Source: Thermoanaerobaculia bacterium (lineage in GTDB: Bacteria; Acidobacteriota; Thermoanaerobaculia; UBA5066). From it: a stretch of DNA of 64,000 nt. The notes below the pieces were generated by a model. The model had not been told where the DNA came from and did not search any database. It worked only from the letters and a program-made list of their open reading frames with translations. The stretch lies in the NCBI GenBank assembly GCA_046331465.1, contig JAXLQV010000001.1, forward strand, positions 671,210 to 735,209. The letters are read 5' to 3'. The first letter of the stretch is position 1. The number at the start of each line of letters is the position of its first letter. Shown piece after piece: positions 1 through 64,000 of the stretch. The translations under genes and the position numbers were made by a program.

Positions 1-931
1 GGACGAGCCTCGCGCGTGAGGAGAGGCCGCCCCGTGGTGCGCGACGAGCCGCGCTCTCGGCCTCCCGTGCCAGGTTCCTCTCCTCGAGCGCGATTCGCGC
101 CTCCCGGATGTCACGCAGCCGCTCGCGAGGGTCCCGCTCCAGGCAGCGCCCGAGGAGTTGCCGGACGGAACGCGGCACGTCTCGGGGAAGGCGTTCCCAG
201 TCGATCTCCTGCCTGAGGACGGAGGCCAGGACGTCGGAAACGGTCTCCCCGTCGAAGAGCCTTCCGCCAGACAGCATCTCGAAGAGGACGACGCCGAACG
301 CCCAGACGTCCGCCCTCCGGTCGACCGGCTTCCCCTGCGCCTGCTCCGGCGACATGTACCGGGTCGTCCCGAGGACGACCCCTTCCGAAGTAGAAGAGGC
401 CGGCTGCGTGGACGCCTCGGGCGGCGCATCCCAGACGTCCCCGGGTTCCACGGAGAGCGCCTTCGCGATGCCGAAGTCCAGGAGCTTGACGGCGCCGTCG
501 CGCGGGACGACGACGTTCGCGGGTTTCAGGTCCCGGTGGACGATCCCCTTCTCGTGCGCGGCCTCGAGGCCTTCCGCGACCTGCCCCGCGACGGAAAGAG
601 TCTCGTCGAGCGGGAGCCTGCCCTTGGCCATCCGCTCGGCGAGCGTCGGTCCCTCGACGAGCTCCATGACGAGGACGTGCTCGCCGTCGCTCTCCTCCAG
701 GCCGTGGATCGCTGCGACGTTCGGGTGGCCGAGCGAGGCGAGGAGCCGCGCCTCGTGCGTCAGGCGCGCCACACGGTCCACGTTCGTCGAGAATCCGGGC
801 GGAAGCGTCTTCAGCGCGACGTCGCGCCCTAGCTTCGAGTCGTGAGCGCGCCAGACCTCGCCCATTCCTCCCGAGCCGAGGAAGGCCACGACCTGGTACG
901 GGCCGATCAGCCGCCCGGGCTGAAGGCTCAT
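1..931 (-). CDS. Hanks-type serine/threonine protein kinase, N-terminal catalytic domain; the C-terminal part runs off the window start (partial)
   Basis: Minus-strand translation from the ATG at 931 reads MSLQPGRLIGPYQVVAFLGSGGMGEVWRAH...VALK...HRDLKPANV...DFGIAKA. The Gly-loop, VAIK-type Lys, HRDLKP catalytic loop and DFG motif are all present. The frame stays open to position 1. Confidence 0.8.
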   Translation of the reverse strand, partial: MSLQPGRLIGPYQVVAFLGSGGMGEVWRAHDSKLGRDVALKTLPPGFSTNVDRVARLTHEARLLASLGHPNVAAIHGLEESDGEHVLVMELVEGPTLAERMAKGRLPLDETLSVAGQVAEGLEAAHEKGIVHRDLKPANVVVPRDGAVKLLDFGIAKALSVEPGDVWDAPPEASTQPASSTSEGVVLGTTRYMSPEQAQGKPVDRRADVWAFGVVLFEMLSGGRLFDGETVSDVLASVLRQEIDWERLPRDVPRSVRQLLGRCLERDPRERLRDIREARIALEERNLAREAESAARRAPRGGLSSRARLV

Positions 932-1033
932 TGCGCGTTCTTTTCCGTCCAGTCTAGACCCGGACGGGAGGAGCGTGATCCGTCTCCGTCCTGCCGATCG
1001 GGACGATCGGCGGAGCGGACCGCAGCCGGGGCA

Positions 1034-1585
1034 CTACTCTCCGCAGAGGCTCACGACGGCCGCGGTGATCTCCTTCGACGAGGGAGGATCCTCGCCGAGG
1101 CCGAGGGAGTGGAGCGCCTCGTGCAGGACGACGGCGACCGTGGAGGTCCCTTCGCGGGTCCGGAATCCCATCAGCTCGTGCGGGCAGACGACGACGGCCC
1201 GGCTCCCCGGCGAGGTGTAGGCGAGCATCCCCGGCTGGCCGCAGACCGACCGCCCCAGGCCGCTCTGGAAGCGGATCGAGCGGAGGTACTCGGCGGCCGT
1301 GAGCCCGGTCGCGGCGAGCGTCTCGGCGAGCGGGCGTCCGGTCGCGCGGTCGGCGAACTCCCGAAGCAGGAAGCTGCAGGGAGGCCGGCCGAGGCGGTCC
1401 GCCGCCTCGGCAACGACGTCGGGGAAGACCGGCCCCAGGCCGGAGTCGACGGCGAGCGCGACGGCCCTTCCTTCGTGAACGCCGAACGCCGGGGGCGCGA
1501 GGACCGTCGTCGCCGCGAGGACGACGGCTGGCGGGAGGACGGCTCGGAGGAGCGGGAGCGGGGCGGACCCGGCACGGGAGACCAC
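1034..1585 (-). CDS. hypothetical secreted protein, immediately upstream of the kinase on the same strand
   Basis: 183-aa ORF with a balanced composition and a hydrophobic N-terminal stretch (LPLLRAVLPPAVVLAATTVLAPPAFG). No family recognised. Confidence 0.35.
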   Translation of the reverse strand: MVSRAGSAPLPLLRAVLPPAVVLAATTVLAPPAFGVHEGRAVALAVDSGLGPVFPDVVAEAADRLGRPPCSFLLREFADRATGRPLAETLAATGLTAAEYLRSIRFQSGLGRSVCGQPGMLAYTSPGSRAVVVCPHELMGFRTREGTSTVAVVLHEALHSLGLGEDPPSSKEITAAVVSLCGE

Positions 1586-1717
1586 GGGAGCCTCCTTCCC
1601 GGACGGCTGGTCCCGTCCGGCTCTCGGTCAGCGGCTGGGATTTGCTGCTACCGAGAACGTGCCGCGCCCGTGCCGCGGAATGCCTCGTAAACTGTTCGGG
1701 AAAGTCTCGGGAGCCTG

Positions 1718-2368
1718 ATGAAGCTCCGGTTCGGGGAGTTCACCTGCGACGGCGGACGCCGCCAGCTCCTCCGGCAGGGCGAGCCGGTCCGTGTGTCGTC
1801 CAAGGCGTTCCAGCTCCTCGAGCTGCTCCTCGCGCGGCGCCCGAATGCCGTCTCCCGCGAGGAGATTCAGGACGCGCTCTGGCCGGAGTCGCTCGTGACG
1901 GAGACGACCCTCGCGAACCTCGTCACCGAGGTCCGGGCGGTGCTCGGCGAGTCGGGGCGCGAGACCCGGCTGGTCAGGACGGCCTGGGGCTTCGGCTACG
2001 CCTTCGACGGCGAGGCGACGGAGCTGGAGGGGAGGTTGCCGGCAGACGGCCCGGGCCGCCACGTCCTCCTCTGGGGGGACCGGGAGTTCCCGCTGCGGGA
2101 AGGGGAGAACGTCGTCGGCAGAGAGCCGGGCCTCGCCGTCTCCGTCGTCCATCCGTCGGTCTCGCGCGAGCACGCGCGGATCACCGTGAACGGGGCGGAG
2201 GTCGAGATCGAGGACCTCGAAAGCAAGAACGGGACGTTCGTCGGCGGCAGGCGCCTCGAGGGCCGGCAGACGCTTCGGTCCGGCGACACGGTCACCGCCG
2301 GAAGCGCCACCCTTCTCTACGTCGACACGCGCGCCGCCGCCGACCGCGAGACCGAGACGGCGCGCTGA
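1718..2368 (+). CDS. transcriptional regulator with an N-terminal OmpR/PhoB-type winged-helix DNA-binding domain and a C-terminal FHA domain (EmbR-like minimal architecture, no receiver domain)
   Basis: The N-terminus (LRFGEFTCDGGRRQLLRQGEPVRVSSKAFQLLELLLARRPNAVSREEIQDALWPE...TLANLVTEVRAVLG...RTAWGFGYAF) is a trans_reg_C-type wHTH. The C-terminus (VGREPG..SVVHPSVSREHARITVNGAEVEIEDLESKNGTFVGGRRL) carries the FHA G-R...S-R-x-H...S-x-N-G-T motifs. Confidence 0.75.
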   Translation: MKLRFGEFTCDGGRRQLLRQGEPVRVSSKAFQLLELLLARRPNAVSREEIQDALWPESLVTETTLANLVTEVRAVLGESGRETRLVRTAWGFGYAFDGEATELEGRLPADGPGRHVLLWGDREFPLREGENVVGREPGLAVSVVHPSVSREHARITVNGAEVEIEDLESKNGTFVGGRRLEGRQTLRSGDTVTAGSATLLYVDTRAAADRETETAR

Positions 2369-2395
2369 GGGGAGTGCGCCGGAACGGCGACTTCC

Positions 2396-2878
2396 TCAGC
2401 GCTTGTAGCCGATCTTCCGGAGGAGGTCGTGGCGCCAGGCCGCGTCGGCCTCGGCCTCGACGCCCTTCGGCGAGCTGCCGTCGACGACGCCGAGGATCCC
2501 GCGGCCGCGCTCGGTCTCGGCGGCGATCACCTCGACGGGGTTCGCGGTCGCGCAGAAGATCGCGCAGACCTCGGGGACGTCGCGGATCCGGCCGAGGACG
2601 TTGACCGGGTAGCCGTTGCGAAGCGAGACGTAGAACGTGTGCCCCGCTCCGACGGCCCGCGCGTTGCGCACGGCGCTCGCCTTCAGCTCCTCGTCGTTCC
2701 CTTCCACGCGGACGAGGCAGGCGCCGGAGGCCTCGTTGAAGGCGATGCCGAACTTCATCTGGGGCACCGTCCCGACGATCGCCTCGTAGAGGTCCTCGAC
2801 GGTCTTGATGAAGTGGCTCTGGCCGACGATGACGTTCCCGTCCTCCGGGATCTCGAGGGGGATCGCTTTCAGCTCCAT
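2396..2878 (-). CDS. small conserved protein, adenosine-specific-kinase-like family (PF04008-like); function uncertain
   Basis: 160-aa ORF starting MELKAIPLEIPEDGNVIVGQSHFIKTVEDLYEAIV..KFGIAFNEASG. This N-terminal signature matches my memory of the Adenosine_kin family. ATG at 2878. The longer upstream extension in the ORF track is R-rich junk. Confidence 0.45.
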   Translation of the reverse strand: MELKAIPLEIPEDGNVIVGQSHFIKTVEDLYEAIVGTVPQMKFGIAFNEASGACLVRVEGNDEELKASAVRNARAVGAGHTFYVSLRNGYPVNVLGRIRDVPEVCAIFCATANPVEVIAAETERGRGILGVVDGSSPKGVEAEADAAWRHDLLRKIGYKR

Positions 2879-2910
2879 GAGGGAAATATTAGGCGCGGGA
2901 CGCCCCCGGG

Positions 2911-3702
2911 TCACCGGCCTCGCCAGGCCGCCGGGCGGCGGGCGAGGAAGGCGTCGATCCCCTCGGAGGCGTCCTCGAGGTCGAGGTTCGAGACCATTCC
3001 CTCCGAGGCGGTGGCGTAGGCGGCCGCGAGCGGCTCCTCGACCTGCCGGTAGAAGAGCCGCTTGCCGTGCGCGACGACGGCGGGGCTGTGGGCCGCGATC
3101 CGCCGCGCGAGCTTCTCGACCTCGGCGTCGAGCTCGGCGAGGGGGACGACGCGGTTGACGAGACCCCACCGCTCGGCCGTCGCGGCGTCGATCGGGTCGC
3201 CGGTGAAGAGGAGCTCGAGGGCGCGCTTCCGGGGGAGGTTCCGGGCGACGGCCACGCCCGGCGTCGTGCAGAAGATCCCGGCCTTGATGCCGGGGACGCC
3301 GAACGTGGCGACGTCGGCCGCGACGGCGAGGTCGCAGGTGGCGACGAGCTGGCAGCCTGCGGCCACGGCGGCTCCCTGGACGCGGGCGATGACGGGCTGC
3401 GGCAGCCGGACGAGGCCGAGCATCACCTCGGTGCAGCGGTCGAAGAGCGCCTTCCGGTAGGCGGGGTCGGGGTTGCCGCGCATCTCGGCGAGGTCGTGCC
3501 CCGCGCAGAAATGCTTCCCCGCGCCGGCCAGGACGACGACGCGGACCGAGGCGTCGTCCCGGAGGCGCGTGATCTCGGCGTCGAGCGCCTCGAGCATCGG
3601 CGTCGACAGCGCGTTCAGCTTCGCGGGGCGGTCGAGGAGGAGCGTCGCGACGCCCTCGGCGTCGGACCGTCGGACGTACGGGGCCTCGGGCTCGCTCGAC
3701 AT
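2911..3702 (-). CDS. enoyl-CoA hydratase/isomerase (crotonase superfamily)
   Basis: Contains VVVLAGAGKHFCAGHDLAEM (oxyanion-hole region), CQLVATCDLAVAADVATFGVPGIKAGIF and an ECH-type C-terminal helix. 263 aa. Confidence 0.8.
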   Translation of the reverse strand: MSSEPEAPYVRRSDAEGVATLLLDRPAKLNALSTPMLEALDAEITRLRDDASVRVVVLAGAGKHFCAGHDLAEMRGNPDPAYRKALFDRCTEVMLGLVRLPQPVIARVQGAAVAAGCQLVATCDLAVAADVATFGVPGIKAGIFCTTPGVAVARNLPRKRALELLFTGDPIDAATAERWGLVNRVVPLAELDAEVEKLARRIAAHSPAVVAHGKRLFYRQVEEPLAAAYATASEGMVSNLDLEDASEGIDAFLARRPAAWRGR

Positions 3703-3774
3703 GGGACCTCCTCGGGGCGGCGATCGGCGGACGTTACACCGGGCGTCGACCGGGGGCGCTTCGGCCGTGCCCTC

Positions 3775-5562
3775 CTACCGGGCGACGTACTCGACGAAGA
3801 ACTGCTCCGGGAGGAAGCCGTGGACCTTCGAGGCAACGAGGCCGGCGGCGGCCATCGCCTCGTCCACCTCCTCGCGCGACATCTTCTGCTCGGGCGGCGG
3901 CCCCCAGGGACGCTCCGCCCACGGCTTCGGCGTGTAGTCGACGACGACGACGCGCCCTCCCGGCGCGAGTCCCGCGCGGATTTTCCTCAGCCAGGCGGCC
4001 CGGTCGGCGACGTAGTGGAGCGTGTCGACCATCAGGACGGTGTCGAGACCGGCCGGCGGGAGGCGCGGGTCGTCCTTCGGGACGACGAGGGTCCTCACGT
4101 TCGCGAGGCCCGCCTCCTCCACTCGATGCGCGAGGAACTCCAGGAGGTCGGGGTTGACGTCGACCGCGAGGACCAGGCCGGTCGGCCCGACCGCCCTCGC
4201 GACGCGGAGCGTGAAGTAGCCCGAGCCGGCGCCGACGTCGGCAATCCTCTCGCCGGGGCGGAGCGCGAGGGCCTGCATCACCTCGTCCGGCTTCTGGAAG
4301 GAGTCGCGCTCCTTCCTCTCGAGCATCGCGATGTACCGCTTCACGCCGATCGCCTTCGAGAGGGCCTTGAAGCGCCCGTCGTCCCGCAGGGCGGCGAACG
4401 CCTCGTCCTTGCGGAGCTCGAAGACGTCGACGATCCCGGCCTGGTAGGCGTGCTCGAGGGTGTCGCACGCCTCCTTGTGGTGGCCGAGGAGGGCGTGGGC
4501 GCGGGCGAGCCGGTAGAGAGCCTCGACGTGCGCCTCCCCGGCGGCCTCGGCCGCCGTCTCGGCGCGGGGAAGGGCCGCGGCCCAGTCGGTCGCCGCGTCC
4601 GCCCCGTGGAGGAAGTCGGCGAGGGCCTCCGACGCGGGGACGAGGTCGCGCCATCCCGGGCGCGTCTCGAAGAGGTCCTCGTAGATGACGACCTGGGCGT
4701 CGTCGAGGTGCGCGAGGCGGGAGGCCGCGGGGACGCGCTCTTGGAGGTGCAGCGGGTAGCCGGCCTCGTTCGGGAGCGGCGACCGTTCGGCAGCGCTCGT
4801 GCGCGCGAGGACGACGGCGCTGAAGACGGCCTGGTGGAGGAAGAGGTGGCGGAGCCCTCCGGGGCCCGCCTCGGCCCGGATTGCCGGGTCTGAGGCGAGG
4901 GCCGCGAACGCCCGGGCCCACTCGCGGAGGAGGCCCTTCGAAGGCCGCACCGCGTAGACGCCGCAGTTGACGTACCAGCGGACCCGCCCGGGGTCGACGA
5001 GCGGCTGGACCGTCTCGGGGAACGACCGGTCGAGGCCGGCCTCGCGGGAGATCTGCGTCCACCAGGCGTCGAGCGGCGCTCCCTCGGGAAGGGCGACCGC
5101 GTTCCGGAGGAAGACGGGGCGGACTGCGACCGACGCCTCGCCGCCGAGGAGGAGCGCCGTCGGCGGCGAGAGGACGAGCGTCTCGGCGTCGAGCCAGACG
5201 AGCGTCCGCGCGCTCTTCTCGACGAGCGCCTCCACCTGCGCGGCGGCGAGGACCTTCCGCGCGTACGGGAACGTCCGGAGCGCGGCGTCTCCCCCCAGCG
5301 GGTGCACGGTGACGCCGGGGCGCATCCCCAGGGGCGCCGCCTCTTCGAGGACACCGTCGACGACGACGTGGACGGGAGCGTCGGCGAGCGGGCCGCCGAA
5401 CCTCCGGAGCGAGTCGACGAGGAGGCTCGCCTTTCGAGCCTGGAGCGGGCTCTCGACGGACGTGGCGAAAGCCACGTCGGGTACCGCCGCGGCAAGGCCC
5501 GGGGTGGCAGGCAGGAGGAACGAGGCGCAGAGCACCAGGACGTGGCGTCGTCGGCTGGTCAT
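3775..5562 (-). CDS. multidomain exported or membrane-anchored protein with a C-terminal class I SAM-dependent methyltransferase domain
   Basis: ATG at 5562 is preceded by GGAGG. N-terminus MTSRRRHVLVLCASFLLPATPGLAAA is a signal peptide or anchor. A central TPR-like segment follows. The C-terminus carries methyltransferase motif I (IADVGAGSGYFTLRVA) and post-I (LAVDVNPD..V), then VVVDY. Confidence 0.6.
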   Translation of the reverse strand: MTSRRRHVLVLCASFLLPATPGLAAAVPDVAFATSVESPLQARKASLLVDSLRRFGGPLADAPVHVVVDGVLEEAAPLGMRPGVTVHPLGGDAALRTFPYARKVLAAAQVEALVEKSARTLVWLDAETLVLSPPTALLLGGEASVAVRPVFLRNAVALPEGAPLDAWWTQISREAGLDRSFPETVQPLVDPGRVRWYVNCGVYAVRPSKGLLREWARAFAALASDPAIRAEAGPGGLRHLFLHQAVFSAVVLARTSAAERSPLPNEAGYPLHLQERVPAASRLAHLDDAQVVIYEDLFETRPGWRDLVPASEALADFLHGADAATDWAAALPRAETAAEAAGEAHVEALYRLARAHALLGHHKEACDTLEHAYQAGIVDVFELRKDEAFAALRDDGRFKALSKAIGVKRYIAMLERKERDSFQKPDEVMQALALRPGERIADVGAGSGYFTLRVARAVGPTGLVLAVDVNPDLLEFLAHRVEEAGLANVRTLVVPKDDPRLPPAGLDTVLMVDTLHYVADRAAWLRKIRAGLAPGGRVVVVDYTPKPWAERPWGPPPEQKMSREEVDEAMAAAGLVASKVHGFLPEQFFVEYVAR

Positions 5563-5734
5563 GAGGTCCTCCGTCGTCTTGCTACGGGCGGCGCGAGATC
5601 GAGTTGTGAGACGGCAGCGCAAGTCGGCCCTCGCGTCCCGGGGCTCCCCCGATCGTCCGTATGACGCGCATCATGTCGGGAGCCCTTCCGACCGAACAGA
5701 CTGAGCCCGGAAAGACCTCGAGGAGGACCTGAAG

Positions 5735-7309
5735 ATGATGCCGGACACGAGACGGATGCTCGTCCTCGCCGCCGCGCTCCTTCCCCCCGCCGCGTTCGCA
5801 GCCCCCCCCGCCGCGCTCCCGGTGACGGCGGGCCTCGGGAGGTCGGAGGCGTGCCTCACCTGCCACGAGCAGGGGAGCCCGGGGCTCGTCGCGCACTGGC
5901 GCGACAGCGCGCACGCCCGGGCGCAGGTGGGGTGCTACGACTGCCACCAGGCGAAGAAGGGGGAGGCGGACGCCTTCGAGCACGAGGGCGTGGTCATCGC
6001 GACGGTCGTCACGCCGCGCGACTGCGGCCGCTGCCACCAGAAGGAAGACCTGCAGTTCGAGGGGAGCCACCACGCGAAGGCGGGGAACATCCTCGCCTCG
6101 CTCGACAACTACCTCGCCGAGACGGTCGAGGGAGCCCGCCTCCCGTTCAACCCCCACTCGCCCACGCCCGGGAAGGCGGCGGGCGGCCCGGTCAACGGCC
6201 TCGCGAGCGTGCAGTCCGGCTGCATGCAGTGCCACGGCGCCCGGCTGGCGCTGAAGGTCAAGGACGGCGGGGCGCCCGTGACGGTCGTCGACCTCGCGCC
6301 CGGGCCGGACGGGATGCCGACGAACGCCGCCGCGATGGCCCGGATCGTCCGGGACGCGGACGGGCGCCCGACGTTCGACAGCTCCTCGTGGCCGAACACG
6401 GGGATCGGGCGCCTCAACCTCGACGGGTCGCTCGGGTCGTGCAGCGCCTGCCACAGCCGCCACGACTTCTCGGCCCGGCGCGCGCGGCAGCCGGAGAACT
6501 GCGGCAAGTGCCACCTCGGCCCCGACCACCCGCAGAAGGAGATCTACGAGGAGTCCAAGCACGGCGTCGCCTACCGCGACCTGAAGGACAAGCTGAACCT
6601 CGACGGGAAGACGTGGGTCCTCGGGAAGGACTACTCCGCCGCGCCGACCTGCGCGACCTGCCACGTCTCGGCGACCGAGAGCGGCCTGCCGGTGACCCAC
6701 GACCCGGGGGAGCGGATCTCCTGGACGAACCGCCCGGCGGTCTCGCTCGTCATGGACACGGACGCGGCCCACAAGGTCGTGACGGAGACCGACCCCGCGA
6801 AGCGGAAGGCCCTCGTCGCCGACCCGGCCGACGCCAAGCGCGGGCGGATGAAGCAGGTCTGCGGCGAGTGCCACACCTCGGGCTACGTCGACGCGTTCTA
6901 TGGGCAGTACGACGACCTCGTCGTCCTCTACAACGAGAAGTTCGGCAAGCCCGGAACGGCCCTGATGGCCGAGCTCGCCAGGCAGGGGCTCCTGACGAAG
7001 AAGCAGTTCGACGAGAAGATCGAGTGGGAGTGGTTCTACCTCTGGCACCACGAGGGGCGCAGGGCGCGCCACGGCGCGGCGATGATGGCCCCCGACTACA
7101 CCCACTGGCACGGCATGTACGAGGTGGCCGAGCGCTTCTACCAGGGCGTGATCCCCGAGGCCCGCGAGATCGCCGCGAAGGCCGCGGCGGAGGGGAAGAA
7201 GGCGCAGGCCGACGCCGTGAACGCGCTCGTCGACTCGATCCTCGCCCGTCCCGAGCACGCCTGGTTCCTGGCCGAGAAGGCGGCCGCCCCGCCCTCGAAG
7301 CCGCACTGA
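5735..7309 (+). CDS. octaheme c-type cytochrome, hydroxylamine-oxidoreductase (HAO / epsilon-Hao) family
   Basis: Has a signal peptide and eight CxxCH motifs: CLTCH, CYDCH, CGRCH, CMQCH, CSACH, CGKCH, CATCH, CGECH. Their spacing matches the HAO family. GGAGG lies 7 nt upstream of the ATG. Confidence 0.75.
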   Translation: MMPDTRRMLVLAAALLPPAAFAAPPAALPVTAGLGRSEACLTCHEQGSPGLVAHWRDSAHARAQVGCYDCHQAKKGEADAFEHEGVVIATVVTPRDCGRCHQKEDLQFEGSHHAKAGNILASLDNYLAETVEGARLPFNPHSPTPGKAAGGPVNGLASVQSGCMQCHGARLALKVKDGGAPVTVVDLAPGPDGMPTNAAAMARIVRDADGRPTFDSSSWPNTGIGRLNLDGSLGSCSACHSRHDFSARRARQPENCGKCHLGPDHPQKEIYEESKHGVAYRDLKDKLNLDGKTWVLGKDYSAAPTCATCHVSATESGLPVTHDPGERISWTNRPAVSLVMDTDAAHKVVTETDPAKRKALVADPADAKRGRMKQVCGECHTSGYVDAFYGQYDDLVVLYNEKFGKPGTALMAELARQGLLTKKQFDEKIEWEWFYLWHHEGRRARHGAAMMAPDYTHWHGMYEVAERFYQGVIPEAREIAAKAAAEGKKAQADAVNALVDSILARPEHAWFLAEKAAAPPSKPH

Positions 7310-7330
7310 CGGGGCGCGGGGATCGGAAGG

Positions 7331-7362
7331 GAGCCGCGCCTCCGCAGGGGGAGGCGCGGCTC
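7331..7362. terminator. GC-rich stem-loop between convergent genes (bidirectional intrinsic-terminator candidate)
   Basis: Perfect 13-bp inverted repeat GAGCCGCGCCTCC / GGAGGCGCGGCTC with a 6-nt loop, in the 80-bp gap between the cytochrome stop (7309) and the M20 peptidase stop (7389). Confidence 0.4.
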
Positions 7363-7388
7363 GGAGTCCACGGCCGGCCGGAGCCGGC

Positions 7389-8768
7389 TTACGGCTTCGC
7401 GGCCGGGCCTCCGAGGAGCTCCAGCGTGGAGAAGACGAGCGCCGCGACGCCGGTGCGGATCGTCGGCCCGCGGTCGGGGGCGAACTGGGAGTTGTGCGGG
7501 CCGGGGACGAAGCGCCCTTCGGCCTTCGCCCGGCTCAGCTCGGCCGGCGCGGTCGCCCCGATGCGCAGCTGGACGGACGGGGCGCCCGCGACCCGGCCGT
7601 AGACGCCGAAGTCCTCGGAGGAGCTCGAGGGCTCGGCCGGGAGGACGTTCGCGTCGCCGAGCCCGCGGCGGAGAGCCGCCTCGAGGCGGGCGGACATGGC
7701 CGGGTCGTTCACGACGACCTCGGAGGCCTCGCGGGGGTCGACGACGACCTCGGGCTCGCGCGGCGCGCCGGAGGCGGCCGCCTCGGCCTTCGCGATCCGC
7801 GCGATCGCGGCGAGGAGCTGCTTCTGCACCTCGGGCCGGTAGGAGCGGACGGTGAGCTGGAGCTTCGCCTCGTCCGGGATGACGTTCCGCTTCGTCCCCG
7901 CGTGGAACGTCCCGACCGTGACGACGGCCGGCTCGAAGGGGTTCACCTCGCGCGACACGATGGCCTGGAGCGCAACGACGGCCCGGGCCGCCATGAGGAC
8001 CGGGTCGATCGTCCGCTGCGGCATCGCCCCGTGCCCCCCCCGGCCGAAGAACGTGACGTCGACGGCGTTCGACGCGGCCGACGCCGGCCCCGACGTGACG
8101 CCGGCGGCGCCGGAGGGGAGGAGGTTCGTCACGTGGAGGCCGAGGACGAAATCAGGCTTGGGGAAGCGGGTGAGGAGCCCGTCCTTCACCATCGCCTCGG
8201 CGCCCCGCAGCGTCTCCTCGGCCGGCTGGCCGACGAAGACGAGCGTCCCCTTCCAGCGGGTCTTCGCTTTCGCGAGGAGCGTCGCGGCGCCGACCCAGGA
8301 CGTCATGTGGACGTCGTGGCCGCAGGCGTGCATCACCGGGACGGTCTCTCCCGCGTCGTCCCTCGCCGTGACGGTGCTCGCGTAGGGAAGCCCCGTCTTC
8401 TCCGGCATCGGCAGGGCGTCCATGTCGGTCCTCACGAGGACCGTCGGCCCCTTGCCGTTCCGGAGGACTCCGACGACGCCCGTCCCGCCGACTCCCTCGG
8501 TCACCTCGAACCCGGCGGCGCGCAGCCGCGTCGCCATCTCCGCGGCCGTCCGCGCCTCGTGCGTCGAGAGCTCCGGGTTCCGGTGGAGGTCGAGGTAGAG
8601 GGCGTCGAGCGACGGGGCGAGCGCGTCGAGGCCCTCGAGGCCTCGCGGTCCCTCCGCCGCGGCGGGCGCCGGAGCCAGGGCGAGGACGGCGAGGGCGACG
8701 AGCGGGACCGTCGCGAGGCGCGGAGCGCGGAACGTTCTCCTGCCGTGGTCTTCCGGAGATCGGCTCAT
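7389..8768 (-). CDS. M20-family amidohydrolase/peptidase (M20D, hippurate-hydrolase/aminoacylase-like), secreted
   Basis: Has a signal peptide and the M20 metal-ligand regions HACGHDVH...GQPAEE...GGHGAMP. 459 aa. Confidence 0.8.
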   Translation of the reverse strand: MSRSPEDHGRRTFRAPRLATVPLVALAVLALAPAPAAAEGPRGLEGLDALAPSLDALYLDLHRNPELSTHEARTAAEMATRLRAAGFEVTEGVGGTGVVGVLRNGKGPTVLVRTDMDALPMPEKTGLPYASTVTARDDAGETVPVMHACGHDVHMTSWVGAATLLAKAKTRWKGTLVFVGQPAEETLRGAEAMVKDGLLTRFPKPDFVLGLHVTNLLPSGAAGVTSGPASAASNAVDVTFFGRGGHGAMPQRTIDPVLMAARAVVALQAIVSREVNPFEPAVVTVGTFHAGTKRNVIPDEAKLQLTVRSYRPEVQKQLLAAIARIAKAEAAASGAPREPEVVVDPREASEVVVNDPAMSARLEAALRRGLGDANVLPAEPSSSSEDFGVYGRVAGAPSVQLRIGATAPAELSRAKAEGRFVPGPHNSQFAPDRGPTIRTGVAALVFSTLELLGGPAAKP

Positions 8769-8825
8769 CCTGGCCCTCCTCGCATGCGGGCGAGTATTCC
8801 ACGGAGGCGGCGGCCTCCCCTCGCG

Positions 8826-9701
8826 TCAGCCGGGAGGGCTCCCCGCGGAAGCCGCCGCCCCCTCCGGCCGGGAGCGGTTGTAGGCGTGGGTCAGGGCGAG
8901 GGCGAAGAGGGCCGAACCGGCTCCGAGCGCGGAGTTCCAGGGCGGCGGGGCCGCGAGCGCGAGGCGGATGAAGACGGTCGCGACCGTGAAGCCGGAGTTC
9001 CGGAAGAAGACGGCGTACGTCGAGGAGTGCCGGAGCGAGACGAGGACGATGAGGACGTCGCTGAAGACGAGGACGGTGTAGAAGCCCGCGAAGACCGAGA
9101 ACGTCGGGAGGTCGGCGAGGGCGCGGTGCGCGTCGATCCCGGCGATGACGGCGAGCGCGACGAAGAGGAGGAGGCCGATCGCCTTCTTCTCTGAGACGAA
9201 GTCCCTCTGCTCTCCGCTGTCGGACGTGATCGGCCGGTGGCGCTGCGCCCGGGAGAAGGCGCAGAGGAGGACGAAGACGGCGAGCGCCCCGGTGGCGTCG
9301 GAGACCATCGGGAGGAGGCCGGCCCGGACGTTCTCCCACGCGATCGGCTCGCCGAACTCCTTGAAGCCGTGGAACGTCTCCCGGAGGAGGATGAGCGAGA
9401 GGATCTCGAACTGCTTCCCGAGCGAGTCGGAGAAGGAGTGGCTCAGGCTGAAGATGAGCGACACGACCTCGAGGAGGAGGAGGAGCGTGAAGGCGACGTC
9501 GACGGCGTAGAAGTGCTTCGCGGGGAGGCGCGCCGAGAGGGAGTCCGGGAGGAGGCCGAGCCTGCGGAGCTCGATGAGGAGGAGCGCGGCGGCGAAGGCG
9601 GCGACGAGGAGCGTGCCGATCGCCCGCTTCGTCCGCGCCGACTCCCATCCTCGCTCGAGGGCGTCGAAGGTTCGCGTGGAGGCGGCGAGGAGGCCGTTCA
9701 A
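8826..9701 (-). CDS. hypothetical polytopic membrane protein
   Basis: 291 aa with about 7 hydrophobic helices and a non-biased composition. In an operon after the DUF169 gene. Confidence 0.45.
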   Translation of the reverse strand: MNGLLAASTRTFDALERGWESARTKRAIGTLLVAAFAAALLLIELRRLGLLPDSLSARLPAKHFYAVDVAFTLLLLLEVVSLIFSLSHSFSDSLGKQFEILSLILLRETFHGFKEFGEPIAWENVRAGLLPMVSDATGALAVFVLLCAFSRAQRHRPITSDSGEQRDFVSEKKAIGLLLFVALAVIAGIDAHRALADLPTFSVFAGFYTVLVFSDVLIVLVSLRHSSTYAVFFRNSGFTVATVFIRLALAAPPPWNSALGAGSALFALALTHAYNRSRPEGAAASAGSPPG

Positions 9702-9711
9702 GGCGCCGTTC

Positions 9712-10443
9712 TCACGCGGCCTCGACGCGGCCGAGCTCCTCGATCCTCCGCTCCGCGGCCCCGGGCCGCTCCTCGCGCGCGCCGCCCGCCCCGTGGTCGA
9801 GGGCGTGGAGGATGCCGACGAGACGGTGGAACGGGACGCCGAGGAGGAGCTCGTCCTCGCCGAACGGCGCGAGCCTCCGGGCGCCGAAGTCGAGGAGGGA
9901 AAGGCCGACCTCGCCGGTCACGAGGGGATACGTCACGCCGGTCCGGCAGGCCGGCCCGGTCAGCTCGGCGCGGATCGAGGCGCCCTCGAGGAAGGACGCG
10001 AGCCCGGCGAGCCGGTGGAGCGACCCGGGAGGACCGACGAACAGGACGACGTCGGGCCGGAGGGCGGCCGTGGCGAGCGGCGCGAAGACGACGGCGCGGG
10101 CCATGCCGAGGGGAGGCGGGACGATCCCCTGGCTCCGGTGGAGCGCGGCCCGGGAGGCGTAGACCTTCTCCTTCCCGACGAGGAAGTCGACGAGGCGCTC
10201 CTTCCCCTCGGGCGGCAGCTGTCCGAGGCCGAGGCTCACGAGCCCCCCGGGGCAGCCGCAGGTCTCGGCCGAGATCGTCACCGTCTCTCCCCGGCTCGCC
10301 CTCCGGAGCGCCTGGCAGACGGATGCCCGCCCGGCGACGGACGGCTCTCCGGCCGCCGCCGTCCCTTCGAACGACACCGCGACGGGCTCCGTTTCGAGAT
10401 CGAGCTCCTTCGTCAGCCGCCCGGACCACGCCTGCCAGTACAT
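9712..10443 (-). CDS. DUF169-like conserved hypothetical protein
   Basis: 243-aa cytoplasmic-looking protein (MYWQAWSGRLTKELDLETEPVAVSFEG...CGCPGG...) of the size and look of DUF169. The assignment is tentative. Confidence 0.5.
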   Translation of the reverse strand: MYWQAWSGRLTKELDLETEPVAVSFEGTAAAGEPSVAGRASVCQALRRASRGETVTISAETCGCPGGLVSLGLGQLPPEGKERLVDFLVGKEKVYASRAALHRSQGIVPPPLGMARAVVFAPLATAALRPDVVLFVGPPGSLHRLAGLASFLEGASIRAELTGPACRTGVTYPLVTGEVGLSLLDFGARRLAPFGEDELLLGVPFHRLVGILHALDHGAGGAREERPGAAERRIEELGRVEAA

Positions 10444-10519
10444 CGGCTCCTCCTTCGCGCGCCGTCCCGTCTCTCAACGTGGGCGGGAGGCGGCGGCCCG
10501 TCAAGGAGCCCGGAACGAT

Positions 10520-11746
10520 TCACTTCTTCACGCGCGCGAGGAGCTCCTTCACGGCGTCCCTGTGGACGAGGAAGGCGAGCGTCTTGAGCTTCACGTAGTC
10601 CTCGTGGAAGAAGTAGTAGCCGGGGTGGTCGTTGTTCCAGGCGCTCGACCAGGAGTCCTTCACGAGGAACCACTCCTTCCCGCCGTGCGTCGTCCAGCCG
10701 ACGACGTGGAGGTCGTGGTCGTCCGTCGTCGTGCCGTTCGCGAAGCGGAACTGGCGGGCCGCCTCGTCGAGGAACGCCGAGGGGACGTCCCACGTCGGGA
10801 CGACGGCGATCCCGGGAGGGCCGACGGAGTAGCCCGGCTCGCTCATGTCGCTCGCCACGACGACCGTGAAGCCGCCCCGGAGCGCTCCCTTGATGGCGCC
10901 GAGGAAGGCGTCGAGCGGGACGTTGACGTACTCCTTCCCGTGCCACCAGTTGTCGGGGACGGCGTACTCCGCCTTCTCCCAGTACGGCTTCTCCATCGTG
11001 GAGAGGAAGGCGACGTAGTCGTCGGGGTTCAGGCGGACGACCTTCGCGAGGTACTCCTGCGGCGTCAGCGCCTGCCCGTCGACGACGACCTTCTCCGGCG
11101 GGGCGCCGAGGTGGTGGTCGAGGATCGCGCGGACCGTCGAGACGACCTGGGCCTCGTTCCACGCCCCCGCGGCTTTCACGCCGTCGAGGTACGCCCTGAT
11201 CTCGGCGTAGACGGTCGACTCGTGGTCGTGGTCCTTCCTCCCCTCCGTCAACCCCGTGTAGGCCTCGGCCGGGACCGCGCCGTGCTCGCGGAGGGCCCGG
11301 AGGACGGCCGCCGGCTGCGACCCCTCGCCGTAGACGGACGTCCCGCGCGACCGCACCCACCCCTTCGCCTTCTCGACGTGCTCCCAGTAGACGGTGTGGA
11401 GGGCGGAAAGCCGCAGCTCGCGCTTCGTCGTCCGGTAGACCTCGGACTCGAGGAACGACGTCGTCGAGAAGCACCAGCACATCCCCGAGAGCCCCTGGCA
11501 GACGGACGGCTGGTGCCAGGCCTTCGTGAACTCCGACACGGCCTTCGGCGCGTCGACCGCCGAGAAGTCGACCCACATCCTCTTCTTCGGCGCCGTCTCC
11601 TCGGGCCTGCGCACCTCGGCCTTGATGGCGTCGTACTTCGCGTCCTTCCGTTCCGCGAAGACGACCGTGTCGCGGCGCTCCTCGGCGGGGAGGGAGAAGG
11701 CAGGAAAAGCGGTCGCGGCGACGACGAGGAAGGCGATGGTCCTCAT
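10520..11746 (-). CDS. C1B-family cysteine peptidase (aminopeptidase C / bleomycin-hydrolase-like) with a signal peptide
   Basis: ATG at 11746 with GGAGGA upstream. Signal MRTIAFLVVAATAFPAFS. Catalytic Gln/Cys block CQGLSGMCWCFSTTSFLESE and His/Asn block HVVGWTTHGG..WFLVKDSWSSAWN..GYYFF. Confidence 0.7.
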   Translation of the reverse strand: MRTIAFLVVAATAFPAFSLPAEERRDTVVFAERKDAKYDAIKAEVRRPEETAPKKRMWVDFSAVDAPKAVSEFTKAWHQPSVCQGLSGMCWCFSTTSFLESEVYRTTKRELRLSALHTVYWEHVEKAKGWVRSRGTSVYGEGSQPAAVLRALREHGAVPAEAYTGLTEGRKDHDHESTVYAEIRAYLDGVKAAGAWNEAQVVSTVRAILDHHLGAPPEKVVVDGQALTPQEYLAKVVRLNPDDYVAFLSTMEKPYWEKAEYAVPDNWWHGKEYVNVPLDAFLGAIKGALRGGFTVVVASDMSEPGYSVGPPGIAVVPTWDVPSAFLDEAARQFRFANGTTTDDHDLHVVGWTTHGGKEWFLVKDSWSSAWNNDHPGYYFFHEDYVKLKTLAFLVHRDAVKELLARVKK

Positions 11747-11889
11747 GGGGTCCTCCGGAGGCGAAGTCTGGCGCCACCGGGACCCCTCCGTCCATCGAAG
11801 GGCTCCGAGGCGGTCTCGGCGCGCTTTACTCCGGGCGCCCCGATCGGGGATCCTCCCGCCAAGCCGGAACACCGGAACAGGAGGTCCCG

Positions 11890-12450
11890 ATGGTCCCGAT
11901 CACCTCGCTCTGGATCCCGATCCTCGTCTCGGCGGCCCTCGTCTTCGTCGTCAGCTCCGTCATCCACATGCTCCTGCCGATCCACAAGGGGGACTTCCGG
12001 AAGCTCCCGAAGGAGGACGAGGCGCTCGAGGCGATGGGGAGGCTCGGGCTCCCGCCGGGGGACTACATGTTCCCGCAGGCCTCCGCCATGAGCGACCTGA
12101 AGGACCCGGCCTTCCTCGCGAAGATGGCGAAGGGACCGGTCGGGACGATGACGATCGTGCCGAGCGGGCCGCCCGCGATGGGGGCGAGCCTGGGGCTCTG
12201 GTTCGTCTACTGCGCCGTCGTCGGCCTCTTCGCGGCCTACGTCGCCGGGCGCGCCCTCGCCGTCGGGGCGCACTACCTCGCCGTCTTCCGCTTCGCGGGG
12301 GTGACCGCCTTCGTCGGCTACTCGCTCGCGCTCTGGCAGAACACGATCTGGTACAGGCGCTCCGCCCTCACGACGCTGAAGTCGACGGTCGACGGCCTCG
12401 TCTACGCCCTCTGCACGGCGGGCGTCTTCGGGTGGCTCTGGCCGAGGTAG
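11890..12450 (+). CDS. hypothetical membrane protein
   Basis: RBS GGAGG precedes the ATG. 186 aa with 4 predicted TM helices. Confidence 0.45.
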   Translation: MVPITSLWIPILVSAALVFVVSSVIHMLLPIHKGDFRKLPKEDEALEAMGRLGLPPGDYMFPQASAMSDLKDPAFLAKMAKGPVGTMTIVPSGPPAMGASLGLWFVYCAVVGLFAAYVAGRALAVGAHYLAVFRFAGVTAFVGYSLALWQNTIWYRRSALTTLKSTVDGLVYALCTAGVFGWLWPR

Positions 12451-12478
12451 CGGGGAGGCCGGCCCGGGGGGCGCGGCG

Positions 12479-12817
12479 TCAGAAGCTCGCGAGGGCCTCG
12501 GCGCGGTCGGCGTGGATCTCGAAGACGGCGGCGAGCGCGGTCAGCTCGAGGAGCTTCATGAGCCTCGGCCCGACGTCGAGGAGCTTCATCCGCCCCCCCA
12601 GGTGTCTCTGGGTCAGCGTGAGCGCCCTTACGAGCGAGCCGAGGCCCGTGGAGTCGACGGTGCGGAGCCGTCCGCAGTCGACCAGGATCCGCACCTTCCC
12701 CGCCTCGAGGATCTCGGTCACCGCCTGACGGAAGAGCGACTCGGGCTCGCCGATGACGAAGTCGCCCTCGAGGGCGATCACGGTCACGTGGCCTTCGTCG
12801 CAGACGTCGAGCTTCAT
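12479..12817 (-). CDS. STAS-domain anti-sigma-factor antagonist (SpoIIAA/RsbV-like)
   Basis: 112 aa. LRTVDSTGLGSLVRAL carries the STAS phosphorylatable Ser/Thr region (DSTGLG). Confidence 0.7.
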   Translation of the reverse strand: MKLDVCDEGHVTVIALEGDFVIGEPESLFRQAVTEILEAGKVRILVDCGRLRTVDSTGLGSLVRALTLTQRHLGGRMKLLDVGPRLMKLLELTALAAVFEIHADRAEALASF

Positions 12818-12903
12818 CGGATGACCCGCGGAGTCTCCCAGAAGAGGAGCGGGAAATCGAGGGTCTCCCGCGGGGCCTGGAGGGGCCGCTACACTCCGCC
12901 GCC

Positions 12904-13539
12904 ATGTCGCTCCTCCTCGCCGGCCTCGACGACTACCTGCTGTCGGTCCTCCCGCCCCGCGACGCGCTCCTCGCGCGGATGGAGGAGGACGCGGCGCGGC
13001 GGGGGATCCCGATCGTCGGGCCGGCCGTGGGCCGTCTCCTCTCCCAGCTCGCGCGCCTCGCGGGGGCCCGGCGCGTCTTCGAGCTGGGGAGCGCGATCGG
13101 CTACTCGACGATCTGGCTCGCCCGCGCCGTCGGGGACGGCGGCCGCGTCTTCTACACCGACGCCTCGGAGGAGAACGCCGCCGAGGCCCGCCGGAACCTC
13201 GAGGAAGCGGGCGTCGCGGACCGCGTCACGCTCCTCGTCGGAGACGCCCTGGCCTCGCTCGACGCCACGGACGGCGAGCTCGACCTCGTCTTCAACGACG
13301 TCGACAAGGAGGGGTACCCCGACGTCCTCCGGCGCGCCGTCCCGAGGCTGCGCCCCGGCGGTCTCCTCGTGACCGACAACGTGCTCTGGGACGGGGCGCT
13401 CCGGCTCCCGGCGTGCGAGGACGACGCCGAGACCGCGGCGATCCGCGAGTTCAACCGGCTCTGCTACGCACACCCCGACCTGGAGGTGACGATCGTGCCG
13501 CTGCGCGACGGCGTGTCGGTCGCGCGCCGGATCCGCTGA
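12904..13539 (+). CDS. class I SAM-dependent O-methyltransferase (caffeoyl-CoA OMT / YrrM-like)
   Basis: Motifs VFELGSAIGYSTIWLA (motif I) and LDLVFNDVDKEGY. Confidence 0.75.
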   Translation: MSLLLAGLDDYLLSVLPPRDALLARMEEDAARRGIPIVGPAVGRLLSQLARLAGARRVFELGSAIGYSTIWLARAVGDGGRVFYTDASEENAAEARRNLEEAGVADRVTLLVGDALASLDATDGELDLVFNDVDKEGYPDVLRRAVPRLRPGGLLVTDNVLWDGALRLPACEDDAETAAIREFNRLCYAHPDLEVTIVPLRDGVSVARRIR

Positions 13540-13550
13540 AGGGGCGGGCT

Positions 13551-14099
13551 TCAGCCCCTGGGCCGGGTCTGACCCGGCGGCGGGGCCGCCGCGTTCTTCT
13601 CCTTCATCCGCGAGCGCATCTTCCCGAGGGAGATGTTGAGCGGGTTGTCGCGGTGGAGGAACGGGATCACGGGCGACTTCCTCGAGCCGATCTCGGCGCG
13701 GAGACGCTTGAGCCCCGGGTGCTTCGAGTCGAGCGCGAGCCCCTTCTCGAGGGCCTCGACCGCCTTGCGGCGGCTCTTCCCGGCCATCCAGACGCGCGCC
13801 ATGTTGTAGTAGGCGTCCGGGTTGTAGTGGTCCTTCTCGACGCCGAGCCAGCAGAACTCGGCGGCCTCCTTGATCCGGCCGCGGTGGAGGGCGAGGCAGA
13901 GGCCGTAGTAGGAGAGGAGCGGGCCCGACTGCCGGTGCTTCTCGCGGCTCAGGTTGCGGTAGGCCTCGGCGAGGAAGATCAGCCCGCGTTCGTACTGGCC
14001 CGCCCGGGCCGCGGTGATTCCGAGCTCGACGAGGTCGTCGATGTTGCCGGTGCGCCACTCGGAAAGGACGGTTTCGGGGGAGAGCGTGTCGACGGCCAT
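13551..14099 (-). CDS. TPR-repeat protein
   Basis: Repeated W/LG-Y-A-F-P TPR-like helices (AEAYRNL, YYGLCLALHRGRIKEAAEFCWLGV, AYYNMARVWMAG). Confidence 0.55.
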   Translation of the reverse strand: MAVDTLSPETVLSEWRTGNIDDLVELGITAARAGQYERGLIFLAEAYRNLSREKHRQSGPLLSYYGLCLALHRGRIKEAAEFCWLGVEKDHYNPDAYYNMARVWMAGKSRRKAVEALEKGLALDSKHPGLKRLRAEIGSRKSPVIPFLHRDNPLNISLGKMRSRMKEKNAAAPPPGQTRPRG

Positions 14100-14134
14100 C
14101 GCTCCGACGAGTGTCTAAAGGTGTCGACGAGGTG

Positions 14135-15289
14135 TCAAGCGCTCGTCGTGACGCGGACGACGGCCGCGCGGAGGGCGCCGCCGTCGAGCCGGAGGGCCTC
14201 GATCCGCTCCGCCGCGGCCCGGAGGGCGGCCCGTGCGGCCTCCGCGTCGGCCCGGAGGGAGTTGGCTTCCGAGCCCCGGGCCGCGAGGGCGGCCCCCGCG
14301 GCCTCGAGCCTCCGCGACAGGAACTCGCCGGTCTCGGAGGCGGTCCTCGCGCCCCGGACCGCCTCGGACAGCGAGCGCTCGAGCTGGCCGCAGAGCCCCT
14401 CGAGGGCGCCGAGGCGCTCCGCCGCGCGCGCGCCGCGCTCGGCCGCCGCGGTCGCGGTCCCCGCGGACTCCTCGACGAAGGCGGCGACGCGGCGGGCGCC
14501 GGCGTCGTTCCGCCGGGCGGCCTCGGACAGCTCGCGCGAGAGGCGCCGGGCCTCCTCGAAGAGCCCGCGGAGCTCCGCGGCCGCTTCTTCGAAGGGCGCT
14601 TCCGTCCCTCCCGCGCGGTTCGCGAGGATCGAGATGTTCAGGCCGAGGAGGTTCGCGCGGTCGGCGAGGCCGGAGATGGAGGCGGCGAGGGGAGCGAGCT
14701 CGTCCGCGGTGCGCGAGAGCTGCGCGAGACCGTGCCCCAGGCCGCCGTCGAGGACGGCGACCCGCTCGAGCGAGGCCCGGAGGCTCCGGACGTCGTCGGC
14801 GAGCCGGGAGCGCTCGTCGGAGAGCCGCTCCGCCGTCGCGAGCGCCCGCTCGGCGCTCCCGTCGGCAGGCGGGAGGGGCGCCACCTCTTCCGGCTCGGGG
14901 ACCGGCGCCGCCGGCGGAAGCGGGGTCCGGAGGTGGTTCGCGGCGGCCGCGAGGGCCGGCCCGGAGGCCTCGACGCACTCCGCGAGGCGCTCGGCCGGGG
15001 CGACGAGCGCCGCGGCGAGCCGCTCCACCGCGTCGCCGGGAGTCGTCTCGGGAGGGGGGAGGGGACGATGCGGCTCCGCGGGCGGAACGGCCGGCTCCTC
15101 GTCCTCGCGCCACGGCCGGCCGGGCTCGGGTCCGGAGAGCGGCTCCGCCGACGACCGGACCCTCTCCGGCCGTGCGGCGAGGCGTTCCTCGAGCCTCCTC
15201 AGCCGCGCACGCTCGGTCCGGAGGGCGCTCCAGGTCGAGGCCAGGAGGACGAGAGCGGCCGCGAGAAGGAGGGCGAGGACGAGCTCCAT
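14135..15289 (-). CDS. coiled-coil protein with a degenerate methyl-accepting-chemotaxis-protein signalling-domain-like segment
   Basis: Has an N-terminal TM helix and long Ala/Leu/Glu/Arg heptad-like repeats. The segment NLLGLNISILANRAGGTEAPFEEAAAELRGL resembles the MCP signalling hairpin. The overlapping plus-strand ORF is R/G/E-rich junk. Confidence 0.4.
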   Translation of the reverse strand: MELVLALLLAAALVLLASTWSALRTERARLRRLEERLAARPERVRSSAEPLSGPEPGRPWREDEEPAVPPAEPHRPLPPPETTPGDAVERLAAALVAPAERLAECVEASGPALAAAANHLRTPLPPAAPVPEPEEVAPLPPADGSAERALATAERLSDERSRLADDVRSLRASLERVAVLDGGLGHGLAQLSRTADELAPLAASISGLADRANLLGLNISILANRAGGTEAPFEEAAAELRGLFEEARRLSRELSEAARRNDAGARRVAAFVEESAGTATAAAERGARAAERLGALEGLCGQLERSLSEAVRGARTASETGEFLSRRLEAAGAALAARGSEANSLRADAEAARAALRAAAERIEALRLDGGALRAAVVRVTTSA

Positions 15290-15342
15290 CCGGGTCGAAA
15301 GCGTACACCGCGGCGCCGCTCCCGCCTAAACTCGCGAGCCGC

Positions 15343-16518
15343 GTGACGACGACGCTCGCCCTCCGCCCCGGCCGCGACGACGCCGCCCGACGGCGTCACC
15401 CGTGGGTCTTCTCGCGGGCCCTCGCGGGGAGCCCGCCCCGCGACGCGGGCGAGGCCGAGCTCCGGTCCGCTTCGGGGGCGTTCCTCGGCCGCGGCTTCTC
15501 TTCGCCGCGCTCCTCCATCGCGGCCCGGCTCTGGCGGTTCGACGAGGCGCCTCTCGACGCGGCCTTCGTGCGCGGCCTCGTGGAGGCCGCGGCGCGGCTG
15601 CGCGAGCGCCTCGTCCCGCCCGACACCGACGGCTGCCGGCTCGTCCACGCCGAGGGGGACGGCCTCCCCGGCCTCGTCGTCGACCGGTACGCGGACGTCC
15701 TCGCCCTCCAGGCGACGACGGCCGGCACCGAGGCGGCGAAGCCCCTCTGGCTGCCCGCGCTCCGCGACCTCTTCCCGCGGGCCTCGATCCTCCAGCGGAA
15801 CGACCTCCCGAGCCGTCACGGCGAGGGGCTGCCGCTCGAGGACGAGCTCCTCGCCGGAGATCCTCCGGCGGGGCGCGTCCCGTTCCGCGAGAGGGGGATG
15901 ACGTTCCTCGCGGACCTCGCGGGGGGGCAGAAGACGGGGTTCTTCCTCGACCAGCGCGAGAACCGCCACCTCGTCCGCGGCCTCGGGGGGGGGAAGAGCG
16001 TCCTGAACCTCTTCTCCTACTCCGGGGCGTTCGGTGTCGCGGCGCTCGCGGGAGGCGCCTCCCGCGTGACGCACGTCGACGTCTCCGCGCCGGCCCTCGC
16101 CCTCGCGCGGGAGAACCACGCCGCGAACGGGCAGGACCTCTCGCGCGTCGAGACGGTCGCGGCCGACGCCTTCGAGGACCTCCGCGCGCGCGTGGCCCGC
16201 GGCGAGACGTGGGACGTCGTCGTCACCGACCCGCCCGCCTTCGCGAAGAAGACGCTCGACGTCGACCGCGCCTGCCGCGGCTACAAGGACGTGAACCGCC
16301 TCGCGCTGAAGCTCCTCGCGCCGGGCGGGCTCCTCCTCGCCTGCTCCTGCTCCGGTCCCGTCTCCGCGGACCTCTTCCAGAAGGTCCTCTTCGCCGCGTC
16401 GCTCGACGCGGGCGTCCCCGTGCGCCTCCTCGAGCGGCGCGGCGCCGGCCCGGACCACCCGGTCTCGATCGACTGCCCCGAGACCGAGTACCTGAAGGCG
16501 TTCCTCCTCTCCCGGTGA
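15343..16518 (+). CDS. rlmI: 23S rRNA (cytosine1962-C5)-methyltransferase RlmI-like (PUA/EEHEE N-domain plus class I MTase)
   Basis: A GTG start gives [47 protein letters not shown].FDE. This aligns residue-for-residue with the E. coli RlmI N-terminus ([27 protein letters not shown]...ARGAYSPASQIRARVWTFD). Also [13 protein letters not shown] and DPPAF. Confidence 0.8.
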   Translation: [391 protein letters not shown]

Positions 16519-17663
16519 CGGACGTCGTCCTGCTCGGCCCGGTCCCGCCCTGGCGGAGCGGCATCGCCGACCAGACGGTGCGGCTCGCACGCGCCTTGGC
16601 GCGGCTCGGCGCGCCTCCGCTCGTCCTCACCTTCTCGCGGATGTACCCGCGAACGCTCTACCCGGGGAAGGCCGACCGGGGCGAGGGGGCCTTCCCGGCC
16701 GACCTCGAGCTCCTCCCGATCCTCGACGGTCTCGACCCTCTCTCGTTCCGGCGCGCCGCCGAGGTTGCGGCGGCGCGGGGCGCGCGCCTCGCGGCGGCGG
16801 CGTTCTGGACTTCGGTCTTCGCGCCGCACCTCGCGCTCTTCCTCTCGTCTCACCGCGCCGAGGCGCCGGGGGCACTGCGGCTCCTCCTCTGCCACAACCT
16901 CGCCGACCACGAGGCCGGCGCCCCCCGGCGCGCCCTCGCCCGGCTCGCGCTCCGGCGGGCCGACGTCCTCGCCGTCCAGAACGCGGAGGACCTCGCGACG
17001 GCGCGGCGGGAGGTGCCCGAGGCGCGCGCCGTCCTCGTGCCGCACCCATCCGAGCCGGCCGCGACCGTTCCGCGCGAGGAGGCGCGCCGCCGCCTCGACC
17101 TGCCTGCCGGCGCGCCCGTCTTCCTCTTCAGCGGGCTCCTCCGGCCGTACAAGGGCTGGGACGTCCTCCTCGCCGCGTTCGCGGAGGTGCGCCGGGCGCT
17201 CCCCGAGGCGCTCCTCCTCCTCGCCGGCGAGCCGTGGGGCGAGGCGAAGGCGCTCGCGTCGCGCCCGGCGCCGGACGGGGTCCGTCTCTTCCTCCGCTTC
17301 CTGCCGGCCGAGGAGCGGGGGCTCCTCTTCGACGCCTGTGACGCGGTCGTCTGCCCCTACCGGCACGCGACCGGCTCCGGGATCGCGGCGGACGCCGTCG
17401 CGCACGGGCGGCCCGTCCTCGGGTCGGACGTCCCGGGGCTCGCGGTCGCCGTCGAGGAGGGGGTTTCCGGCCTCCTCGTCCCTCCGGGCGACGCGGGTGC
17501 CCTCGCCGCCGCGATGCTCCGCTTCGTCCGCGAGGGGCTCGGGCCGCGCCTCGCGTCCGGGGCCGCCGCGGCGGCCGCGCGGCTCTCCCCGGAGGCGCAC
17601 GCGAAGGCCGTCCTCGAGGCGGGGGGGATCGTCCCGGGAGGGCGCCCCGGCCCGCCCGGTTAG
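16515..17663 (+). CDS. GT4-family (group 1) glycosyltransferase
   Basis: GTG start overlaps the rlmI stop (GTGA). C-terminal GT-B sugar-donor-binding region (FLPAEERGLLFDACDAVVCPYRHATGSGIAADAVAHGRPVLGSDVPGL..VEEGVSGLLVPPGD) with the E-x7-E-like motif. Confidence 0.7.
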   Translation: MTDVVLLGPVPPWRSGIADQTVRLARALARLGAPPLVLTFSRMYPRTLYPGKADRGEGAFPADLELLPILDGLDPLSFRRAAEVAAARGARLAAAAFWTSVFAPHLALFLSSHRAEAPGALRLLLCHNLADHEAGAPRRALARLALRRADVLAVQNAEDLATARREVPEARAVLVPHPSEPAATVPREEARRRLDLPAGAPVFLFSGLLRPYKGWDVLLAAFAEVRRALPEALLLLAGEPWGEAKALASRPAPDGVRLFLRFLPAEERGLLFDACDAVVCPYRHATGSGIAADAVAHGRPVLGSDVPGLAVAVEEGVSGLLVPPGDAGALAAAMLRFVREGLGPRLASGAAAAAARLSPEAHAKAVLEAGGIVPGGRPGPPG

Positions 17664-17710
17664 ACTCCGGCGAACCCGCGCGAGAGTCGCGCGGACGAGG
17701 ACCAGAGCGC

Positions 17711-18772
<1,062 letters not shown>

Positions 18773-18894
18773 GAACGCTCCTTTCCGGGTGGCTCGCGCG
18801 GCGAGCCCGGGCCCATACTTGTCGATAGCCGTTCACCGACCGGTTCTCTGACTGCGTCCGGGACGCGGCGCCGGGCGCCGCGTCGGAGGCGCCC

Positions 18895-20892
18895 ATGAGG
18901 CTCTCCCCGCCCCTCCTCGCTCCCGCCCTCCCGGGGCTCCTTCTCCTCGCCCTCCTGCCGGCCGGCGCGCGCGCGGCCGACCCGCCGATCGACACCTCGC
19001 CTCCTCCCGCGCCGGTGAAGCTCGTCTTCGTCCACCACTCGACGGGCGAGGGGTGGCTCGCGGACGACGGGGGCGGGCTCGGAATCGCCCTGCGCGACGC
19101 CGGCTGGTTCGTGAGCGACACGAACTACGGCTGGGGTCCTCCCGACGCGGACGCGGGGGACGGGACGATCGGCGACCACACGGACATCGGGAACTGGTGG
19201 TCGTGGTTCGTCGGTCCCCACCGCGACACCTATGTCGCCGCCCTCCTCTCCGAGAGCGGGCCTCACTGCGACTACTCCCGGCGTGCCTCCGACCCGGGCG
19301 GCGCGAACCGGGTCGTGATGTTCAAGTCGTGCTTCCCGAACTCGCAGCTCGGCGGAAGCCCGTCGGACCCGGTCCCGTCCATCGCCTCGAACCCGCTTCG
19401 CGGCGAGGGGAGCGGCTCCGAGTACCACACGGTCGCGAACGCGAAAGGGATCTACCTCGCGCTGCGCGACTACTTCGCGACGCGGACCGACGTCCTCTGG
19501 GTCGTCGTCACGGCGCCGCCGCTCACCCCGGCGTCGACGGACGCCGCCGCCGCCTCGAATGCCCGCGCCTTCAACGAGTGGCTCGTGAACGAGTGGCTCG
19601 TCGGCTACCCGCAGAGGAACGTCTTCGTCTTCGACTTCTACAACGTCCTCACTTCGGACGGCGGCTCGACGCGGACGAACGACCCGGGGGCGAACGATCT
19701 CGGCTGGGCCGACGGGAACCACCACCGGGTGCGTGGCGGAGTCGTCGAGCACCTCCGGACCGTGGCGAACGACACGTCCGCCTACGGCAGCTCCCCCGAC
19801 GACAGCCACCCGACCGGCGCGGGCGGCCTCAAGGCGAGCGGCGAGCTCGTCCCGCTCCTGAACGCGGCGTGGCACTGCTGGCAGGGGACCGGGGCCTGCC
19901 CGACGGCGACGACGCCCCCCGCCTGCACGATCGGCTGCTTCGCCGTCGTCCCGGCGGAGGCGGAGGCCGGGAGCGCCCTCGGCTTCTCCGCGACGTCGAA
20001 GGTCGAGGGGTGCACGGGTGTGGCGTCCTACGACTGGGACTTCGGCGACGGCAGCCCGCACGGCGCCGGAGCGAGCGCGACGCACGCCTACGCGGCGGGG
20101 ACGTGGACCTGGCGCCTCACGGTCACGTCGGGAAGCGGGAGCTGCACGCGCACGGGGACGGTCGTCGCGACGACGGGCGGGGGAGGCGGAGGGGGCGGCA
20201 CGGCGTGGGCCGCGATCGTCCCCGCGGTGGCGCATTCGCCGGGGGACAAGGGGAGCCTCTGGCGGACGGACCTCGCCGTCGTGAACCCCGGCAGCTCCCT
20301 CGCGAGCCTGACGCTGACCTTCGTGCCGGTCGACGGCGTGCCGTCGACGCGGACGTCGACGCTCGCGGCGAACGGGACGCGCGAGTGGGCCGACGTCCTC
20401 GTCGCGCTCTTCGGCGTCGCGTCGGACGCGAGCGCGTCCGGTGCGCTCGGCATCGCTTCGGACCGGACGCTCTGCGTCGCGTCGCGGACCTTCAACCAGG
20501 GAGAGAGCGGGACGTTCGGCGGCTTCCTTCCCGCGGTGGAGCCGAAGGACGCCCTTTCGCCGGGGCAGACCGGAGTCCTCCCGCAGCTCGCGCGCAACGC
20601 CCTCTTCCGGACGAACGTCGGCGTCGCGAACCTCGGGAGCTCGGCCGTGACCGCGCGGCTCCGGCTCTGGGACGCCGACGGCGTCGCGGTGGGAGCGCCG
20701 ATCGACGTGAGCGTCCCGCCGGGCGCCCTCAACCAGGTCGTCGACCCGTTCGGCGTCGCCGGCGCGGGGGACCGCGACGTCGCGTACGCGACCGTCGAGG
20801 TGACGACGCCCGGCGGCCTCGCGTGGGCCTACGCCTCGGTCATCGACAACCGGACGGGGGACCCGACGATCGTTCCGCTCGAGGTCCCGTGA
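18895..20892 (+). CDS. secreted paralog A: signal peptide, hydrolase-like N-domain, PKD domain, Gly8 linker, and the shared roughly 200-aa C-terminal domain (unrecognised family)
   Basis: GGAGG precedes the ATG. Signal MRLSPPLLAPALPGLLLLALLPAGARA. The PKD signature WDFGDGS..TH.Y..GTWTWRLTV is present. A GGGGGGGG linker follows. The C-terminal 225 aa are homologous to the C-termini of the next two genes. Confidence 0.75.
   Translation: MRLSPPLLAPALPGLLLLALLPAGARAADPPIDTSPPPAPVKLVFVHHSTGEGWLADDGGGLGIALRDAGWFVSDTNYGWGPPDADAGDGTIGDHTDIGNWWSWFVGPHRDTYVAALLSESGPHCDYSRRASDPGGANRVVMFKSCFPNSQLGGSPSDPVPSIASNPLRGEGSGSEYHTVANAKGIYLALRDYFATRTDVLWVVVTAPPLTPASTDAAAASNARAFNEWLVNEWLVGYPQRNVFVFDFYNVLTSDGGSTRTNDPGANDLGWADGNHHRVRGGVVEHLRTVANDTSAYGSSPDDSHPTGAGGLKASGELVPLLNAAWHCWQGTGACPTATTPPACTIGCFAVVPAEAEAGSALGFSATSKVEGCTGVASYDWDFGDGSPHGAGASATHAYAAGTWTWRLTVTSGSGSCTRTGTVVATTGGGGGGGGTAWAAIVPAVAHSPGDKGSLWRTDLAVVNPGSSLASLTLTFVPVDGVPSTRTSTLAANGTREWADVLVALFGVASDASASGALGIASDRTLCVASRTFNQGESGTFGGFLPAVEPKDALSPGQTGVLPQLARNALFRTNVGVANLGSSAVTARLRLWDADGVAVGAPIDVSVPPGALNQVVDPFGVAGAGDRDVAYATVEVTTPGGLAWAYASVIDNRTGDPTIVPLEVP
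20209..20892 (+). repeat. copy 1 (most divergent) of the DNA segment encoding the shared C-terminal domain
   Basis: Encodes ..VPAVAHSPGDKGSLWRTDLAVVNPG...ASGALGIASDRTL.VASRTFN..GTFGGFLP...GVLPQL.R....RTNVGVANLG.....LRLW.ADG.A.G....VPPGAL.QV.D.F...GAGD...AYATVEVTTPGGLAWAYASVIDNRTGDPTIVPLEVP. About 55% aa identity to copies 2 and 3. Confidence 0.7.
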
Positions 20893-20905
20893 GGGAGGGC
20901 GAGCC

Positions 20906-22948
20906 GTGACCCTCCGCGACCGCACCCTCCTGTTCGCCCTGAAGTGGGCCCTCGCGGCCCTGGTCCTCCTGACGATCCTCCTCTGGAGCCGGGCGACGTC
21001 GGCCCTCCCGCAGTCCTGCGCGGGGGCCGAGCCGCCGCTCGTCACGACCCTCGACGTGAGGCAGCCGAACACCCTCGCCGAGCCGGCTCCGCGGGCCTCG
21101 TACCGCGACCCGGCGTTCGGCCGCTGCGTCACGCGGGTGACGGACCGGACCGGGGACGTCGAATCCGGCGACCCGTCCCGCGGCCTGAAGGACGAGTACT
21201 CCCGGGTCCAGGCGTGGAACGCCGACGGGTCGCTCTTTCTCCTCCGCGGCCTCGCCGGAACGACGTACGTCTGGGACGCCGCCACCCTCCGGAAGGTCCG
21301 GAAGCTCCCCGACGTCGTCGAGACCGAGCCACGCTGGGACGCGACGGACCCGAAGATCCTCTGGGCGAACGACGGGACGCGGCTCCTGCGCGTCGACGCG
21401 ACGACCGGGGAGGTGACGACGTGGCGCGACTTTGCCGGCGTCGTCCCCGGCCGGACGCTGACGTACGTCTGGACGCGATGGGAGGGGAGCCCGAGCGCCG
21501 ACGGGAGGACCTTCGGCCTGATGGCCGAGGACGAGGCGTACGAGGTCGTCGCCTTCCTCGTCTACGACCTCGCCGCCGACCGGGTCGTCGCGACGCGCGA
21601 CGTGAGCGCGTTCCCCGCGGCCCGCGCGACGGACAACGTCTCGATCAGCCTCTCGGGACGCTTCTTCCTCGCGCAGTGCGACGCCTGCCCGGCCGCGACG
21701 CTCGGCACCGACGCGAACCCGTGCGGCCTGATGGCCTGGGACCGCGACCTGAAGAACGGCCGCGGGCTCATCCGCGCCGTCGGGCACGGCGACGTCGCGT
21801 ACGACGCGTCCGGGCGGGAGGTCTTCGCCTATCAGGACAACGACACGGACGAGATCGCGTACGTCGACCTCGAGACCGGCGCGCGGACGGCGCTCCTCTC
21901 GATCGACTTCTCGAGGACGCCGATCGGCCTCCACTTCTCCGGCCGGTCCGTACGCCGCCCGGGGTGGGCGGTCGTTTCGACGCACGACGCGACGCGGACC
22001 TCGGAGGCGTGGATGGACGACTCCGTCTTCCTCGTCGAGCTGAAGCCGGGCGGGGGCGTCGTCCGCCTCGCCCACACCCGCTCCCTCGTCGACCCGGCGC
22101 AGGAGCACGACTACTGGGCCGAGCCGCACGCGACCGCGAACCGCGACCTGACGAAGGTCCTCTTCACGTCGAACTGGGGGCGCTCGGGGACGGAGGAGGT
22201 CGACACGTACCTCGTGACGCTGCCGCCCGGCTGGGCGGGCGAGGCCGCCTGCACGCCGCTCCACGTGAAGACGGTCCCGGCGGCGGCGCACGCGCCCGGC
22301 GCGTACGGAAGCCTCTGGCGGACCGACGTGGCCGTCGTGAACGCGACGGGCGCGGGGGCGTGCCTCGAGGTCCGCTTCACCCCCGCCGGCGGCGGGGAGG
22401 CGCGGACGTGGAGCGGCACGACGGCGCCCGGGACGCGCCTTTTCTCCGACGTCCTCGTCTCGCTCCTCGGCGTGGGGGCGGAGGAGAGAGCCTCGGGCGC
22501 GCTCCGCATCGCGTCGGACCGCCCGCTCGTCGTCTCCTCGCGGACCTGGAACGCGACGGAGAACGGCACGTACGGGGCGCACCTCGCGGGCGTGGGAGAG
22601 GAGCGCGCGGTGACGGAGGGGAGGCCGGGGGTCCTGCCGCAGCTGAAGAGGGGAGCGGCGAGCCGGACGAACGTCGGCCTGACGAACCCCGGGACGACCG
22701 AGGCGACGGGGTCGATCCGCCTCTTCGCCGCGAACGGGACGGCCCTCGGGAGCGCGAAGGCCGTGGCCGTCCCGGCGGGGGCGCTCGTCCAGGTGGACGA
22801 CGTCTTCGCGGCGTGCGGGGCGGGGGACGCGGCGATCGCCTGGGCGCGCGTCGACGTGGCGACTCCGGGAGGGGCGCTCTTCGCCTACGCCTCCGTCATC
22901 GACAACGCGACGTCCGACCCGACGATCGTCCCGGTGATCGTCCCGTGA
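20906..22948 (+). CDS. secreted paralog B: leader, beta-propeller-like (TolB / oligogalacturonide-lyase-like) passenger domain, and the shared C-terminal domain
   Basis: GTG start sits 7 nt after GGGAGGG. Leader MTLRDRTLLFALKWALAALVLLTILLWSRATSA. The central region has repeated propeller-blade-like segments (WDATDPKILWANDGTRLLRVDATTGEVTTWRD..). The C-terminal domain is about 80% identical to that of paralog C. Confidence 0.75.
   Translation: MTLRDRTLLFALKWALAALVLLTILLWSRATSALPQSCAGAEPPLVTTLDVRQPNTLAEPAPRASYRDPAFGRCVTRVTDRTGDVESGDPSRGLKDEYSRVQAWNADGSLFLLRGLAGTTYVWDAATLRKVRKLPDVVETEPRWDATDPKILWANDGTRLLRVDATTGEVTTWRDFAGVVPGRTLTYVWTRWEGSPSADGRTFGLMAEDEAYEVVAFLVYDLAADRVVATRDVSAFPAARATDNVSISLSGRFFLAQCDACPAATLGTDANPCGLMAWDRDLKNGRGLIRAVGHGDVAYDASGREVFAYQDNDTDEIAYVDLETGARTALLSIDFSRTPIGLHFSGRSVRRPGWAVVSTHDATRTSEAWMDDSVFLVELKPGGGVVRLAHTRSLVDPAQEHDYWAEPHATANRDLTKVLFTSNWGRSGTEEVDTYLVTLPPGWAGEAACTPLHVKTVPAAAHAPGAYGSLWRTDVAVVNATGAGACLEVRFTPAGGGEARTWSGTTAPGTRLFSDVLVSLLGVGAEERASGALRIASDRPLVVSSRTWNATENGTYGAHLAGVGEERAVTEGRPGVLPQLKRGAASRTNVGLTNPGTTEATGSIRLFAANGTALGSAKAVAVPAGALVQVDDVFAACGAGDAAIAWARVDVATPGGALFAYASVIDNATSDPTIVPVIVP
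22261..22948 (+). repeat. copy 2 of the C-terminal-domain-coding segment (imperfect direct repeat of copy 3)
   Basis: Identical or near-identical aa blocks with copy 3: GTYGAHLAGV, PGVLPQLKR, RTNVGLTN, IRLFAANGTALG, VPAGALVQVDDVFAACGAGDAAIAWARVDV, FAYASVIDNATSDPTIVPVIVP. The nucleotide sequences are clearly alignable, with mainly synonymous differences. Confidence 0.7.
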
Positions 22949-22959
22949 GGAGGTGAGCC

Positions 22960-25107
22960 GTGGCCTTTCGCGAGCGGACCCTCCTTCTCGCCTTCAAGCT
23001 CGCGCTCGCCACTCTCCTGCTTCTCTTCCTCCTCCTCCACGCCCGTCCGGCGGCGGGCGCGACGTACGTCGTCTCGCCGTCGGGAGACGACGCGAATGCG
23101 GGCACCTCGGAGCGGCCCTGGCGGACGTTCGCGCACGCGGCCGCCGTCGCCGGCCCGGGCGACCTCGTGTCGTTCCGCGGAGGGGCGTACGCGGTCCCGG
23201 ACGAGGTCGGCCTGACGCGCTCGGGGACGAGCGCCGCGCCGATCTCGTTCGTGGCGTGGACCGGCGAGACCCCGGTCCTGGACGGCGGCGGCGGGCCGGG
23301 AAGCATCGTCCACGTCCACCCGGGCGTCTCGCACATCCGCCTCTCGGGCTTCACGGTCCGCGGTTTCCGGGTCTGGGGGCTCTTCCTCGAAGGGGGAAAT
23401 CGCGGCGTCGTCCTGGACCACCTCGACGTCTCGGGGGGCGAGGCGTGCCTCCGCCTGACCGACGGCAACTCGGGCGACGCGGCGCTCCAGGGGGGCGTCG
23501 AGGACGTCCTCGTCGAGGACGGCACGTTCCACGACTCGGCGTACACGGTCATCGACTGCACGCCCGGCCCGTGCGACGGGACGACGTTCCGGCGCCTCGA
23601 GGTGAGGGGCGGGGGGCTCGGGAGCGGCATCTCCTTCGGGGCCGACGGCATCGGCCTCGAGAAGGGGCGCGCGGTCGTCGTCGAGGAGTGCTGGGTCCAC
23701 GACAACGGAGGGGACGGCGTCGACCTGAACTCGCGCGACACCTCGGGCAACGTGACGGGCGTCGTCGTCCGGCGGAACCGCGTCTCGGGGAACCGGCTCA
23801 TGGGGATCAAGCTCTGGGCGGGCGGCCGGATGGAGAACAACGCCGTCTGGGGCCAGGGGATCACGCCCGTGATGCTCGGCCGCTTCCCGGGCAGCTACGT
23901 CGTCGTGAACAACACGGTCGCGTTCAACATGTGGGACGCCGCGTTCGCCGAGCGCGACTACTCGCTCGTGGCGGGCTACCCGTGGGACGACGGGACGGCG
24001 CCCGCGATCGCGCTGACGCTCGTCGGGAACGTCTTCGCGTTCAACACGGGCCCCGCGGTGGGGAGCCCGACGGGGATCTACCTCGGGCCGAAGGTGACGC
24101 TCGTCGAGCGGAACAACCTCTGGTGGAGCCGCGAGGACAACGAGCTGCAGGCCGACTTCGTGACGGGCCGCTCCCCTGAGTTCGGCCGCGCCGAGATCCT
24201 GGACGGCACGTGGCGGGCCGCCTCGGGCCAGGGCGCCGGCGACCTCGGCGCCGACCCGCGCTTCGCGGGGGCGTGGCCTTCGGTCGACCTCCACCTCCTC
24301 GAGGGGAGCCCGGCGATCGACGCGGCGGACGCGGCGCTCGCCCCTTCGGTCGACCTCGAGGGACGGGCGCGCGACTCCCGGCCGGACGTCGGCGCGTACG
24401 AGAAGGGGAGCGCGTCGCCGCAGCCGTACGTCCGCGTCGTCCCGGCGGTGGCGCACGCCCCCGGCAGCTGGGGAAGCCTCTGGCGGACCGACGTCGATGC
24501 GGTGAACCCGGGCGCGCCGGCGACGGCGACGCTCACCTTCCGGACCGCGGGCGGAGACGTCTCGACGCGGACGACGGCGATCCCGACCGGCGCGACGCGC
24601 TTCCCCGACGTCCTCGCGACGCTCTTCGGCGTCGGGGCGGACGCGAAGGCCTCGGGCGCGCTCGAGATCGCGTCGGAACGCCCGCTCGTCGTCTCGTCGC
24701 GGACCTTCAACGCCGCCGAGAGCGGGACGTACGGTGCGCACCTCGCGGGCGTCACCGAGGCGCGGGCCGCGACGCCGGGGCGGCCGGGGGTCCTCCCTCA
24801 GCTGAAGCGGAGCGCGGCCGTGCGGACGAACGTCGGCCTGACGAACCTCGGCACGGCCGGGGTGACGGCCGCGATCCGCCTCTTCGCGGCCGACGGGACC
24901 GCCCTCGGCGGCGAATCGCTCGTCGAGGTCCCGGCGGGCGCGCTCGTCCAGGTCGACGACGTCTTCTCCGCCTGCGGGGCGGGCGACGCCGCAATCGCCT
25001 GGGCGCGGGTCGAGGTGCGGACGCCCGGCGGGCGCGCCTTCGCCTACGCGTCGGTCATCGACAACGCGACGGGCGACCCGACGATCGTTCCCCTGATCGT
25101 CCCGTGA
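22960..25107 (+). CDS. secreted paralog C: leader, right-handed parallel beta-helix (pectate-lyase / NosD-like) passenger domain, and the shared C-terminal domain
   Basis: GTG start sits after GAGGAGGTGA. Leader MAFRERTLLLAFKLALATLLLLFLLLHARPAAGA is similar to B's. PbH1-like repeats (IRLSGFTVRGFRVWGLFLEGGNRGVVLDHLDVSGG; VVVEECWVHDNGGDGVDLNS; VVVRRNRVSGNRLMGIKLW). C-terminal domain as in A and B. Confidence 0.75.
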   Translation: MAFRERTLLLAFKLALATLLLLFLLLHARPAAGATYVVSPSGDDANAGTSERPWRTFAHAAAVAGPGDLVSFRGGAYAVPDEVGLTRSGTSAAPISFVAWTGETPVLDGGGGPGSIVHVHPGVSHIRLSGFTVRGFRVWGLFLEGGNRGVVLDHLDVSGGEACLRLTDGNSGDAALQGGVEDVLVEDGTFHDSAYTVIDCTPGPCDGTTFRRLEVRGGGLGSGISFGADGIGLEKGRAVVVEECWVHDNGGDGVDLNSRDTSGNVTGVVVRRNRVSGNRLMGIKLWAGGRMENNAVWGQGITPVMLGRFPGSYVVVNNTVAFNMWDAAFAERDYSLVAGYPWDDGTAPAIALTLVGNVFAFNTGPAVGSPTGIYLGPKVTLVERNNLWWSREDNELQADFVTGRSPEFGRAEILDGTWRAASGQGAGDLGADPRFAGAWPSVDLHLLEGSPAIDAADAALAPSVDLEGRARDSRPDVGAYEKGSASPQPYVRVVPAVAHAPGSWGSLWRTDVDAVNPGAPATATLTFRTAGGDVSTRTTAIPTGATRFPDVLATLFGVGADAKASGALEIASERPLVVSSRTFNAAESGTYGAHLAGVTEARAATPGRPGVLPQLKRSAAVRTNVGLTNLGTAGVTAAIRLFAADGTALGGESLVEVPAGALVQVDDVFSACGAGDAAIAWARVEVRTPGGRAFAYASVIDNATGDPTIVPLIVP
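24421..25107 (+). repeat. copy 3 of the C-terminal-domain-coding segment
   Basis: ..VPAVAHAPGSWGSLWRTDVDAVNPG...GTYGAHLAGV..PGVLPQLKR..RTNVGLTN..IRLFAADGTALG..VPAGALVQVDDVFSACGAGDAAIAWARVEV.TPGG.AFAYASVIDNATGDPTIVPLIVP. Confidence 0.7.
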
Positions 25108-25113
25108 GCCGCG

Positions 25114-26118
25114 CTACAGCGCGCTCGTCCCGGGCGGGACGAGCGCGTCGACGCGGGCGGCGTCCTCGTCGGTGATCGTCACGTCGAGCGCGGCGATGGC
25201 GTCCTCGAGCTGCTCCAACGTCCTCGGCCCGATGATCGTCGACGTGACGGCGGGGTGGCGGAGCGTCCACTTCAGGGCGAAGCGCGCGAGCGACGGCCCC
25301 TTCTCCTCCGCGAGCTTCAGGAGCTCCTCGACGACCTCGATCCGCCGCGCGAACTTCGGGTTCCCGAGGTCGCCGATCCACTTGACGGCGCGGGGCGTGT
25401 CGAGCGGGTTCGCCTGCCCCCTGCGGTACTTGCCGGTGAGCCATCCCCCCTCGAGCGGGCTCCAGACCATGTTCCCGATCCCGAAGCGCTGCGTCACGGG
25501 GAAGTGGTCGACCTCCATCGTCCGGCGGAGGATCGAGTAGGGGGGCTGGAGCGAGACCCACCGCTCCCAGCCGTTCTTCTCCGAGAGCCAGAGCGTCTCG
25601 ACGAGCTCCCACGCCTCGAGGCGGACCGTCCACGGGCTCACGCCCGGGTCCGACGCGTGGCTCGTCGAGCAGCCGACGTAACGGACCTTCCCCTGTCTCA
25701 CGAGGTCGGTGAGCGCCGAGAGGGTCTCCTCCCACGGCGTCGTCCGGTCGGGGCGGTGGATCTGGTAGAGGTCGATGACGTCGGTCCCGAGGCGCCGCAG
25801 GCTCGCCTCGACCTGCTCCTGGATCGCCTTCCGCGAGAGCCCCTGCTCGTTCGGCCCGGGGCCCATCCGCGACCAGACCTTCGTCGCGAGGACCGCCTGG
25901 CTCCGCCGCCCCGCGAGGGCCTTCCCGACGATCTCCTCCGACGAGCCCTCGCCGTAGTTGTTCGACGTGTCGACGAAGTTGATCCCCGCGTCGAGCGCGC
26001 GGTGGACGATCCGCACGCACTCCGCCTCGTCCGTGTTCCCCCAGCGGCCGAGCATCATCGTCCCGAGGCAGAGGGGGGAGACCTTCAGGCCCGATCGGCC
26101 GAGGTTCCGGTACTCCAT
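25114..26118 (-). CDS. aldo/keto reductase
   Basis: MEYRNLGRSGLKVSPLCLGTMMLG...GINFVDTSNNYGEGSSEEIVGKAL...IDLYQIHRPD is the classic AKR N-terminal signature with the catalytic Tyr/Lys/His region. 334 aa. Confidence 0.85.
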   Translation of the reverse strand: MEYRNLGRSGLKVSPLCLGTMMLGRWGNTDEAECVRIVHRALDAGINFVDTSNNYGEGSSEEIVGKALAGRRSQAVLATKVWSRMGPGPNEQGLSRKAIQEQVEASLRRLGTDVIDLYQIHRPDRTTPWEETLSALTDLVRQGKVRYVGCSTSHASDPGVSPWTVRLEAWELVETLWLSEKNGWERWVSLQPPYSILRRTMEVDHFPVTQRFGIGNMVWSPLEGGWLTGKYRRGQANPLDTPRAVKWIGDLGNPKFARRIEVVEELLKLAEEKGPSLARFALKWTLRHPAVTSTIIGPRTLEQLEDAIAALDVTITDEDAARVDALVPPGTSAL

Positions 26119-26248
26119 GGCGTCCTCCCGCGGCGGCGCCGCGCCCCGAGTATGCCGAAGGGCTAGACTCGGCCGTCAACCCCGATCGTCGACGTCCGGG
26201 AAGCCGTCCCGGCGCCGCCACGCGGCGCCGGGAGCCCGCGGAGGAGCC

Positions 26249-27145
26249 ATGATCAAGAAGAGCTGCGGCCTCGCCTCCCTCGTCCTCCTCGCCCTCTTCG
26301 GGGGCTACTTCTGGCTCCTCCACGGGAAGATCGAGACGTTCCCCGCCGTGATCCTCGCGGGCTTCGGGGCGCTCGGCCTCGTCATGGTCGTCTCGCAGCT
26401 GAAGGAGGTGATCTTCGGAGGCGGGGACAGGGGGGTGCTGAAGCGGGCCGAGCAGGGGCTCCCGCTCGAGGACGGGCGGGAGGAGGCGGTCTGGGGACCG
26501 ATCGAGCCGCTCGGCGCGACGCTCGAGGCCCCGTTCAGCGGGCGCGTCTGCGTCGCCTACGAGTACGACGCCAAGAGCGGCTCGCGCGGCGAAGACGACA
26601 CCGCCTCCACGATCGCGGGCTTCGCCCTCGCCCCCTCGGTCATCCGGTCGAGCCGCGGGGACGTGAACCTCCTCGGCTACGGCCTCCTCGACCAGTTCCC
26701 GAAGAAGAGCGTCACCGGGCCCGAGGCGCTCGACCGCGCGAACCGGTACGTGGGCTCGACGGCGTTCACGGAGATGGGGCTCACGAAGATCGGCGCCATG
26801 ATCTCGGCGATGGACTCCGTGCTGGCCGACGACGACGGCTCGGTGCGGCAGGACATGAAGACGAAGGACGCCTCGCCGGAGGAGCTCGCGGCCTGCGCGT
26901 TCTCGGAGAAGGTCGTCCTCCCCGGCGAGACGGTCACCGCGATCGGGATCTGGGACGCCGCGAAGGGGGGGCTCGTCCCGAAGCTCCGCGGCAAGTCGAC
27001 GATCGTCCGCCTCGTGCCGGGGGGCGGCGCGGCCATGGTCGCGCACGCCGGCAAGCGCCCCTGGGGGACCCTCGCCTTCGCGCTCGTCTGGGCCGGCTTC
27101 GCGCACGTCTTCATCTACCTCGTCCTGAGGCTCTCGCCGAAGTGA
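26249..27145 (+). CDS. hypothetical membrane protein (N- and C-terminal TM helices)
   Basis: ATG at 26249 is preceded by GGAGGAG. The upstream part of the longer ORF overlaps the AKR gene on the other strand and was discarded. Confidence 0.5.
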   Translation: MIKKSCGLASLVLLALFGGYFWLLHGKIETFPAVILAGFGALGLVMVVSQLKEVIFGGGDRGVLKRAEQGLPLEDGREEAVWGPIEPLGATLEAPFSGRVCVAYEYDAKSGSRGEDDTASTIAGFALAPSVIRSSRGDVNLLGYGLLDQFPKKSVTGPEALDRANRYVGSTAFTEMGLTKIGAMISAMDSVLADDDGSVRQDMKTKDASPEELAACAFSEKVVLPGETVTAIGIWDAAKGGLVPKLRGKSTIVRLVPGGGAAMVAHAGKRPWGTLAFALVWAGFAHVFIYLVLRLSPK

Positions 27146-27146
27146 C

Positions 27147-28061
27147 GTGCCCGAGCTCCCCGACGTCGCGCTCTACGTCGAGCACCTGACGCGTCGCCTC
27201 GCGGGCAGGCCGCTCGAGCGGGTCCGCGTCGCCTCGCCCTTCCTCGTCCGCACCGTCGCGCCGCCGCTCTCGTCGGCCGAGGGGAAGACCGTCCGCGGCG
27301 TGCGGAGGCTCGGCAAGCGGGTCGTCTTCGAGCTCGAGGGCGGGCCGTTCCTCGCCGTCCACCTGATGATCGCGGGACGCTTCCACTGGAAGGACGCGCC
27401 CCGGGCACCGGTGCCGAAGAAAGTCGGGCTCGCAGCCTTCGACCTGCCGGGGGCGACGCTCCTCCTGACGGAGGCGAGCCCGAAGAAGCGCGCCGCGCTC
27501 CACGTCGTGGCGACGGAGGAGGAGCTCGCGGCCCTCTCGCGTGGCGGGATCGAGCCGCTCGAGGCGGACCTCGCCTCGTTCGCGGCGGCGCTCCGCTCCG
27601 AGAGCCACACGATCAAGCGCGCCCTGACCGACCCGCGCCTCTTCGCCGGGATCGGGAACGCCTACTCCGACGAGATCCTCCACGCGGCGGGCATGTCCCC
27701 CTTCGCCCTGACCCGGAAGCTCGACGACGCGGAGGTCACGAGGCTCTTCGAGGCGACGCGCTCGACGCTCTCGTCCTGGCTCGAGCGGCTCCGCGCCGAG
27801 GCGGGCGACCGCTTCCCCGAGAAGGTGACCGCGTTCCGCCCCGACTTCGCCGTCCACGGCCGCTACGGGAGGCCCTGCCCGGCCTGCGGCGACCCGGTCC
27901 AGCGGCTCGTCTACGCCGACAACGAGGCGAACTACTGCGCGACCTGCCAGACGGGCGGGAAGCTCCTCGCGGACCGCGCCCTCTCGCGCCTCCTGAAGGA
28001 CGACTGGCCGAGGACGCTCGAGGAGCTCGAGGAGACGAAGGCGGCGCGGCGGGAGCCGTGA
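27147..28061 (+). CDS. Fpg/Nei-family DNA glycosylase / AP lyase (Fpg-like N-terminus)
   Basis: N-terminal MPELPDV (catalytic Pro2/Glu3 of the family), H2TH region, and a C-terminal zinc finger CPACGDPVQRLVYADNEANYCATCQ. The GTG start is 1 nt after the previous stop. Confidence 0.8.
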   Translation: MPELPDVALYVEHLTRRLAGRPLERVRVASPFLVRTVAPPLSSAEGKTVRGVRRLGKRVVFELEGGPFLAVHLMIAGRFHWKDAPRAPVPKKVGLAAFDLPGATLLLTEASPKKRAALHVVATEEELAALSRGGIEPLEADLASFAAALRSESHTIKRALTDPRLFAGIGNAYSDEILHAAGMSPFALTRKLDDAEVTRLFEATRSTLSSWLERLRAEAGDRFPEKVTAFRPDFAVHGRYGRPCPACGDPVQRLVYADNEANYCATCQTGGKLLADRALSRLLKDDWPRTLEELEETKAARREP

Positions 28062-28079
28062 CGGGCCGGCCGCCGCCCC

Positions 28080-30506
28080 TCAGGCGACGGCTTCCGCCGC
28101 GGACGCATGGCCGTTGACCGAGAGGACGACGAGCGTCTGGTCGTCCTCCGGCGGGCGGTTCCGGGTGAAGCGCTTCACGGCGGAGAGGAGCGCCTGCCGG
28201 ATCTCGCCCGCCCCGTCGCGCGCGGCGTCGCGGAGGACGTCCTCGAAGCGGGAGAAGCCGAACGGCTCGCCGTCGTCGTCGAGCGCCTCGATGAGCCCGT
28301 CGCTGTAGAGGACGAGCCGGTCGCCGGGGCGGAGCTGCGCGACGTGCTCGACGAACGGCTCGCGCCGCTTCACGCCGAGCGGGAAGCCCCAGGCCGAGAG
28401 CGGCTCGACCGAGCCTCCGTGCCCGACGACGTACGGGTCGAGGTGCCCGGCCGAGCAGTAGCGGAGGCTCCCCGTCGCGGGGTCGAGGACGCCGAAGAAG
28501 AACGTCATGAGCATCCGCTTCGGGGCCGTCTTCCTCACCGTCTCGTTCAGGACCTCCATGACGCGGACGGGCGAGGGGTCGTGGCCGGTCTGCACGAGGA
28601 GCGCCGACTTCGCCATCGCCATCACGATGCCGCTCGTCAGGCCGTGCCCGGCGACGTCGCCGAACGCGAGGCCGAGCCGTCCGCCGGAGAGCGGGAGGAA
28701 GTCGAAGTAGTCGCCGCCGATCTCCGTCGCGGCGCGGTAGTGCGAGGCGACGACGACGCCCGGCAGCTTCGGGTCGCTCGGCGGGAGGAGCGCCGCCTGG
28801 ATCCGGTTCGCGGCGTCGATCTCGGCCTTCACCCGCTCGCGCTCGACGATCCGCTTCACGTGCGGGGCGAGGTCCTCGTAGCGGTACTCGACCGTGCGGC
28901 GGGTCGCGAGGCCCGCGAGGGAGAGGGCGAGAAGGAGGAGGAGCGGGACGAGGAGGGCCGCGGCCGTGCCGTGGAGCGCCGGGCCCTCGAAGGAGCGGAG
29001 GAGGGGGAGGAGCGCGAGGAGGAGCGTGGAGCCGAACAGCGCCACGGCGGACGCGAGAAGGTCGCTCGCGAGGAAGACGCCCGCGGCCGCGAGCGGCGCG
29101 CCGAAGCCGAGGAGGAACCGGATCGTCGAGGGGCCCACCGGCGCGAGGCCGAGGGCGAGGATGGAGCCGATCGCCGCCGAAGCGAGGAGGCCGACCCAGA
29201 GGAGCCGACGGCGATGGAACGCCGACAGCGTGAAGAGAAGCGCGACGACCGCGATCGGGATCGCCATCGTGAGCGCCACGAGTACGGAGGTGGCGGGGCC
29301 CGCCTCGGAGGAGAGGACGATCTCGGCGAGGTCGCCGAGGACGGGCCGGGCCGTTCCGAGGGCGAGCGCGGGCGCGTAGGGGAGGAGCGCGGCCGCCGCG
29401 ACGGCGGGGGAAAGGACGAGGCCGGTGAGGAGCGAGCCGCCGACCGTGGCGTTCCGGGCGTCGCGGCGCAGGAGGGCGTCGAACGAGGCGAGCTTCTCGC
29501 CCCAGCGCTCGCGGGCGTAGCTTTCCCCGACCGACCAGGAGAGGAAGACGAGCGCCGCGAGCGGGACGTCGAAGAAGAGGAAGCGGAAGGCGGCCTGCGC
29601 GAGGGTCGTCTGGAAGGCGTCGACGCCGCCGAGGCCGAGGTTGTAGCCCTGGGCCCGCGCGACGAGGACGTCGAACGCGAGGAAGAGGACGAGCTGCGCG
29701 CCGAAGAGCCAGGCGCCGGTGCCGACGCCGACCTCGCCGGCGTGGTACTTCTTCAGGAAGATCCCGAGGAGGACGAAGAGGAGGCCGAAGACGACGGCGA
29801 AGCTGGCGAGCGTCGTCGCGACGCTGCCGCCGAAGGCGTACCGGAACGCCCGGCCGTCGCGGTACTCCTCGTGCAGCTCCCAGCCCGCGAGGCGGTCGCC
29901 GACGAAGTAGACGTTCAGGAAGAACGAGATCGAGGCCGGCTCCCCGTCGTGCGCGACACGGTAGCGGAGCGTGTGGTCGACGCGGTCCTTCAGGACGTTC
30001 GGCCGGGCACCGTCGTACTCCGGCCGCGGCGCGCCCGCGAACGAGCGCGAGGAGACGAAGCGGTCGGCGATCGCGCGAACGTCGGCTTCCGAAGGCCGCG
30101 CTCCCTTCTCCTCCGCTCGCGCCCGGACCCTCGCCCCGAGCACCGCTCCGTCCTTCCCCACGAGGACGTAGCCGAACTCGGGGTTCTTCTCGAGCCCCTC
30201 CCGGAAGTAGGTGACCCGGAAGGCCCCGAGACGCGGTCCGACGACCGGGTCGCCGTCGAGCGCTCGCCGCATCCGGGAGTCGCCCGCGGTCTCCTGCTCG
30301 ACGAGGAGGTTCTCCTCCCACGTCTCCACGCGGAACGCGCGCTCCAGTGGGATTCCGAGGCCACGGGCTTCCGCGTCGGCGATCGCGACGGCCTGCGGTC
30401 GCGTGATCGAGAGACCGCGCGGCTGGGCCGCGTCGAAGCGCGGAAGCAGGGCCGCGAGCGCCGCCGCTCCCAGCAAGCCGAGGGCCAGGGCGTACTTCGC
30501 CTTCAT
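28080..30506 (-). CDS. membrane-bound PP2C-family protein serine/threonine phosphatase (SpoIIE/RsbU-like) with a periplasmic N-domain and a polytopic TM region
   Basis: Signal/periplasmic domain, about 10 TM helices, then PP2C motifs EIGGDYFDF...GDVAGHGLTSGIVMAMAKS...LYSDGLIEALDDDGEPFG. Confidence 0.75.
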   Translation of the reverse strand: MKAKYALALGLLGAAALAALLPRFDAAQPRGLSITRPQAVAIADAEARGLGIPLERAFRVETWEENLLVEQETAGDSRMRRALDGDPVVGPRLGAFRVTYFREGLEKNPEFGYVLVGKDGAVLGARVRARAEEKGARPSEADVRAIADRFVSSRSFAGAPRPEYDGARPNVLKDRVDHTLRYRVAHDGEPASISFFLNVYFVGDRLAGWELHEEYRDGRAFRYAFGGSVATTLASFAVVFGLLFVLLGIFLKKYHAGEVGVGTGAWLFGAQLVLFLAFDVLVARAQGYNLGLGGVDAFQTTLAQAAFRFLFFDVPLAALVFLSWSVGESYARERWGEKLASFDALLRRDARNATVGGSLLTGLVLSPAVAAAALLPYAPALALGTARPVLGDLAEIVLSSEAGPATSVLVALTMAIPIAVVALLFTLSAFHRRRLLWVGLLASAAIGSILALGLAPVGPSTIRFLLGFGAPLAAAGVFLASDLLASAVALFGSTLLLALLPLLRSFEGPALHGTAAALLVPLLLLLALSLAGLATRRTVEYRYEDLAPHVKRIVERERVKAEIDAANRIQAALLPPSDPKLPGVVVASHYRAATEIGGDYFDFLPLSGGRLGLAFGDVAGHGLTSGIVMAMAKSALLVQTGHDPSPVRVMEVLNETVRKTAPKRMLMTFFFGVLDPATGSLRYCSAGHLDPYVVGHGGSVEPLSAWGFPLGVKRREPFVEHVAQLRPGDRLVLYSDGLIEALDDDGEPFGFSRFEDVLRDAARDGAGEIRQALLSAVKRFTRNRPPEDDQTLVVLSVNGHASAAEAVA

Positions 30507-30587
30507 GCCCCGGATACTACGGACCGGCGCGCCCGAAAGTTCCGCAACGCCGTGCCTCCGCTCCCTCGCCTCGGGTACGCTCGGAGC

Positions 30588-31502
30588 GTGAAAGTGCTCG
30601 TGTCGCAGCCTTTACCCGAGCCGTCGACGACGGAGCTCCTCGCGGGGTTCGAGGTCGTCGTCGGCCTCCCCGGGGCGTGGGAGGAGGCGGCGCGCCTCGA
30701 TCTCCCCGAGGCGGATGCCCTCGTCCCGACCCCGCGGGAGAGGGTCACCGACGCCCTCCTCGCCCTCGCGCCGCGCCTGAAGGTCGTCGCGAACTGCGCC
30801 GTCGGGACGGACAACGTCGACCTCGAGGCGTGCCGGAAGCGCGGCGTCGTCGTGACGAACACGCCCGGCGTCCTGACGGAGGCGACGGCCGACCTCGCGT
30901 GGCTCCTCCTCCTCGCCGTGACGCGGCGGCTCCGGGAGGGGGAGGCGCTCCTCCGGTCGGGGAGCTGGAGCGGCTGGAAGCCGCTCGAGCTCCTCGGCAC
31001 CGGGCTCGCCGGCAGGACGCTCGGCGTCTACGGGATGGGGAGGATCGGGTCCGCCGTGGCGCGGCGCGCGGAGGCCTTCGGCATGCGCGTCCTCGGCGTC
31101 GTGGAAGGGGACCCCCCGGAGGCGTTCGAGAGGCTCCTCGCCGAGTCGGACGTCGTCTCGATCCACGTCCCGCTCACGCCCGCGACGCGCGGCCGGTTCG
31201 GCGCCGCCGAGCTCGCGCGGATGAGGCCCGGCGCGATCCTGATCAACACCGCGCGCGGGCCGGTCGTCGACGAGGCGGCGCTCGCGGAGGCCCTCGTGTC
31301 CGGCCACCTCGGCGGTGCCGGCCTCGACGTCTTCGAGAAGGAGCCCGAGGTCCACCCGGCGCTGCTTCCGCTCCCGAACGTCGTCCTCCTCCCGCACCTC
31401 GGCTCGGCGACGCGCGAGACGCGGCTCGCGATGGCGAGGACGGCGTGCGAGGAGGCCGCGCGGGTGCTCCGGGGCGAAGAACCGAAGAACCGGGTCGCCT
31501 GA
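30588..31502 (+). CDS. D-isomer-specific 2-hydroxyacid dehydrogenase (glyoxylate/hydroxypyruvate reductase-like)
   Basis: GVYGMGRIGSAVARRA (NAD Rossmann motif), catalytic LLPHLGSAT..R, and VKVLVSQPLP at the N-terminus. Start is GTG 30588 or 30594. The upstream 800 aa of the ORF-track entry are antisense junk over the phosphatase gene. Confidence 0.8.
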   Translation: MKVLVSQPLPEPSTTELLAGFEVVVGLPGAWEEAARLDLPEADALVPTPRERVTDALLALAPRLKVVANCAVGTDNVDLEACRKRGVVVTNTPGVLTEATADLAWLLLLAVTRRLREGEALLRSGSWSGWKPLELLGTGLAGRTLGVYGMGRIGSAVARRAEAFGMRVLGVVEGDPPEAFERLLAESDVVSIHVPLTPATRGRFGAAELARMRPGAILINTARGPVVDEAALAEALVSGHLGGAGLDVFEKEPEVHPALLPLPNVVLLPHLGSATRETRLAMARTACEEAARVLRGEEPKNRVA

Positions 31503-31521
31503 CCGTCCGCCCGCCGCGCGG

Positions 31522-33177
31522 TCAGCTCGCGGAGAGGTCCGCCCGCGGCAGGCGTCGGGCCGCCCCGAGCATCGCGCCCGCGGCGAGGCCGAGCGCGGCG
31601 GAGGCCCACGCCGCGAGGAGGAGAGTCGCGTCGAGCCGCGCTCCGAGGAGCGCCTCGAGGAGGCTCCTGAGCCCCTCGCTCACGAAAAGGACGGGGACGG
31701 TCGCGAGGAGCGTCGAGAGCCCCATCGCGAGGAGGCCGCCCGGGCCGAGGGCGACGGAGACCGGGTTCGGGGCGTCGTAGCGGGGGAAGAGGGCGCCGAG
31801 CCCCACGTGGAGCGCCGGGATCGCGAGCCCCCCGACGGTGGCCGCGGCGAGGGCGGCTCCGAGCGGGAAGCCGCGCGCGCCGAGGACGGCGGCCGAGGCG
31901 CCGGCGAGGAGGAGCGCCGCGAGGAGCGCCGGAAGGGCCCGCACCACCCAGCGGAGGACGAGGTGGCGCGCGGGGGAGAGCGGGAGCGACCGGAGGACGA
32001 GGGCCGCGCGACCGTCCGTCGAGACGGCGGGGTAGGCGAAGCGGAGGGCGAGCGCCGAGACGAGGAAGAGGCCGAGCCCGGCCTGCAGGCCGTGGACGAC
32101 GTCGCGCGAGGCGGCGTCGCCCGCGGGGAGGAGCCTCAGGTTCAGGAGGTCGAGGACGAAGACGGCGGTCAGCGTCCCGAGCTGCGCAGGCGTCGCCGCA
32201 TCGCGCAGGAGCGTCCTCACCTCCGCCCGGAGGAGCTCGGCCGCGGCCGACGAGGCGGGCGGGACGGCACCGCGGCGCGACGGCGCCTCGGCCTGCTCGC
32301 GGCTCCGGCGGAGGAGTCGCAGGTGGAGGGGCGCGAGGGCCGTCGAGGCGAGCGCGAGGAGGGCGAGCGCACCTGCGAGCAGCGCGAGGGCCGTCGCGAG
32401 GCCGGACGCCTCTCCCGCGAGGCCCCGGGCTGCCGCGTTCGCGGCGAGCGCGAGCGGGTTCGCGCCGGGCCCTCCGGGCGGCGTCGTCCCGAGGCGGAGG
32501 AGGAGGTCGAGCGCGGCCTCAGGGTCGAGGAAGCGCTCCGGCCGCGCGCCCCGGAGGCCGACGACGGCGGCGCCGAGCCCGGAGGCCGAGAGGAACGCCG
32601 CGAGGAGGCGCGCGCGGCGCGGAGGGAAGAGCGCGACGACGCCGAGGGCGAGGACGTTCCCGGCGGTGCCCGAGAGGACGGTGACGGCGAGGAACGACGC
32701 GGCGAGCGTGGCGGACGCGACGAGAGGGGACGCGCACGTCCGCGCGGCCAGGACGAGGGCCGGGAGGACGAGGAGGAGGGCGGGTCCCGAGGCGAGCACG
32801 ATCGTCGTCGCGGCCTGCCGGAAGAGGAGCCGCGCGTGCGGCACCGGGAGCGTCGCCCGGAAGAGGAGCTCCTCCGACAGGAAGAGCGTCGAGACGGCGG
32901 TCGTCAGCGCGCCGAGGAGGAGGAGCGCGGCCGTCCCGGCGAGGGCGGCGAGGAGGAGCCGCTCGAGGAGGAACGCCGGGACGAGCGAGGGGAGGAGCTC
33001 GACGCCGCGCCGGCCGAGGCCGACGAGGTAGGAGAGCCCCGCGTACTCCCCGGCGAGGAACGCGAGGGCGGAGGCGGCGACGGCGAGGGCTCCTCCCGCC
33101 TCCCACGTCGAGCGGAACGAGAGGCCGCGCCCGGCGGCCTTCAGGGCGTTTGCGAGCGCGACGCGGCCGCCGCTCAC
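31522..33177 (-). CDS. ABC-2-type transporter permease (polytopic, about 12 TM)
   Basis: GTG start overlaps the ATPase stop (GTGA). Very hydrophobic 551-aa protein, directly downstream of the ABC ATPase. Confidence 0.55.
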   Translation of the reverse strand: MSGGRVALANALKAAGRGLSFRSTWEAGGALAVAASALAFLAGEYAGLSYLVGLGRRGVELLPSLVPAFLLERLLLAALAGTAALLLLGALTTAVSTLFLSEELLFRATLPVPHARLLFRQAATTIVLASGPALLLVLPALVLAARTCASPLVASATLAASFLAVTVLSGTAGNVLALGVVALFPPRRARLLAAFLSASGLGAAVVGLRGARPERFLDPEAALDLLLRLGTTPPGGPGANPLALAANAAARGLAGEASGLATALALLAGALALLALASTALAPLHLRLLRRSREQAEAPSRRGAVPPASSAAAELLRAEVRTLLRDAATPAQLGTLTAVFVLDLLNLRLLPAGDAASRDVVHGLQAGLGLFLVSALALRFAYPAVSTDGRAALVLRSLPLSPARHLVLRWVVRALPALLAALLLAGASAAVLGARGFPLGAALAAATVGGLAIPALHVGLGALFPRYDAPNPVSVALGPGGLLAMGLSTLLATVPVLFVSEGLRSLLEALLGARLDATLLLAAWASAALGLAAGAMLGAARRLPRADLSAS

Positions 33178-33917
33178 GGCCCTTCGTCCGACGCGAGGTC
33201 GAAGAAGAGGTCGGAGAGCCGGCCCGTCCGGCCGCGTGCCGTGATCGCGAGCGGGGCGCCGCGGGCGGCGAGCCTCCCCTTCACGAGGACGCCCGCCTCG
33301 TCGGCGACCTCCTCGGCGAGGGAGAGGTGGTGCGTCGTCAGGAGGACGGACGCGCCGGCGCCGGTCCGCTCGCGGAGCCGATCGACGAGGAGCCTCTGCG
33401 CGAGCGGGTCGAGCCCGACCATCGGCTCGTCGAGGACGAAGAGGCGCGGGTCGTGGAGGAAGGCCTGGGCGAGCGCGACCTTCTGCCGCGTGCCGTGGGA
33501 GAGGGTCTCGTTCGTCCGGTCGGCCGCGCCGTCGAGGCCGAACGCGGAGAGCTCGCGCGAGATCCGCTCCTCGAGCGCCGGCCCGCGCGCGCCGAAGACC
33601 GTGCCGACGAAGCGGAGCGTCTCGCGCGGCGTCCAGCGCGGCCAGAGCCAGGGGCGATCGGGGACGAAGCCGAGGAGCCGCTTCGCCTCGACGGGGCTCG
33701 TCGCGACGTCGACCCCGAAGACCGCGGCGGACCCGGCGGTCGGGGCGAGGAGGCCGGTGAGGAGACCGATCGCGGTCGTCTTTCCGGCCCCGTTCGGCCC
33801 GACGAGCGCGAAGACGACGCCCGGCGGCACCTCGAGCGTCAGCCCGGAGAGCGCGAGGAGGTCGCCGTAGCGCTTCGTGGCGCCGCGGAACGCGAAGGCC
33901 GGGGAGGTCTCGGGCAT
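33174..33917 (-). CDS. ABC transporter ATP-binding protein
   Basis: Walker A GPNGAGKTT, signature LSHGTRQKVALAQA, Walker B LFVLDEP, H-loop TTHHL. Confidence 0.8.
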   Translation of the reverse strand: MPETSPAFAFRGATKRYGDLLALSGLTLEVPPGVVFALVGPNGAGKTTAIGLLTGLLAPTAGSAAVFGVDVATSPVEAKRLLGFVPDRPWLWPRWTPRETLRFVGTVFGARGPALEERISRELSAFGLDGAADRTNETLSHGTRQKVALAQAFLHDPRLFVLDEPMVGLDPLAQRLLVDRLRERTGAGASVLLTTHHLSLAEEVADEAGVLVKGRLAARGAPLAITARGRTGRLSDLFFDLASDEGP

Positions 33918-33921
33918 CGCC

Positions 33922-35877
33922 TCATCGTACGGGAGCGGGCGGGGCGGCGTCGCCCGCCCGGGCGATCGACCGGGCGGGCGAGAGGTAGCCCGCACCCTCG
34001 AGGCGGCGGGCGAGGAGCCAGCCGAGCAGCGTGGTCCCCTCGACCGTGAAGTGGTCGTACCCGTCCAGCTCGGAGAGCGGCGAGAAGCTGACGCCGAAGG
34101 CGTGCATCTCGGCGGAGAGGTCGAGGAGGGGGAGGGAATACCTCGCCGAGACGGCCCTCCAGACGTCGCGGGCCACGTCGTCGGGCTCCGGCACCGCCTT
34201 CGGGAGGTAGACGAGCGTCAGCTCGCGACGCCGGCCGCTGCCGTCGACGAGGCGGCGCGAGAGGGCCCCGAGCGGCTCCCCGAGGAGCTCGACGATCTGG
34301 GGACGGAGGGCCGGGTCCGCGGCGAGGCGGGGAAGCTCCGCGAACTCGAGGGATTTCGGGAGGACCTTCACGAGCCCGCGTGCCTCGCAGTCACGGAAGA
34401 ACTTCGACGGGCGGCCGGGCTGGACCCGCTCCCGGGGCGCCCTCAGCGTGAACTCGCCGTCGAGCGCGCGGGTGGGCAGCCCGTCCGGGCCGAGGGGGCG
34501 GTCGTACCACGCCGTGAACTGCAGCGCCGAGTCGGGCCCGACGAGGACGAGGACGCGGTCGACGTCGTAGGCGGTCGCGAGCGGCGGGACGTCGGTCGCG
34601 GGCCAGAGGAAGAGCGGCTCCCAGCTGACGCGGCCCACCGAGAGGACCTGGACGCTCTCCCGGCGCCCCGCGAGGGCGGCCTCGGCGTCGAGGAAGAGCT
34701 CCAGCCGCTTCGCCAGGACCTGCATCCGGTTGATCCGTCCCCCGCTCGCGACCTTCTCGCGCTCGGAGACGTAGAACGAGCGGGAATCCCCGGCGAGGAG
34801 GAGCCGGACCGTGGCCGGCGGCTTGCGTCTCGGGTAGGCGAAGTCGGTCAGGCCGTCCGGCTGCGGCTGCTCCGAGTTCACCGAGCCGGCGAAGTCGTAG
34901 TCGCGGACGCTCCCGACGACGTTCCGGAGGGGCGAGGCGACGAAGAGCCGCCTCTCCTCCCTCGGGTCGACGACGAGCCCGGCGGGATCGGCCGACCGCG
35001 CGGCGAAGACGGGCATCTGCTCGCCCTTCTCCTGCGACAGCACCGGGCCCCAGACCGAGCGCGGCGTGGCGTCGCCGCGCGGCGAGAGGACGACGAGGGG
35101 CGTCTTCGGGTCGGCGCGCAGCGCCCAGAGCCGGTCCCCCTGGCACGCCAGGGCCCGGACCCCGGTGACGTTTCCGACGGTCTCCCGCCGTCCGTCGGAG
35201 CCGAGGAAGAAGACCCGCCCGCCCGCCGCGTCCGCGACCGCGAGCCGATCCCCCGCCGCCCCGCAGAGGCAGAGGCCGGTCGGCTTCACGGTCGACCCGG
35301 GGGGAAGGAGAGGCCGGGCCCGCGAGGTCGCGACGTCGACGCGGTAGACCTGCCTCTCTTCCGGGCTCGAGGCGTAGAGAGCGCCGGAGGGCGACGCGAC
35401 GAGCGCGAAGACCCCGTGCACGACCCGTCCCGGGATCGCGATCTCGCGGACCGCGCCGGCCTTCAGGTCGACGAGGCGCAGCCGCTCCCCGGCCTCGACG
35501 ACGACGAGCTTCTCCCCGGGGAGGAGGGCGACGAGGTAGGGGTGGTCGAGCGCGGCGGAGCGGAGGATGCCGTCGCGAAGACTCGCCTCGCCCGTCCCGG
35601 CGACCGTCTCGACGCGGTTCCCCTCGGCGAGGAGGACGACTCGGATCCGGTTGTTGTCCCGGTCGGCGACGTAGAGGCGGGTCCCGTCGGGCGAGACGGC
35701 GAGCCCGACCGGGGAGGAGAAGCGTGCCTCCGCGAACGGGCCGTCGCGGAAGCCCGGGGAGAACGAGCCGGCCACGAGGTCGTGGTAGTGCGAGACCGGG
35801 CGGATGGCCCCCGACGGCGAAGCGAGGAGGAGCGCGAGGACGGGGACGAGGCGGAGCGGACCCCCGCTCAGCGCCAC
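33922..35877 (-). CDS. secreted NHL-repeat/beta-propeller protein fused to a C-terminal SGNH/GDSL-type hydrolase domain
   Basis: Signal-like LRLVPVLALLLASPSGA. NHL-type blades (GTRLYVADRDNNRIRVV; GALYASSPEERQVYRVD). C-terminal domain with the GDS block (LLLAGDSRSFY) and the D-x-x-H block (LDGYDHFT). Start assigned to the GTG at 35877, overlapping the upstream gene's stop; this is uncertain. Confidence 0.55.
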   Translation of the reverse strand: MALSGGPLRLVPVLALLLASPSGAIRPVSHYHDLVAGSFSPGFRDGPFAEARFSSPVGLAVSPDGTRLYVADRDNNRIRVVLLAEGNRVETVAGTGEASLRDGILRSAALDHPYLVALLPGEKLVVVEAGERLRLVDLKAGAVREIAIPGRVVHGVFALVASPSGALYASSPEERQVYRVDVATSRARPLLPPGSTVKPTGLCLCGAAGDRLAVADAAGGRVFFLGSDGRRETVGNVTGVRALACQGDRLWALRADPKTPLVVLSPRGDATPRSVWGPVLSQEKGEQMPVFAARSADPAGLVVDPREERRLFVASPLRNVVGSVRDYDFAGSVNSEQPQPDGLTDFAYPRRKPPATVRLLLAGDSRSFYVSEREKVASGGRINRMQVLAKRLELFLDAEAALAGRRESVQVLSVGRVSWEPLFLWPATDVPPLATAYDVDRVLVLVGPDSALQFTAWYDRPLGPDGLPTRALDGEFTLRAPRERVQPGRPSKFFRDCEARGLVKVLPKSLEFAELPRLAADPALRPQIVELLGEPLGALSRRLVDGSGRRRELTLVYLPKAVPEPDDVARDVWRAVSARYSLPLLDLSAEMHAFGVSFSPLSELDGYDHFTVEGTTLLGWLLARRLEGAGYLSPARSIARAGDAAPPAPVR

Positions 35878-36317
35878 TCGACCTTCTCGAACAGCGAGGC
35901 GTCGGCGGCGGCGGGCGCGGGGTGCGCCGCGGCCCAGGTGGAGAGCCGGGTGAGCCGCGCCGTCAGCCGCGCGACGCGGGTGAGGCTGTCCCACTTCGGC
36001 TTGCCGTAGCCGTCCTTCTCCTTGACGACGACGACGTCGATGCGGACCTCGTCCGGGTCGTTCGCCTTCAGGCGGCTCGCGGCGAGGCGCGCGGCGGCAC
36101 CGAGGAGGGCCCCCCTGTCGGCAGCCTTCGTTCCGGCGGCGGCCGCTCCCGCGTCCCAGAGGACGTGGACGTAGTCCGCCTTGCGCGTGACGACGACGTC
36201 GCCGTCCGGGGTCGCGCCCGCCGCCGGGCGCCCCGCGACGAAGGCCGCCGTCAGCGCGACCAGAGCGCCCGCGAGAAGCGCGCGACGTCCGCGAGCGGAT
36301 AGAAGAACAGGAGCCAT
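35868..36317 (-). CDS. small exported hypothetical protein (possible AlgF-like accessory of the MBOAT system)
   Basis: 149 aa from ATG 36317. Signal-like MAPVLLSARGRRALLAGALVALTAAFVAG. Composition is acceptable but Ala-rich. Confidence 0.3.
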   Translation of the reverse strand: MAPVLLSARGRRALLAGALVALTAAFVAGRPAAGATPDGDVVVTRKADYVHVLWDAGAAAAGTKAADRGALLGAAARLAASRLKANDPDEVRIDVVVVKEKDGYGKPKWDSLTRVARLTARLTRLSTWAAAHPAPAAADASLFEKVEWR

Positions 36318-37441
36318 CCGAACGCGACGAAGCATACGGTGAGGATAGTGGAAAGGAGGTTCGCGGCGGGGACCCGGGAAAACCGGACCGCGGCGGGGCT
36401 CGATCGCCAGAGCGCGTGGGCGCCGAGCCCCGCGCCGTGGTAGAGCCCCCAGACGCCGAAGTGCCACGCGGCCCCGTGCCAGAGGCCGCAGAGGAACATC
36501 GTGAGGGCGAGGTTCAGGACGCGGCGGAGCATCCCGTGCCGGCTCCCCCCGAGCGGGACGTAGAGGTAGTCGCGGATCCAGGACGAGAGCGAGATGTGCC
36601 AGCGCTGCCAGAACTCGGCGATGTTCCTCGCGGCGTACGGAGTCCGGAAGTTGGGAGGCAGCTCGACGCCGATCATGCGCGAGAGCCCGATGGCGATGTC
36701 GCTGTAGCCGCTGAAGTCGAAGAGGATCCTCACCGAGAGGAGCGCGACGAGGAGGACGACGGACGTCCGGGACGGCGGCGCGGCCTGGACGAGCGAGATC
36801 GCCTCGGCGGCGGCGTCGGCGACGACGAGCTTCTTGGCGAAGCCGAGCGCCGCCTGTCCCGCGCCGAGGACGAGCGCCTCGGGCCGGGGCCGGGGGAGGC
36901 CCCCCTCGAGCTGCGCGAGGAACGGCTGGAACCGCTTGATCGGTCCCGAGACGATCGACGGGAAGTGGATCGCGAAGAGGGCGAAGCGGGCGGGGTCCCG
37001 AATCGGCGGGCTTCCCTTGTAGACGTCGGTGAGGTAGTGGACGAACTCGAACGTGAAGAACGAGATCGCGAGCGGCAGCGCCGGCGGCCGGACCGCGGGG
37101 AGAGCGAGTCCGACCGGGCCGCCGAGGAGGGCCCCGAGCGACCCGAGCAGGAGCCCCTGGTACTTGTAGGCGACGAGCCCGGCGACCGGGACGACGAGGA
37201 AGGCGAAGAAGAGCCGCCGCCGGGGCGTCCCTTCCGCCCGGCCCACGAGGAGGCCGCCCGCGTACGTGGCGGCGCCCATCGCGATGATCGGCGCGACGCC
37301 GGCGGGGCCGGCGAAGTGGTAGTGGAAGACGGCGCTCAGCGCGAGGAGCGCCGCGAGCCGCACGCGGGGGCCGGGCGCCAGCGCGAGGACGAGGAACGCC
37401 GCCGGGAAGAAGACGAGGAACCAGCTCGTGTTGAAGATCAC
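36251..37441 (-). CDS. MBOAT-family membrane-bound O-acyltransferase (AlgI/DltB/PatA-like)
   Basis: 396-aa polytopic protein with the MBOAT invariant-His region (FLCGLWHGAAWHFGVWGLYHG), plus WQRWHISLSSWIRDYLYVPLGGSR. Confidence 0.8.
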   Translation of the reverse strand: MIFNTSWFLVFFPAAFLVLALAPGPRVRLAALLALSAVFHYHFAGPAGVAPIIAMGAATYAGGLLVGRAEGTPRRRLFFAFLVVPVAGLVAYKYQGLLLGSLGALLGGPVGLALPAVRPPALPLAISFFTFEFVHYLTDVYKGSPPIRDPARFALFAIHFPSIVSGPIKRFQPFLAQLEGGLPRPRPEALVLGAGQAALGFAKKLVVADAAAEAISLVQAAPPSRTSVVLLVALLSVRILFDFSGYSDIAIGLSRMIGVELPPNFRTPYAARNIAEFWQRWHISLSSWIRDYLYVPLGGSRHGMLRRVLNLALTMFLCGLWHGAAWHFGVWGLYHGAGLGAHALWRSSPAAVRFSRVPAANLLSTILTVCFVAFGWLLFFYPLADVARFSRALWSR

Positions 37442-37563
37442 GGCGGCTCAGAAGTCGACGTAGATGAAGCCGGACGACGAGAGGTCGCCGGTGAGGACGA
37501 GGACGAGGACGATCGCCGCGAAGATGGCCGCGCCGACGAGGAGGCCGCGGCGGAAGGAGCGGC

Positions 37564-38649
37564 TCACGGGGCGACCCCGCCCGCCCCGCGTCCGAGGGTC
37601 GAGGCGAGCGCCTCGGCGACCCGCGCGTTTCCCTGGCCCGTCAGGTGGCAGTGATCGAGGAAGGCGTCTTCCGGGAGGGCGTCGGCGAGGTCGAGGTACC
37701 GGCCTGCGGGCCCGAGACCGGCCTCCACCGCGCGTCTCAGGAGGTCGCGGTTCGACCGGAGACGCTCCGGGGAGAGGGACGCCGTCTCGACCGGGTTCTG
37801 CGGCGTCAGGGCGACGAGGGTGCGGGCGCTCCGCCGCCGCGCGAGGATTCTCGAGAGCGAGGCGAAGGCGGGAGCCGAGGCGTTCCAGGCGCGGTCCTCG
37901 TAGATCGGCGCGATCCGGAGCCGCAGGACGGAGGCGGCGAGGTCGTCGTCGTCGGCGGCCGGGAGGAGGCGTGCCAGGACGCGCTCGAGGACGTCCTTCC
38001 GCGAGGGGGCGAAGGCCCGAGCCCGGAGGACCTGCGTCACGAGGAAGAAGGGCGACGCGGCGGCCGCGGACTCGTAGAGCCGGCTGCCGAGCCGGTCTCC
38101 CGCCGGCCGCGCGGATCGAAGCGCCACGTCGCCCCGAGGCAGGAAGGCGTCCCGCGACGCTGCGGCCCCCGGGGACTCGTACGGGGCGGCGAACATCCGG
38201 AAGTTCAGGAGGAGGACGGCGTCCCGCGGCTCCTCGTCGAGCGACTCGAGGAGGCCCTCGAGGTCCGGGAGGAGCATGCCGTCGGCGGAGAGCGGGAGGA
38301 CGCCGCGCGGCGCGAGCCTCCGGCCGAGCTCGGCCGTCAGCGTCTTCCCGCGCGCGCCGGGGACCCGGTGCTGCAGGAGAGCGGTCGGGCCGGCGACGCT
38401 GTCGCCGAGAAGGGCGACGGCATCCCCCGGCGCGAAGGCCCTGGCGCGGGCCCTCGCCTCCGCGACGCTCGTCAGCGAGCCGGACGCGTCGACGAGCCGG
38501 TAGAGCCCTCCCGTCGCGAGGAGGGAGCGGCAGACGAGCTCGGCGAGGAGAAGGAGCGCGGCCAGGCTCGTCAGGGCGCCGAGGGCGAAGGACCGGCCCG
38601 CGTCCTCGCGATCCGCGATCGCGGCAGCCCCGCCCCCCTCGCCTGGCAT
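37564..38649 (-). CDS. membrane-anchored SGNH/GDSL-like hydrolase-family protein (AlgJ/PatB-like partner of the MBOAT)
   Basis: ATG at 38649 (GGAG 3 nt upstream). N-terminal TM (FALGALTSLAALLLLAELV), a GDS block (ALLGDSVAGP), and a C-terminal D-x-x-H block (LDHCHLTGQGN). The long upstream extension in the ORF track is junk. Confidence 0.5.
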   Translation of the reverse strand: MPGEGGGAAAIADREDAGRSFALGALTSLAALLLLAELVCRSLLATGGLYRLVDASGSLTSVAEARARARAFAPGDAVALLGDSVAGPTALLQHRVPGARGKTLTAELGRRLAPRGVLPLSADGMLLPDLEGLLESLDEEPRDAVLLLNFRMFAAPYESPGAAASRDAFLPRGDVALRSARPAGDRLGSRLYESAAAASPFFLVTQVLRARAFAPSRKDVLERVLARLLPAADDDDLAASVLRLRIAPIYEDRAWNASAPAFASLSRILARRRSARTLVALTPQNPVETASLSPERLRSNRDLLRRAVEAGLGPAGRYLDLADALPEDAFLDHCHLTGQGNARVAEALASTLGRGAGGVAP

Positions 38650-38742
38650 CGCTCCATCGTAAGGCAGCCCCGGCACGATCGGCGTCCCCGCCGACCTGCC
38701 GGGGGAGAGAATCGTGTGATCCCGGACGATGGAGGTGCCCCG

Positions 38743-39303
38743 ATGCGGCTCGCGCTCCTCGCGCTCTTCGCCCTTCCGCTCCTGACCGCCGCCCTCGTCA
38801 CCGTCCCCGCCGCCTCGGCGGTCGTCCGCTTCTCGATCGTCTCGCCCGCGTTCGGGGCCGGGGCCTCGATCCCGCCGAGGCACTCCTGCGAGGGGGCGGA
38901 CGTCTCGCCGCAGCTGAAGTGGGCCGGCATCCCCGACGGGACGAAGTCGCTCGCCCTCGTCGTCGACGACCCGGACGCCCCCGACCCGGCGGCCCCGAAG
39001 ATGACCTGGGTCCACTGGGTCCTCTACGACCTTCCGCCGGCGGCGCGGGGCCTCCCCGAGGGCGTCGCCCCGAAGGATCTGCCCCCGGGGACGCGCGAGG
39101 GGCGGAACGACTGGAAGCGGACCGGCTGGGGAGGTCCCTGCCCGCCGATCGGCACGCACCGCTACTTCTTCAAGCTCTACGCCCTCGACGCCGTCCTCCC
39201 CGACCTCGGGAGCCCGACGAAGGCGGCCCTCGAGAAGGCGATGGAGGGGCACGTCCTCGGGAAGGCGGAGCTCGTCGGGACGTACCGGAAGGCAGGCCGC
39301 TGA
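38743..39303 (+). CDS. YbhB/YbcL-family (PEBP / Raf-kinase-inhibitor-like) periplasmic protein
   Basis: GGAGG RBS. Signal peptide. PEBP signature DDPDAPDP...WVHWVLYDLP...GPCPPIGTHRYFFKLYALD. Confidence 0.75.
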   Translation: MRLALLALFALPLLTAALVTVPAASAVVRFSIVSPAFGAGASIPPRHSCEGADVSPQLKWAGIPDGTKSLALVVDDPDAPDPAAPKMTWVHWVLYDLPPAARGLPEGVAPKDLPPGTREGRNDWKRTGWGGPCPPIGTHRYFFKLYALDAVLPDLGSPTKAALEKAMEGHVLGKAELVGTYRKAGR

Positions 39304-39365
39304 GGCGGCCGACCGGAAACCCGCGCTCCCTTCCCCGCGTATCTGGGCCTCGTCAAGGAGGAGCG

Positions 39366-41417
39366 ATGCGCTCGAAGTCCGTCCTGGTGATCTCCGTTCT
39401 CACCCTCTCCCTCTCCGCCGCCGCGGCCGGCCCCGCCGCGACGGCCGTCCCGGTCGCGAAGCCGATCGACGCCGCGAACTTCGACCCCGCCGTCAGGCCG
39501 TGCGAGGACTTCTACCAGTACGCCGTCGGCGGCTGGGTGAAGGCGAACCCCGTCCCGGCCGACAAGTCGCGGTGGGGCTCATTCGAGGAGCTCGCGGACC
39601 GGAACCGGGCGGTGCTGAAGACGATCCTCGAGGAGACCTCCGCGAAGACCGACTGGCCGAAGGGGAGCGTGAAGCAGAAGGTCGGCGACTTCTTCGCTTC
39701 CGGCATGGACCTCGCCGCCATCGAGAAGGCGGGGACGAAGCCGCTCGAGCCGTGGCTCGCGAAGGTCGACGCCCTGAAGTCGAACGCCGACCTCCCGAAG
39801 CTCGTCTCCGAGCTGCACGCCCGGCGGCTCGGTGCGGGCTACTCGTTCTTCGTCGCCCAGGACCAGAAGCAGGCGACGCGCTACATCCCGATGCTCGGGC
39901 AGGGCGGCCTCGGCCTCCCCGACCGGGACTACTACCTGAAGGACGACGCGAAGTCGAAGGAGATCCGCGAGAAGTACGTCGCCCACGTCGCGAAGATGCT
40001 CGAGCTCCTCGGCGAGAAGCCGGAGGCGGCGGCGGCGAAGGCCGCGGTCGTGATGGACCTCGAGACGAAGCTCGCGAAGGCGTCGCGGACGCGCGTCGAG
40101 ATGCGCGACCCGGAGAAGAACTACAACAAGCGGACGCTGGCGCAGCTCGTCGAGGCCGCGCCCGGCTACGACTGGAAGGCCTACCTCGCGGCGATGGGCG
40201 TCCCCGACGGGCAGGAGCTGAACGTCCGCCAGCCCGAGTTCGCGACGGCGTTCGCCGCGATGGCCGCGTCCGAGCCGCTCGACTCCTGGAAGACCTACTT
40301 CCGCTGGCACGTCCTCCGCGCGTCGGCCTCGATGCTGCCGAAGCGGTTCGACGAGGAGTCGTTCGCCTTCTTCGGCCGGACGCTGAACGGCGTCCCGGAG
40401 CAGGAGGAGCGCTGGAAGAGGGTCCAGGCCGCCACGGACGGCGCCCTCGGCGAGGCGCTCGGCCAGCTCTACGTCGAGAAGGCGTTCTCCCCGAAGTCGA
40501 AGGAGCGGATGAAGGTCCTCGTCGAGAACCTCCGCTCCGCCCTGAAGGAGCGGATCGAGGCCCTTCCCTGGATGGGGGCCGAGACGAAGAAGGCCGCGCT
40601 CGCCAAGCTCGCCGCGTTCGGCGTGAAGATCGGCTACCCCGACCGGTGGCGCGACTACTCCGCCCTTCCCGTCTCCCGCGCCTCGTACTTCGAGAACGTC
40701 GTGAACGCGAGCGCGTTCGAGGTGAAGCGGAACGTCGGCAAGCTCGGCAAGCCGATCGACCGGGCCGAGTGGGGGATGACGCCGCCGACGGTCAACGCGT
40801 ACTACAGCCCGACGATGAACGAGATCGTCTTCCCGGCCGGCATCCTGCAGCCGCCGTTCTTCTGGGCCGACGGGGACGACGCCGTGAACTACGGCGGCAT
40901 CGGCGTCGTCATCGGGCACGAGATGTCGCACGGCTTCGACGACTCCGGGAGCCGCTACGACGCCGACGGGAACCTCAAGAACTGGTGGAAGGACGAGGAC
41001 CGGAAGGCGTACGAGGAGCGGACCGCCCTCGTCGTGAAGGAGTTCGACGGCTTCAAGGCGCTCCCGGACCAGTCCGTCAACGGGAAGCTGACGCTCGGCG
41101 AGAACATCGGCGACCTCGGCGGCCTGAAGATCTCGTACGAGGCGCTCCGAAAGGCGCTCGGCGGGGACCCGAACGAGGCGCCGAAGGTCGAGGGGTACAC
41201 CCCGGCCCAGCGCTTCTTCCTGAGCTACGCGAACGTCTGGAGGAACAACATCCGCGACGAGGCGCTCCGGGTCCGCCTCAACACCGACCCGCACAGCCCG
41301 GGGCGCTACCGCGTCCTCGGCCCACTCTCGGCCCTCCCGGAGTTCCACGGGGCGTTCGGCTGCGCGGCGGGGGAGCCGATGGTGATCCCCCAGGCCGAGC
41401 GGCCGAGCATCTGGTAG
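39366..41417 (+). CDS. M13-family zinc metallopeptidase (neprilysin / PepO endopeptidase-like), secreted
   Basis: AAGGAGGAG RBS. Signal peptide. HExxH as VIGHEMSHGFD, with downstream ENIGDLGG (the E-x-x-x-D third zinc ligand region) and NAYY motifs. 683 aa. Confidence 0.85.
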   Translation: MRSKSVLVISVLTLSLSAAAAGPAATAVPVAKPIDAANFDPAVRPCEDFYQYAVGGWVKANPVPADKSRWGSFEELADRNRAVLKTILEETSAKTDWPKGSVKQKVGDFFASGMDLAAIEKAGTKPLEPWLAKVDALKSNADLPKLVSELHARRLGAGYSFFVAQDQKQATRYIPMLGQGGLGLPDRDYYLKDDAKSKEIREKYVAHVAKMLELLGEKPEAAAAKAAVVMDLETKLAKASRTRVEMRDPEKNYNKRTLAQLVEAAPGYDWKAYLAAMGVPDGQELNVRQPEFATAFAAMAASEPLDSWKTYFRWHVLRASASMLPKRFDEESFAFFGRTLNGVPEQEERWKRVQAATDGALGEALGQLYVEKAFSPKSKERMKVLVENLRSALKERIEALPWMGAETKKAALAKLAAFGVKIGYPDRWRDYSALPVSRASYFENVVNASAFEVKRNVGKLGKPIDRAEWGMTPPTVNAYYSPTMNEIVFPAGILQPPFFWADGDDAVNYGGIGVVIGHEMSHGFDDSGSRYDADGNLKNWWKDEDRKAYEERTALVVKEFDGFKALPDQSVNGKLTLGENIGDLGGLKISYEALRKALGGDPNEAPKVEGYTPAQRFFLSYANVWRNNIRDEALRVRLNTDPHSPGRYRVLGPLSALPEFHGAFGCAAGEPMVIPQAERPSIW

Positions 41418-41444
41418 GCGTTCCGGGAGAGGCCCGGAAACGAG

Positions 41445-41477
41445 ACGGGGCGCCCGCGAGGGCGCCCCGTTGCGTTC
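41445..41477 (+). terminator. intrinsic-terminator-like hairpin after the M13 peptidase gene
   Basis: 11-bp stem ACGGGGCGCCC / GGGCGCCCCGT with a GCGA loop, followed by TTGCGTT. A second 7-bp hairpin, TTCCGGG-agagg-CCCGGAA, sits at 41421-41439. Confidence 0.5.
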
Positions 41478-41496
41478 CCGGCCGGGCCCCGGGGGA

Positions 41497-42777
41497 TCAG
41501 GCGTAGAGGCCGCGGGTCTCGAGGTCGCGCGCGACGCGCTGGATCGCGACCATGTAGGCGGCGATCCGGTAGGAGACCTTCCTCGAGGCCGCCATCTCGG
41601 CGACCTCGCGGAACGACTCGACCATGATGTCCTCGAGCCGCTCGTTGACCTCCGACTCCCGCCAGAAGAAGCCCATCCGGTCCTGCACCCACTCGAAGTA
41701 GGAGACGGTGACGCCGCCGCCGTTCGCGAGGATGTCGGGGACGACGACGATGCCGCGCTTCTCGAGGATCTCGTCCGCGTGGTGGGTCGTCGGGCCGTTC
41801 GCCCCCTCGACGATGATCTTCGCCTTCACCGCGTCCGCGTTCTCGACGGTGATCTGGTTCTCGAGGGCGGCGGGGACGAGGTAGTCGCAGTCGAGCGTGA
41901 GGAGCGCCGCCGGGTCGACGGGCGTCGCGCCCGGGAACCCCTTGACCGTCCTCTCCTTCGCGAGGAACGCGAGGAGGGCCGGGACGTCGAGGCCCGCCGG
42001 GTTCGCGACGGCGCCGTAGACGTCGGAGACGGCCACGACCTTCGCCCCCTGCTGGTGGAGCATTTTCGCGGAGATGGAGCCGACGTTCCCGAACCCCTGG
42101 ACGACGACGCGGGAGCCCTCGAGCGGGAGCCCGTGGACCTTCCCGGCCTCGCGCGCCGCGATCATCACCCCGCGCCCGGTCGCCTCGACGCGGCCCCTCG
42201 AGCCGCCGATCTCGACCGGCTTGCCGGTGACGATGGACGTCACGGTGCGCCTCTGGTGCATCGAGTAGGTGTCCATGATCCACGCCATCGTCTGGGGTCC
42301 CGTGCCGACGTCGGGCGCGGGAACGTCGCGGTCGGGACCGATCATGTCCATGATCTCCGACGTGTAGCGCCGCGTGATCCTCTCGAGCTCCCCGCGGGAG
42401 AGCTTCCGCGGGTCGCAGACGACCCCGCCCTTGCCGCCGCCGAACGGGATGTTCATCACGGCGCACTTCCACGTCATCCACGACGCGAGCGCGCGCACCT
42501 CGTCGAGCGTGACGCCCGGGTCGAAGCGGATGCCCCCCTTCGCCGGGCCGCGCGCGACGTTGTGGTGGACCCGGTAGCCGATGAAGACCTCGATGCGGCC
42601 GTCGTCCATGACGACCGGGATGGAGACCTTCAGCTCCTTCTCGGGCTCCCGCAGCACCTTCTGCAGGCCCGGGTCGATGCCGAGCAGGCCGGCGGCCTTG
42701 TCGAATCGCCGGGCCATCTCCTCGAAGGGGTTGATCTGGTCGGCATCGGGCTCGGCCAGGATGGGGGCGTGCTCCAT
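41497..42777 (-). CDS. gdhA: NAD(P)-dependent glutamate dehydrogenase
   Basis: GGGKGG (K catalytic) in [16 protein letters not shown] dinucleotide fold, the Glu/Leu/Phe/Val dehydrogenase signature throughout. 426 aa. Confidence 0.9.
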
Positions 42778-42857
42778 GACGTCTCCTTACGGAAGTGCGT
42801 TTACGCGCGGCGCGCGACGAGGAACGGGCCCGATTCTATTCGCGCGGAACGGCGAAC

Positions 42858-42880
42858 GGGGGCCGGCCGGGCCGGCCCCC
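42858..42880 (-). terminator. GC hairpin downstream of the minus-strand secreted-protein gene
   Basis: GGGGGCCGGCC-g-GGCCGGCCCCC (11-bp arms), followed on the minus strand by an AT-richer stretch (GAATAGAATC). Confidence 0.4.
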
Positions 42881-42921
42881 GCGGGGGAAGGGCGCCGCGG
42901 CGCGCGCCGCGGGAGGGTTCG

Positions 42922-44061
42922 TCAGCGGTCGACGCGCGCCGGGAAGATCTCGTACGGGAGGACGCCGGCCGTCGTCTCGGGGCGGACCGTGGAGATGTAG
43001 GCGAGGAAGGGCTGGTCTCCGAGGATGCGGAACCACGCGCCTCCCGGCTGGCAGACGGGGTAGGCGTCGACCGGGAGGGCGTTGAACTGGACGAGCGACT
43101 TCGCCGGCACGTGGAACGTCTGCGACGGGGAGTCCCCCCCGGGCCCGGCGCCGACGGCCTTGCCGACGACCTCGAAGGTGGCGCTCGTCTCTCCGGCGTT
43201 GAAGAGCGTCAGGTTCACGCGGCGGCGCGTCTCGGGGGCGCCGGAGCACTCGGTCGGCGTGAGGGAGACGTCGCCCGCGACGACGGACGTCCCGGCGGGG
43301 AAGAGCGCCGAGAAGACCGGGAGCTCGAGGCGGCCGAGCGATTCGGGCACCTTCGGGAGCCCCTCCGGAACGTACTCGAGCCGCTCGAGCGTGGCCCGGA
43401 GGGCGATCCGGCTCGGGAGGCGGACGGCGAGCATCTGGACGGCCTGGCCCGGGCGGAGGTCCTGCGTCGGCACGATCGCCGCCGCTCCCGGGGCGATCGC
43501 GACCGGCGCCGCGCCCACGCTCCGCTCCCCGAGGGCGTCCCAGGCCATCACGCGCGTGACCGTCGCGTCGCGCGTGGAGTTGTTGTAGGCGGTCAGGTTG
43601 CTCGCGAGGGCGTAGGGGGCGGAGTCGGAGAGGAACCCGGGGAGGAAGATGGTCGACTCGGTGGGCGCCACGACGGCGAACGAGCCGGTGCCGATGGTCT
43701 GCGACGGCAGGAGCGACCGCGTGAGCGTCACCTCGACCGTGTAGGTCCCCTCGGAAAGGCCCCCGACGGGGACGTTGAGGGACCAGGGCGTGATCGCGGC
43801 CCCGCAGGCGCCGCTGAACCCGGTGTAGTCGAGGTTCACCCGGATGGCGAGGCCGTCCCTCGTCACCTTCGCCTGGTTGGCGGTCGGCAGGCAGGTGTCG
43901 GGCCACTGGCCCGAGAGGACCAGGGAGACGCCCTCGTCCGGCACCGGCGAGGCGGGGATCGTCGCGACGGTCGCGTACGGTGCGGTCTGCGCGGGCGCGG
44001 GGGCGGAGACGAACGCCGCGAGCGTGAGGAGGAGGAGCGGGAGGATCGTGTGCTGTCTCAT
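42922..44061 (-). CDS. hypothetical secreted protein
   Basis: ATG at 44061 (AAAGGTGA upstream). Signal MRQHTILPLLLLTLAAFVSAPAPAQ. 379 aa, beta-rich with a balanced composition. The upstream 376 aa of the ORF-track entry were rejected. Confidence 0.5.
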   Translation of the reverse strand: MRQHTILPLLLLTLAAFVSAPAPAQTAPYATVATIPASPVPDEGVSLVLSGQWPDTCLPTANQAKVTRDGLAIRVNLDYTGFSGACGAAITPWSLNVPVGGLSEGTYTVEVTLTRSLLPSQTIGTGSFAVVAPTESTIFLPGFLSDSAPYALASNLTAYNNSTRDATVTRVMAWDALGERSVGAAPVAIAPGAAAIVPTQDLRPGQAVQMLAVRLPSRIALRATLERLEYVPEGLPKVPESLGRLELPVFSALFPAGTSVVAGDVSLTPTECSGAPETRRRVNLTLFNAGETSATFEVVGKAVGAGPGGDSPSQTFHVPAKSLVQFNALPVDAYPVCQPGGAWFRILGDQPFLAYISTVRPETTAGVLPYEIFPARVDR

Positions 44062-44190
44062 GCGATCACCTTTCGGACCGGAGTGTGCGATCGCCGACGC
44101 GCCCCACGCGCGTTCTTCGGGCGTGGGTTCGCGCGGCGCCGCGTCATTCCAATTGCTCGGGGGCCCCGCGCAGTGTGGCAGGATCGCCGG

Positions 44191-44772
44191 GTGGAGGGCC
44201 CGGCCGGGATCCCCGACGGCGATCTGGTCACCCGCATCCTCGCAGGGGACGAGGAGCTGTTCGGCGTCCTCGTCGACCGCTACAAGCTCCGCCTCTTCCG
44301 CTTCGTCTCGCGCTACCTCGGCGACCCCGAGGACGCGCGGGACGTGACGCAGGAGGTCTTCTTCAAGCTCTACTCCGCGCTCGACTCGTACGACCCCAGG
44401 TACCGCTTCTCGACGTGGGCCTTCCGGATCGCCGGGAACGCCGCGATCGACCACCTGCGGCGCCGGCGGATCCGGGCCGTCCCGCTCGAGCTGCCGGCGG
44501 ACGAGGAGTCGGACGGGAGGCGGATCGACCCGGTGGACGGCAAGCCCGACCCGCTCGAGGAGCTCTCCCGGGCCCGCCTCCGGGAGGCCCTCGACCTCGC
44601 GATCGAGCGCCTCCCCGACGACTACCGGGAGCTGATCAGCCTCCGCCACTACGGGGAGCTCGCCTACGAGGAGATCGCCGAGCTGAAGGGAATGCCCCTG
44701 GGAACGGTCAAGAACAAGCTTTTCCGGGCCCGGCAGGCTCTCCGAGATCTTTTGCCGAAAGGCACCGTATAG
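44191..44772 (+). CDS. ECF-type RNA polymerase sigma factor (sigma-70 family, group 4)
   Basis: Region 2 (LVTRILAGDEELFGVLVDRYKLRLFRFVSRYLGDPEDARDVTQEVFFKLY) and region 4 (YRELISLRHYGELAYEEIAELKGMPLGTVKNKLFRARQAL). Start is GTG 44191 or 44173. Confidence 0.8.
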   Translation: MEGPAGIPDGDLVTRILAGDEELFGVLVDRYKLRLFRFVSRYLGDPEDARDVTQEVFFKLYSALDSYDPRYRFSTWAFRIAGNAAIDHLRRRRIRAVPLELPADEESDGRRIDPVDGKPDPLEELSRARLREALDLAIERLPDDYRELISLRHYGELAYEEIAELKGMPLGTVKNKLFRARQALRDLLPKGTV

Positions 44773-44785
44773 AGAGATCGGGACG

Positions 44786-45295
44786 ATGACGACGAACGCG
44801 CTGACCCCCGAACACTCCCTGACCCCGAGCGACCTCGACCGCGACCGGAAGCTGGAACTGCTTCTGGACGAGCTGGTTGCGGTTCCCGATGGGGAGGAGC
44901 TCCCGGCCGACTTCGCGAGCCGGGTCGTGGAACGGAGGCCCTGGGCCCCCTGGGAGGTCTCCCGCCCGTCGAGCTGGACGGTCCCGGCCGCGGTCGGGCT
45001 CGGGCTCCTCGGGGGGAGCCTCGGGCTCGCCCTGACGCCGCTCTGGAGCCTCGGACCCGGGACGGCCGTCACCGTCTGGGCGGAGCTCCTCGCGGTCGCG
45101 TTCGGGAGGCCCGTTGCCACGCTCGTCTCGGCCTTCCCGCTGATGGCCGAGGGAGCCGGGCGGGCGGCCCAGGCGGCGTCGACCGGCACCGTCGTCCTCT
45201 CCGGGCTCCTGGCTGGCGTCTCGGCGGCAACGCTCGGCGCCGTGCTCGGGCGCCTGCGCCGGCCGGCGGCCTCCGCCGCGCCCCGTCGCGCCTGA
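44786..45295 (+). CDS. putative anti-sigma factor (single-pass membrane protein immediately downstream of the ECF sigma)
   Basis: 169 aa. Starts 14 nt after the sigma-factor stop. Central TM (AAVGLGLLGGSLGLAL). Assigned by context only. Confidence 0.45.
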   Translation: MTTNALTPEHSLTPSDLDRDRKLELLLDELVAVPDGEELPADFASRVVERRPWAPWEVSRPSSWTVPAAVGLGLLGGSLGLALTPLWSLGPGTAVTVWAELLAVAFGRPVATLVSAFPLMAEGAGRAAQAASTGTVVLSGLLAGVSAATLGAVLGRLRRPAASAAPRRA

Positions 45296-45308
45296 GCCGG
45301 GGCGGGCC

Positions 45309-46211
45309 GTGGCCCGGCGCCTCCTCTCTGTCGTCGCGCTCCTCCACCTCGCGGTCGCGTCGCCGCTCCGGGGCGAGGACGGCGTCCTCGTGCGGGCGGG
45401 CGAGACCCGCGCCGGAGACCTCGTCGTCCTCGGGCGCGGCGCCGTCGTGGAGGGCGTCCTCTCCGGGACGCTCGTCGCCGTCGGCGGGAGCGTCCGCGTC
45501 GCGGGCCGCGTCGAGAAAGACCTCGTCACCTTCGGCGGGAGCGTCGTCCTCGAGAAGGGGGCGGAGGTCCGGGGCGACCTCCTCTCCGTCGGCGGCTCCG
45601 TCTCTTCTCCGGCGGGAGCGGAGACGGCGGTCCGGGGCCGCGTCCTGACCGTCGGCGCGGTCGAGGCGGCCTTCGCCGCCGAGCTCCAGACCTCTCCCCT
45701 CTCCGCGAGGCCCGCGAGCGGCCTCCTCCTCGCGTTCCGGCTCGTCCTCCTCTTCCTCTGGCTCGTCGTCGGGCTCCTCCTCCTGCGCTTCCTCCCCCGG
45801 CCGGTCTCGGCGGCGGCCGGCCTCGTCCCGGGGCGCGTCGCGCTCGTCGGCGCGGTCGGCGCGGCGACGGTCCTGTCGGCCGCCCTCCTCTCGGCCTTTC
45901 TCCTCCTCGTCCTCCCGGCGTCCGCGGGGCTCGTCCTCGCCGGGCTCATCGTGGCGCTCCTCGGCGTGGCCAAGGCGTTCGGCCTCGCCGTCGTCTTCGT
46001 CGCCGTGGGCCGTCGCCTCACGCGCGCGGCGCGCCGGGGGAGCCCCCTCTTCGGCGACCCGGCGGCGCTCGCGGTCGGGCTCGCGCTCCTCGGGCTCCTC
46101 TCGCTCGTCCCGACCGCCGGGCCGCTCCTCTGGGCGGTCGTCTCGCTCCTCGCGATCGGCGCGGCGCTCCTCGCCGCCGCGCGGCGGGACGCCCTCCAGC
46201 CGGCCTTTTGA
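45309..46211 (+). CDS. membrane protein with an N-terminal beta-helical repeat domain (bactofilin / DUF4097-like) and C-terminal TM helices
   Basis: Repeats [65 protein letters not shown], then about 4 TM helices. Third gene of the sigma module. Confidence 0.5.
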
Positions 46212-46282
46212 GGGGCGCGAGACCCCCTGATACGCTCCGGCGCCCGGCGCCGCCCTCGACGCGGCGCGGTGGAGGAGACGGC

Positions 46283-47161
46283 ATGGCGATCGCGCGCGTG
46301 GGGGTCATCGGGGCGGGACAGATGGGAGCGGGGATCGCCCACGTCGCCGCCCTCTCGGGCCGCGAGGTCGTCCTCGCGGACGTCTCGGTCGCGCTCGCCG
46401 AGAAGGGGGTCGCCGGCATCCGGAAGAACCTCGCGCGCCAGGTGGAGAAGGGGAAGGTCGCCGCGGAGGCCGCGGAGGCCGCCCTCGCCCGGATCACGCC
46501 GGCGGGCGACGTCGCCCCCTTCGCCGACGCCGACCTCGTCGTCGAGGCGATCGTCGAGGACGAGGCGGTCAAGCGCGACCTCTTCGCCCGCCTCGACGCC
46601 CTGGCGAAGCCGGGGGCGATCCTCGCGTCGAACACCTCCTCGATCTCGATCACGCGCCTCGCGGCCGCCACCAGGCGCCCCGGCGAGGTCATCGGGATGC
46701 ACTTCATGAACCCGGTCCCGGTGATGCAGCTCGTCGAGGTGATCCGGGGCATCGCGACGTCCGACGCGACGACGGAGGCGGTCGTCGCCGCCGCCAGGGA
46801 GATGGGGAAGGTCCCCGTCGAGTGCCGCGACTTCCCGGGCTTCGTCTCGAACCGGGTCCTGATGCCGATGATCAACGAGGCCGTCTTCGCCGTCTTCGAG
46901 GGGGTCGCGACCCCCGAGGCGGTCGACACGATCATGAAGCTCGGCATGAACCACCCGATGGGGCCGCTCACGCTCGCCGACTTCATCGGCCTCGACACCT
47001 GCCTCGCGATCCTGCGCGTCCTCCACCGCGGCCTCGGGGACGACAAGTACCGCCCCTGCCCCCTCCTCGTCCAGATGGTCGACGCGGGGTGGGTGGGGAA
47101 GAAGTCCGGGCGAGGCTTCTACCGCTACGCGGGCCCCGGCGGGGAGAAGGTCCCCGGTTGA
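46283..47161 (+). CDS. 3-hydroxyacyl-CoA / 3-hydroxybutyryl-CoA dehydrogenase
   Basis: [24 protein letters not shown] Rossmann fold. [23 protein letters not shown] and the C-terminal dimerisation-domain signature. Confidence 0.85.
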
Positions 47162-49014
47162 TCTGCCAGGTCTGCGGCGCCGCGAACGACCTCGACCAGG
47201 AGTTCTGCCGGAAGTGCCAGAACAAGCTCCTCGTCGTCTCGGGCGCGAGCGAGACGTACGACGAGGGGCCCTCGGGCGAGGGGATCTCCCTCGACGAGCA
47301 CCTGCTCGAGCGGGTCTCCGTCCTCGAGGAGATCGTCAAGCGGAGCGCCGAGACGCTCAAGGCGCTCCTCGAGGGGTTCCACCGGCAGGAGAAGAACGGC
47401 TTCGTCATCCAGACGGGGCTCCTCGCCCTCAAGGACCTCCTCGAGCGGAAGGGGCTCCTCGTCGAGCAGGAGTTCGTCGAGCTCTGGGAAGGGCGCGTCG
47501 ACCAGCACCTGACCGTCCTCGAGAAGCGCGAGCGCTTCCTCGAGCACAAGGAGCGGATCCTCGCCGAGCACAAGGGCCCGGGGCGCGAGCGGCTCGTCGG
47601 CCTCCTCGGCGACGCCGAGCTCGCCTTCTTCGCCCTCGAGCCGGAGAAGGCGCTCGGCCTCCTCGAGGAGGCGTGGCGTCTCGACCGCCGGAACGCCGAG
47701 CTCGCGTTCTTCCTCGGCGAGACCTGGTTCAACGACGGCGAGGCCGTCAAGGCGTCCTCGGCCCTCCGTCACGTCCTCGAGCGGAAGCCGCAGCACTTCG
47801 AGGCGCTCGTCTACTCGGGGGTCCTCGAGAACGACCTCGGGCACCCGGAGAAGGCGGTCGACTTCCTCAAGCGCGCGCTCGCGATCCGGCCCGACGCCTT
47901 CCTTCCGGCGTTCGCCCTCGGGGCGATCCACGCCGGGTCGGGCCAGCTCGCGAAGGCCGAGGCCCTCCTGAAGCGGGCCGTCCAGATCGAGGAGAACCCT
48001 CAGGCGCTCTCCCTCCTCGGCACGATCGCCTACGAGCGGGGGCGGCTCACCGACGCCATCGACGCGCTCCAGCGCGCCGTCAAGCTCGACCCCGACGACG
48101 AGGACGGGCTCTTCCAGCTCGGGCTCTGCTACCTCGACCGGGGGTGGACGCAGAAGGCGGGGGAGCGGTTCCGCGCCGCGCTCGAGCTGAACCCGAACCG
48201 GATCGAGCTCGGCGAGGCACGCAAGCTCCTCGGTCCCGCCGGCGTCGGCTCGGTTCCGGGGCTCTCGGACGCGACGACGGAGCGGTCGGGGCGTGCGGCC
48301 GCGGTCCGGGATCCCCAGAAGGCGCTCGCGGTCTGCCGCCGGGCCCTGAAGGCGGACCCGGAGAACCCGGCGATCCAGATCGCCTACGCCCTCGTCTGCT
48401 CGGCGGTCGGCCGCACCTCGGAGGCCGTCGCGACGACGCGGCGGGTCCTCGCCCAGAAGCCGGACGAGCCGATCGCCGCGGCCGCCTGGGCGACCCTCCT
48501 CGAGGCGCTCCGCGCGGAAGGGAAGTTCCGCGAGGGGACGCAGGTGGCGGGGGAGATGCTCGACGCGGTCACGTCCAACTACGCCCGGTCGATCGCCCTC
48601 TTCCAGCGGGCAGCCGCCCTCGCGGAGATGGGCGAGCGGCTCGACGAGGCCCTCGACGACGCCGACAGGGCGCTCCGCCTCTCCCCCCGCGAGCTGAAGC
48701 AGTTCCCCCTCGCCGCGAAGGGCTGGGTCCACTACAAGAGGAAGGAGTTCGAGCGCGCCGTGGAATGCCTCTCGCGTGCCGCCGAGCTCGGGGAGACGCC
48801 GACCGGCCTCGCCCACCTCGGCCTCGCGTATCTCGCCGTCGGGGACGCCCGGGCGGCGCGGAAGGCGTTCGACCGGGCCAAGCGGCGCGGCGGGAAGTCG
48901 TCCGAGCGGCACGGGGGGCTCGAGGCGCGGATGCTCGAGCAGATCCGCCGGAACCTCCAGCTGACCGAGAAGGTCTCCAGCCGGCCGGGTCGCCGAAAGG
49001 GCAGGAACGGCTGA
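47158..49014 (+). CDS. TPR-repeat protein with an N-terminal zinc-ribbon (CxxC-x10-CxxC)
   Basis: TTG start overlaps the preceding stop (TTGA). GGAGAAGG lies upstream. [23 protein letters not shown], then multiple TPR units. Confidence 0.6.
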
Positions 49015-49079
49015 CCGTTCGATTCGATTTCCCTTGACACGGCCCGTGCGCCATTCTCAGAATTCGCGCGGGAGAAAAC

Positions 49080-49097
49080 ATACCGAGTGTTCGGTAT
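49080..49097. promoter_or_regulatory. perfect palindrome ATACCGA-GTGT-TCGGTAT in the only AT-richer intergenic region, 127 bp upstream of the outer-membrane-receptor gene; candidate operator
   Basis: Read directly. A TTGACA hexamer lies at 49034-49039 in the same 210-bp intergenic region. Confidence 0.3.
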
Positions 49098-49223
49098 CTT
49101 GAGAAACGGGACGCAGGACCGGATTCCGGCGAGCACCCCGCGGACGGGGAACGCCGGGCAGCGTCCGAGGGCCGTTTCGATCACATTTCTTTGAAGGGCG
49201 CGGCGGCGCCCGGGAGGATCGAG

Positions 49224-52022
49224 ATGAAGAGGCTGACCCGAAACCCCGTGATCCGCGCCGTGGCCCTCCTCGGGGCCCTTCTCCTGCCGGCGGTCCGATG
49301 GGCGCCCCCGGCGGCCGCCCAGACGGCGGACGCCGTCGTGGAGGTGGACGTCGTCGACGAGACGGGAGCGCCCCTCCCCGGCGTCGCCGTGGAGCTGAAG
49401 CGCGCCGAGACCGGCTTCCTCAGGACGTCGGTCTCTTCCGTCCAGGGCTCCGTCCGCTTCCCGGCCGTTCCGCCGGCCGCGGGCTACACGACGCGCGCCG
49501 CCCTGCAGGGCTTCGAGGCGGTCGAGCAGCCGCTCACGCTCCGCATCGGCCAGACGGCGAAGCTCCGGATCGTCCTCCGCGCCAAGTCGGTCACCGAGGC
49601 GGTCACCGTCGTCGCCGAGGCGCCCGTCATGGACGTCTACAAGTTCGACTCCTCGACGAACATCGTCCCCGAACAGATCCGCGAGCTCCCGGTCCCGAAC
49701 CGCGAGTTCGAGAAGCTCGCCTTCATCGCGCCCGGCGTCCAGCGCGAGCGTGGCGAGTTCCGCTTCGTCACGGGCGGCCCGGTCATCGGCTCGGGCGGCA
49801 ACGCCTCGCAGTCGACGATCCTGGTCGACGGCGTCGACTACACGGACCCGGCCCTCGGCCTCGCGAAGACCCGCGTCTCGCAGGACGCCATCGCCGAGTT
49901 CCGCGTCGTGAACTCGCGCTTCGACTCCGAGGTCGGCGGCTCCTCCGGCGGCGCCCTGACGGTCCTCACGAAGACCGGGACGAACGACTTCAAGGGGAGC
50001 CTCTTCGCCTTCTACCTTCCCGACGCGCTCATCGCCAAGGGGTACAACGAGCTCGACTCGGACGTCGCCAAGCACCGCTTCCAGGGAGGCGCGACGCTCG
50101 GCGGGCCGATCGCGAAGGACAAGAGCCACTTCTTCCTCTCGGCCGAGTACGTCGACAACGTGCGACCCGCCCTCGTCCGCCCCGGCGGCGCTTTCGCGAC
50201 GACCGGCAAGGTCGACGCCGAGGACCCGTTCACGCAGGTCCTCGCGTTCGGCTCGGCCACGTTCGGCCTGACCGACTCCCAGTCGCTCCTCGTCAAGGGG
50301 GACTACGAGCGCTACCGGGAGGAGAACTTCCGCGTCGGCGGGATCCAGGACGTCTCCTACGGCCAGGAGCTCCAGCGCGACAACTACAACTTCACCGCGG
50401 GCCACACCTGGATCGTGGGCGGCACGACGACGAACGAGCTCCGCGCGCAGTTCGGCCACCGGAAGTACTACGAGCCGATGAACTCGGACGCGGTCGGCGA
50501 CTGGTACTCGCTCGGGAACACCCTCCGCTCGGGCGGCAACATCCTCGGTGACCTCCTCGGCGAGGGGGACCAGTACGAATTCCGCGACACGCTCTACCTC
50601 CACCTGTCGGGCAAGACCGGCACGCACGACGTGAAGGTCGGCGCGGGCTGGCAGCACGTCAAGGACCGCTCGATCATCGACACCTACCAGAACGGCGTCT
50701 TCCTCTGGCTCTTCGACAACAAGACCGTCCCGTACGCCTACCTCTACGGCATCGGCTCGAGCGACGTCTCCATCCCGACGGACCGGATCGCCGGCTTCGT
50801 CCAGGACGACTGGCGCCCGGCCTCGAACGTGACCCTCAGCGTCGGCGTCCGCTACGACCTCGACACGAACGGCAACAACCCCGACTTCACGAGCGCCCTC
50901 GTCACGGCGCCGCGCGGCAAGGACACGAACAACGTCCAGCCCCGCGTCGGCTTCTCCTGGGACATCCGGAACGACGGCGCGTTCGTCGCCCGCGGCGGCT
51001 GGGGGATCTTCACCGGCCGCTACCTCCTCGTCCCGGCCTTCACCGAGCTCCAGCAGAACGGCACGACGGGCCGGAAGACCGTCACCCGGGTCAACGGCGC
51101 GATCCTCGGCCTGCCGGCGTTCGCCCTCGACCCGAACCACCCGACGACGACCGGCCTCCCGCTCGCCCCGGCCGCGACGATCATCGACTCCACGCTCGAC
51201 GCACCGCAGTCCAACCAGACGAGCCTCGGCCTGACGACGCGCCTCGGGAAGACCGGCCTCTACCTCGACGTGGAGGGGGTCTACTCCAAGGGGACGGACG
51301 AGATCCTGAACCGCGACACGAACTTCGGCGGCAACTCGAACCCGGTCCGGCTGAACAAGGCCTGGTCCAACATCAACACCTACACCAACGACGGCCACTC
51401 GACCTACAAGGCGCTCACCGTCGCCCTCAACGGGACGCTCAAGGGCGGGCACCTCATCACGAGCTCGGTCACGTTCGCGGACAAGAAGAACCTGAACGAC
51501 GACTTCAGCCCCGAGTACCCGACGGGCTACCCGAACGACCCGGCGAACATCGAGGCGGAGTGGGGCAACGCCCGCTCCTCGGAGAAGCTCCGCGTCGTCC
51601 TCTCCGGCGTCTTCCGGCTCCCGTGGCAGCTCGCCGTCTCGCCGATCTTCCAGTACGGCTCCGGGCAACCCTGGACGCACCGGCTCGGCTACGACTACAA
51701 CGGCGACGGCTTCAACTCCGACCGTCCCGCCGGCGTCGACCGCTTCGGGGAGGACGGCCCGTGCTACCGGCGGTTCGACCTCCGGCTCTCGAAGAACTTC
51801 GCCCTCGGCGGGTCCATGGGCCTCGAGGTCATCGCCGAGGTCTTCAACCTCTTCGACTCGACGAACTACGACGTCGCCTCCGTCGACGGCGCGGAGTACC
51901 TCCGCGGCACGGCGCTGACGGCCCCGCTTCCGGCGAACCTGAACCCGAACTTCGGCAAGTACTCCCGGTCGATCCCCGAGGACTCGCAGCGGTTCCAGTT
52001 CGGAGTCCGCGTCACCTTCTAG
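49224..52022 (+). CDS. TonB-dependent-receptor-like outer-membrane beta-barrel protein with an N-terminal carboxypeptidase-regulatory-like domain
   Basis: GGGAGGA RBS. Signal peptide. CarbopepD_reg-like VVDETGAPLPGVAVELKRAETGF. A long beta-rich body. C-terminal ...FQFGVRVTF ending in Phe, as in OM barrels. Confidence 0.65.
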   Translation: MKRLTRNPVIRAVALLGALLLPAVRWAPPAAAQTADAVVEVDVVDETGAPLPGVAVELKRAETGFLRTSVSSVQGSVRFPAVPPAAGYTTRAALQGFEAVEQPLTLRIGQTAKLRIVLRAKSVTEAVTVVAEAPVMDVYKFDSSTNIVPEQIRELPVPNREFEKLAFIAPGVQRERGEFRFVTGGPVIGSGGNASQSTILVDGVDYTDPALGLAKTRVSQDAIAEFRVVNSRFDSEVGGSSGGALTVLTKTGTNDFKGSLFAFYLPDALIAKGYNELDSDVAKHRFQGGATLGGPIAKDKSHFFLSAEYVDNVRPALVRPGGAFATTGKVDAEDPFTQVLAFGSATFGLTDSQSLLVKGDYERYREENFRVGGIQDVSYGQELQRDNYNFTAGHTWIVGGTTTNELRAQFGHRKYYEPMNSDAVGDWYSLGNTLRSGGNILGDLLGEGDQYEFRDTLYLHLSGKTGTHDVKVGAGWQHVKDRSIIDTYQNGVFLWLFDNKTVPYAYLYGIGSSDVSIPTDRIAGFVQDDWRPASNVTLSVGVRYDLDTNGNNPDFTSALVTAPRGKDTNNVQPRVGFSWDIRNDGAFVARGGWGIFTGRYLLVPAFTELQQNGTTGRKTVTRVNGAILGLPAFALDPNHPTTTGLPLAPAATIIDSTLDAPQSNQTSLGLTTRLGKTGLYLDVEGVYSKGTDEILNRDTNFGGNSNPVRLNKAWSNINTYTNDGHSTYKALTVALNGTLKGGHLITSSVTFADKKNLNDDFSPEYPTGYPNDPANIEAEWGNARSSEKLRVVLSGVFRLPWQLAVSPIFQYGSGQPWTHRLGYDYNGDGFNSDRPAGVDRFGEDGPCYRRFDLRLSKNFALGGSMGLEVIAEVFNLFDSTNYDVASVDGAEYLRGTALTAPLPANLNPNFGKYSRSIPEDSQRFQFGVRVTF

Positions 52023-52034
52023 CTCCGCAGACCC

Positions 52035-52066
52035 GTCCGGCGGGCGGCTTCGGCCGCCCGCCGGGC
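52035..52066 (+). terminator. strong intrinsic-terminator hairpin after the outer-membrane-protein gene
   Basis: 12-bp stem CCGGCGGGCGGC / GCCGCCCGCCGG closed by a UUCG tetraloop, followed by CACTTTCGCC. A second hairpin CGCCCCGC-ctcc-GCGGGGCG lies at 52072-52091. Confidence 0.55.
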
Positions 52067-52132
52067 ACTTTCGCCCCGCCTCCGCGGGGCGCCGAACGCG
52101 GCCCCCGGGCACGCGCAGGGAGGGACTCCGTC

Positions 52133-52915
52133 ATGAGCATCGACACAGGACTCGCCGGACGCACGGTCGTCGTCACCGGGGCGGCCGCGGGGATCGGGAA
52201 GGCCACGGCGCTCCGGTTCGCGAAGGAAGGGGCGAAGGTCGCCGCGTGGGACGTCGCCGACGCGGCCGCGCTCGCCGACGAGTTGAAGGCCGCCGGGGCG
52301 CCCGACGCGTTCGCCGCGAAGGTGAACGTGGCGGACGCGGCGTCGGTGGCCGCCGCCGTCGCCGACGTGGTCGCGAGGTGGGGACGTGTCGACGTCCTCG
52401 TCAACAACGCCGGGATCGTCCGGGACGCGCAGCTCGTCAAGTACAAGGACGGCGCGGTGGCGGCGACGATGACCGACGAGCAGTGGGACGCCGTCATCGG
52501 CGTGAACCTGAAGGGGGTGTTCCTCTGCACCCGCGCCGTGACGCCGCACATGATCGCGGCGGGAGGCGGCGTGATCCTGAACGCCTCGTCCGTCGTCGGC
52601 CTCTACGGCAACTTCGGGCAGACGAACTACGTCGCGACCAAAAGCGGCGTCATCGGGATGACGAAGACCTGGGCGCGCGAGCTCGGCAAGTTCCGGATCC
52701 GCGTCAACGCCGTCTGCCCCGGCTTCGTCGCCACGGAGATCCTCAAGGCGATGCCCGCGAAGGTGCTCGAGGGGATGGTCGCGCACACGCCGATCGGCCG
52801 GATGGGCGAGCCGGACGACATCGCGAACGCCTACGTCTGGCTCGCCTCCGACCAGGCGGGCTTCGTCCACGGCGCCGTCCTCTCGGTCGACGGCGGCCTC
52901 GTCACAGGGACGTAG
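52133..52915 (+). CDS. classical short-chain dehydrogenase/reductase (FabG-like 3-oxoacyl reductase)
   Basis: GGGAGGGA RBS. TGAAAGIGKA, NNAG, catalytic S...YVATKSG. Confidence 0.85.
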   Translation: MSIDTGLAGRTVVVTGAAAGIGKATALRFAKEGAKVAAWDVADAAALADELKAAGAPDAFAAKVNVADAASVAAAVADVVARWGRVDVLVNNAGIVRDAQLVKYKDGAVAATMTDEQWDAVIGVNLKGVFLCTRAVTPHMIAAGGGVILNASSVVGLYGNFGQTNYVATKSGVIGMTKTWARELGKFRIRVNAVCPGFVATEILKAMPAKVLEGMVAHTPIGRMGEPDDIANAYVWLASDQAGFVHGAVLSVDGGLVTGT

Positions 52916-52925
52916 GAGGGGCGCG

Positions 52926-53918
<993 letters not shown>

Positions 53919-53948
53919 GGCGGCCGGAGGCGGTGCGGAGGTGAACCC

Positions 53949-54890
53949 GTGACCCGACCCGTGAAGCTCCTCCTCGCCGCCGTCGCCGTCCTCGTCCTCG
54001 TGACGGTCGCGCTCTTCCTCTGGGCGCGCCTCCGGCCCCTCGCCGCGTACGCCGCGGCGGGGCGCCGGGCGCTCGGCAAGGCCGGCCTCGCGAAGTCCGT
54101 CGTCCCGTCGCTCGCGAGCGGGCAGGCGTACTTCCGCGGCGGGAGCGGGCCCGTCCTCGTCCTCCTCCACGGCGCGGGCGACCAGGCCTCCGCCTGGTCC
54201 CTCGTCGCCCCGAAGCTCCTCCCCGGGCGGACGCTCGTCATCCCCGACCTCGCCGGCCACGGCGCGAGCGCGCCGGAGAAGGGCCCGATCTCGGTGCCGG
54301 TACTCCTCGCCGGCCTCTCGGCCGTCCTCGACGAGGCGGCGCCGCAGGGGAAGGTGACGATCGTCGGCAACTCCCTCGGCGCCTGGCTCGCCTGCCTCTG
54401 GGCGAAGGACCACCCGGATCGCGTCGAGCGACTCGTCCTCGTCAACGGGGGCCCGCTCCGGCACGCCGCCGACGGGATCACGCTCCTCCCGAAGAGCCGG
54501 GCCGAGGCGCGCGCGGCGGTCGAGAAGCTCCGCGACCCGGGCTCGATCCGCGTCCCCGACTTCGTCCTCGACGACGTCGTGAGACAGGCGGCGACGGGGC
54601 CTCTCGCGCGGCTCGCGGCGACGAGCGGCGAGATGGAGCCGTACGTCCTCGACGGGAAGCTCGGCGGGCTCGACGTGCCGGTCGACCTCCTCTGGGGCGC
54701 CTCCGACCAGCTCCTGCCGCTCTCCTATGCGGAGACCATGCGCTCCGAGCTGCCGAGGGCGAGGCTCGCGGAGCTCCCGCGCTGCGGTCACGTCCCGGAG
54801 CAGGAGTGCCCAGCCGCCTTCGCCTCCGCCCTCGGGGCGCTGCTCGCGGGGCCGCCGCCCGGGCCGGCCGCCGCGCCGGAGGCTCCGTGA
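53949..54890 (+). CDS. alpha/beta-fold hydrolase
   Basis: N-terminal TM/signal. LLHGAGDQ, nucleophile elbow GNSLGAW, C-terminal GHVPEQE (His). Confidence 0.7.
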   Translation: MTRPVKLLLAAVAVLVLVTVALFLWARLRPLAAYAAAGRRALGKAGLAKSVVPSLASGQAYFRGGSGPVLVLLHGAGDQASAWSLVAPKLLPGRTLVIPDLAGHGASAPEKGPISVPVLLAGLSAVLDEAAPQGKVTIVGNSLGAWLACLWAKDHPDRVERLVLVNGGPLRHAADGITLLPKSRAEARAAVEKLRDPGSIRVPDFVLDDVVRQAATGPLARLAATSGEMEPYVLDGKLGGLDVPVDLLWGASDQLLPLSYAETMRSELPRARLAELPRCGHVPEQECPAAFASALGALLAGPPPGPAAAPEAP

Positions 54891-56428
54891 TCCACGCCGA
54901 CGTCCTCGGCGAGCGGGCGCGCCTCTCGCCGGAGAGGTGCGCCTTCGTCTTCGTCCCGACCGGCGAGCGGTTCACCTACCGCGCGCTGAACGCGCGGGCC
55001 GAGCGCGTCGCGGCGCTCCTCCGCGACGGCCTCGGCCTGATGAAGGGGGACCGCGTCGCCCTCCTCGCCCACAACCGGGTCGAGTACGTCGACCTCTTCT
55101 TCGCCGCGGCGAAGGCGGGGCTCGTCCTCGTCCCCCTCGGGACTCGGCTGACGCCGCACGAGCTCGCCTTCATCGTCCGGAACGCCGACGTCTCGGCCCT
55201 CGTCTACGGGGGCGAGTTCGCGGAGACGGTCGCCGCGCTCCGCGCCGAGGCCGCGGTGCCGCGGCGGATCGCGCTCGACGCCCCCGCTGCGGAAGGCGAC
55301 CTCTCCCTCCCGGCGGAGGTGGCCGCGCTCCCGGTCGCCCCCTTCGAGAGGACGCGCTGCGACGGCGAGGACCTCCACCTCCTCCTCTACACGAGCGGGA
55401 CGACGGGGAAGCCGAAGGGCGTCATGGTCCCGCACCGGATGACCTCCTGGAACGCCTGGAACACGGCCCTCTGCTGGGGGCTGACCGAGCACGACGTGAG
55501 CCCCGTCTTCACGCCGCTCTACCACGCGGGAGGCCTCGGCGCGTTCTTCGTCCCGATCCTCGCCGCCGGCGGTACCGTCGTCCTCCACTCGGGGTTCGAC
55601 CCCGCGGAGATCTGGGCGACCGTCGCGAAGGAGCGCTGCACCGTCGTCCTCGGCGTCCCGACGATCTGGAAGCTCCTCCTCGAGCACCCGTCGTTCGAGG
55701 GGGCCGAACTCTCCTCGATCCGCTGGCTCATCAGCGGAGGCGCGCCGCTCCCGCTCTACCTCATCGAGGCGTACCAGGCGCGCGGCATCGTCTTCAAGCA
55801 GGGCTACGGCCTCACCGAGGTCGGCGTGAACTGCTTCTCGATGTCGGTGGAGGAGTCGGTCGCCAAGAAGGGGTCGATCGGCCGCCCGCTCATGATGACC
55901 GAGGCGAAGCTCGTCGACGAGGCGGGCGTCGAGGTGCCCGTCGGCGAGGTGGGCGAGCTCTGGCTCCGCGGCCCGCACGTCTCGAAGGGCTACTGGCGCA
56001 ACCCCGCGGCGACGGCCGCCGCGCTCGACGACGACGGCTACTTCCACACGGGCGACCTCGCCCGGAAGGACGCGGACGGCTTCTTCACGATCGCGGGGCG
56101 CCGGAAGGACATGCTCATCAGCGGCGGCGTGAACGTCTATCCTGCCGAGGTCGAGGGAGAGCTTCTCCTCCACCCGGCCGTCATGGACGCGGCGCTCGTC
56201 GGCGTACCCGACCCCACCTGGGGCGAGGTCGGCGTCGCCTTCATCGTCCTCCGCCCGGGAGAGAACGCCACGAAGGGGGAGCTCCTCGCCTTCGGCGAGT
56301 CGCGCCTCGCCCGGTACAAGCTCCCGAAGGACGTCGTCTTCGTCGAGGCCCTCCCGCGGACGGCCTACGGGAAGGTCGTCAAGGGGGAGCTTCGCGACGC
56401 GTACGTCGCCGGCAAGGGAACGGCGTGA
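54887..56428 (+). CDS. AMP-dependent synthetase/ligase (acyl-CoA synthetase / OleC-like adenylate-forming enzyme)
   Basis: GTG start overlaps the previous stop (GTGA). YTSGTTGKPKGV (AMP-binding motif I), GYGLTE, YFHTGD, GRRKDMLISGGVNVYP. Confidence 0.85.
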   Translation: MIHADVLGERARLSPERCAFVFVPTGERFTYRALNARAERVAALLRDGLGLMKGDRVALLAHNRVEYVDLFFAAAKAGLVLVPLGTRLTPHELAFIVRNADVSALVYGGEFAETVAALRAEAAVPRRIALDAPAAEGDLSLPAEVAALPVAPFERTRCDGEDLHLLLYTSGTTGKPKGVMVPHRMTSWNAWNTALCWGLTEHDVSPVFTPLYHAGGLGAFFVPILAAGGTVVLHSGFDPAEIWATVAKERCTVVLGVPTIWKLLLEHPSFEGAELSSIRWLISGGAPLPLYLIEAYQARGIVFKQGYGLTEVGVNCFSMSVEESVAKKGSIGRPLMMTEAKLVDEAGVEVPVGEVGELWLRGPHVSKGYWRNPAATAAALDDDGYFHTGDLARKDADGFFTIAGRRKDMLISGGVNVYPAEVEGELLLHPAVMDAALVGVPDPTWGEVGVAFIVLRPGENATKGELLAFGESRLARYKLPKDVVFVEALPRTAYGKVVKGELRDAYVAGKGTA

Positions 56429-57270
56429 CCCCCCCCTCCCTCCTCGCGCACGGGGTCGACGGGGAGGGCGAGCCGCTCCTCCTCCTGAACGGCGGGATGA
56501 TGAGCTTCTCGGCGTGGGACGCCTTCGCCGCGCCGCTCGCGGAGCGCTACCGCGTCGTCCGTTGCGATTTCCGGGGACAGCTCCGCTCGCCCGGCGTGCC
56601 CGCCGGCGGGTTCCCGGGCCACGCGGCGGACCTGGTCCGCCTCCTCGACCACCTGCGTATCGACCGCTGCCACGTCGCCGGGACGAGCTACGGCGCCTTC
56701 GCCGGGCTCCACCTCGCGGCGCTGGCGCCGGGAAGGGTCGCTTCCCTCGTCGCGATGACCGTCGCCGACCGCGCCCTCCCGGAGATGTCGGACCAGGCGC
56801 GGGAGATGGCCGAGGCGTGCCGCGAGGCCCTCGGAGGAGGGTCGCGCGAGCGGGTCTACGACCTCATTTCCGCGTTCGCGTACTCCCCGGCGTGGGCGGA
56901 AGCGCACGCGGCCGACATCGCCGCCCGCCGTTCCCTGGTCACGCGCCTCCCCGACGCCTGGTTCGAGGGGCTCGCCGCCCTCCTCGCGTCCCTCGAGGGG
57001 CTCGACCTGACGCCCCTCCTCCCCCGGATCACCTGCCCGGTCCTCGTCCTCCTCGCGTCGGACGACCGGGCGATGCCGCGGGCGGGGGGAGAAGCGCTCG
57101 CGAAGGCCCTGCCGCGCGGCGAGCTCGCCGTCGTTCCCGGAAGCGGCCACGCCCTCGTCGTCGAGAAGCCGCGTGAGACGATCGACCTCCTCCTCGCCTT
57201 CCTCGCCCGGTTCCCGCTCCCGGCCGAGGCCCCGTCCCAGGAATCCGAGCGGGACGGAGGGAAGCCTTGA
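56425..57270 (+). CDS. alpha/beta-fold hydrolase
   Basis: GTG overlapping the previous stop. LLLNGGMMS, nucleophile elbow GTSYGA, C-terminal GSGHAL. Confidence 0.7.
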   Translation: MTPPSLLAHGVDGEGEPLLLLNGGMMSFSAWDAFAAPLAERYRVVRCDFRGQLRSPGVPAGGFPGHAADLVRLLDHLRIDRCHVAGTSYGAFAGLHLAALAPGRVASLVAMTVADRALPEMSDQAREMAEACREALGGGSRERVYDLISAFAYSPAWAEAHAADIAARRSLVTRLPDAWFEGLAALLASLEGLDLTPLLPRITCPVLVLLASDDRAMPRAGGEALAKALPRGELAVVPGSGHALVVEKPRETIDLLLAFLARFPLPAEAPSQESERDGGKP

Positions 57271-58472
57271 AGCCGATCTACATCGCCGCCTACCACCAGT
57301 CGAAGTTCGGGAAGCTCCTCGGCCTGACCGTCCCGGAGATCCTCCGGAAGGCCGCCGAGGAGACCTGCGCGTCGGTGAAGGCCGAGCCCTCGGCCGTCGA
57401 CGTCGCGACGGTCGGCGCCGTCTGCAACCTGACGCTCAACGAGCAGGGGCTCCTCTCGGGTCTCCTCTCGATGACGCCGGGCCTCGCGGCGAAGCCGATC
57501 GAGAGCGTCGAGAACGCCTGCGCCACGGGCGGCCAGGCGATCCTCGCCGTCGCGCAGAAGCTGATGCTCGGCGACGGCGACGTCGGCCTCGCCGTCGGCT
57601 TCGAGAAGATGCGCGACGCCGACGGGAAGATGGACGGCAAGCTCATCGGGAAGGTCCTCGGCTACTACTCGCACCCCGACGAGCGCCCCGGGAAGACGTT
57701 CGTCTTCCCGCACCTCTTCGCCGAGGTGATGAAGGCGTACATGGACGAGTGGGGCGTCCCCGAGGAGGACCTGACGGCGATCGCCGTCGCCGAGTACGAG
57801 AACGCCCGGCAGAACCCGTACGCCCAGATGCAGAAGAACGAGGTGACCCTCGAGACGGCGATGAAGATCGAGGGGATCAACCGCTACGTCGTCGAGGGGC
57901 TCCCGCTGAAGACGTACGACGCCTCGCAGATCTCCGACGGCTACGCCGGGATGGTCCTCGCGACGGAGGAGGGGCTCGCCCGCCTCGGCGTCGCGAAGGC
58001 CGACTGCGTCCGGCTCGCCGGCTGGGGCCAGGCGACCGACCCGCTGAAGAAGGAGGGGCGCGACGTCCTCCGGCCGAAGGCTGCGCTCGCGGCGATGGGG
58101 GCGGCCTACCGCCGCGCCGGGCTCGCCCCCACCGACGTCAACGTCGCCGAGGTCCACGACTGCTTCAGCGTCATGGGGGCGATCGGGGCCGAGGTGATCG
58201 GCAAGGCGGAGTTCGGGAAGGGCGCCCGCTACTGGCGCGACGGGAAGGCGCGCGTCGACGGCGAGTGCGGCATCAACACCTCGGGCGGCCTCATCGCGAA
58301 GGGGCACCCGATCGGCGCGACCGGCATCGCGATGGTCGGCTGGTGCGCCTGGCAGCTCCTCGGGAAGGTGCCGAAGGCGCTCCAGGTTCCGAACGCGCGC
58401 GCGGCGGCGACGTTCAACATCGGCGGGCCGGTCTGCGCGACCGTCGCGACGGTGCTGACGCCGGCGGTCTGA
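57267..58472 (+). CDS. thiolase-family protein (SCP-x-type / thiolase-domain acetyl-CoA C-acyltransferase-like)
   Basis: TTG start overlapping the previous stop. Active-site Cys in ENACATGGQA. C-terminal GINTSGGLIAKGHPIGATG (His and Cys region). Confidence 0.75.
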   Translation: MKPIYIAAYHQSKFGKLLGLTVPEILRKAAEETCASVKAEPSAVDVATVGAVCNLTLNEQGLLSGLLSMTPGLAAKPIESVENACATGGQAILAVAQKLMLGDGDVGLAVGFEKMRDADGKMDGKLIGKVLGYYSHPDERPGKTFVFPHLFAEVMKAYMDEWGVPEEDLTAIAVAEYENARQNPYAQMQKNEVTLETAMKIEGINRYVVEGLPLKTYDASQISDGYAGMVLATEEGLARLGVAKADCVRLAGWGQATDPLKKEGRDVLRPKAALAAMGAAYRRAGLAPTDVNVAEVHDCFSVMGAIGAEVIGKAEFGKGARYWRDGKARVDGECGINTSGGLIAKGHPIGATGIAMVGWCAWQLLGKVPKALQVPNARAAATFNIGGPVCATVATVLTPAV

Positions 58473-58538
58473 GTTCGACGGGCGCCTGGTTCCGGCGGCC
58501 CGCGCCGCCGGAGCCCGGGCGACCCGGGGGGGCAGCGA

Positions 58539-59396
58539 ATGGGCGAGATCGTTCCCGACCGCGAAGGGTTCCTCGAGGCGGGCGAGCACCGGGTCCGGTG
58601 GGAGTACGTCGGGAGGGGCGAGAAGGAGGCCGTCTGCCTCCTGAACGGCCTCGCGATGCACACGCGCGCCTGGTACGGGGTCCTCCCGCGCCTCCTCGAC
58701 GCGTACGACGCCGTCCTCTACGACTACCTCGGGCAGGGGCAGTCCTCCTCGCCCGACGAGCCCTACTCGATCCCCGAGTTCGCGGGGTACCTGCCGAGGG
58801 TGCTCGACGTCCTGGGGATCGCGAAGGTCCACGCCGTCGGCGTCTCGTACGGCGGCTTCGTCGCGGCCGAGGTCGCCCGCCTCTTCCCCGAGCGGCTCCA
58901 CACCCTCACCCTCTCCGGGATCCTCCTCTCGCACGAGGAGCTCTTCTCGATGTACCAGGAGATCTCCCTCCGCTTCTACCGGGGCGGGCCGGAGGTCTTC
59001 GAGCTCTACACGCACTACATGTACGAGAAGATCTTCGGCGAGGCGTTCGTCTCGGCGATGAAGGCGAACCTCCCGGTCCTCCGCGGGCGGTTCCACGACC
59101 GCTACAGGGAGCAGACGCACGCGCTCATCCGGCTCACGCTCGCGCAGGACCCGTTCTTCGCGGCGCTCGACGCGAACCTCGCCGGCTACGCGGCGTTCCC
59201 GGGGCCGGTCCTCGTCGTCCCGGGCGCCGAGGACCGGACGATCCCGCCCTGGGTGCAGAAGAAGATGCTGTCGGTCTTCCGCGACGCGCGCTGGGAGCCG
59301 ATCGAGGGCTCCGGCCACGTCGTCTACCTCGAGAAGCCCGACGCGTTCTTCGGAGTCCTCAGGAAGTTCCTGGAGACCAAGTCGACGTCGTTCTGA
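58539..59396 (+). CDS. alpha/beta-fold hydrolase
   Basis: LLNGLAMH, nucleophile elbow GVSYGG, C-terminal GSGHVVYLEKPD. Confidence 0.75.
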   Translation: MGEIVPDREGFLEAGEHRVRWEYVGRGEKEAVCLLNGLAMHTRAWYGVLPRLLDAYDAVLYDYLGQGQSSSPDEPYSIPEFAGYLPRVLDVLGIAKVHAVGVSYGGFVAAEVARLFPERLHTLTLSGILLSHEELFSMYQEISLRFYRGGPEVFELYTHYMYEKIFGEAFVSAMKANLPVLRGRFHDRYREQTHALIRLTLAQDPFFAALDANLAGYAAFPGPVLVVPGAEDRTIPPWVQKKMLSVFRDARWEPIEGSGHVVYLEKPDAFFGVLRKFLETKSTSF

Positions 59397-59423
59397 GCCG
59401 CGAGGTCGGCGTCGTTCCGAAGC

Positions 59424-61037
59424 TCAGAGGTCCCCGATCGCGGCGACGAGGCGCGTCCAGAGCGCGCCGCCGCCGAGGCCGTTCGTCAGGACGACGATCC
59501 CCGTCCCGCGGGACGGCGAGAGCTGGCTGTAGCAGCGGAAGCCGGTGCTGTTCGCGCCGCTGTGGTAGACGACGTCGCCCCCCGGCGTCCCGTTGATCCC
59601 CCAGCCGAGACCCCACCAGACGGCTCCGCCCCGCGCCCTCCCGGGGCGCTCGATCGGGTCGCGCGCGTCGGCGCGCACCGCGTGACGGAGCATCCCGGCG
59701 ACGCCCGCGGCCGGGAGGGCTCGCGGCCCGAACGACCCAGGGTCGAGGATCGCCGCAAGGAAGCGGGCGTAGTCGGGGGCGGTCGCGACGAGCGAGTAGG
59801 CCGCGTTCGCGTGCCGGTAGCGGGCGCGGGCCCGGGGCTTGCCGTCCTCCTCGTGCCCGGTCGCGAGCGCCGCGTCGAGGCGGGAAGTCCAGACGAACGA
59901 CGAGCTCTCCATCCCGAGCGGCGCGAAGAGCGCCTCCTTCGCGTACTCCTCGAGCGGCTCTCCCGTCACCTTCTCGACGACGCGCTGCAGCTGGTACATC
60001 GCTTCGCCGGAGTAGCCGAAGCGCGAGCCGGGCTCGAAGAGCACGGGGAGCGGGCCGTCCCGCTCCTCGCCCCCCTTCCTCCAGTTCGGAAGCCCCGAGG
60101 TGTGCGAGAGGACCATCCGGGGGGTGATCCTGCGGAGCTCCTCCTGGCCCGGGACCGACGGGACCGCGACGACCTCGGCGAGAGGCCGGTCGAGGTCGAG
60201 CTTCCCTTCCTCGGCGAGCTTCAGGGCCACGTAGGCGAAGACGGGCTTCGACATCGAGGCGACTTCGAAGAGCGTCGCGGTCGTGACGGGCGCGCCCGTC
60301 TTCGCGTCCGCGACGCCCCAGGCCTTCGTGAAGGCGACCTTCCGGTCCCTCACGAGGGCGATCGAGACGCCCGGGACGTGGTGCTCCTTCATCAGGAGCG
60401 GGACGAGGCGCTCGACGCTGGCGACCGTCGCCTCCCACGACGGGGCGCGGAGCCACGCCGCCGGGTCGATCCGCGCGAGAGCGAGCGCCGCCCCGCCCCG
60501 GACGTCCTCGTCGCGGTCCCAGAGGGCCTCGCGGAGCGCGGGAATGGCGGCGGAAGCGGGCGCGCCGACGGCGCCGAGCGCGTTCGCCGCCGTCCAGCGG
60601 ACGACCTCCTTCGGGTCGGCGAGGGCCCTCACGAGCGCGGGGACGGCGTCGCCGGACCTCGGCCCTAGCTTGCCGAGGGCGATGGCCGCCCCGACGCGGA
60701 CCTCCTCGCGGCCGTCTCCGAGCGCCCTCGCGAGCGCCGGGACGCTCGAGTCGCCGACGCGGGCGAGCGCGTCGGCAGCGGCGCCGGCGACGAACGGGTC
60801 GGGGTCGGCGAGGGCGGCGACGAGGGCGTCGACCGCCGGGGCGGCCGCGGGTCCGGCCTCTCCGAGCGCCGCCGCGGAGTGCTCGCGCACGCCGGGATCG
60901 GGGTCGGCGAGCGCGGCCGCGAGGGATTCGGCGCTCGCGGCCCCCGGGGGCCGTGGTCCGACGGCCGGCGCCGCGGACGCGAGGAGCGAGAGGAGGGCGA
61001 ACGGGAGGAGGAGAGCCGACGCGTCGCGGCGGGGCAA
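59424..61037 (-). CDS. secreted fusion protein: HEAT (PBS-lyase-type) repeats plus a class-C beta-lactamase-fold serine hydrolase domain
   Basis: TTG start at 61037 with GAGGAG 4 nt upstream. Signal LPRRDASALLLPFALLSLLASAAPAVG. Repeats of DPDP.VR..AA.ALG. Then SMSK (S-x-x-K), YSGEAMY (Y-x-N-like) and HSGANSTGF (KTG-like). The longer 1030-aa ORF was rejected. Confidence 0.65.
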   Translation of the reverse strand: MPRRDASALLLPFALLSLLASAAPAVGPRPPGAASAESLAAALADPDPGVREHSAAALGEAGPAAAPAVDALVAALADPDPFVAGAAADALARVGDSSVPALARALGDGREEVRVGAAIALGKLGPRSGDAVPALVRALADPKEVVRWTAANALGAVGAPASAAIPALREALWDRDEDVRGGAALALARIDPAAWLRAPSWEATVASVERLVPLLMKEHHVPGVSIALVRDRKVAFTKAWGVADAKTGAPVTTATLFEVASMSKPVFAYVALKLAEEGKLDLDRPLAEVVAVPSVPGQEELRRITPRMVLSHTSGLPNWRKGGEERDGPLPVLFEPGSRFGYSGEAMYQLQRVVEKVTGEPLEEYAKEALFAPLGMESSSFVWTSRLDAALATGHEEDGKPRARARYRHANAAYSLVATAPDYARFLAAILDPGSFGPRALPAAGVAGMLRHAVRADARDPIERPGRARGGAVWWGLGWGINGTPGGDVVYHSGANSTGFRCYSQLSPSRGTGIVVLTNGLGGGALWTRLVAAIGDL

Positions 61038-61045
61038 CCCGCTCC

Positions 61046-62074
61046 TCAACGCTCGCCCCCCCGAGGGAGCTTCACGAGCGGCGAGGCGTCGTCGAAGGCG
61101 TCGTCGAACGCGAAGAGGATCGGATGCCCGCCGGTGTGGACGAAGACGACCGGGACGGCGGGGTCGAGCGCGCCGGCCCGGGCGAGGCCGAAGAGGCCCG
61201 ACATCGCCTTTCCCGTGTAGACGGGGTCGAGGAGGAGGCCCTCGAGCCGCGCGCTCGAGAGGATCGCCTCGCGCCCCGCCTCCGTCGCGACGCCGTACTC
61301 GCCGCGGAAGGCGTCGTGGCACTCGACGTCGCCCGCCGCGAGCCGCGGCTCGAGGCCGAGGAGGCGGGCGCTCTCGGCGGCGATCTCGGCCGTCCGCGCG
61401 GCGATCGCGCCCGCCCCGCGGGAGACGCTGATCCCGACTACCCGCGCGGCGGGGAGGAAGAGGCGGGCTCCGAGGCAGAGCCCCGCGAGCGTCCCGCACG
61501 AGCCGACGGCCGCGACGATCTGAACGGGAGACGGGCCGAGCTGCTCCGCGAGCTCGCGCGCCGCGCGGACGTAGCCGAGGGCGCCCGCGCCCGTGCTCCC
61601 GCCGAGCGGCACCGCGAACGGCCGCCGGCCCGCCGCGCGCAGCTCCGCGACCCACCGCTCCATCCCGGCGGCGAGGGCGTCGTTGTCGTCGTCGTCGACG
61701 AGGTAGCGGACCTCGGCGCCGTAGAGCGTGTCGAGGAGGAGGTTCCCGCGTCGCCGGGCGAAGTCGGGCCCGCCGAGGACGAGCTTCGCCTCGAGGCCGA
61801 GCCGGCGCGCCGCCGCGGCCGTCATCGCGGCGTGGTTCGACTGCGTGCCGCCCACCGTCACGACGACGTCGAAGTCGCCGGAGAGGACGGGGGCGAGGTC
61901 GTACTCCAGCTTCCGCGCCTTGTTCCCGCCCATCGCGAGGCCGGTCGCGTCGTCCCGCTTGACGAGGAGGCGCGAGAGGCCGAGGTGCCGCGCGAGGCGC
62001 GGCGCCTCCTGGAGCGGGGTCGGCAGGGCCGCGAGCGGAGCCCGCCCGATCGCGTCGAGGGCCGCAGAGATCAT
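61046..62074 (-). CDS. PLP-dependent fold-type-II enzyme of the ACC-deaminase / D-cysteine desulfhydrase family
   Basis: LLVKRDD..GLAMGGNKARKLEY (PLP Lys), VVTVGGTQSNH, C-terminal VFVHTGG. Confidence 0.8.
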   Translation of the reverse strand: MISAALDAIGRAPLAALPTPLQEAPRLARHLGLSRLLVKRDDATGLAMGGNKARKLEYDLAPVLSGDFDVVVTVGGTQSNHAAMTAAAARRLGLEAKLVLGGPDFARRRGNLLLDTLYGAEVRYLVDDDDNDALAAGMERWVAELRAAGRRPFAVPLGGSTGAGALGYVRAARELAEQLGPSPVQIVAAVGSCGTLAGLCLGARLFLPAARVVGISVSRGAGAIAARTAEIAAESARLLGLEPRLAAGDVECHDAFRGEYGVATEAGREAILSSARLEGLLLDPVYTGKAMSGLFGLARAGALDPAVPVVFVHTGGHPILFAFDDAFDDASPLVKLPRGGER

Positions 62075-62152
62075 CTCGTCCCCTTCCTCCGGGAAGCTCG
62101 TCCCCGCCCGGCGACCCGTGGAGTATCGCGGAAAGGAGGCCGCGGGGGCGCC

Positions 62153-62818
62153 TCAGTCGCCGTGCCGGGCGCCGGCCGCCGCCTCGGGAGAGGTCGCGCT
62201 CCCGGCCTCGGCCAGCATCCCGCGCCTGAGGATCTCCGCGATGTCGCGGATCGCGTCCTTCGAGGGCTTCCCGAACTGGTCGGGGACGCGGAAGAGGATC
62301 TCGACGGCGTAGTACTGCAGGAAGATCCGGCTCGCGAGCATGACGGCCGAGAGCGGCTCGACGCCGGGCGCCATCCGCGTCTCGAAGTCGTCCTTCACCC
62401 TGTAGCGGCGGAGGAAGGCCGCGAAGCGGTCGGCCATGCTGGCGTAGAAGCGCTGGATGTGCGCCCCGCTCATCTCGACGACGTCGACGTAGATGAGGGC
62501 GACGTGGCGTTCCCACGTCTTCACGCTCTCCTCGGCCGCCTCGGCGAGCTCCTCGAGCCGGTCGGGGAACGCGCCGGAGGCGAGCGCGCGGTTGAAGGGG
62601 AAGTCGGGGCTCTCGATGGCGTGCCAGTACTGAGAGAGGAGCGTGTCGAAGAGCTCTTCCTTGTCGTGAAAGTGGTGGTAGACGCTCCCGGTCGAGACGC
62701 CGGCCGCCTTCGAGATGTCGCGGATGCTCGTCCCGCGGTAGCCCTGGCGCGAGAAGAGGTCGAGGGCCGCCTCGAGGATCTGGGCCCGGCTCCTCTCCGA
62801 CTTTTCTTCCTGGTCCAT
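62153..62818 (-). CDS. TetR/AcrR-family transcriptional regulator
   Basis: MDQEEKSERSRAQILEAALDLFSRQGYRGTSIRDISKAAGVSTGSVYHHFHDKEELF is a canonical TetR HTH. An alternative TTG start lies 17 codons upstream. Confidence 0.75.
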   Translation of the reverse strand: MDQEEKSERSRAQILEAALDLFSRQGYRGTSIRDISKAAGVSTGSVYHHFHDKEELFDTLLSQYWHAIESPDFPFNRALASGAFPDRLEELAEAAEESVKTWERHVALIYVDVVEMSGAHIQRFYASMADRFAAFLRRYRVKDDFETRMAPGVEPLSAVMLASRIFLQYYAVEILFRVPDQFGKPSKDAIRDIAEILRRGMLAEAGSATSPEAAAGARHGD

Positions 62819-62879
62819 CCGCCGTCGACCTCGCACCCGAACCGTAGGGGGCGCGGGGCGCGGCGTCAAGTGCGGCGGT

Positions 62880-63281
62880 TCAGTACATGCCGACCGGGCG
62901 CGAGGCGTCGTAGGCCTCTGCGAGGTGGAGGCCGGCCCAGACGCGGACGCGCGACGACGGCGCGAGCTGGAGCTCCCAGTCGCCCTTCGCGTCGCGGACC
63001 TCCGAGCCCCAGAGCTTCCGGCGCGCCCGGTCCGTGAAGAGCTCCCAGAAGACGGTCCCGAAGTCGACCGCCCCGGGCCGGACGAGCCAGGCGGGAACGC
63101 GGACGCCGACCTCGATCGCGACGGCGTCGACGGTCGTCTCGACGAACCCGAGCGCGGCGAGGCGCGCGAGGAAGAGCGTCTCGAGGCCGGGCGGGAGGAC
63201 GTGACGCCCCCGGCGCACGCCTCGCCCGAGGATCAGGTCGTCGACAGCGAGCGCCTCGGCAGAGAGCTCGGGGGCGTGCAC
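62880..63281 (-). CDS. hypothetical protein
   Basis: 133 aa from the GTG at 63281. Balanced composition (..GFVETTVDAVAIEVGVRVPAWLVRPGAVDFGTVFWELFTDRARRKLWGSEVRDAKGDWELQLAP..). The upstream portion of the ORF is junk-like. Confidence 0.3.
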   Translation of the reverse strand: MHAPELSAEALAVDDLILGRGVRRGRHVLPPGLETLFLARLAALGFVETTVDAVAIEVGVRVPAWLVRPGAVDFGTVFWELFTDRARRKLWGSEVRDAKGDWELQLAPSSRVRVWAGLHLAEAYDASRPVGMY

Positions 63282-63335
63282 GGCGGGGGATGTTAGCCCG
63301 CGGCCGGCCGCGGCCCGGTAAAGTCGGGAGTCCGG

Positions 63336-64000
63336 ATGGCCCGTACCCGACGCCTCGCCCTCCTCGCGGTCGCCGCCCTCCTCTCGGGGGCGGCCCTCCG
63401 CGGCCTCCTCGCGCTCGCCGAGGCGGTGGTCGAGGGGCGCGTCCGCGAGAGGCTCGTCGCCGGGGCGGCGGAGCGGGGCTTCGCGCTCACGATCGACCGG
63501 GTCCGGGTCCGGTTCCCGTCCCGCGCGAGCCTCCTCGGGCTCTCGCTCGCGGGGAAGGGCGTCACCGTCCGGCTCGACCGGCTCGACGCCCGCGTCGCGC
63601 TCCTCGGGCACGGCGTCCGGGACCGGCTGAGACGGGTCGAGCTCGGCCCGCTCTCGGCCGACCTTCCCCACGGCGTCTCGCTCGCCGCGGCGCCGAGCTC
63701 GTGGGACGTGGAGTGGAGCGACGCCGCCCTCGTCCTGGCGGGGCGGGGAGGCGAGGGGCGCCTCGTCCTCGAGCGCCCCGGGGCGTCGTCCGTGAGGATC
63801 CGGGCCGACCGGCTCGACCTGACGCGGCTCCTGAAGCTCCGCCGGGACGGGGCGTGGGTCGGGGACCTCGGCGTCGTCTCCGCGCTCGCCGCGGTCGACC
63901 CGGCGCCGGGCGGCGGCCGGAGCGTCGAGGCGAGCCTCCTCGCGCGTCGGGCCCGGCTCGCCGCGCCGCCGGAGGACGACGCGCCCGGCGTCGCCGCGCT
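63336..64000 (+). CDS. hypothetical exported protein (AsmA-like N-terminus), 5' part only; continues past the window end
   Basis: The ATG at 63336 gives MARTRRLALLAVAALLSGAALRGLLALAEAVV..., followed by repeated VR.DRLD segments. The frame stays open to 64000. Confidence 0.4.
   Translation, partial: MARTRRLALLAVAALLSGAALRGLLALAEAVVEGRVRERLVAGAAERGFALTIDRVRVRFPSRASLLGLSLAGKGVTVRLDRLDARVALLGHGVRDRLRRVELGPLSADLPHGVSLAAAPSSWDVEWSDAALVLAGRGGEGRLVLERPGASSVRIRADRLDLTRLLKLRRDGAWVGDLGVVSALAAVDPAPGGGRSVEASLLARRARLAAPPEDDAPGVAA

Follow-up and report, generated by a model that had tools for sequence, protein, structure and literature searches.

A lone HAO-family octaheme cytochrome c, a candidate nitrogen-oxide reductase from a Thermoanaerobaculia-like bacterium

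Metagenome pipelines tag genes for HAO-family octaheme cytochromes as 'hydroxylamine dehydrogenase', and these are counted as nitrification markers. The 64-kb window analysed here (the whole stretch of DNA under study) carries one such gene, and the question it raises is whether the product oxidises hydroxylamine or, as our analysis suggests, is of the reductive type, and from where it would draw its electrons. The gene and its 5′ elements are as follows:

5735–7309, + strand: octaheme HAO-family cytochrome c gene, 524 amino acids plus stop (ORF, Pfam and PDB matches)
5720–5727, + strand: ribosome-binding site GAGGAGGA, 7 nt ahead of the ATG (direct sequence reading)
5735–5800, + strand: predicted cleavable Sec signal peptide MMPDTRRMLVLAAALLPPAAFA, residues 1–22 (sequence reading)

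The GC3 of this ORF is 0.98 in a window of 73% GC, which fits a real gene. Its product contains exactly eight CxxCH motifs. A six-frame scan of the 64 kb returned only one other stop-to-stop segment with CxxCH, a single motif lying antisense inside another gene, so eight motifs in one ORF are far beyond chance; the product is the sole c-type cytochrome in the window. The same protein, identical, is present in four ENA metagenome assemblies. A first-pass annotation had described a good ribosome-binding site, a Sec signal and eight CxxCH motifs with HAO-like spacing: the ribosome-binding site is strong, the N-terminus (MMPDTRRMLVLAAALLPPAAFA, then AP after the predicted cleavage point) looks Sec-type and cleavable, and all eight motifs are there, each aligned to a heme motif of the Nitrosomonas europaea enzyme (NeHAO). 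The signal peptide sequence varies among clade members and is not conserved. A Tat signal was considered, as the window protein has a TRR, but was rejected because the TRR is not conserved in P0001 and because c-type cytochromes are matured after Sec export.

The heme motifs and the main insertion are located as follows:

5852–5866, + strand: heme 1 motif C40LTCH44, aligned with NeHAO CVECH
5933–5947, + strand: heme 2 motif C67YDCH71, aligned with NeHAO CIDCH
6023–6037, + strand: heme 3 motif C97GRCH101, aligned with NeHAO CGTCH
6221–6235, + strand: heme 4 motif C163MQCH167, presumed catalytic, aligned with NeHAO CTMCH (the P460 heme motif)
6236–6439, + strand: extra stretch of about 60 residues, compared with NeHAO, inserted between the heme 4 and heme 5 motifs, ending W219PNTGIGRLNLDGSLGSC and common to IhOCC (YPNHGVGRVNPDGSLGAC)
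6440–6454, + strand: heme 5 motif C236SACH240, from alignment to HAO structures
6500–6514, + strand: heme 6 motif C256GKCH260, from alignment to HAO structures
6650–6664, + strand: heme 7 motif C306ATCH310, from alignment to HAO structures
6860–6874, + strand: heme 8 motif C376GECH380, from alignment to HAO structures

In a profile–profile alignment (hhalign), each of the eight motifs pairs with one heme motif of Nitrosomonas HAO (probability 99.96%, E = 5e-39), and none of the eight heme sites falls away on alignment with NeHAO. The proximal ligand of heme 4 is His, where NrfA and ONR have Lys. An AlphaFold2 model places long C-terminal helices at residues 382–416, 428–449, 453–485, 489–503 and 506–517 with high pLDDT, in a model that is mediocre overall (pLDDT 74.9, TM to HAO structures only 0.27–0.30).

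By sequence, the protein is a member of the HAO/IhOCC clade, in the Pfam family PF13447 (E = 6e-21). Searched as a single sequence against the PDB, it matched 4qo5 (IhOCC, E = 4e-44), 6h5l (E = 3e-23) and 1fgj (E = 8e-18), and a family profile matched 4QO5 at E = 2e-54. The first-pass annotation had held that closer kinship with the octaheme tetrathionate reductase (OTR) or MccA families would speak against it; no OTR or MccA chain was matched at E ≤ 1 in the PDB searches, with sequence or family profile, and the HAO/IhOCC clade was found instead. ONR likewise gave no PDB match, and every motif is CxxCH with no CxxCK. Affiliation with OTR, MccA or ONR was dropped for this lack of similarity in the PDB searches. 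NrfA matches were marginal (E = 0.01–0.7), Pfam also returned weak MtrC/MtrF-domain and cytochrome c7 matches, and the NCBIfam hydrazine dehydrogenase model NF052343 scored 64.3 bits, below its cutoff of 900.

Two elements of the putative catalytic pocket bear on the direction of the reaction:

6524–6529, + strand: Asp264-His265, corresponding to the NeHAO distal catalytic pair Asp267-His268 (HMMER alignment to 1fgj/4fas)
7082–7114, + strand: invariant loop M450-M-A-P-D-Y455-T-H457-W458-H-G460, corresponding to the NeHAO loop that bears the cross-link Tyr467

Asp264-His265 is invariant in 48 family sequences, and both the pair and the loop are invariant across phyla at overall identities of 65–92%, which argues for a conserved catalytic role. 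The first-pass annotation had singled out the cross-linking Tyr of oxidative HAO as the residue to compare. When the C-terminal regions of 58 diverse relatives and six oxidative HAOs were aligned with L-INS-i, Tyr467 of NeHAO (its surrounding sequence confirmed against 4fas) fell on His457, a column in which none of the 58 relatives has Tyr, and the HMMER alignment to IhOCC gave the identical register. PMC8940962, citing Haase 2017, gives the epsilon-Hao signature as Trp at the Tyr-equivalent site and Met eight residues ahead; W458 and M450 match the signature so described, and both are invariant in two family alignments. The Tyr467 site is thus occupied by His457 in the L-INS-i and IhOCC registers, or by Trp458 under the epsilon-Hao signature. 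A literature search for an epsilon-Hao variant W464Y returned no match. Tyr334 of NeHAO is replaced by Arg333.

Another tyrosine, the invariant Tyr455, lies two residues ahead of the aligned cross-link position. The alignment-supported registers place it on Trp465 of NeHAO and on the corresponding Trp of IhOCC (WT-Y in NeHAO, WT-T in IhOCC, YT-H here), whereas counting without gaps from the helix upstream would bring it onto Tyr467 itself. Global hhalign (-glob) left the NeHAO Tyr unpaired in an insertion, at low confidence, and the L-INS-i alignment with intermediates and the IhOCC bridge were used instead. The cross-linking Tyr of oxidative HAO therefore appears to be missing in every alignment-supported register; a cross-link through Tyr455 is conceivable from sequence alone, given its invariance, the ungapped register and the low confidence of the global alignment.

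The window offers little by way of redox partners. Upstream lies a divergent methyltransferase fusion (615 amino acids, 3775–5622, − strand) with a probable start at ATG 5562 on the minus strand, preceded by GGAGG, and downstream lies a convergent M20 peptidase (7389–8768, − strand), as the first-pass annotation had the flanks. Searches with tblastn found no match to Rieske, cytochrome b, NapA or tetraheme homologues in the 64-kb window, nor does it hold NapC/NrfH-type or nap genes. The 40 ORFs scanned carry no haoB, c554, cM552, amo or hzs domains, and there is no second cytochrome c in the 64 kb. No gene of nitrate, nitrite or NO metabolism (nor included) and no electron donor was found in the window, and tRNA and Rfam scans of it returned nothing. 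The description of the gene as an orphan holds in that no partner cytochrome is nearby, but the partners it had been measured against (CycB, cM552, NrfH, HaoB) are not the usual ones of this family, which are Rieske and cytochrome b.

This became clear from related genomic loci, where an N-terminal membrane anchor is present in 75 of 80. In all 75 the gene immediately upstream encodes cytochrome b, and in 71 there is a Rieske gene too; a NapA gene lies downstream of the octaheme gene in 35 of these 75 loci, and one NapA representative (locus L070) passes NCBIfam NF010055 with 976 bits against a cutoff of 904. The Rieske/cytochrome b-linked relatives share a conserved N-terminal transmembrane anchor, MTLxxKRxIIxxLGxLFLxSLVFVQWMEV, where the window protein has its signal peptide, and they are its closest relatives, at 59–70% identity. 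Among the same 80 loci, Rieske/cytochrome b/NapA linkage occurs in none of the four assessable signal-peptide forms.

In a neighbour-joining tree without bootstrap, the window protein falls in a clade of 83 signal-peptide sequences and one shortened sequence, with none anchored. This soluble lineage appears nested among membrane-anchored homologues in that tree, the rooting of which rests on relatives of about 50% identity with mixed N-terminal types. Orphan status is not rare: Rieske/cytochrome b genes adjoin the octaheme gene in none of the 14 contexts of this large signal-peptide clade that were examined, the window included. Eleven of the other 13 have unrelated neighbours and no N-oxide gene. 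The remaining two, from Anaeromyxobacter paludicola and an Anaeromyxobacteraceae MAG, show an operon of the order GAF-sigma54 activator, hemerythrin, qNOR, octaheme and hemerythrin with a sigma54 promoter, in which the activator is divergent and the octaheme orthologue lies 31–38 nt downstream of the qNOR gene. At one soluble-clade locus (L090), a molybdopterin/ferredoxin cluster downstream includes a lone Rieske-domain gene, at a distance of about 5.6 kb. No paper characterising the soluble clade was found in the literature on Anaeromyxobacter or Thermoanaerobaculia hao genes.

The non-coding sequence on either side of the gene contains the following:

5563–5734, unstranded: divergent intergenic/promoter region between the methyltransferase and octaheme genes
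5661–5674, unstranded: palindromic box ATGACGCGCATCAT, its half-sites (TGAC-N4-ATCA) resembling those of the CRP/FNR family, 73 nt ahead of the octaheme start codon
7331–7362, unstranded: perfect GC-rich hairpin of 13 bp where the octaheme and M20 peptidase genes converge, terminator-like without a T-run

The box, ATGAC-N4-GTCAT, is the single match in the 64 kb both to ATGAY-N4-RTCAT (expected 0.00) and to TGAY-N4-RTCA (expected 0.5). Equivalent boxes stand ahead of four soluble-clade orthologues, at −71 (L005), −72 (L085), −67 (L092) and −49 (L088), giving five of 14 soluble-clade loci with the window included, compared with a background density of 0.34 sites per kb. The promoter scan found no match to the sigma-70 consensus, and the upstream region in the window has no sigma54 pattern. 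The region of the hairpin (7300–7395) has an MFE of −58.3 kcal/mol (z = −2.9), and a T-run-based terminator scan returned no match.

Taken together, we consider it probable that the product of this gene is a soluble octaheme reductase of the IhOCC/epsilon-Hao type, exported to the periplasm by Sec and most likely acting on nitrogen oxides. Seven bis-His hemes would pass electrons on to heme 4 (C163MQCH). This heme should be five-coordinate and, given the Asp264-His265 distal pair and the apparent lack of a Tyr–heme cross-link, would be expected to reduce a small nitrogen oxide and not oxidise hydroxylamine. Nitrite would be the likeliest substrate, with hydroxylamine and NO as probable alternatives and ammonium or NO as product; we infer a trimeric state. 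The protein may descend from anchored forms that supply the cytochrome c of a Rieske/cytochrome b quinol oxidase, in many cases with NapA adjoining; the soluble lineage would then have given up the anchor in favour of a cleavable signal peptide, and its linkage to the Rieske/cytochrome b genes as well. With both gone, its electrons would have to be supplied by generic carriers, periplasmic or membrane-bound, whose genes lie elsewhere. Transcription would be monocistronic, from the region of the CRP/FNR-type box to the GC hairpin, and the box and single-gene transcription would fit control by low oxygen or N-oxides. The role in N-oxide detoxification or respiration proposed by the first-pass annotation is plausible and finds support in the context.

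Other readings were considered. One is that the protein is an NO-forming nitrite reductase feeding an NO reductase, supplying the nitrite-to-NO step where nirS and nirK are missing, like the anammox HAOr, and is not mainly ammonium-forming or detoxifying. The closeness of the orthologue to qNOR in the sigma54 operons of A. paludicola and the Anaeromyxobacteraceae MAG suggests as much; so does Kustc0458, which makes NO from nitrite without the Tyr (PMC8042395) and shares with the window protein the Asp-His pair that is Asp-Val in IhOCC. We nevertheless regard this as rather unlikely: the 64-kb window has no nor gene, N-oxide genes are missing from 11 of the 13 other soluble-clade contexts, the hemerythrin operon would suit detoxification of NO or hydroxylamine equally, NapA accompanies the anchored relatives, as it does in Caldithrix, a nitrate ammonifier (PMC5317091), and the sequence is nearer IhOCC than Kustc0458. 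More doubtful yet is that the protein still serves, as subunit or dedicated acceptor, a Rieske/cytochrome b complex whose genes lie elsewhere, and owes its orphan look to gene relocation. The genome view is 64 kb only, and the mature domain is 60–70% identical to the linked forms, but the transmembrane anchor of all 75 linked homologues is replaced by a variable cleavable signal peptide, its loss is common to the whole clade of 83 clusters, and no adjoining Rieske/cytochrome b genes occur in the 14 contexts (the Rieske-domain gene of L090 is alone and some 5.6 kb off).

The two remaining readings concern the chemistry itself, and we regard both as highly improbable. That the enzyme oxidises hydroxylamine (or hydrazine) as a dehydrogenase whose P460-type heme is cross-linked via Tyr455 would agree with the invariance of that residue in a loop equivalent to that of Tyr467, with the one ungapped register that sets Tyr on Tyr, and with the names hydroxylamine dehydrogenase or oxidoreductase that JGI and NCBI often give to relatives. 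Against it, the supported registers put Tyr455 on tryptophans in NeHAO and IhOCC, Tyr334 has given way to Arg333, the hydrazine dehydrogenase score is far from its cutoff (64 bits against 900), amo, haoB, c554 and cM552 were not found in the window, and the family is tied to NapA, of a reductive pathway. Multiheme cytochromes of the superfamily are promiscuous in vitro (PMC9250108), which together with the weak MtrC/MtrF-domain and cytochrome c7 matches and a window free of N-cycle genes would suit a non-catalytic electron carrier, or a reductase for sulfite, tetrathionate or metals; yet similarity to OTR and MccA was undetectable and that to NrfA marginal, the family is associated with NapA and qNOR, and the invariance of Asp264-His265 and the active-site loop across phyla argues for catalysis.

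A reductase of nitrogen oxides thus remains our preferred reading, and we see the protein, which comes from a common soluble offshoot, as a real if rather unremarkable candidate for a nitrite/hydroxylamine/NO reductase. An active enzyme would provide an acidobacterial (Thermoanaerobaculia-like) organism with a route to reduce or detoxify nitrite, hydroxylamine and NO without NrfA, NirS or NirK. The pattern within the family, in which anchored forms are always wired to Rieske/cytochrome b and often to NapA while a large soluble clade is unwired, and tied to qNOR in the two Anaeromyxobacteraceae loci examined, offers a testable handle on how the HAO-type enzymes of organisms other than nitrifiers and anammox bacteria couple to the quinone pool. 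A bolder proposal, to which we give limited credence, is that the soluble clade constitutes an unrecognised and widespread periplasmic nitrite reductase, NO-forming or scavenging NO/hydroxylamine, born by membrane release from a Rieske/cytochrome b–NapA module. It would supply the nitrite-to-NO step to qNOR in bacteria without nirS/nirK (Anaeromyxobacter, Thermoanaerobaculia) under NO/O2-responsive control by a sigma54/GAF activator or a CRP/FNR box, and, if true, would explain N2O formation now put down to chemodenitrification.

Among the characterised systems, NeHAO (1FGJ/4FAS) shares with the window protein the eight-heme scaffold, the Asp-His pair and a C-terminal region of helices. It differs in Tyr467 (here His457/Trp458) and Tyr334 (here Arg333), in lacking the extra 60 or so residues that follow heme 4, and in its associated haoB, c554 and cM552, which the present locus does not have. 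Closer in its lack of the Tyr cross-link is the octaheme HAOr of Kuenenia stuttgartiensis (Kustc0458, 6H5L), which reduces nitrite to NO (PMC8042395) and has the Asp-His motif GPDHP in common with the window protein. It is nevertheless a more distant match than IhOCC (E = 3e-23) without the heme 4–5 insertion, with alignments starting at residue 234, and it works with the diheme Kustc0457 as a 60-heme complex, a partner with no counterpart gene at this locus.

Genes for epsilon-Hao usually lie beside a NapC/NrfH-type tetraheme gene or nap genes, and the window has neither. The epsilon-Haos of Campylobacterota, compared here by their published description (PMC8940962), have no cross-link Tyr and bear the Trp/Met signature seen as W458/M450; those without the Tyr reduce nitrite and hydroxylamine (PMC8042395). 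In Caldithrix abyssi, which has no NrfA, an epsilon-Hao beside nap and Rieske/cytochrome b genes has been proposed to act in its place (PMC5317091). The Rieske/cytochrome b-associated octahemes (Kuenenia kuste4574 of complex R/b-3 and the Caldithrix cluster), likened by context, have the gene order of the closest relatives of the window protein (PMC12485887, PMC5317091), whereas the window protein lacks both the membrane anchor and the gene linkage and falls in a separate clade of the neighbour-joining tree.

IhOCC of Ignicoccus hospitalis (PDB 4QO5) differs in being archaeal, where the window protein is bacterial and Thermoanaerobaculia-like, in having Asp-Val at the Asp-His site, and in lacking the family-invariant W437HHEGRRARH446 and H457-W-H459; identity between the two is only about 24%. 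It is nonetheless the best match among solved structures: it counts eight CxxCH motifs, as does the window protein, and lacks a Tyr cross-link, as the window protein appears to, both carry the heme 4–5 insertion with (W/Y)PNxGxGRxNxDGSxGxC, and the alignment extends through the C-terminal helices, the D-(W/Y)-T loop included.

We examined the open reading frame at 5735-7309 (+), which encodes a protein of 524 residues and whose GC3 is 0.98, the GC content of the window being 73%. The first-pass annotation had described eight CxxCH motifs, a Sec signal and a good ribosome-binding site, flanked by a methyltransferase fusion and a peptidase with no redox partner nearby, and this description held throughout: the reading frame was confirmed, all eight motifs were counted, and the 64-kb window contains neither a further cytochrome nor a quinol dehydrogenase. 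Across six frames of the 64 kb, a single further stop-to-stop segment carries even one CxxCH, antisense inside another gene. From the sequence, by eye, the N-terminus (MMPDTRRMLVLAAALLPPAAFA followed by AP) is predicted to be a Sec signal peptide.

Features of the octaheme gene and its surroundings
3775-5622, minus strand: methyltransferase fusion, divergent neighbour
5661-5674: putative regulatory box ATGACGCGCATCAT, within the 172-nt divergent intergenic region
7 nt upstream of the ATG, plus strand: ribosome-binding site GAGGAGGA, read from the sequence
5735-7309, plus strand: octaheme cytochrome c gene, 524 residues, CxxCH at C40, C67, C97, C163, C236, C256, C306 and C376
7331-7362: perfect 13-bp GC-rich hairpin GAGCCGCGCCUCC...GGAGGCGCGGCUC, between the convergent genes
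7389-8768, minus strand: M20 peptidase, convergent neighbour

The octaheme gene looks monocistronic, since the methyltransferase gene is divergent, the peptidase gene is convergent, and the 13-bp hairpin lies between the convergent pair. A second, 7-bp hairpin is found at 7372-7389; both are terminator-like, with no T-run. For the methyltransferase gene, ATG 5562, with the ribosome-binding site GGAGG before it, is a more probable start than TTG 5622; read from there, the protein would open with the signal-peptide-like MTSRRRHVLVLCASFLLPATPGLAAA. Its first ~430 residues have no Pfam match, and a TPR end-of-group domain (368-421) precedes the C-terminal class I methyltransferase domain. The identical octaheme protein with the same neighbours is present in four ENA metagenome assemblies, and for one member of its >90% cluster the annotation gives a Thermoanaerobaculia MAG as the source.

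Further along the window, three consecutive large reading frames (18895-25107 (+); 665, 680 and 715 residues), the first with a PKD domain and the third with right-handed beta-helix domains, probably encode secreted or surface proteins. A STAS-domain protein (12479-12817 (-)), an 808-residue SpoIIE-type PP2C phosphatase (28080-30506 (-)), a Ser/Thr kinase (2-1033 (-)) and an FHA/winged-helix regulator (1718-2368 (+)) are signalling components of the sort usual in Acidobacteriota and Myxococcota, with no apparent connection to the cytochrome. Long reading frames overlap on both strands at 14111-15346 (+)/14135-15289 (-) and at 16281-18772, where GC-position statistics gave no clear winner and the sole Pfam signal was a sub-threshold MCP signalling-domain match on the minus strand (14135-15289). 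Across 1-64000, neither a gene for tRNA or tmRNA nor an Rfam family reaching the gathering threshold was found.

The protein matches Pfam PF13447 (E 6e-21), while NCBIfam returned just a partial match to hydrazine dehydrogenase (64 bits, where the cutoff is 900). Among solved structures it matched the Ignicoccus hospitalis octaheme cytochrome c (IhOCC, 4qo5; 4e-44), the Kuenenia stuttgartiensis reductive HAO kustc0458 (HAOr, 6h5l; 3e-23) and Nitrosomonas europaea HAO (NeHAO; 8e-18), as well as HOX and HDH, with a marginal match to NrfA. No OTR, MccA or ONR was among these matches, even using the family profile. All eight heme motifs aligned to 58 oxidative HAOs in a profile-profile comparison (probability 99.96%). 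The first-pass annotation had allowed that careful alignment might leave fewer than eight genuine heme sites, or place the protein with OTR or MccA; neither proved so, because the eight motifs align with HAO and OTR and MccA were not found.

The same annotation had proposed a check against the cross-linking tyrosine of oxidative HAO, which came out in favour of a reductive type. In NeHAO, checked on chain 4fas_A, this region reads HVNPGGW465-T-Y467-T-E-G470-W. We aligned the post-heme-8 regions of the protein, of 58 diverse representatives of 50% clusters and of six oxidative HAOs with L-INS-i, which placed Y455-T456-H457...G460 on NeHAO W465-T466-Y467...G470 and on W-A-A...G of an IhOCC-like sequence; none of the 58 relatives has Tyr in the Tyr467 column. 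The HMMER alignment with IhOCC, whose structure is known to have no Tyr cross-link, gave the same register (D-W-T-T against D-Y-T-H). The epsilon-Hao signature, as described in PMC8940962, is Trp at the Tyr-equivalent position with Met eight residues earlier; the invariant W458 and M450 fit this, in a register shifted by one residue relative to L-INS-i. The cross-link-equivalent residue is thus H457 or W458, and in neither register Tyr. The invariant Tyr455 would fall on Tyr467 if the register were counted ungapped from the upstream helix; we found no anchor supporting that count. On sequence alignment, then, the heme cross-link is predicted to be missing. The distal-pocket Asp-His pair is kept (D264-H265, NeHAO D267-H268), and Arg333 (WTNR333P) replaces NeHAO Tyr334 (WANY334P). 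A motif W-H-H-E-G-R-R-A-R-H-G (W437-G447; window 7043-7075), invariant in the family and kept in most relatives at 40-55% identity, is not present in IhOCC-like sequences or oxidative HAOs; one possibility is that it lines a pocket or channel for an anion.

The family is very large, and its sequences are strongly conserved: at least 8000 database proteins match, at 65-92% identity across phyla, and relatives occur in the genomes of at least 595 species (from Acidobacteriota, Planctomycetota, Gemmatimonadota, Myxococcota, Binatia and others). We surveyed the context of the 80 best genomic loci by tblastn. A hydrophobic N-terminal segment, MTLxxKRxIIxxLGxLFLxSLVFVQWMEVxRKxEEAGL, is conserved in 75 of them and is read as a membrane anchor, because a cleaved signal peptide would not show such conservation. 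All 75 anchored loci have a cytochrome b gene directly upstream on the same strand, and 71 also a Rieske gene (Pfam); this makes a Rieske/cytochrome b quinol oxidase the family's usual partner, the octaheme protein standing where cytochrome c1 or f would be. A molybdoenzyme gene comes next in 35 of the 75, followed in 27 of these 35 by a tetraheme cytochrome gene, and in one representative locus, L070, the molybdoenzyme scores above the cutoff of the NCBIfam NapA equivalog (976 bits against 904). The Rieske/cytochrome b-octaheme-NapA module (e.g. L070:6199-12336) is widespread in Planctomycetota, Acidobacteriota, Gemmatimonadota, Binatia and others.

The other five loci have non-conserved, signal-peptide-like N-termini, as does the window protein, and no cytochrome b or Rieske gene lies upstream in any of the four that could be assessed. 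Of the 121 closest database clusters, 85 came out as non-anchor in a motif test, although one of these (P0121) is actually anchored. A neighbour-joining tree built from 198 mature domains groups 83 signal-peptide forms and one truncated sequence in a clade with no anchored member, nested among 100 anchored sequences. More distant relatives have mixed N-terminal types; since this is so and the tree carries no bootstrap support, a change from anchored to soluble is only likely. One basal relative (L083:414-1832, 61% identity) has a different N-terminus with no anchor motif, and NapA and tetraheme genes directly downstream; the end of the contig truncates the region upstream of it, and it may be an intermediate arrangement. 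Eight of ten further soluble-clade contexts are stand-alone with unrelated neighbours. The orphan status of the window gene is real, yet common and clade-wide rather than an oddity of one genome.

In the remaining two contexts, both from Anaeromyxobacteraceae, the gene lies 31-38 nt downstream of a qNOR gene (PF22085+PF00115, about 762 residues) and is third in a hemerythrin-qNOR-octaheme-hemerythrin operon whose last gene is hemerythrin-like:

L086:5145-12247: qNOR operon with octaheme gene, Anaeromyxobacter paludicola AP025592.1
L090:3161-10170: qNOR operon with octaheme gene

The operon is preceded by a sigma54 promoter (TGGCAA-N5-TTGCT), three inverted repeats (CACCG-N6-CGGTG) and a divergent GAF-sigma54 activator, whose matches to NCBIfam NifA, FhlA and NorR all fell below cutoff. 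This layout looks like an NO-response regulon. Among the 80 loci, that of Anaeromyxobacter PSR-1 likewise carries a sigma54-type promoter, immediately before the octaheme copy.

The box ATGACGCGCATCAT is the sole match to ATGAY-N4-RTCAT in 64 kb (expected 0.00) and the sole match to its 12-nt core (expected 0.5). Near-identical boxes stand at -71, -72, -67 and -49 before orthologues from four further genomes, where the flanking genes are unrelated. In all, 5 of 14 soluble-clade loci have one; at the background density of 0.34 sites per kb, chance alone would give about one. We take its half-sites to resemble those of CRP/FNR-family regulators (FNR, FixK, DNR). The putative box could equally serve the divergent methyltransferase gene instead.

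By analogy with its relatives, we consider it reasonably probable that the protein is an exported reductase of nitrite, hydroxylamine or NO. It would be exported by Sec, receive its eight hemes, and probably form a trimer through predicted C-terminal helices, as in its family. Electrons would be taken up by the bis-His hemes and passed to heme 4, which, His-ligated and uncross-linked in a pocket rich in Asp, His and Arg, would reduce the substrate. The donor, presumably a generic periplasmic or membrane carrier, must be encoded elsewhere, since the window holds no candidate cytochrome or quinol dehydrogenase. Ammonium as product would be in line with epsilon-Hao, IhOCC and the NapA-linked relatives. 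That the enzyme instead forms NO fits HAOr and the qNOR-linked orthologues, and we regard this separate alternative as rather unlikely.

In the literature that could be searched, we did not find three family-level regularities stated: the coupling of anchor to Rieske/cytochrome b (75 of 75), the soluble clade that lacks both, and the recurrent upstream box. They are incremental rather than surprising. The Rieske/cytochrome b-octaheme arrangement is already known in outline, from Kuenenia kuste4574, which belongs to complex R/b-3 (PMC12485887), and from the nap-Rieske/cytochrome b-epsilon-Hao cluster of Caldithrix abyssi, a nitrate ammonifier with no NrfA (PMC5317091). The window protein, itself new and uncharacterised, belongs to a known kind of enzyme, the reductive HAOs of epsilon-Hao/IhOCC type.

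Follow-up and report, generated by a model that had tools for sequence, protein, structure and literature searches.

The ASRAH superfamily (Anabaena sensory rhodopsin transducer/TM1070, PF07100) was described by De Souza, Iyer and Aravind (2009; PMC2739507). In its members, strand 1 opens with a conserved Trp preceded by a polar residue and strand 2 closes with a near-invariant Asn, and its extracellular domains form dyads or tetrads that are predicted to bind sugars (PMC2739507). Carbohydrate-binding modules (CBMs), dockerins and T9SS C-terminal domains offer another precedent, in which one C-terminal module recurs behind unrelated domains, and tandem arrays that undergo repeat-mediated deletion and conversion (concerted evolution) a third. 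Here, we analyzed a window of 64,000 nucleotides from an uncultured acidobacterium of the Thermoanaerobaculia, in which three adjacent genes, A, B and C, each a putative secreted-enzyme gene, lie in tandem on the + strand. We consider it quite probable that the array carries three copies of one C-terminal module, with those of B and C being old paralogues, that recombination among leaders, junctions and modules has deleted and reshuffled its genes, and that the module is a binding or surface-retention unit.

Gene A (18895-20892, 665 aa, a frame with GC3 of 0.95) is followed by the open reading frames of B (20906-22948) and C (22960-25107). The A/B junction (20890-20905) comprises a TGA stop and a Shine-Dalgarno-like GGGAGG spacer ahead of the GTG with which B starts, and reads cccgTGAgggagggcgagccGTG at 20887-20909. 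The B/C junction (22946-22959), which reads cccgTGAggaggtgagccGTG at 22943-22963, has TGA and a GGAGG spacer before the GTG start of C. The same layout of TGA, a G-rich stretch of 10-13 nt and a start codon was present at every junction of 12 related loci. The three genes would be translationally coupled, each encoding the same module behind a signal peptide and an extracellular domain of its own. Judged from its sequence, the leader of B (33 codons, 20906-21004; LKWALAALVLL..LLWSRA, the Lb type) is a predicted Sec signal peptide, and that of C (34 codons, 22960-23061; the Lc type) ends in ..LLLHARPAAGA. Junction and leader of B (20884-20955) are 76% identical over 72 nt to junction and leader of C (22940-23009; blastn), and both junction strings read as quoted in the original prediction, which had rightly called the junctions paralogous. 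Its claim that leaders are kept across the array holds for B and C and fails for A, whose leader has no similarity to the other two in blastn within the array.

The long imperfect direct repeats that had been reported in B and C are real. They are the coding sequence of one C-terminal module of about 225 residues, present three times. The a-type copy of gene A (225 codons, 20215-20889) was found by tblastn with module C at 60% amino-acid identity (E 2e-72). The b-type copy (22265-22945; tblastn, blastn and repeat search) contains the repeat block 22274-22949, which is 79.1% identical over 683 nt (blastn) to the block at 24439-25108 that belongs to the c-type copy (24430-25104). The repeat strings quoted earlier were located at 22781 and 24940. 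By blastn, gene A (20210-20893) is 71.9% identical to the C copy, and the A and B module copies are 69.6% identical. A repeat search of the window returned three-copy families with spacings of 2056 and 2159 nt.

According to its AF2 model (pLDDT 92.5), the module folds into a pair of homologous beta-sandwich domains of the ASRT/TM1070-like (ASRAH) kind that can be superposed on TM1070 (1NC7) and ASRT (2II7), and its two halves are recognizably homologous (hhalign 93%, E 2.5e-7). It is like the extracellular dyad and tetrad families of ASRAH in its dyad arrangement, its extracellular location and its attachment to putative enzymes. The first half has the Trp that opens strand 1 and the near-invariant Asn that closes strand 2, within the motifs GS-L-W-RTD and VN(P/A)G (N26 conserved in at least 90% of sequences). 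In the second half the Asn pattern is retained (RTNVGLTNLG), and V or F, unlike in ASRAH, takes the position of the strand-1 Trp. Also different are the module's own motifs, RTD/RTN...N.G and the terminal YASVIDNxTGDPT. Weak profile hits link some family members to ASRAH (PF07100 in 5 of 28, best 3.2e-5; DUF5719 in 2 of 28, 2.2e-5), whereas the modules of the window are not recognized by PF07100 at E<=1 and have no Pfam or NCBIfam match. A PDB sequence search with the family profile returned only PKD contamination. Finally, the extracellular ASRAH families are found in Chloroflexi and Actinobacteria and are tied to an amidase or lipoprotein, whereas this module is acidobacterial and sits C-terminally on many different domains, including PKD, trypsin-like, TIG, PPC and BACON.

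An exhaustive profile search placed the module in 11,416 representative clusters at E<=1e-3. We had entertained the idea that the module is rare, as a word-indexed search with module C gave 25 proteins, and rejected it because that search missed true orthologues and the exhaustive one returned a far larger set. The best 80 of 340 genomic matches came almost all from Acidobacteriota MAGs, several per MAG. Double ASRT-like modules at the C-terminus of secreted proteins form a very large family in uncultured Acidobacteriota that lacks annotation. A dedicated profile would give an annotation to thousands of proteins that are now hypothetical, and the family offers a testable extracellular case for the ASRAH sugar-binding hypothesis.

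The module ends at the protein C-terminus with the conserved motif YASVIDNxTGDPTIVP. From its fold, its architecture and a computational paper of 2009 (PMC2739507) we infer that it is a carbohydrate-binding or cell-surface-retention unit, which would bring distinct enzymes to a common glycan or surface. It is doubtful, by comparison, that it serves a function analogous to that of the T9SS C-terminal domain, namely as a C-terminal signal for secretion or sorting that is specific to this lineage and read by dedicated export or attachment machinery. Such a role would suit a module that lies at the exact C-terminus of most proteins (among the 150 top hits, 118 have no more than 10 aa between the last copy and the C-terminus; the median is 1 residue), whose terminal motif is very conserved and which occurs in many copies per genome, in one phylum, on unrelated N-terminal domains. 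It would also suit the choice-of-anchor Q domain (aa 444-481; NF041518 choice_anch_Q, E 9e-10) directly before the module in the C protein, since the NCBI name 'choice-of-anchor' denotes domains found before alternative C-terminal sorting signals. Against a sorting signal stand the size of the module (225 aa), the two tandem modules, i.e., four domains, in 149 of the 150 top-scoring hits, and the more than 50 residues that follow the last copy in 28 of 150. Furthermore, the module matches no NCBIfam sorting-domain model, no partner machinery was found among the genes in the window, and the module comprises two complete sandwiches of a superfamily predicted to bind sugars (PMC2739507).

The binding or retention unit that we favor is like CBMs, dockerins and T9SS C-terminal domains in being one C-terminal module behind unrelated domains in neighboring genes, and, as in those shuffled modules, the phylogenies of module and catalytic domain are discordant. 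It differs from them in belonging to another fold family and in that binding or sorting is putative. Exchange within the array, unlike the shuffling of those modules, can be followed at one syntenic locus, where breakpoints in the leader can be identified. C-terminal position, many copies per genome, restriction to a lineage and unrelated partners are also compatible with a binding module.

A different domain precedes the module in each gene. Gene A encodes a predicted signal peptide, an N-terminal domain (aa ~28-345), a PKD domain (aa 353-425; PKD_4, E 9e-13) and the module, and its orthologues in loci L003, L004 and L005 are 76-78% identical. Its N-terminal domain had no Pfam or PDB sequence match, also with a profile of the orthologues; it has an invariant pattern, HHSTGE...CFPNS...DDSHP, which we take to be similar to the blocks of SGNH hydrolases (putatively). 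In B, the enzyme ('passenger') domain (21005-22264) is modeled by AF2 as an all-beta propeller (pLDDT 90.8, pTM 0.90) with a fold that resembles oligogalacturonate lyase. Its best PDB matches are two such lyases, 3pe7 and 3c5m (TM 0.60-0.68), a likeness to PL22 that is tempered by an identity of only 13-16% to these structures. In C, the domain at 23062-24429 matches right-handed beta-helix profiles (Beta_helix PF13229, E 5e-9; Pel9A-like PF22842, E 8e-6), which makes it similar to PL9. The PF22842 score is borderline (25.4 bits vs. a cut-off of 25.2), and with the PelN equivalog model C scores 51.7, far under the cut-off of 740. On these borderline profile matches, we regard C as a pectate-lyase-like beta-helix and a putative enzyme.

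The B domain has 894 homologues, which among those listed are mostly stand-alone proteins of ~460 aa with 55-62% identity; the C domain has 545, of which most of those listed are likewise stand-alone (~500 aa, 53-60% identical). Because each enzyme domain comes from its own widespread stand-alone family, the array is not one gene that was duplicated and had its middle swapped. The original prediction, which placed such a swap between paralogs B and C, was correct in that the central regions are unrelated (the middles of B, ~20956-22273, and C, ~23010-24438, gave no alignment by blastp or blastn) and in that leader and module are paralogous. Its swap does not fit enzyme domains that derive from separate families. 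As judged by these comparisons, paralogy between B and C is confined to the leader and the C-terminal module. We also searched outside the lineage for a conserved trio of A, B and C and rejected an ancient three-enzyme operon, as P0339, a stand-alone homologue of B, lies in an unrelated housekeeping context, and the propeller and beta-helix neighbors in L001 are not detectable homologues.

Modular exchange and repeat-mediated loss in the array are supported by comparison with other genomes only. We defined the syntenic site by a glycosyltransferase upstream and by aldo-keto reductase, Fpg and SpoIIE genes downstream; all comparison loci are metagenome assemblies, in which chimeric contigs are possible. 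A-B-C was found at this site in the window, L002, L096 and L089 (the order of the window thus recurs in two independent assemblies, L002 and L096), A-B in L003 and L004, and A-C in L005, L082, L084, L085, L087, L088 and L091. The original prediction that recombination could delete array members agrees with these A-B and A-C variants. The C gene itself occurs with C-leader and C-type module, with C-leader and B-type module, and with B-leader and B-type module. Mapping of breakpoints, proposed together with that prediction, located one in the leader, since L087 and L088 carry a B-leader::C-domain chimera with a sharp switch at gene nt ~85-95. Neighbor-joining (NJ) trees place the window with L089 and L005 by its A gene (92% bootstrap) and with L082 by its C gene (100%). 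Cassette-like exchange, as had been proposed, is consistent with the mixed leader/domain/module genes of these relatives; it could not have been read from the window alone.

Repeated leader, junction and module sequences would have been substrates for homologous recombination over evolutionary time. Recombination between leaders, or between module 3' ends and junctions, would delete a gene, and exchange between modules would place a B-type module onto a C gene. As in arrays under concerted evolution, the lost segments are flanked by direct repeats in the same orientation, and the surviving genes include in-frame chimeras (B-leader::C-domain in L087 and L088). Unlike in concerted evolution, the repeats of the window are only 77-79% identical, which makes them a poor substrate for RecA-type recombination at present. 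The events seen are ancient or took place in other lineages. The variants A-B-C, A-B and A-C, together with the leader chimeras, form a clean natural series in which shared leader and module sequences mediate how enzyme domains are lost and reassorted at a single locus. Array reshuffling of this type is ordinary domain shuffling, here well documented. It is a bolder proposal, and one that we think unlikely, that the module is an undescribed, lineage-wide C-terminal device of Thermoanaerobaculia and Holophagae for surface retention or sorting, whose coding sequence would act with the leader as portable homology for swapping, fusing and dropping enzyme domains between neighbors and strains.

Could constraint explain the array by itself? 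A conserved domain would then simply have been used three times, and arrays would differ by independent gain and loss, with no recombination between repeats. Such an account would be in keeping with amino-acid conservation and codon bias accounting for most of the nucleotide identity, with a C-domain tree that is largely congruent with module type, and with enzyme domains from two independent, widespread families. We nevertheless hold it to be improbable. The sharp-breakpoint chimera was recovered in two separate sequencing runs (L087 and L088), and the in-frame junction was precise in every variant that had lost a gene. Moreover, the PHI test on 15 B/C module sequences gave 0.720 observed vs. 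0.755 +/- 0.006 permuted (p=0.001), the B modules of the window and L089 are nearer to L092_C, L005_C and L089_C than to the B modules of L003 and L004 (80% bootstrap), and two B orthologues, P0299 and P0306, end in a c-like tail of the module. Within the recombination history that we prefer, part of the b/c pattern could reflect vertical divergence of the C gene with a single old B-C exchange instead of repeated ones. L092, with 99% identity, was downgraded as a case of conversion in progress: its 457 identical nt abut the edge of the contig, where coverage is 1.9x, and an assembly loop may have produced them.

The age of the B and C copies was read from their codons. Of the 224 codons aligned between the two copies, 119 match; synonymous differences account for 38 and amino-acid changes for 67, so that replacements make up 67 of the 105 differing codons (64%). 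Base differences at codon positions 1/2/3 number 44/45/68, i.e., 43% at position 3, which contradicts the original description of differences as mostly third-position and synonymous. Nei-Gojobori counts were 64 synonymous and 110 non-synonymous differences, and the resulting dN/dS of 0.61 is not interpretable because a GC3 of 96% leaves synonymous sites with in effect two states and close to saturation. In DNA with 73% GC and 96% GC3, an identity of 75-79% between domain-coding segments is close to the product of protein conservation alone, and should not be read as recent duplication. The identity expected from the amino-acid alignment and the array's own codon usage (GC3 0.96) was 0.705 +/- 0.011 vs. 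0.755 observed (z 4.5), and identical residues shared the same codon in 111 of 152 cases vs. 88.5 expected. The original prediction was to fall if B-C identity did not exceed the amino-acid expectation. The excess exists, but it is small (~5 points), and orthologues in different genomes have a same-codon excess of similar size. Most of the B-C nucleotide similarity is protein-level conservation plus extreme codon bias.

Orthologues are closer to each copy than the copies are to each other. The B and C modules of the window are 77% identical, whereas its B module is 84-86% identical to those of L089_B, L087_C and L092, and its C module 82% identical to that of L082_C, in genomes whose housekeeping flanks are 82-93% identical. 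NJ trees unite the C copy with L082_C at 98-100% bootstrap, for module and enzyme domain alike, and put the B copy in a clade apart from it with 100% support. In a sliding window the closest sequence to each copy was nearly always an orthologue, and no B-C conversion tract was detected in the window (longest matching run of 9 variable sites, p=0.85). There is very little chance, then, that B and C were recently duplicated or converted in this genome and later diverged mainly at synonymous sites, as the original prediction held: the 5-point identity excess, the shared codons, the similar junctions and leaders and a B-C identity at the upper edge of b-versus-c comparisons speak for it, but the majority of replacements, the closer orthologues, the separation in trees, the missing tract and the similar same-codon excess in orthologue pairs speak against it. 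By these alignments the two copies are old paralogues, neither recently duplicated nor recently converted. Over the last two-thirds of the module, nucleotide identity is 0.81 between the window's B and C copies, 0.82 between its B copy and L089_B, and 0.83 between its C copy and L082_C. The 77% over the whole module lies at the top of the between-genome b-versus-c range (71-77%), and a small, old homogenization of B and C within the genome may have taken place.

The tandem genes A, B and C are read from the forward strand of the window (G+C 73%) at 18895-20892 (665 aa), 20906-22948 (680 aa) and 22960-25107 (715 aa), as delimited by frame-specific GC3 and translation. Spacers of only 13 nt (A/B) and 11 nt (B/C) separate them, each following a TGA stop and carrying a GGAGG-like Shine-Dalgarno motif ahead of a GTG start. 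The repeats from which the original prediction started, at 22261-25107 (from where the C-terminal segment of B begins through the last position of C), are real and are DNA coding for a shared C-terminal module of about 225 residues. By blastn, B 22274-22949 and C 24439-25108 are 79.1% identical over 683 nt, and the A copy (20210-20893) is 71.9% identical to C and 69.6% to B. A repeat search of the window recovered families of three copies each, in register and spaced 2056 and 2159 nt apart; the 27-mers originally quoted have no occurrences other than those at 22781 and 24940, and no module beyond these three was found within the 64 kb. The A/B junction with the B leader, or predicted signal-peptide region (20884-20955), is 76% identical by blastn to the B/C junction with the C leader (22940-23009). 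The A leader is unlike both, and the gene middles showed no similarity to one another by blastp or blastn. Repeats, junctions, B and C leaders and unrelated middles were thus as described, but the divergence was not mostly synonymous.

Of 224 aligned B and C codons, 119 are the same in both, 38 show synonymous differences and 67 encode different residues, and base differences by codon position number 44, 45 and 68. Array GC3 is 0.96, so that third positions are nearly two-state and unrelated codons for one residue often coincide. Nucleotide identity was compared with that expected when the B-C protein alignment is back-translated with the codon usage of the array itself. It was higher than amino-acid conservation predicts (0.755 against 0.705 ± 0.011, z 4.5; same codon at 111 of 152 identical residues, 88.5 expected), so that the original prediction survives the refuting test stated with it, yet the excess is small, and orthologues in different genomes show a similar one. 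Over the last two-thirds of the module, the window B and C copies have 0.81 nucleotide identity and 80/112 same codons, compared to 0.82 and 75/119 for window B and the B copy of locus L089, and 0.83 and 79/114 for window C and the C copy of L082.

Recent duplication or gene conversion between B and C, as had been proposed, is contradicted by orthologue comparisons. The B module is 84-86% identical to modules of other genomes and the C module 82% identical to that of L082, whereas the pair within this genome reaches 77%. In neighbor-joining trees with codon bootstrap, window C joins L082 C (98%) and window B lies in a separate clade (100%). A GENECONV-style test found no tract shared by the two window copies (longest run 9 variable sites, p=0.85), and in sliding windows the nearest sequence to each copy was, almost everywhere, its orthologue. 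The window modules are anciently diverged.

The central domains differ between the three genes. That of A (18976-19929) is a conserved domain of about 320 aa, followed by a PKD domain ahead of the module; it had no relative in Pfam or by PDB sequence search, and its invariant HHSTGE, CFPNS and DDSHP motifs may correspond to blocks I, III and V of SGNH hydrolases. The B domain was modeled as a beta-propeller (pLDDT 90.8), best matched in the PDB by 3pe7 and 3c5m, both PL22 oligogalacturonate lyases (TM 0.60-0.68). C carries a right-handed beta-helix (PF13229, Pel9A-like) and then a choice-of-anchor Q domain. Homologues number 894 for the B domain and 545 for the C domain, in two separate, widespread families. 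The majority of those listed stand alone as proteins (53-62% identical); a source is annotated for few of them, and these few include Chloroflexi. In the one context examined a stand-alone B homologue had no adjoining C homologue. B and C are therefore paralogous in leader and module only, and the array consists of three different enzymes with a common tail rather than one duplicated gene with a replaced middle. Judging from fold alone, the three could make a coherent set for polyuronide degradation, with an esterase, an endo-lyase and an oligo-lyase among them.

Modular exchange and repeat-mediated gene loss, also part of the original prediction, found support in the relatives. Related genomes share flanks (82-93% nucleotide identity) comprising SAM-methyltransferase, glycosyltransferase and hypothetical genes upstream, and aldo-keto reductase, hypothetical, Fpg and SpoIIE genes downstream. 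The A-B-C order of the window recurs essentially unchanged in two further assemblies, L002 (SRR26348422) and L096 (ERZ724513); L089 also has A-B-C, L003 and L004 have A-B, and L005, L082, L084, L085, L087, L088 and L091 have A-C. Junctions are precise in all variants. Among the relatives, whole genes are present or absent, and leaders and modules occur in chimeric combinations. The b-type and c-type modules differ mainly within their first ~75 codons. The b-type is found in all 13 B genes (P0299 and P0306 with c-like tails), while C genes combine a C-leader with a c-type module (window, P0176, P0178, P0180-P0183), a C-leader with a b-type module (P0179, P0184, P0186, P0187), or a B-leader with a b-type module (P0177/L088, P0185/L087). 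The last two match B leaders at 0.87-0.97 until nt ~85-95 of the gene and C genes at 0.90-0.93 afterwards, and both arrays are without B. This is the pattern that deletion through B-leader by C-leader recombination in an L089-like array would leave. The B-type signal peptides on these C genes lie at L087:5062-5160 and L088:3119-3215, and the switch adjoins the predicted cleavage site.

The B modules of the window and L089 cluster with C-gene modules and not with L003/L004 B modules (80% bootstrap), and a PHI test on 15 B/C modules was significant (0.720 versus 0.755 ± 0.006, p=0.001). The A gene of the window groups with L089 and L005 (92%) and its whole C gene with L082 (100%), which suggests that exchange also occurred between lineages and that the array of the window is itself an inter-lineage recombinant. 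In L092, the module of the upstream gene (1-526) and that of C (2163-2688) are 100% identical for 457 nt and diverge over the last ~70 nt. Very recent conversion could produce such a tract, but it abuts the contig end at 1.9x coverage and is possibly an assembly (de Bruijn) loop artefact. Homologous recombination between leader, junction and module repeats probably generated the gene-loss and chimeric variants, and the window's own repeats, now 77-79% identical, are presumably poor substrates. A common non-catalytic module with domain shuffling is an already well-known phenomenon.

The module had no match in Pfam or NCBIfam. AlphaFold, run with an alignment, models module C confidently as two beta-sandwiches (pLDDT 92.5, pTM 0.84). 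Every module is internally duplicated into two homologous halves of ~100 residues (hhalign 93%, E 2.5e-7) with a common R-T-D/N-x4-N-x-G motif, visible also in DNA (family D3; 20262-20336 versus 20607-20681 in A and equivalent positions in B and C). Weak matches to PF07100 (5/28 relatives) and to DUF5719 (2/28) were obtained. PF07100 represents the ASRAH superfamily defined by De Souza, Iyer and Aravind, which is marked by a strand-1 Trp and a strand-2 Asn, has extracellular members in dyads or tetrads and is predicted to bind sugar (PMC2739507). The first-half motifs GSLWRTD...VN.G of the module agree with that description. The module appears to represent a very large acidobacterial branch of this known superfamily that had not been described before, and we infer that it binds glycan or retains enzymes at the cell surface.

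In a full HMM search, a threshold of E<=1e-3 gave 11,416 representative clusters, and tightening it to E<=1e-30 left 3,621. A scan of species-representative genomes gave 340 copies; nearly all of the 80 best retained come from MAGs of Thermoanaerobaculia, Holophagae or other Acidobacteriota, a single MAG often having several. Two tandem modules, i.e., four ASRAH domains, occur in 149 of the 150 best HMM hits (P0026-P0175), with gaps of ~7 aa. These proteins reach 2,700 aa in length and most lack any Pfam domain; in 118 of the 150, no more than 10 residues follow the last module. Domains found N-terminal to the module include PKD, trypsin-like peptidase, TIG, PPC and BACON.

Some minor observations concern single loci. 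L008:6499-10648 (MAG JAKOVQ01) is a further module combination: one 857-aa ORF joins a B-like propeller (65% identical) to PKD and an a-like module, preceded by an A-like gene that appears to end early within its module. P0001, from a 1.75-kb JGI metagenome contig, joins an a-type module end (…IVPLELP), a 15-residue linker and a complete b-type module in one ORF. This arrangement resembles the outcome of a deletion that took out a leader and an enzyme domain from between two genes of an array; alternatively, the double-module protein may be natural. In the window, the 753-aa ORF at 15402-17663 is probably an over-extended call, since only its GT1 part matches Pfam and L082 and L085 have two separate overlapping genes there (PUA/SAM-methyltransferase, 391 aa; GT1 glycosyltransferase, ~380 aa). 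The 353-aa gene directly upstream of A (17711-18772; no Pfam match) is conserved in that position in several relatives, L082, L085, L088 and L004 among them, with nucleotide identity of no more than ~73-76%, and may belong to the same unit as the array.

Follow-up and report, generated by a model that had tools for sequence, protein, structure and literature searches.

The question raised by this locus is what is made by a tightly packed row of minus-strand genes in a Thermoanaerobaculia MAG (73% GC), and how many of them belong together. An earlier note on the same DNA had read it as an MBOAT-centred O-acylation operon that follows the logic of AlgI/J/F/X or PatA/B, with six genes and a dedicated ABC exporter. 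Here the window denotes the whole 64-kb stretch that was analysed, and the features discussed are:

38649..37564, minus strand, p1: 361 aa, membrane-anchored DltD-like SGNH protein
37567..37448, minus strand, microprotein: 39 aa, DltX-like, sequence MSRSFRRGLLVGAAIFAAIVLVLVLTGDLSSSGFIYVDF followed by a stop
37441..36251, minus strand, MBOAT: 396 aa, short DltB-like form
36317..35868, minus strand, p149: 149 aa, secreted
35877..33922, minus strand, NHL protein: 651 aa, secreted, with a propeller and an alpha/beta C-terminal domain
33917..33174, minus strand, ABC ATPase: 247 aa, ABC_tran
33177..31522, minus strand, ABC permease: 551 aa, PF16949
38743..39303, divergent, PEBP gene: one boundary of the cluster
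30549..31502, convergent, 2-hydroxyacid dehydrogenase gene: the other boundary of the cluster

The coordinates bear out the six overlapping or abutting minus-strand ORFs at 38649..31522, whose GC3 values are 0.90-0.97, but a seventh gene, the 39-aa ORF at 37567..37448, had been overlooked. All seven share a strand, and neighbours overlap or are at most 6 nt apart. The genes are translationally coupled. We consider it likely that the first five (38649..33922) form an extracytoplasmic O-acylation module, an MBOAT-SGNH acyl relay whose shuttle is a separate microprotein.

The MBOAT and its probable separate shuttle

The MBOAT matches Pfam PF03062 (E 6e-25) and has two conserved histidines, His282 (RWH) and His322 (LWHG); the His-containing region to which the earlier note drew attention, WHGAAWHFGVWGLYHG, is confirmed at residues 321-336. 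DltB (TIGR04091) is its sole NCBIfam match, partial and under the cut-off (175.8 bits, cut-off 375), and the top PDB sequence match is also a DltB (6bug, E 1.6e-29), in which both His motifs align. Fused MBOATs from Nannocystaceae and Planctomycetota, at 35-42% identity and E values as low as 1e-76, are nearer to it than DltB is. Residues 3-388 align to approximately 9-410 of related MBOATs of 472-504 aa, which run about 60-130 residues further and end in FIYFQF. The window protein ends in ARFSRALWSR; it has neither this extension nor the two C-terminal helices and FxYxxF motif that are fused to AlgI/PatA-type MBOATs.

Such a motif is present at the C-terminus of the microprotein. The gene begins with a GTG that shares bases with the p1 stop (GTGA) and stops 6 nt before the MBOAT start; on ENA contigs a gene of 39 aa had already been called. 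In the product a basic N-terminus is followed by a single TM helix and an acidic tail that ends in FIYVDF; DltX of B. thuringiensis ends in FIYNEF (PMC5541007). FIYVDF is the FxYxxF acyl-shuttle motif known from DltX, with Tyr36 as the predicted acyl carrier, and the basic N-terminus and acidic tail suggest that the motif is extracytoplasmic. The MBOAT is short and motif-free and the motif is on the microprotein, and the architecture is therefore Dlt-like rather than AlgI/PatA-like. Of the earlier reading, MBOAT-centred O-acylation with an SGNH partner is retained, but the AlgI/PatA-type architecture is not.

Thirty-three non-redundant loci share the gene order p1-microprotein-MBOAT. They come from several lineages of phylum rank (Acidobacteriota, FCPU426, Firestonebacteria and further MAGs), and all carriers of the module are uncultured MAGs. 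The microprotein counterparts in all 33 end in F[IL]Y[VA]DF, with a conserved stop immediately after the motif, and 11 residues, including F34, Y36, D38 and F39, are invariant among 20 family members. Pfam DltX (PF12459) does not match the window microprotein and gives sub-threshold matches in four of the 20 members (best E 0.0099; cut-off 25 bits). A related set of nine loci encodes MBOATs of 472-504 aa with the C-terminal FIYFQF, each without a microprotein; in these the fused MBOAT gene is followed by a p1-like SGNH gene. Loci with the microprotein always have a short MBOAT and loci lacking it a fused one, a perfect correlation, and split and fused shuttles occur side by side as alternatives.

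It could be argued that the 39-aa ORF arose by chance or is untranslated, and that the MBOAT works without a tyrosine shuttle. The ORF is indeed very short, of a size often missed by gene callers, and has no above-threshold Pfam match. However, its GC3 of 0.97 is like that of the coding genes nearby, it alone ends in FxYxxF among the 745 window ORFs with 25 aa or more, and its position is the same in 33 of 33 loci across phyla; together with the invariant residues, the conserved stop and the correlation with MBOAT length, this leaves the chance explanation scarcely credible.

Extracytoplasmic partners and a proposed relay

Protein p1 supplies an SGNH partner with a Ser-His-Asp triad. The GDS and DxxH blocks noted previously hold up well: S84, G124, N149, D332 and H335 are invariant in 57 homologues, and Ser84, Asp332 and His335 are the predicted catalytic residues. 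The best structural match is DltD, and no Pfam or NCBIfam family, DltD included, matches at E<=1. There is a weak relationship to the uncharacterised SGNH families LB_356 and DUF1574, and several homologues carry weak precomputed LB_356 matches. The microprotein tyrosine probably passes its acyl group to p1 first.

A more complex picture is seen with the NHL protein, for which the earlier note proposed a propeller fused to a second SGNH domain. The propeller is clear, a six-bladed NHL beta-propeller at approximately residues 30-330, followed by an alpha/beta C-terminal domain at approximately 355-630; the SGNH fold of the latter is supported indirectly. Gly363 and Ser365 are invariant, Asp364 is near-invariant and His609 is conserved, and block II and III residues are not evident among the conserved positions. 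Alignment of the domain with the p1 family using hhalign (E 7e-4, probability 26%) brings the catalytic motifs into register, and the order of strands and helices is the same as in p1. Fold searches with the whole model returned only propellers, which filled both lists, and at E<=1 the protein matches only propeller-type families plus a chance NCBIfam match to CIS12 (E 0.02). The C-terminal domain is probably a second SGNH-like acyl-transfer or esterase domain.

The third partner, p149, has a signal-peptide-like N-terminus, and its gene overlaps the 3' end of the MBOAT gene; if translation starts at the ATG at 36335 the product is 155 aa. Where related loci are long enough, a homologue is in most cases encoded after the MBOAT or NHL gene, and the homologues share a conserved DxYGxPKWD core; p149 is a conserved accessory of the module. 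It matches no Pfam or NCBIfam family at E<=1, AlgF included, and no PDB sequence, and its likeness to AlgF, noted previously for size, is one of size and location only. More generally, the Pfam and NCBIfam scans gave no match to AlgX, AlgF, PatB or DltD in any of the proteins.

Genes matching the NHL-SGNH protein are found in about two thirds of the related loci, in several copies in some, but not in six loci that reach more than 2.5 kb past the MBOAT gene (L002, L004, L009, L011, L019 and L021); the 660-aa neighbour in L002 was confirmed to be unrelated. A second relay step is therefore not obligatory. Natural fusions join a p1-like domain to an MBOAT (P0416, P0439) and a p1-like domain to an NHL propeller (P0432).

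Onto the observed folds, motifs, split architecture and conservation a plausible scenario can be drawn, with chemistry borrowed by analogy from the Dlt and PatAB mechanisms. A cytoplasmic thioester would supply the MBOAT with an acyl group, and His322 would esterify Tyr36 of the microprotein FIYVDF motif at the periplasmic face. The acyl-tyrosine would then swing to the p1 active site and acylate Ser84 of the Ser84/Asp332/His335 triad. From p1 the group would reach an envelope acceptor in one step or by way of Ser365 of the soluble NHL-propeller/SGNH-like protein; in the latter route the propeller would hold the acceptor and p149 would act as an accessory.

The NHL protein could also work against this same core relay, as an esterase like Ape1 that is targeted to the polymer by its propeller, leaving p1 alone to acylate the acceptor. 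The PatAB cluster does carry an SGNH esterase, Ape1 (PMC12148441), and loss of the gene in several loci with multiple copies in others would fit an accessory or tuning enzyme, as would a domain in which only Ser and His are invariant and blocks II and III are not evident. Set against this, P0432, in which a p1-type domain and an NHL propeller are joined, suggests a single transfer path, and AlgJ and AlgX, cited in PMC12148441, provide a precedent for two SGNH-like proteins in one acetylation relay. We regard the esterase role as unlikely, though deserving of consideration.

As to the donor, neither the 64-kb window nor the surroundings of any split module contain an ACP- or DltC-like ORF. In the annotated loci the module has no PP-binding or AMP-binding gene next to it, and none of the 33 loci has a dltA- or dltC-like gene beside it. 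Since the module comes without genes for a carrier protein or ligase, the donor would most likely be acetyl-CoA or another acyl-CoA, although such genes could lie in another part of the genome. The same data bear on whether this is a genuine Dlt system in a diderm, with dltA and dltC located elsewhere and D-alanine passed to an LPS-like or other anionic polymer. DltB as the sole NCBIfam and best PDB sequence match of the MBOAT, and DltD as the best structural match of p1, speak for it. Beyond the absence of dltA- and dltC-like genes from the module, the window and the surroundings of all 33 loci, however, the MBOAT falls well short of the DltB equivalog cut-off and is closer to fused MBOATs, p1 has no Pfam DltD match, the gene order is D-X-B as against dltXABCD, and the conserved extras p149 and NHL-SGNH are not known from Dlt. 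D-alanylation is thus quite improbable, and an acyl-CoA-fed relay remains the preferred reading.

The ABC transporter genes

The identities assigned previously to the last two genes are correct: the ATPase is DrrA-like and matches ABC_tran (E 6.5e-26), and the permease matches PF16949 (ABC_tran_2; E 8e-32), its homologues being named 'ABC-2 type' by JGI. The ATPase gene starts 4 nt past the NHL gene stop and the GTG start of the permease gene overlaps the ATPase stop, and in the window the pair is probably co-transcribed with the module.

The proposal that the pair is a dedicated exporter of an acylated polymer or glycolipid, serving an AlgI/J/F/X- or PatA/B-like operon, finds support in this likely read-through, in the gene order kept in L050 (70% identity in the NHL protein) and in the resemblance of the layout to AlgIJFX. 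The wider comparison points the other way. No ABC ATPase or PF16949 permease is present within approximately 10 kb in 31 of the 33 related loci, and the window and L050 alone have the pair after the module; in L034, a 56%-identity relative, a histidine-kinase-like gene follows the NHL gene. Conversely, L054 and L055 have the ABC pair and matching flanks (sigma factor, M13 peptidase, SpoIIE, Fpg) but lack the module, as does L056, where the pair is also present; in all three the ATPase gene directly adjoins an M13 peptidase or GDH gene. The occurrence of the pair next to the M13 peptidase gene in syntenic relatives that have no module argues that the transporter is a separate, pre-existing unit. 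The permease family is also far more widespread than the module proteins: 218 homologues reach E<=1e-10, and many of them are 72-87% identical, a range attained by only about six homologues of p1 and five of the NHL protein. Judged from these comparisons, the ABC genes are an older, independent pair and no part of the conserved module, which lies upstream of them. With no AlgX, AlgF or PatB family match and no fused motif on the MBOAT, we consider an alginate- or PatA-like operon coupled to an exporter very unlikely, and the five-gene module is treated below without the transporter.

Relationship to known acylation systems

The acyl-shuttle mechanism is established for DltB/DltX/DltD and PatA/PatB (PMC12148441). 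The membrane core has the same three parts as DltX, DltB and DltD of the Firmicutes DltXABCD system for D-alanylation of teichoic acid, in which there is also a short MBOAT without C-terminal shuttle helices, an N-terminally anchored SGNH protein and a separate microprotein of 40-50 aa with a basic N-terminus, one TM helix and a C-terminal FxYxxF. The module differs in that a DltA ligase and DltC carrier protein are not encoded with it, in its hosts (uncultured diderm lineages) and its D-X-B order, in lying below the family thresholds for DltB, DltX and DltD, and in its additional conserved partners, p149 and NHL-SGNH.

The AlgI-AlgJ-AlgF-AlgX system has an analogous layout: beside the MBOAT there is an SGNH-like protein anchored in the membrane, a small accessory in the periplasm, and a soluble SGNH-like protein joined to a putative substrate-binding module, which is a CBM in AlgX and would be the NHL propeller here. 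The analogy drawn in the earlier note is a fair one for layout, but the module has no AlgX or AlgF family match, its shuttle is split and its MBOAT has no fused motif, and its gene surroundings place it outside any polysaccharide biosynthesis operon.

With PatA/PatB, AlgI, WssH and PatA1 the module shares the lack of a carrier protein, the MBOAT His, an FxYxxF shuttle and an SGNH Ser-His-Asp acceptor (PMC12148441). Exactly this type, that of PatA/PatB and the other acyl-CoA-dependent pairs, is seen in the related loci where a p1-like SGNH gene comes after an MBOAT with fused FIYFQF. The module itself encodes neither a PatA that carries a fused FxYxxF nor a PatB (DUF459) partner. The DUF1574 (PF07611) and LB_356 (PF27429) families have MBOAT neighbours too, for example in a second system in L053, but the window p1 has no match in the Pfam set searched, which excludes PF27429. 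Neither a function nor a structure is known for DUF1574 (PMC9487903), and placement with DUF1574/LB_356 therefore adds no mechanism.

The general MBOAT-SGNH class (Schultz 2023; Anderson 2025), as outlined in PMC12148441, is characterised by a catalytic His in the MBOAT, an FxYxxF motif on the MBOAT or on a microprotein, and a partner with an SGNH triad. The catalytic His, the FxYxxF and the SGNH triad are all found here, and the module is a new variant of the MBOAT-SGNH acyl-shuttle systems.

Gene block and the 39-aa microprotein

The minus strand carries seven ORFs packed head-to-tail from p1 to an ABC permease. The first five (38649..33922) form the module discussed here, and the list includes the genes that bound the block on either side.

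Genes of the block and its boundaries
38649..37564, minus strand, p1 (SGNH protein), 361 aa
37567..37448, minus strand, microprotein, 39 aa
37441..36251, minus strand, MBOAT protein, 396 aa
36317..35868, minus strand, p149, 149 aa (155 aa from the ATG at 36335)
35877..33922, minus strand, NHL-propeller protein, 651 aa
33917..33174, minus strand, ABC ATPase, 247 aa
33177..31522, minus strand, permease, 551 aa
38743..39303, plus strand, PEBP gene, divergent from p1 across a 93-nt gap, block boundary
30549..31502, convergent 2-hydroxyacid dehydrogenase gene, the other block boundary

Re-derivation of the ORFs at 38649..31522 returned the coordinates and all six ORFs of the earlier note, together with a 39-aa ORF at 37567..37448 that it had overlooked. 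p1 and the microprotein gene overlap by 4 nt (GTGA), 6 nt separate the latter from the MBOAT gene, and the MBOAT and p149 genes overlap by 67 nt; there follow a 10-nt overlap of p149 with the NHL gene, a 4-nt gap to the ATPase gene and a 4-nt overlap of the ATPase and permease genes. GC3 is 0.90-0.97 in all seven ORFs, and the GC content around the module is 72-77%. A scan for sigma-70 promoters and terminators is uninformative in this 73% GC DNA (0 promoters; one terminator-like site, with 1.3 expected).

The microprotein, MSRSFRRGLLVGAAIFAAIVLVLVLTGDLSSSGFIYVDF, is the defining component of the module. It has a short basic N-terminus, a single hydrophobic helix and an acidic tail that terminates exactly in FxYxxF, and it is the only one of the 745 window ORFs of at least 25 aa with such an ending. 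The layout is that of DltX of B. thuringiensis (48 aa), which ends in FIYNEF (PMC5541007). No Pfam or NCBIfam family scores above threshold in scans with the microprotein, its alignment profile finds only chance-level matches among PDB sequences, and the 39-aa gene is annotated on two metagenome contigs. A scan of one genome per species yielded 45 loci encoding p1 relatives, and six-frame phmmer searches of these and of loci from exact protein look-up gave 33 non-redundant split loci, in which the shuttle motif lies on a separate microprotein. The C-terminus is F[IL]Y[VA]DF in all 33, and 11 residues, including F34, Y36, D38 and F39, are invariant in an alignment of 20 microproteins.

The MBOAT protein (Pfam MBOAT, E 6e-25) is, judging from its sequence, a short, DltB-like form. 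DltB is its sole NCBIfam match, scoring 175.8 bits where the cut-off is 375. Among PDB sequences the best match is DltB 6bug (E 1.6e-29), and the two align at the histidine motifs RWH and (L/F)WHG. Residues 3-388 align at 35-42% identity to about residues 9-410 of MBOATs of 472-504 aa from Nannocystaceae and Planctomycetota; these relatives have some 60-130 extra residues, including a hydrophobic C-terminal stretch, and end in FIYFQF, whereas the window protein ends in ARFSRALWSR and has no shuttle motif. Lacking both the extension and the motif of its fused relatives, the short MBOAT is therefore missing exactly what the microprotein supplies. At L004/L018, two handles for one contig, the MBOAT frame runs into a DHBP-synthase domain to give an ORF of 731-739 aa (L004 10275..12470), and the locus lacks p149 and the NHL gene but retains an intact p1 and an intact microprotein (ending in FIYADF); the explanation is decay of the locus, rearrangement or misassembly.

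p1, the NHL protein and p149

p1 is a DltD-like SGNH protein. It is identical to hypothetical protein U0529_02845, encoded on a 2.3-Mb contig of a Thermoanaerobaculia (Acidobacteriota) MAG, and has no family match in Pfam or NCBIfam scans, and its alignment profile reaches only chance-level matches among PDB sequences. In a 57-sequence alignment of the p1 family, G82-D83-S84, G124, N149 and D332-x-x-H335 are invariant and correspond to the four SGNH blocks. AlphaFold models the protein with confidence (pLDDT 92.6, pTM 0.89) and gives it a long helix at the N-terminus, which would anchor it in the membrane. The invariant blocks and the model bear out the SGNH partner proposed from the sequence alone. 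The family is rare, with 704 proteins at E<=0.001 and 98 at E<=1e-30 in a profile search of 1.84 billion representatives. In a near-identical strain (P0080, an ENA contig of 2250 nt; window about 38649..38460) the first ~62 p1 codons are in frame with an IS3-type transposase with rve domains; p1 is interrupted by this IS insertion, and part of the population can therefore do without the module.

In the NHL protein a signal peptide precedes a six-bladed NHL propeller, which is modelled with confidence, and a C-terminal alpha/beta domain at about residues 355-630. Gly363 and Ser365 are invariant in this domain, Asp364 is present in at least 90% of sequences, and His609 is invariant across 19 C-terminal domains. 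Its profile aligns end-to-end with that of the p1 family, GDS on GDS and His on His (hhalign E 7e-4, at a probability of only 26%), and in the models its strands and helices follow one another as they do in p1, down to a large insertion between strands 3 and 4. The same profile gives chance-level matches only among PDB sequences. Since fold searches with the whole model returned propellers only, the SGNH fold of this domain is likely rather than demonstrated.

A signal peptide and a conserved DxYGxPKWD core mark p149. Searches of Pfam, NCBIfam and PDB sequences bring up no match for it, the profile search of the last staying at chance level, and its proposed likeness to AlgF comes down to size and location; an AlgF identity has no support in the sequence and is rejected on that ground. 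Translation starts at the ATG at 36317 or at 36335, either of which lies within the 3' end of the MBOAT gene (an overlap of 67-85 nt, window 36251..36335). The p149 of the related locus L050 is annotated from a downstream start as a 107-aa product without a signal peptide. An N-terminal MLRRxRMA is kept in L034, another related locus, which favours the upstream start.

Related loci and the ABC pair

All 33 non-redundant loci have p1, then the microprotein, then a short MBOAT, whose intact ORFs are of about 400 aa, and most of those that extend far enough also have p149. Every carrier is an uncultured MAG, labelled as Thermoanaerobaculia, Holophagales, other Acidobacteriota, candidate division FCPU426, Firestonebacteria, 'proteobacterium' or simply 'bacterium'. 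In nine more distant loci the MBOAT is long and ends in FIYFQF, there is no microprotein, and a p1-like gene lies downstream. A short MBOAT with microprotein and a long fused MBOAT are mutually exclusive states in this data set. A p1-like domain also occurs naturally fused to an MBOAT (P0416 and P0439, 777 and 796 aa) and to an NHL propeller with further sequence (P0432, 1094 aa), and the fusion group holds about ten further p1-family proteins of 1040-1165 aa. The SGNH-MBOAT fusions have GSST or GAST instead of GDS and lack the terminal FxYxxF, and may therefore use a different shuttle arrangement.

NHL-SGNH proteins, in which the propeller is joined to a Ser/His C-terminal domain, number from zero to four matches per locus. 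L017 and L030 have up to four separate matches, some of them fragments, and a 1341-aa protein (L052 12407..16432) resembles a tandem of two NHL-SGNH units. These multiple copies suggest diversification of a putative acceptor-binding component. A 660-aa protein that follows p149 in L002 was considered as a divergent member and rejected (hhalign probability 0.1%).

In loci of the FCPU426 type (L002 5551..8628, L051 6724..9850, L052 5161..8216 and L053 6591..9689) two SQS_PSY genes and an amino-oxidase gene adjoin the module divergently, a squalene-synthesis arrangement like hpnCDE that is not seen in the window. These neighbours could hint at a lipid-related acceptor or simply reflect synteny within the clade. 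Some of these loci also encode three proteins of ~700 aa, one with a weak PMT_2 match.

The ABC ATPase and PF16949 permease were previously taken as a dedicated exporter coupled to the acylation genes, a reading that comparative genomics rejects. Neither gene lies within about 10 kb of the module in 31 of the 33 loci; only the window and L050, whose NHL protein is 70% identical, have the pair after the module, and in L034, a 56%-identity relative, the NHL gene is followed by a histidine-kinase-like gene. The decisive relatives are L054 and L055 (permease identity 74% and 72%, respectively), which have the pair directly beside an M13 peptidase gene and no module, in a chromosomal block that they share with the window, made up of sigma factor, M13 peptidase, ATPase-permease, 2-hydroxyacid dehydrogenase or SpoIIE, and Fpg, while in L056 the pair stands beside GDH and 2-hydroxyacid dehydrogenase. 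Homologues of the permease number 218 at E<=1e-10, and many of them show 72-87% identity, a range in which there are only about six homologues of p1 and five of the NHL protein. From the synteny of L054 and L055, the module (with the PEBP gene in the window) was either inserted upstream of an older ABC operon or lost from the relatives, and under insertion or loss alike the two are separable units. The operon-like packing can stem from the module's location, with transcription likely reading through into the ABC genes in the window, and is not evidence of common function. The PEBP protein is secreted (PF01161, E 3.5e-47) and has no counterpart at that position in L050, L054 or L055; its gene may have arrived with the module or independently of it.

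Donor, acceptor and relation to known acyl-shuttle systems

All of the module's chemistry is what we infer. By analogy with PatA the donor is most likely acyl-CoA, acetyl-CoA being the usual case, and the alternative is a carrier encoded elsewhere in the genome. phmmer searches with E. coli AcpP and B. subtilis DltC as queries turn up no carrier-like ORF, either next to a split module or anywhere in the 64-kb window, and precomputed Pfam labels place no PP-binding or AMP-binding gene next to the module. The window has no polysaccharide-synthesis genes that could name the acceptor; the neighbours are secreted PKD and beta-helix proteins, aldo-keto reductase, MCP, peptidase, a TonB-type OMP, PEBP, M13 peptidase, GDH, SpoIIE and Fpg. 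Three successive plus-strand ORFs of ~700 aa each lie at 18829..25107, the first with a PKD domain, the second with no family match and the third with a right-handed beta-helix (Pel9A-like), and L050 and L054, which are syntenic, have a comparable beta-helix/PKD gene at their edge.

The MAGs of FCPU426 have a second MBOAT system (L053 17076..20847, minus strand; L013 4829..6786, plus strand) that comprises FkbH_N, an 83-aa PP-binding carrier protein, an MBOAT of 531-534 aa ending in FLYFRF, an LB_356/DUF1574 SGNH protein and MaoC. A literature search on LB_356/PF27429 gave unrelated papers only. On its gene content this system pairs a carrier-protein link with a fused shuttle, the reverse combination of the window module.

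In the Dlt pathway the MBOAT DltB takes D-alanine from DltC and loads it onto the microprotein DltX, at the invariant Tyr of the FxYxxF 'acyl shuttle' motif that forms its C-terminus, and DltX passes it to the catalytic Ser of DltD, an SGNH protein; other MBOATs, PatA and AlgI among them, have the motif fused on two extra C-terminal helices, and pathways other than Dlt have no DltX-like microprotein (PMC12148441). The window module differs from Dlt in the absence of DltA and DltC at the locus and in scoring below the DltB equivalog and Dlt family thresholds, and from PatA and AlgI in that its MBOAT lacks their defining fused motif. The observation is real and far beyond chance, and on present sequence comparisons the module is best filed in neither family but with systems of the MBOAT-SGNH acyl-shuttle kind. 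The class given in the earlier note thus stands in part, while its ABC coupling falls and its account missed the defining microprotein.

A possible scenario, to which we give somewhat less than even chances, is a non-Dlt lineage not recognised before, in which a free DltX-type shuttle would work with an acyl-CoA donor and no carrier, and a two-tier SGNH relay from the membrane-anchored p1 to the soluble NHL/SGNH protein, helped by p149, would place the acyl group on a polymer or lipid of the envelope in Acidobacteriota, FCPU426 and Firestonebacteria. If true, this would define a new envelope modification, carried by uncultured phyla that are widespread in soil and peat. The module is a pointer to an envelope modification, so far uncharacterised, of Acidobacteriota and candidate phyla, and offers a natural test of the shuttle as a portable module and a search signature (a TM helix followed by GDLSxSxFIYVDF and stop) for microproteins that annotation usually overlooks.

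The current model assigns a separate DltX and a carrier-protein donor to Dlt only, and a fused shuttle with acyl-CoA to all others (PMC12148441). The module breaks this link: in diderm uncultured lineages a free DltX-like shuttle goes with a short DltB-like MBOAT, and no DltA or DltC lies beside them. If the proposed scenario is true, then together with the carrier-linked fused system of FCPU426 it would show the choice between a split and a fused shuttle to be independent of the choice between a carrier-protein and a CoA donor.
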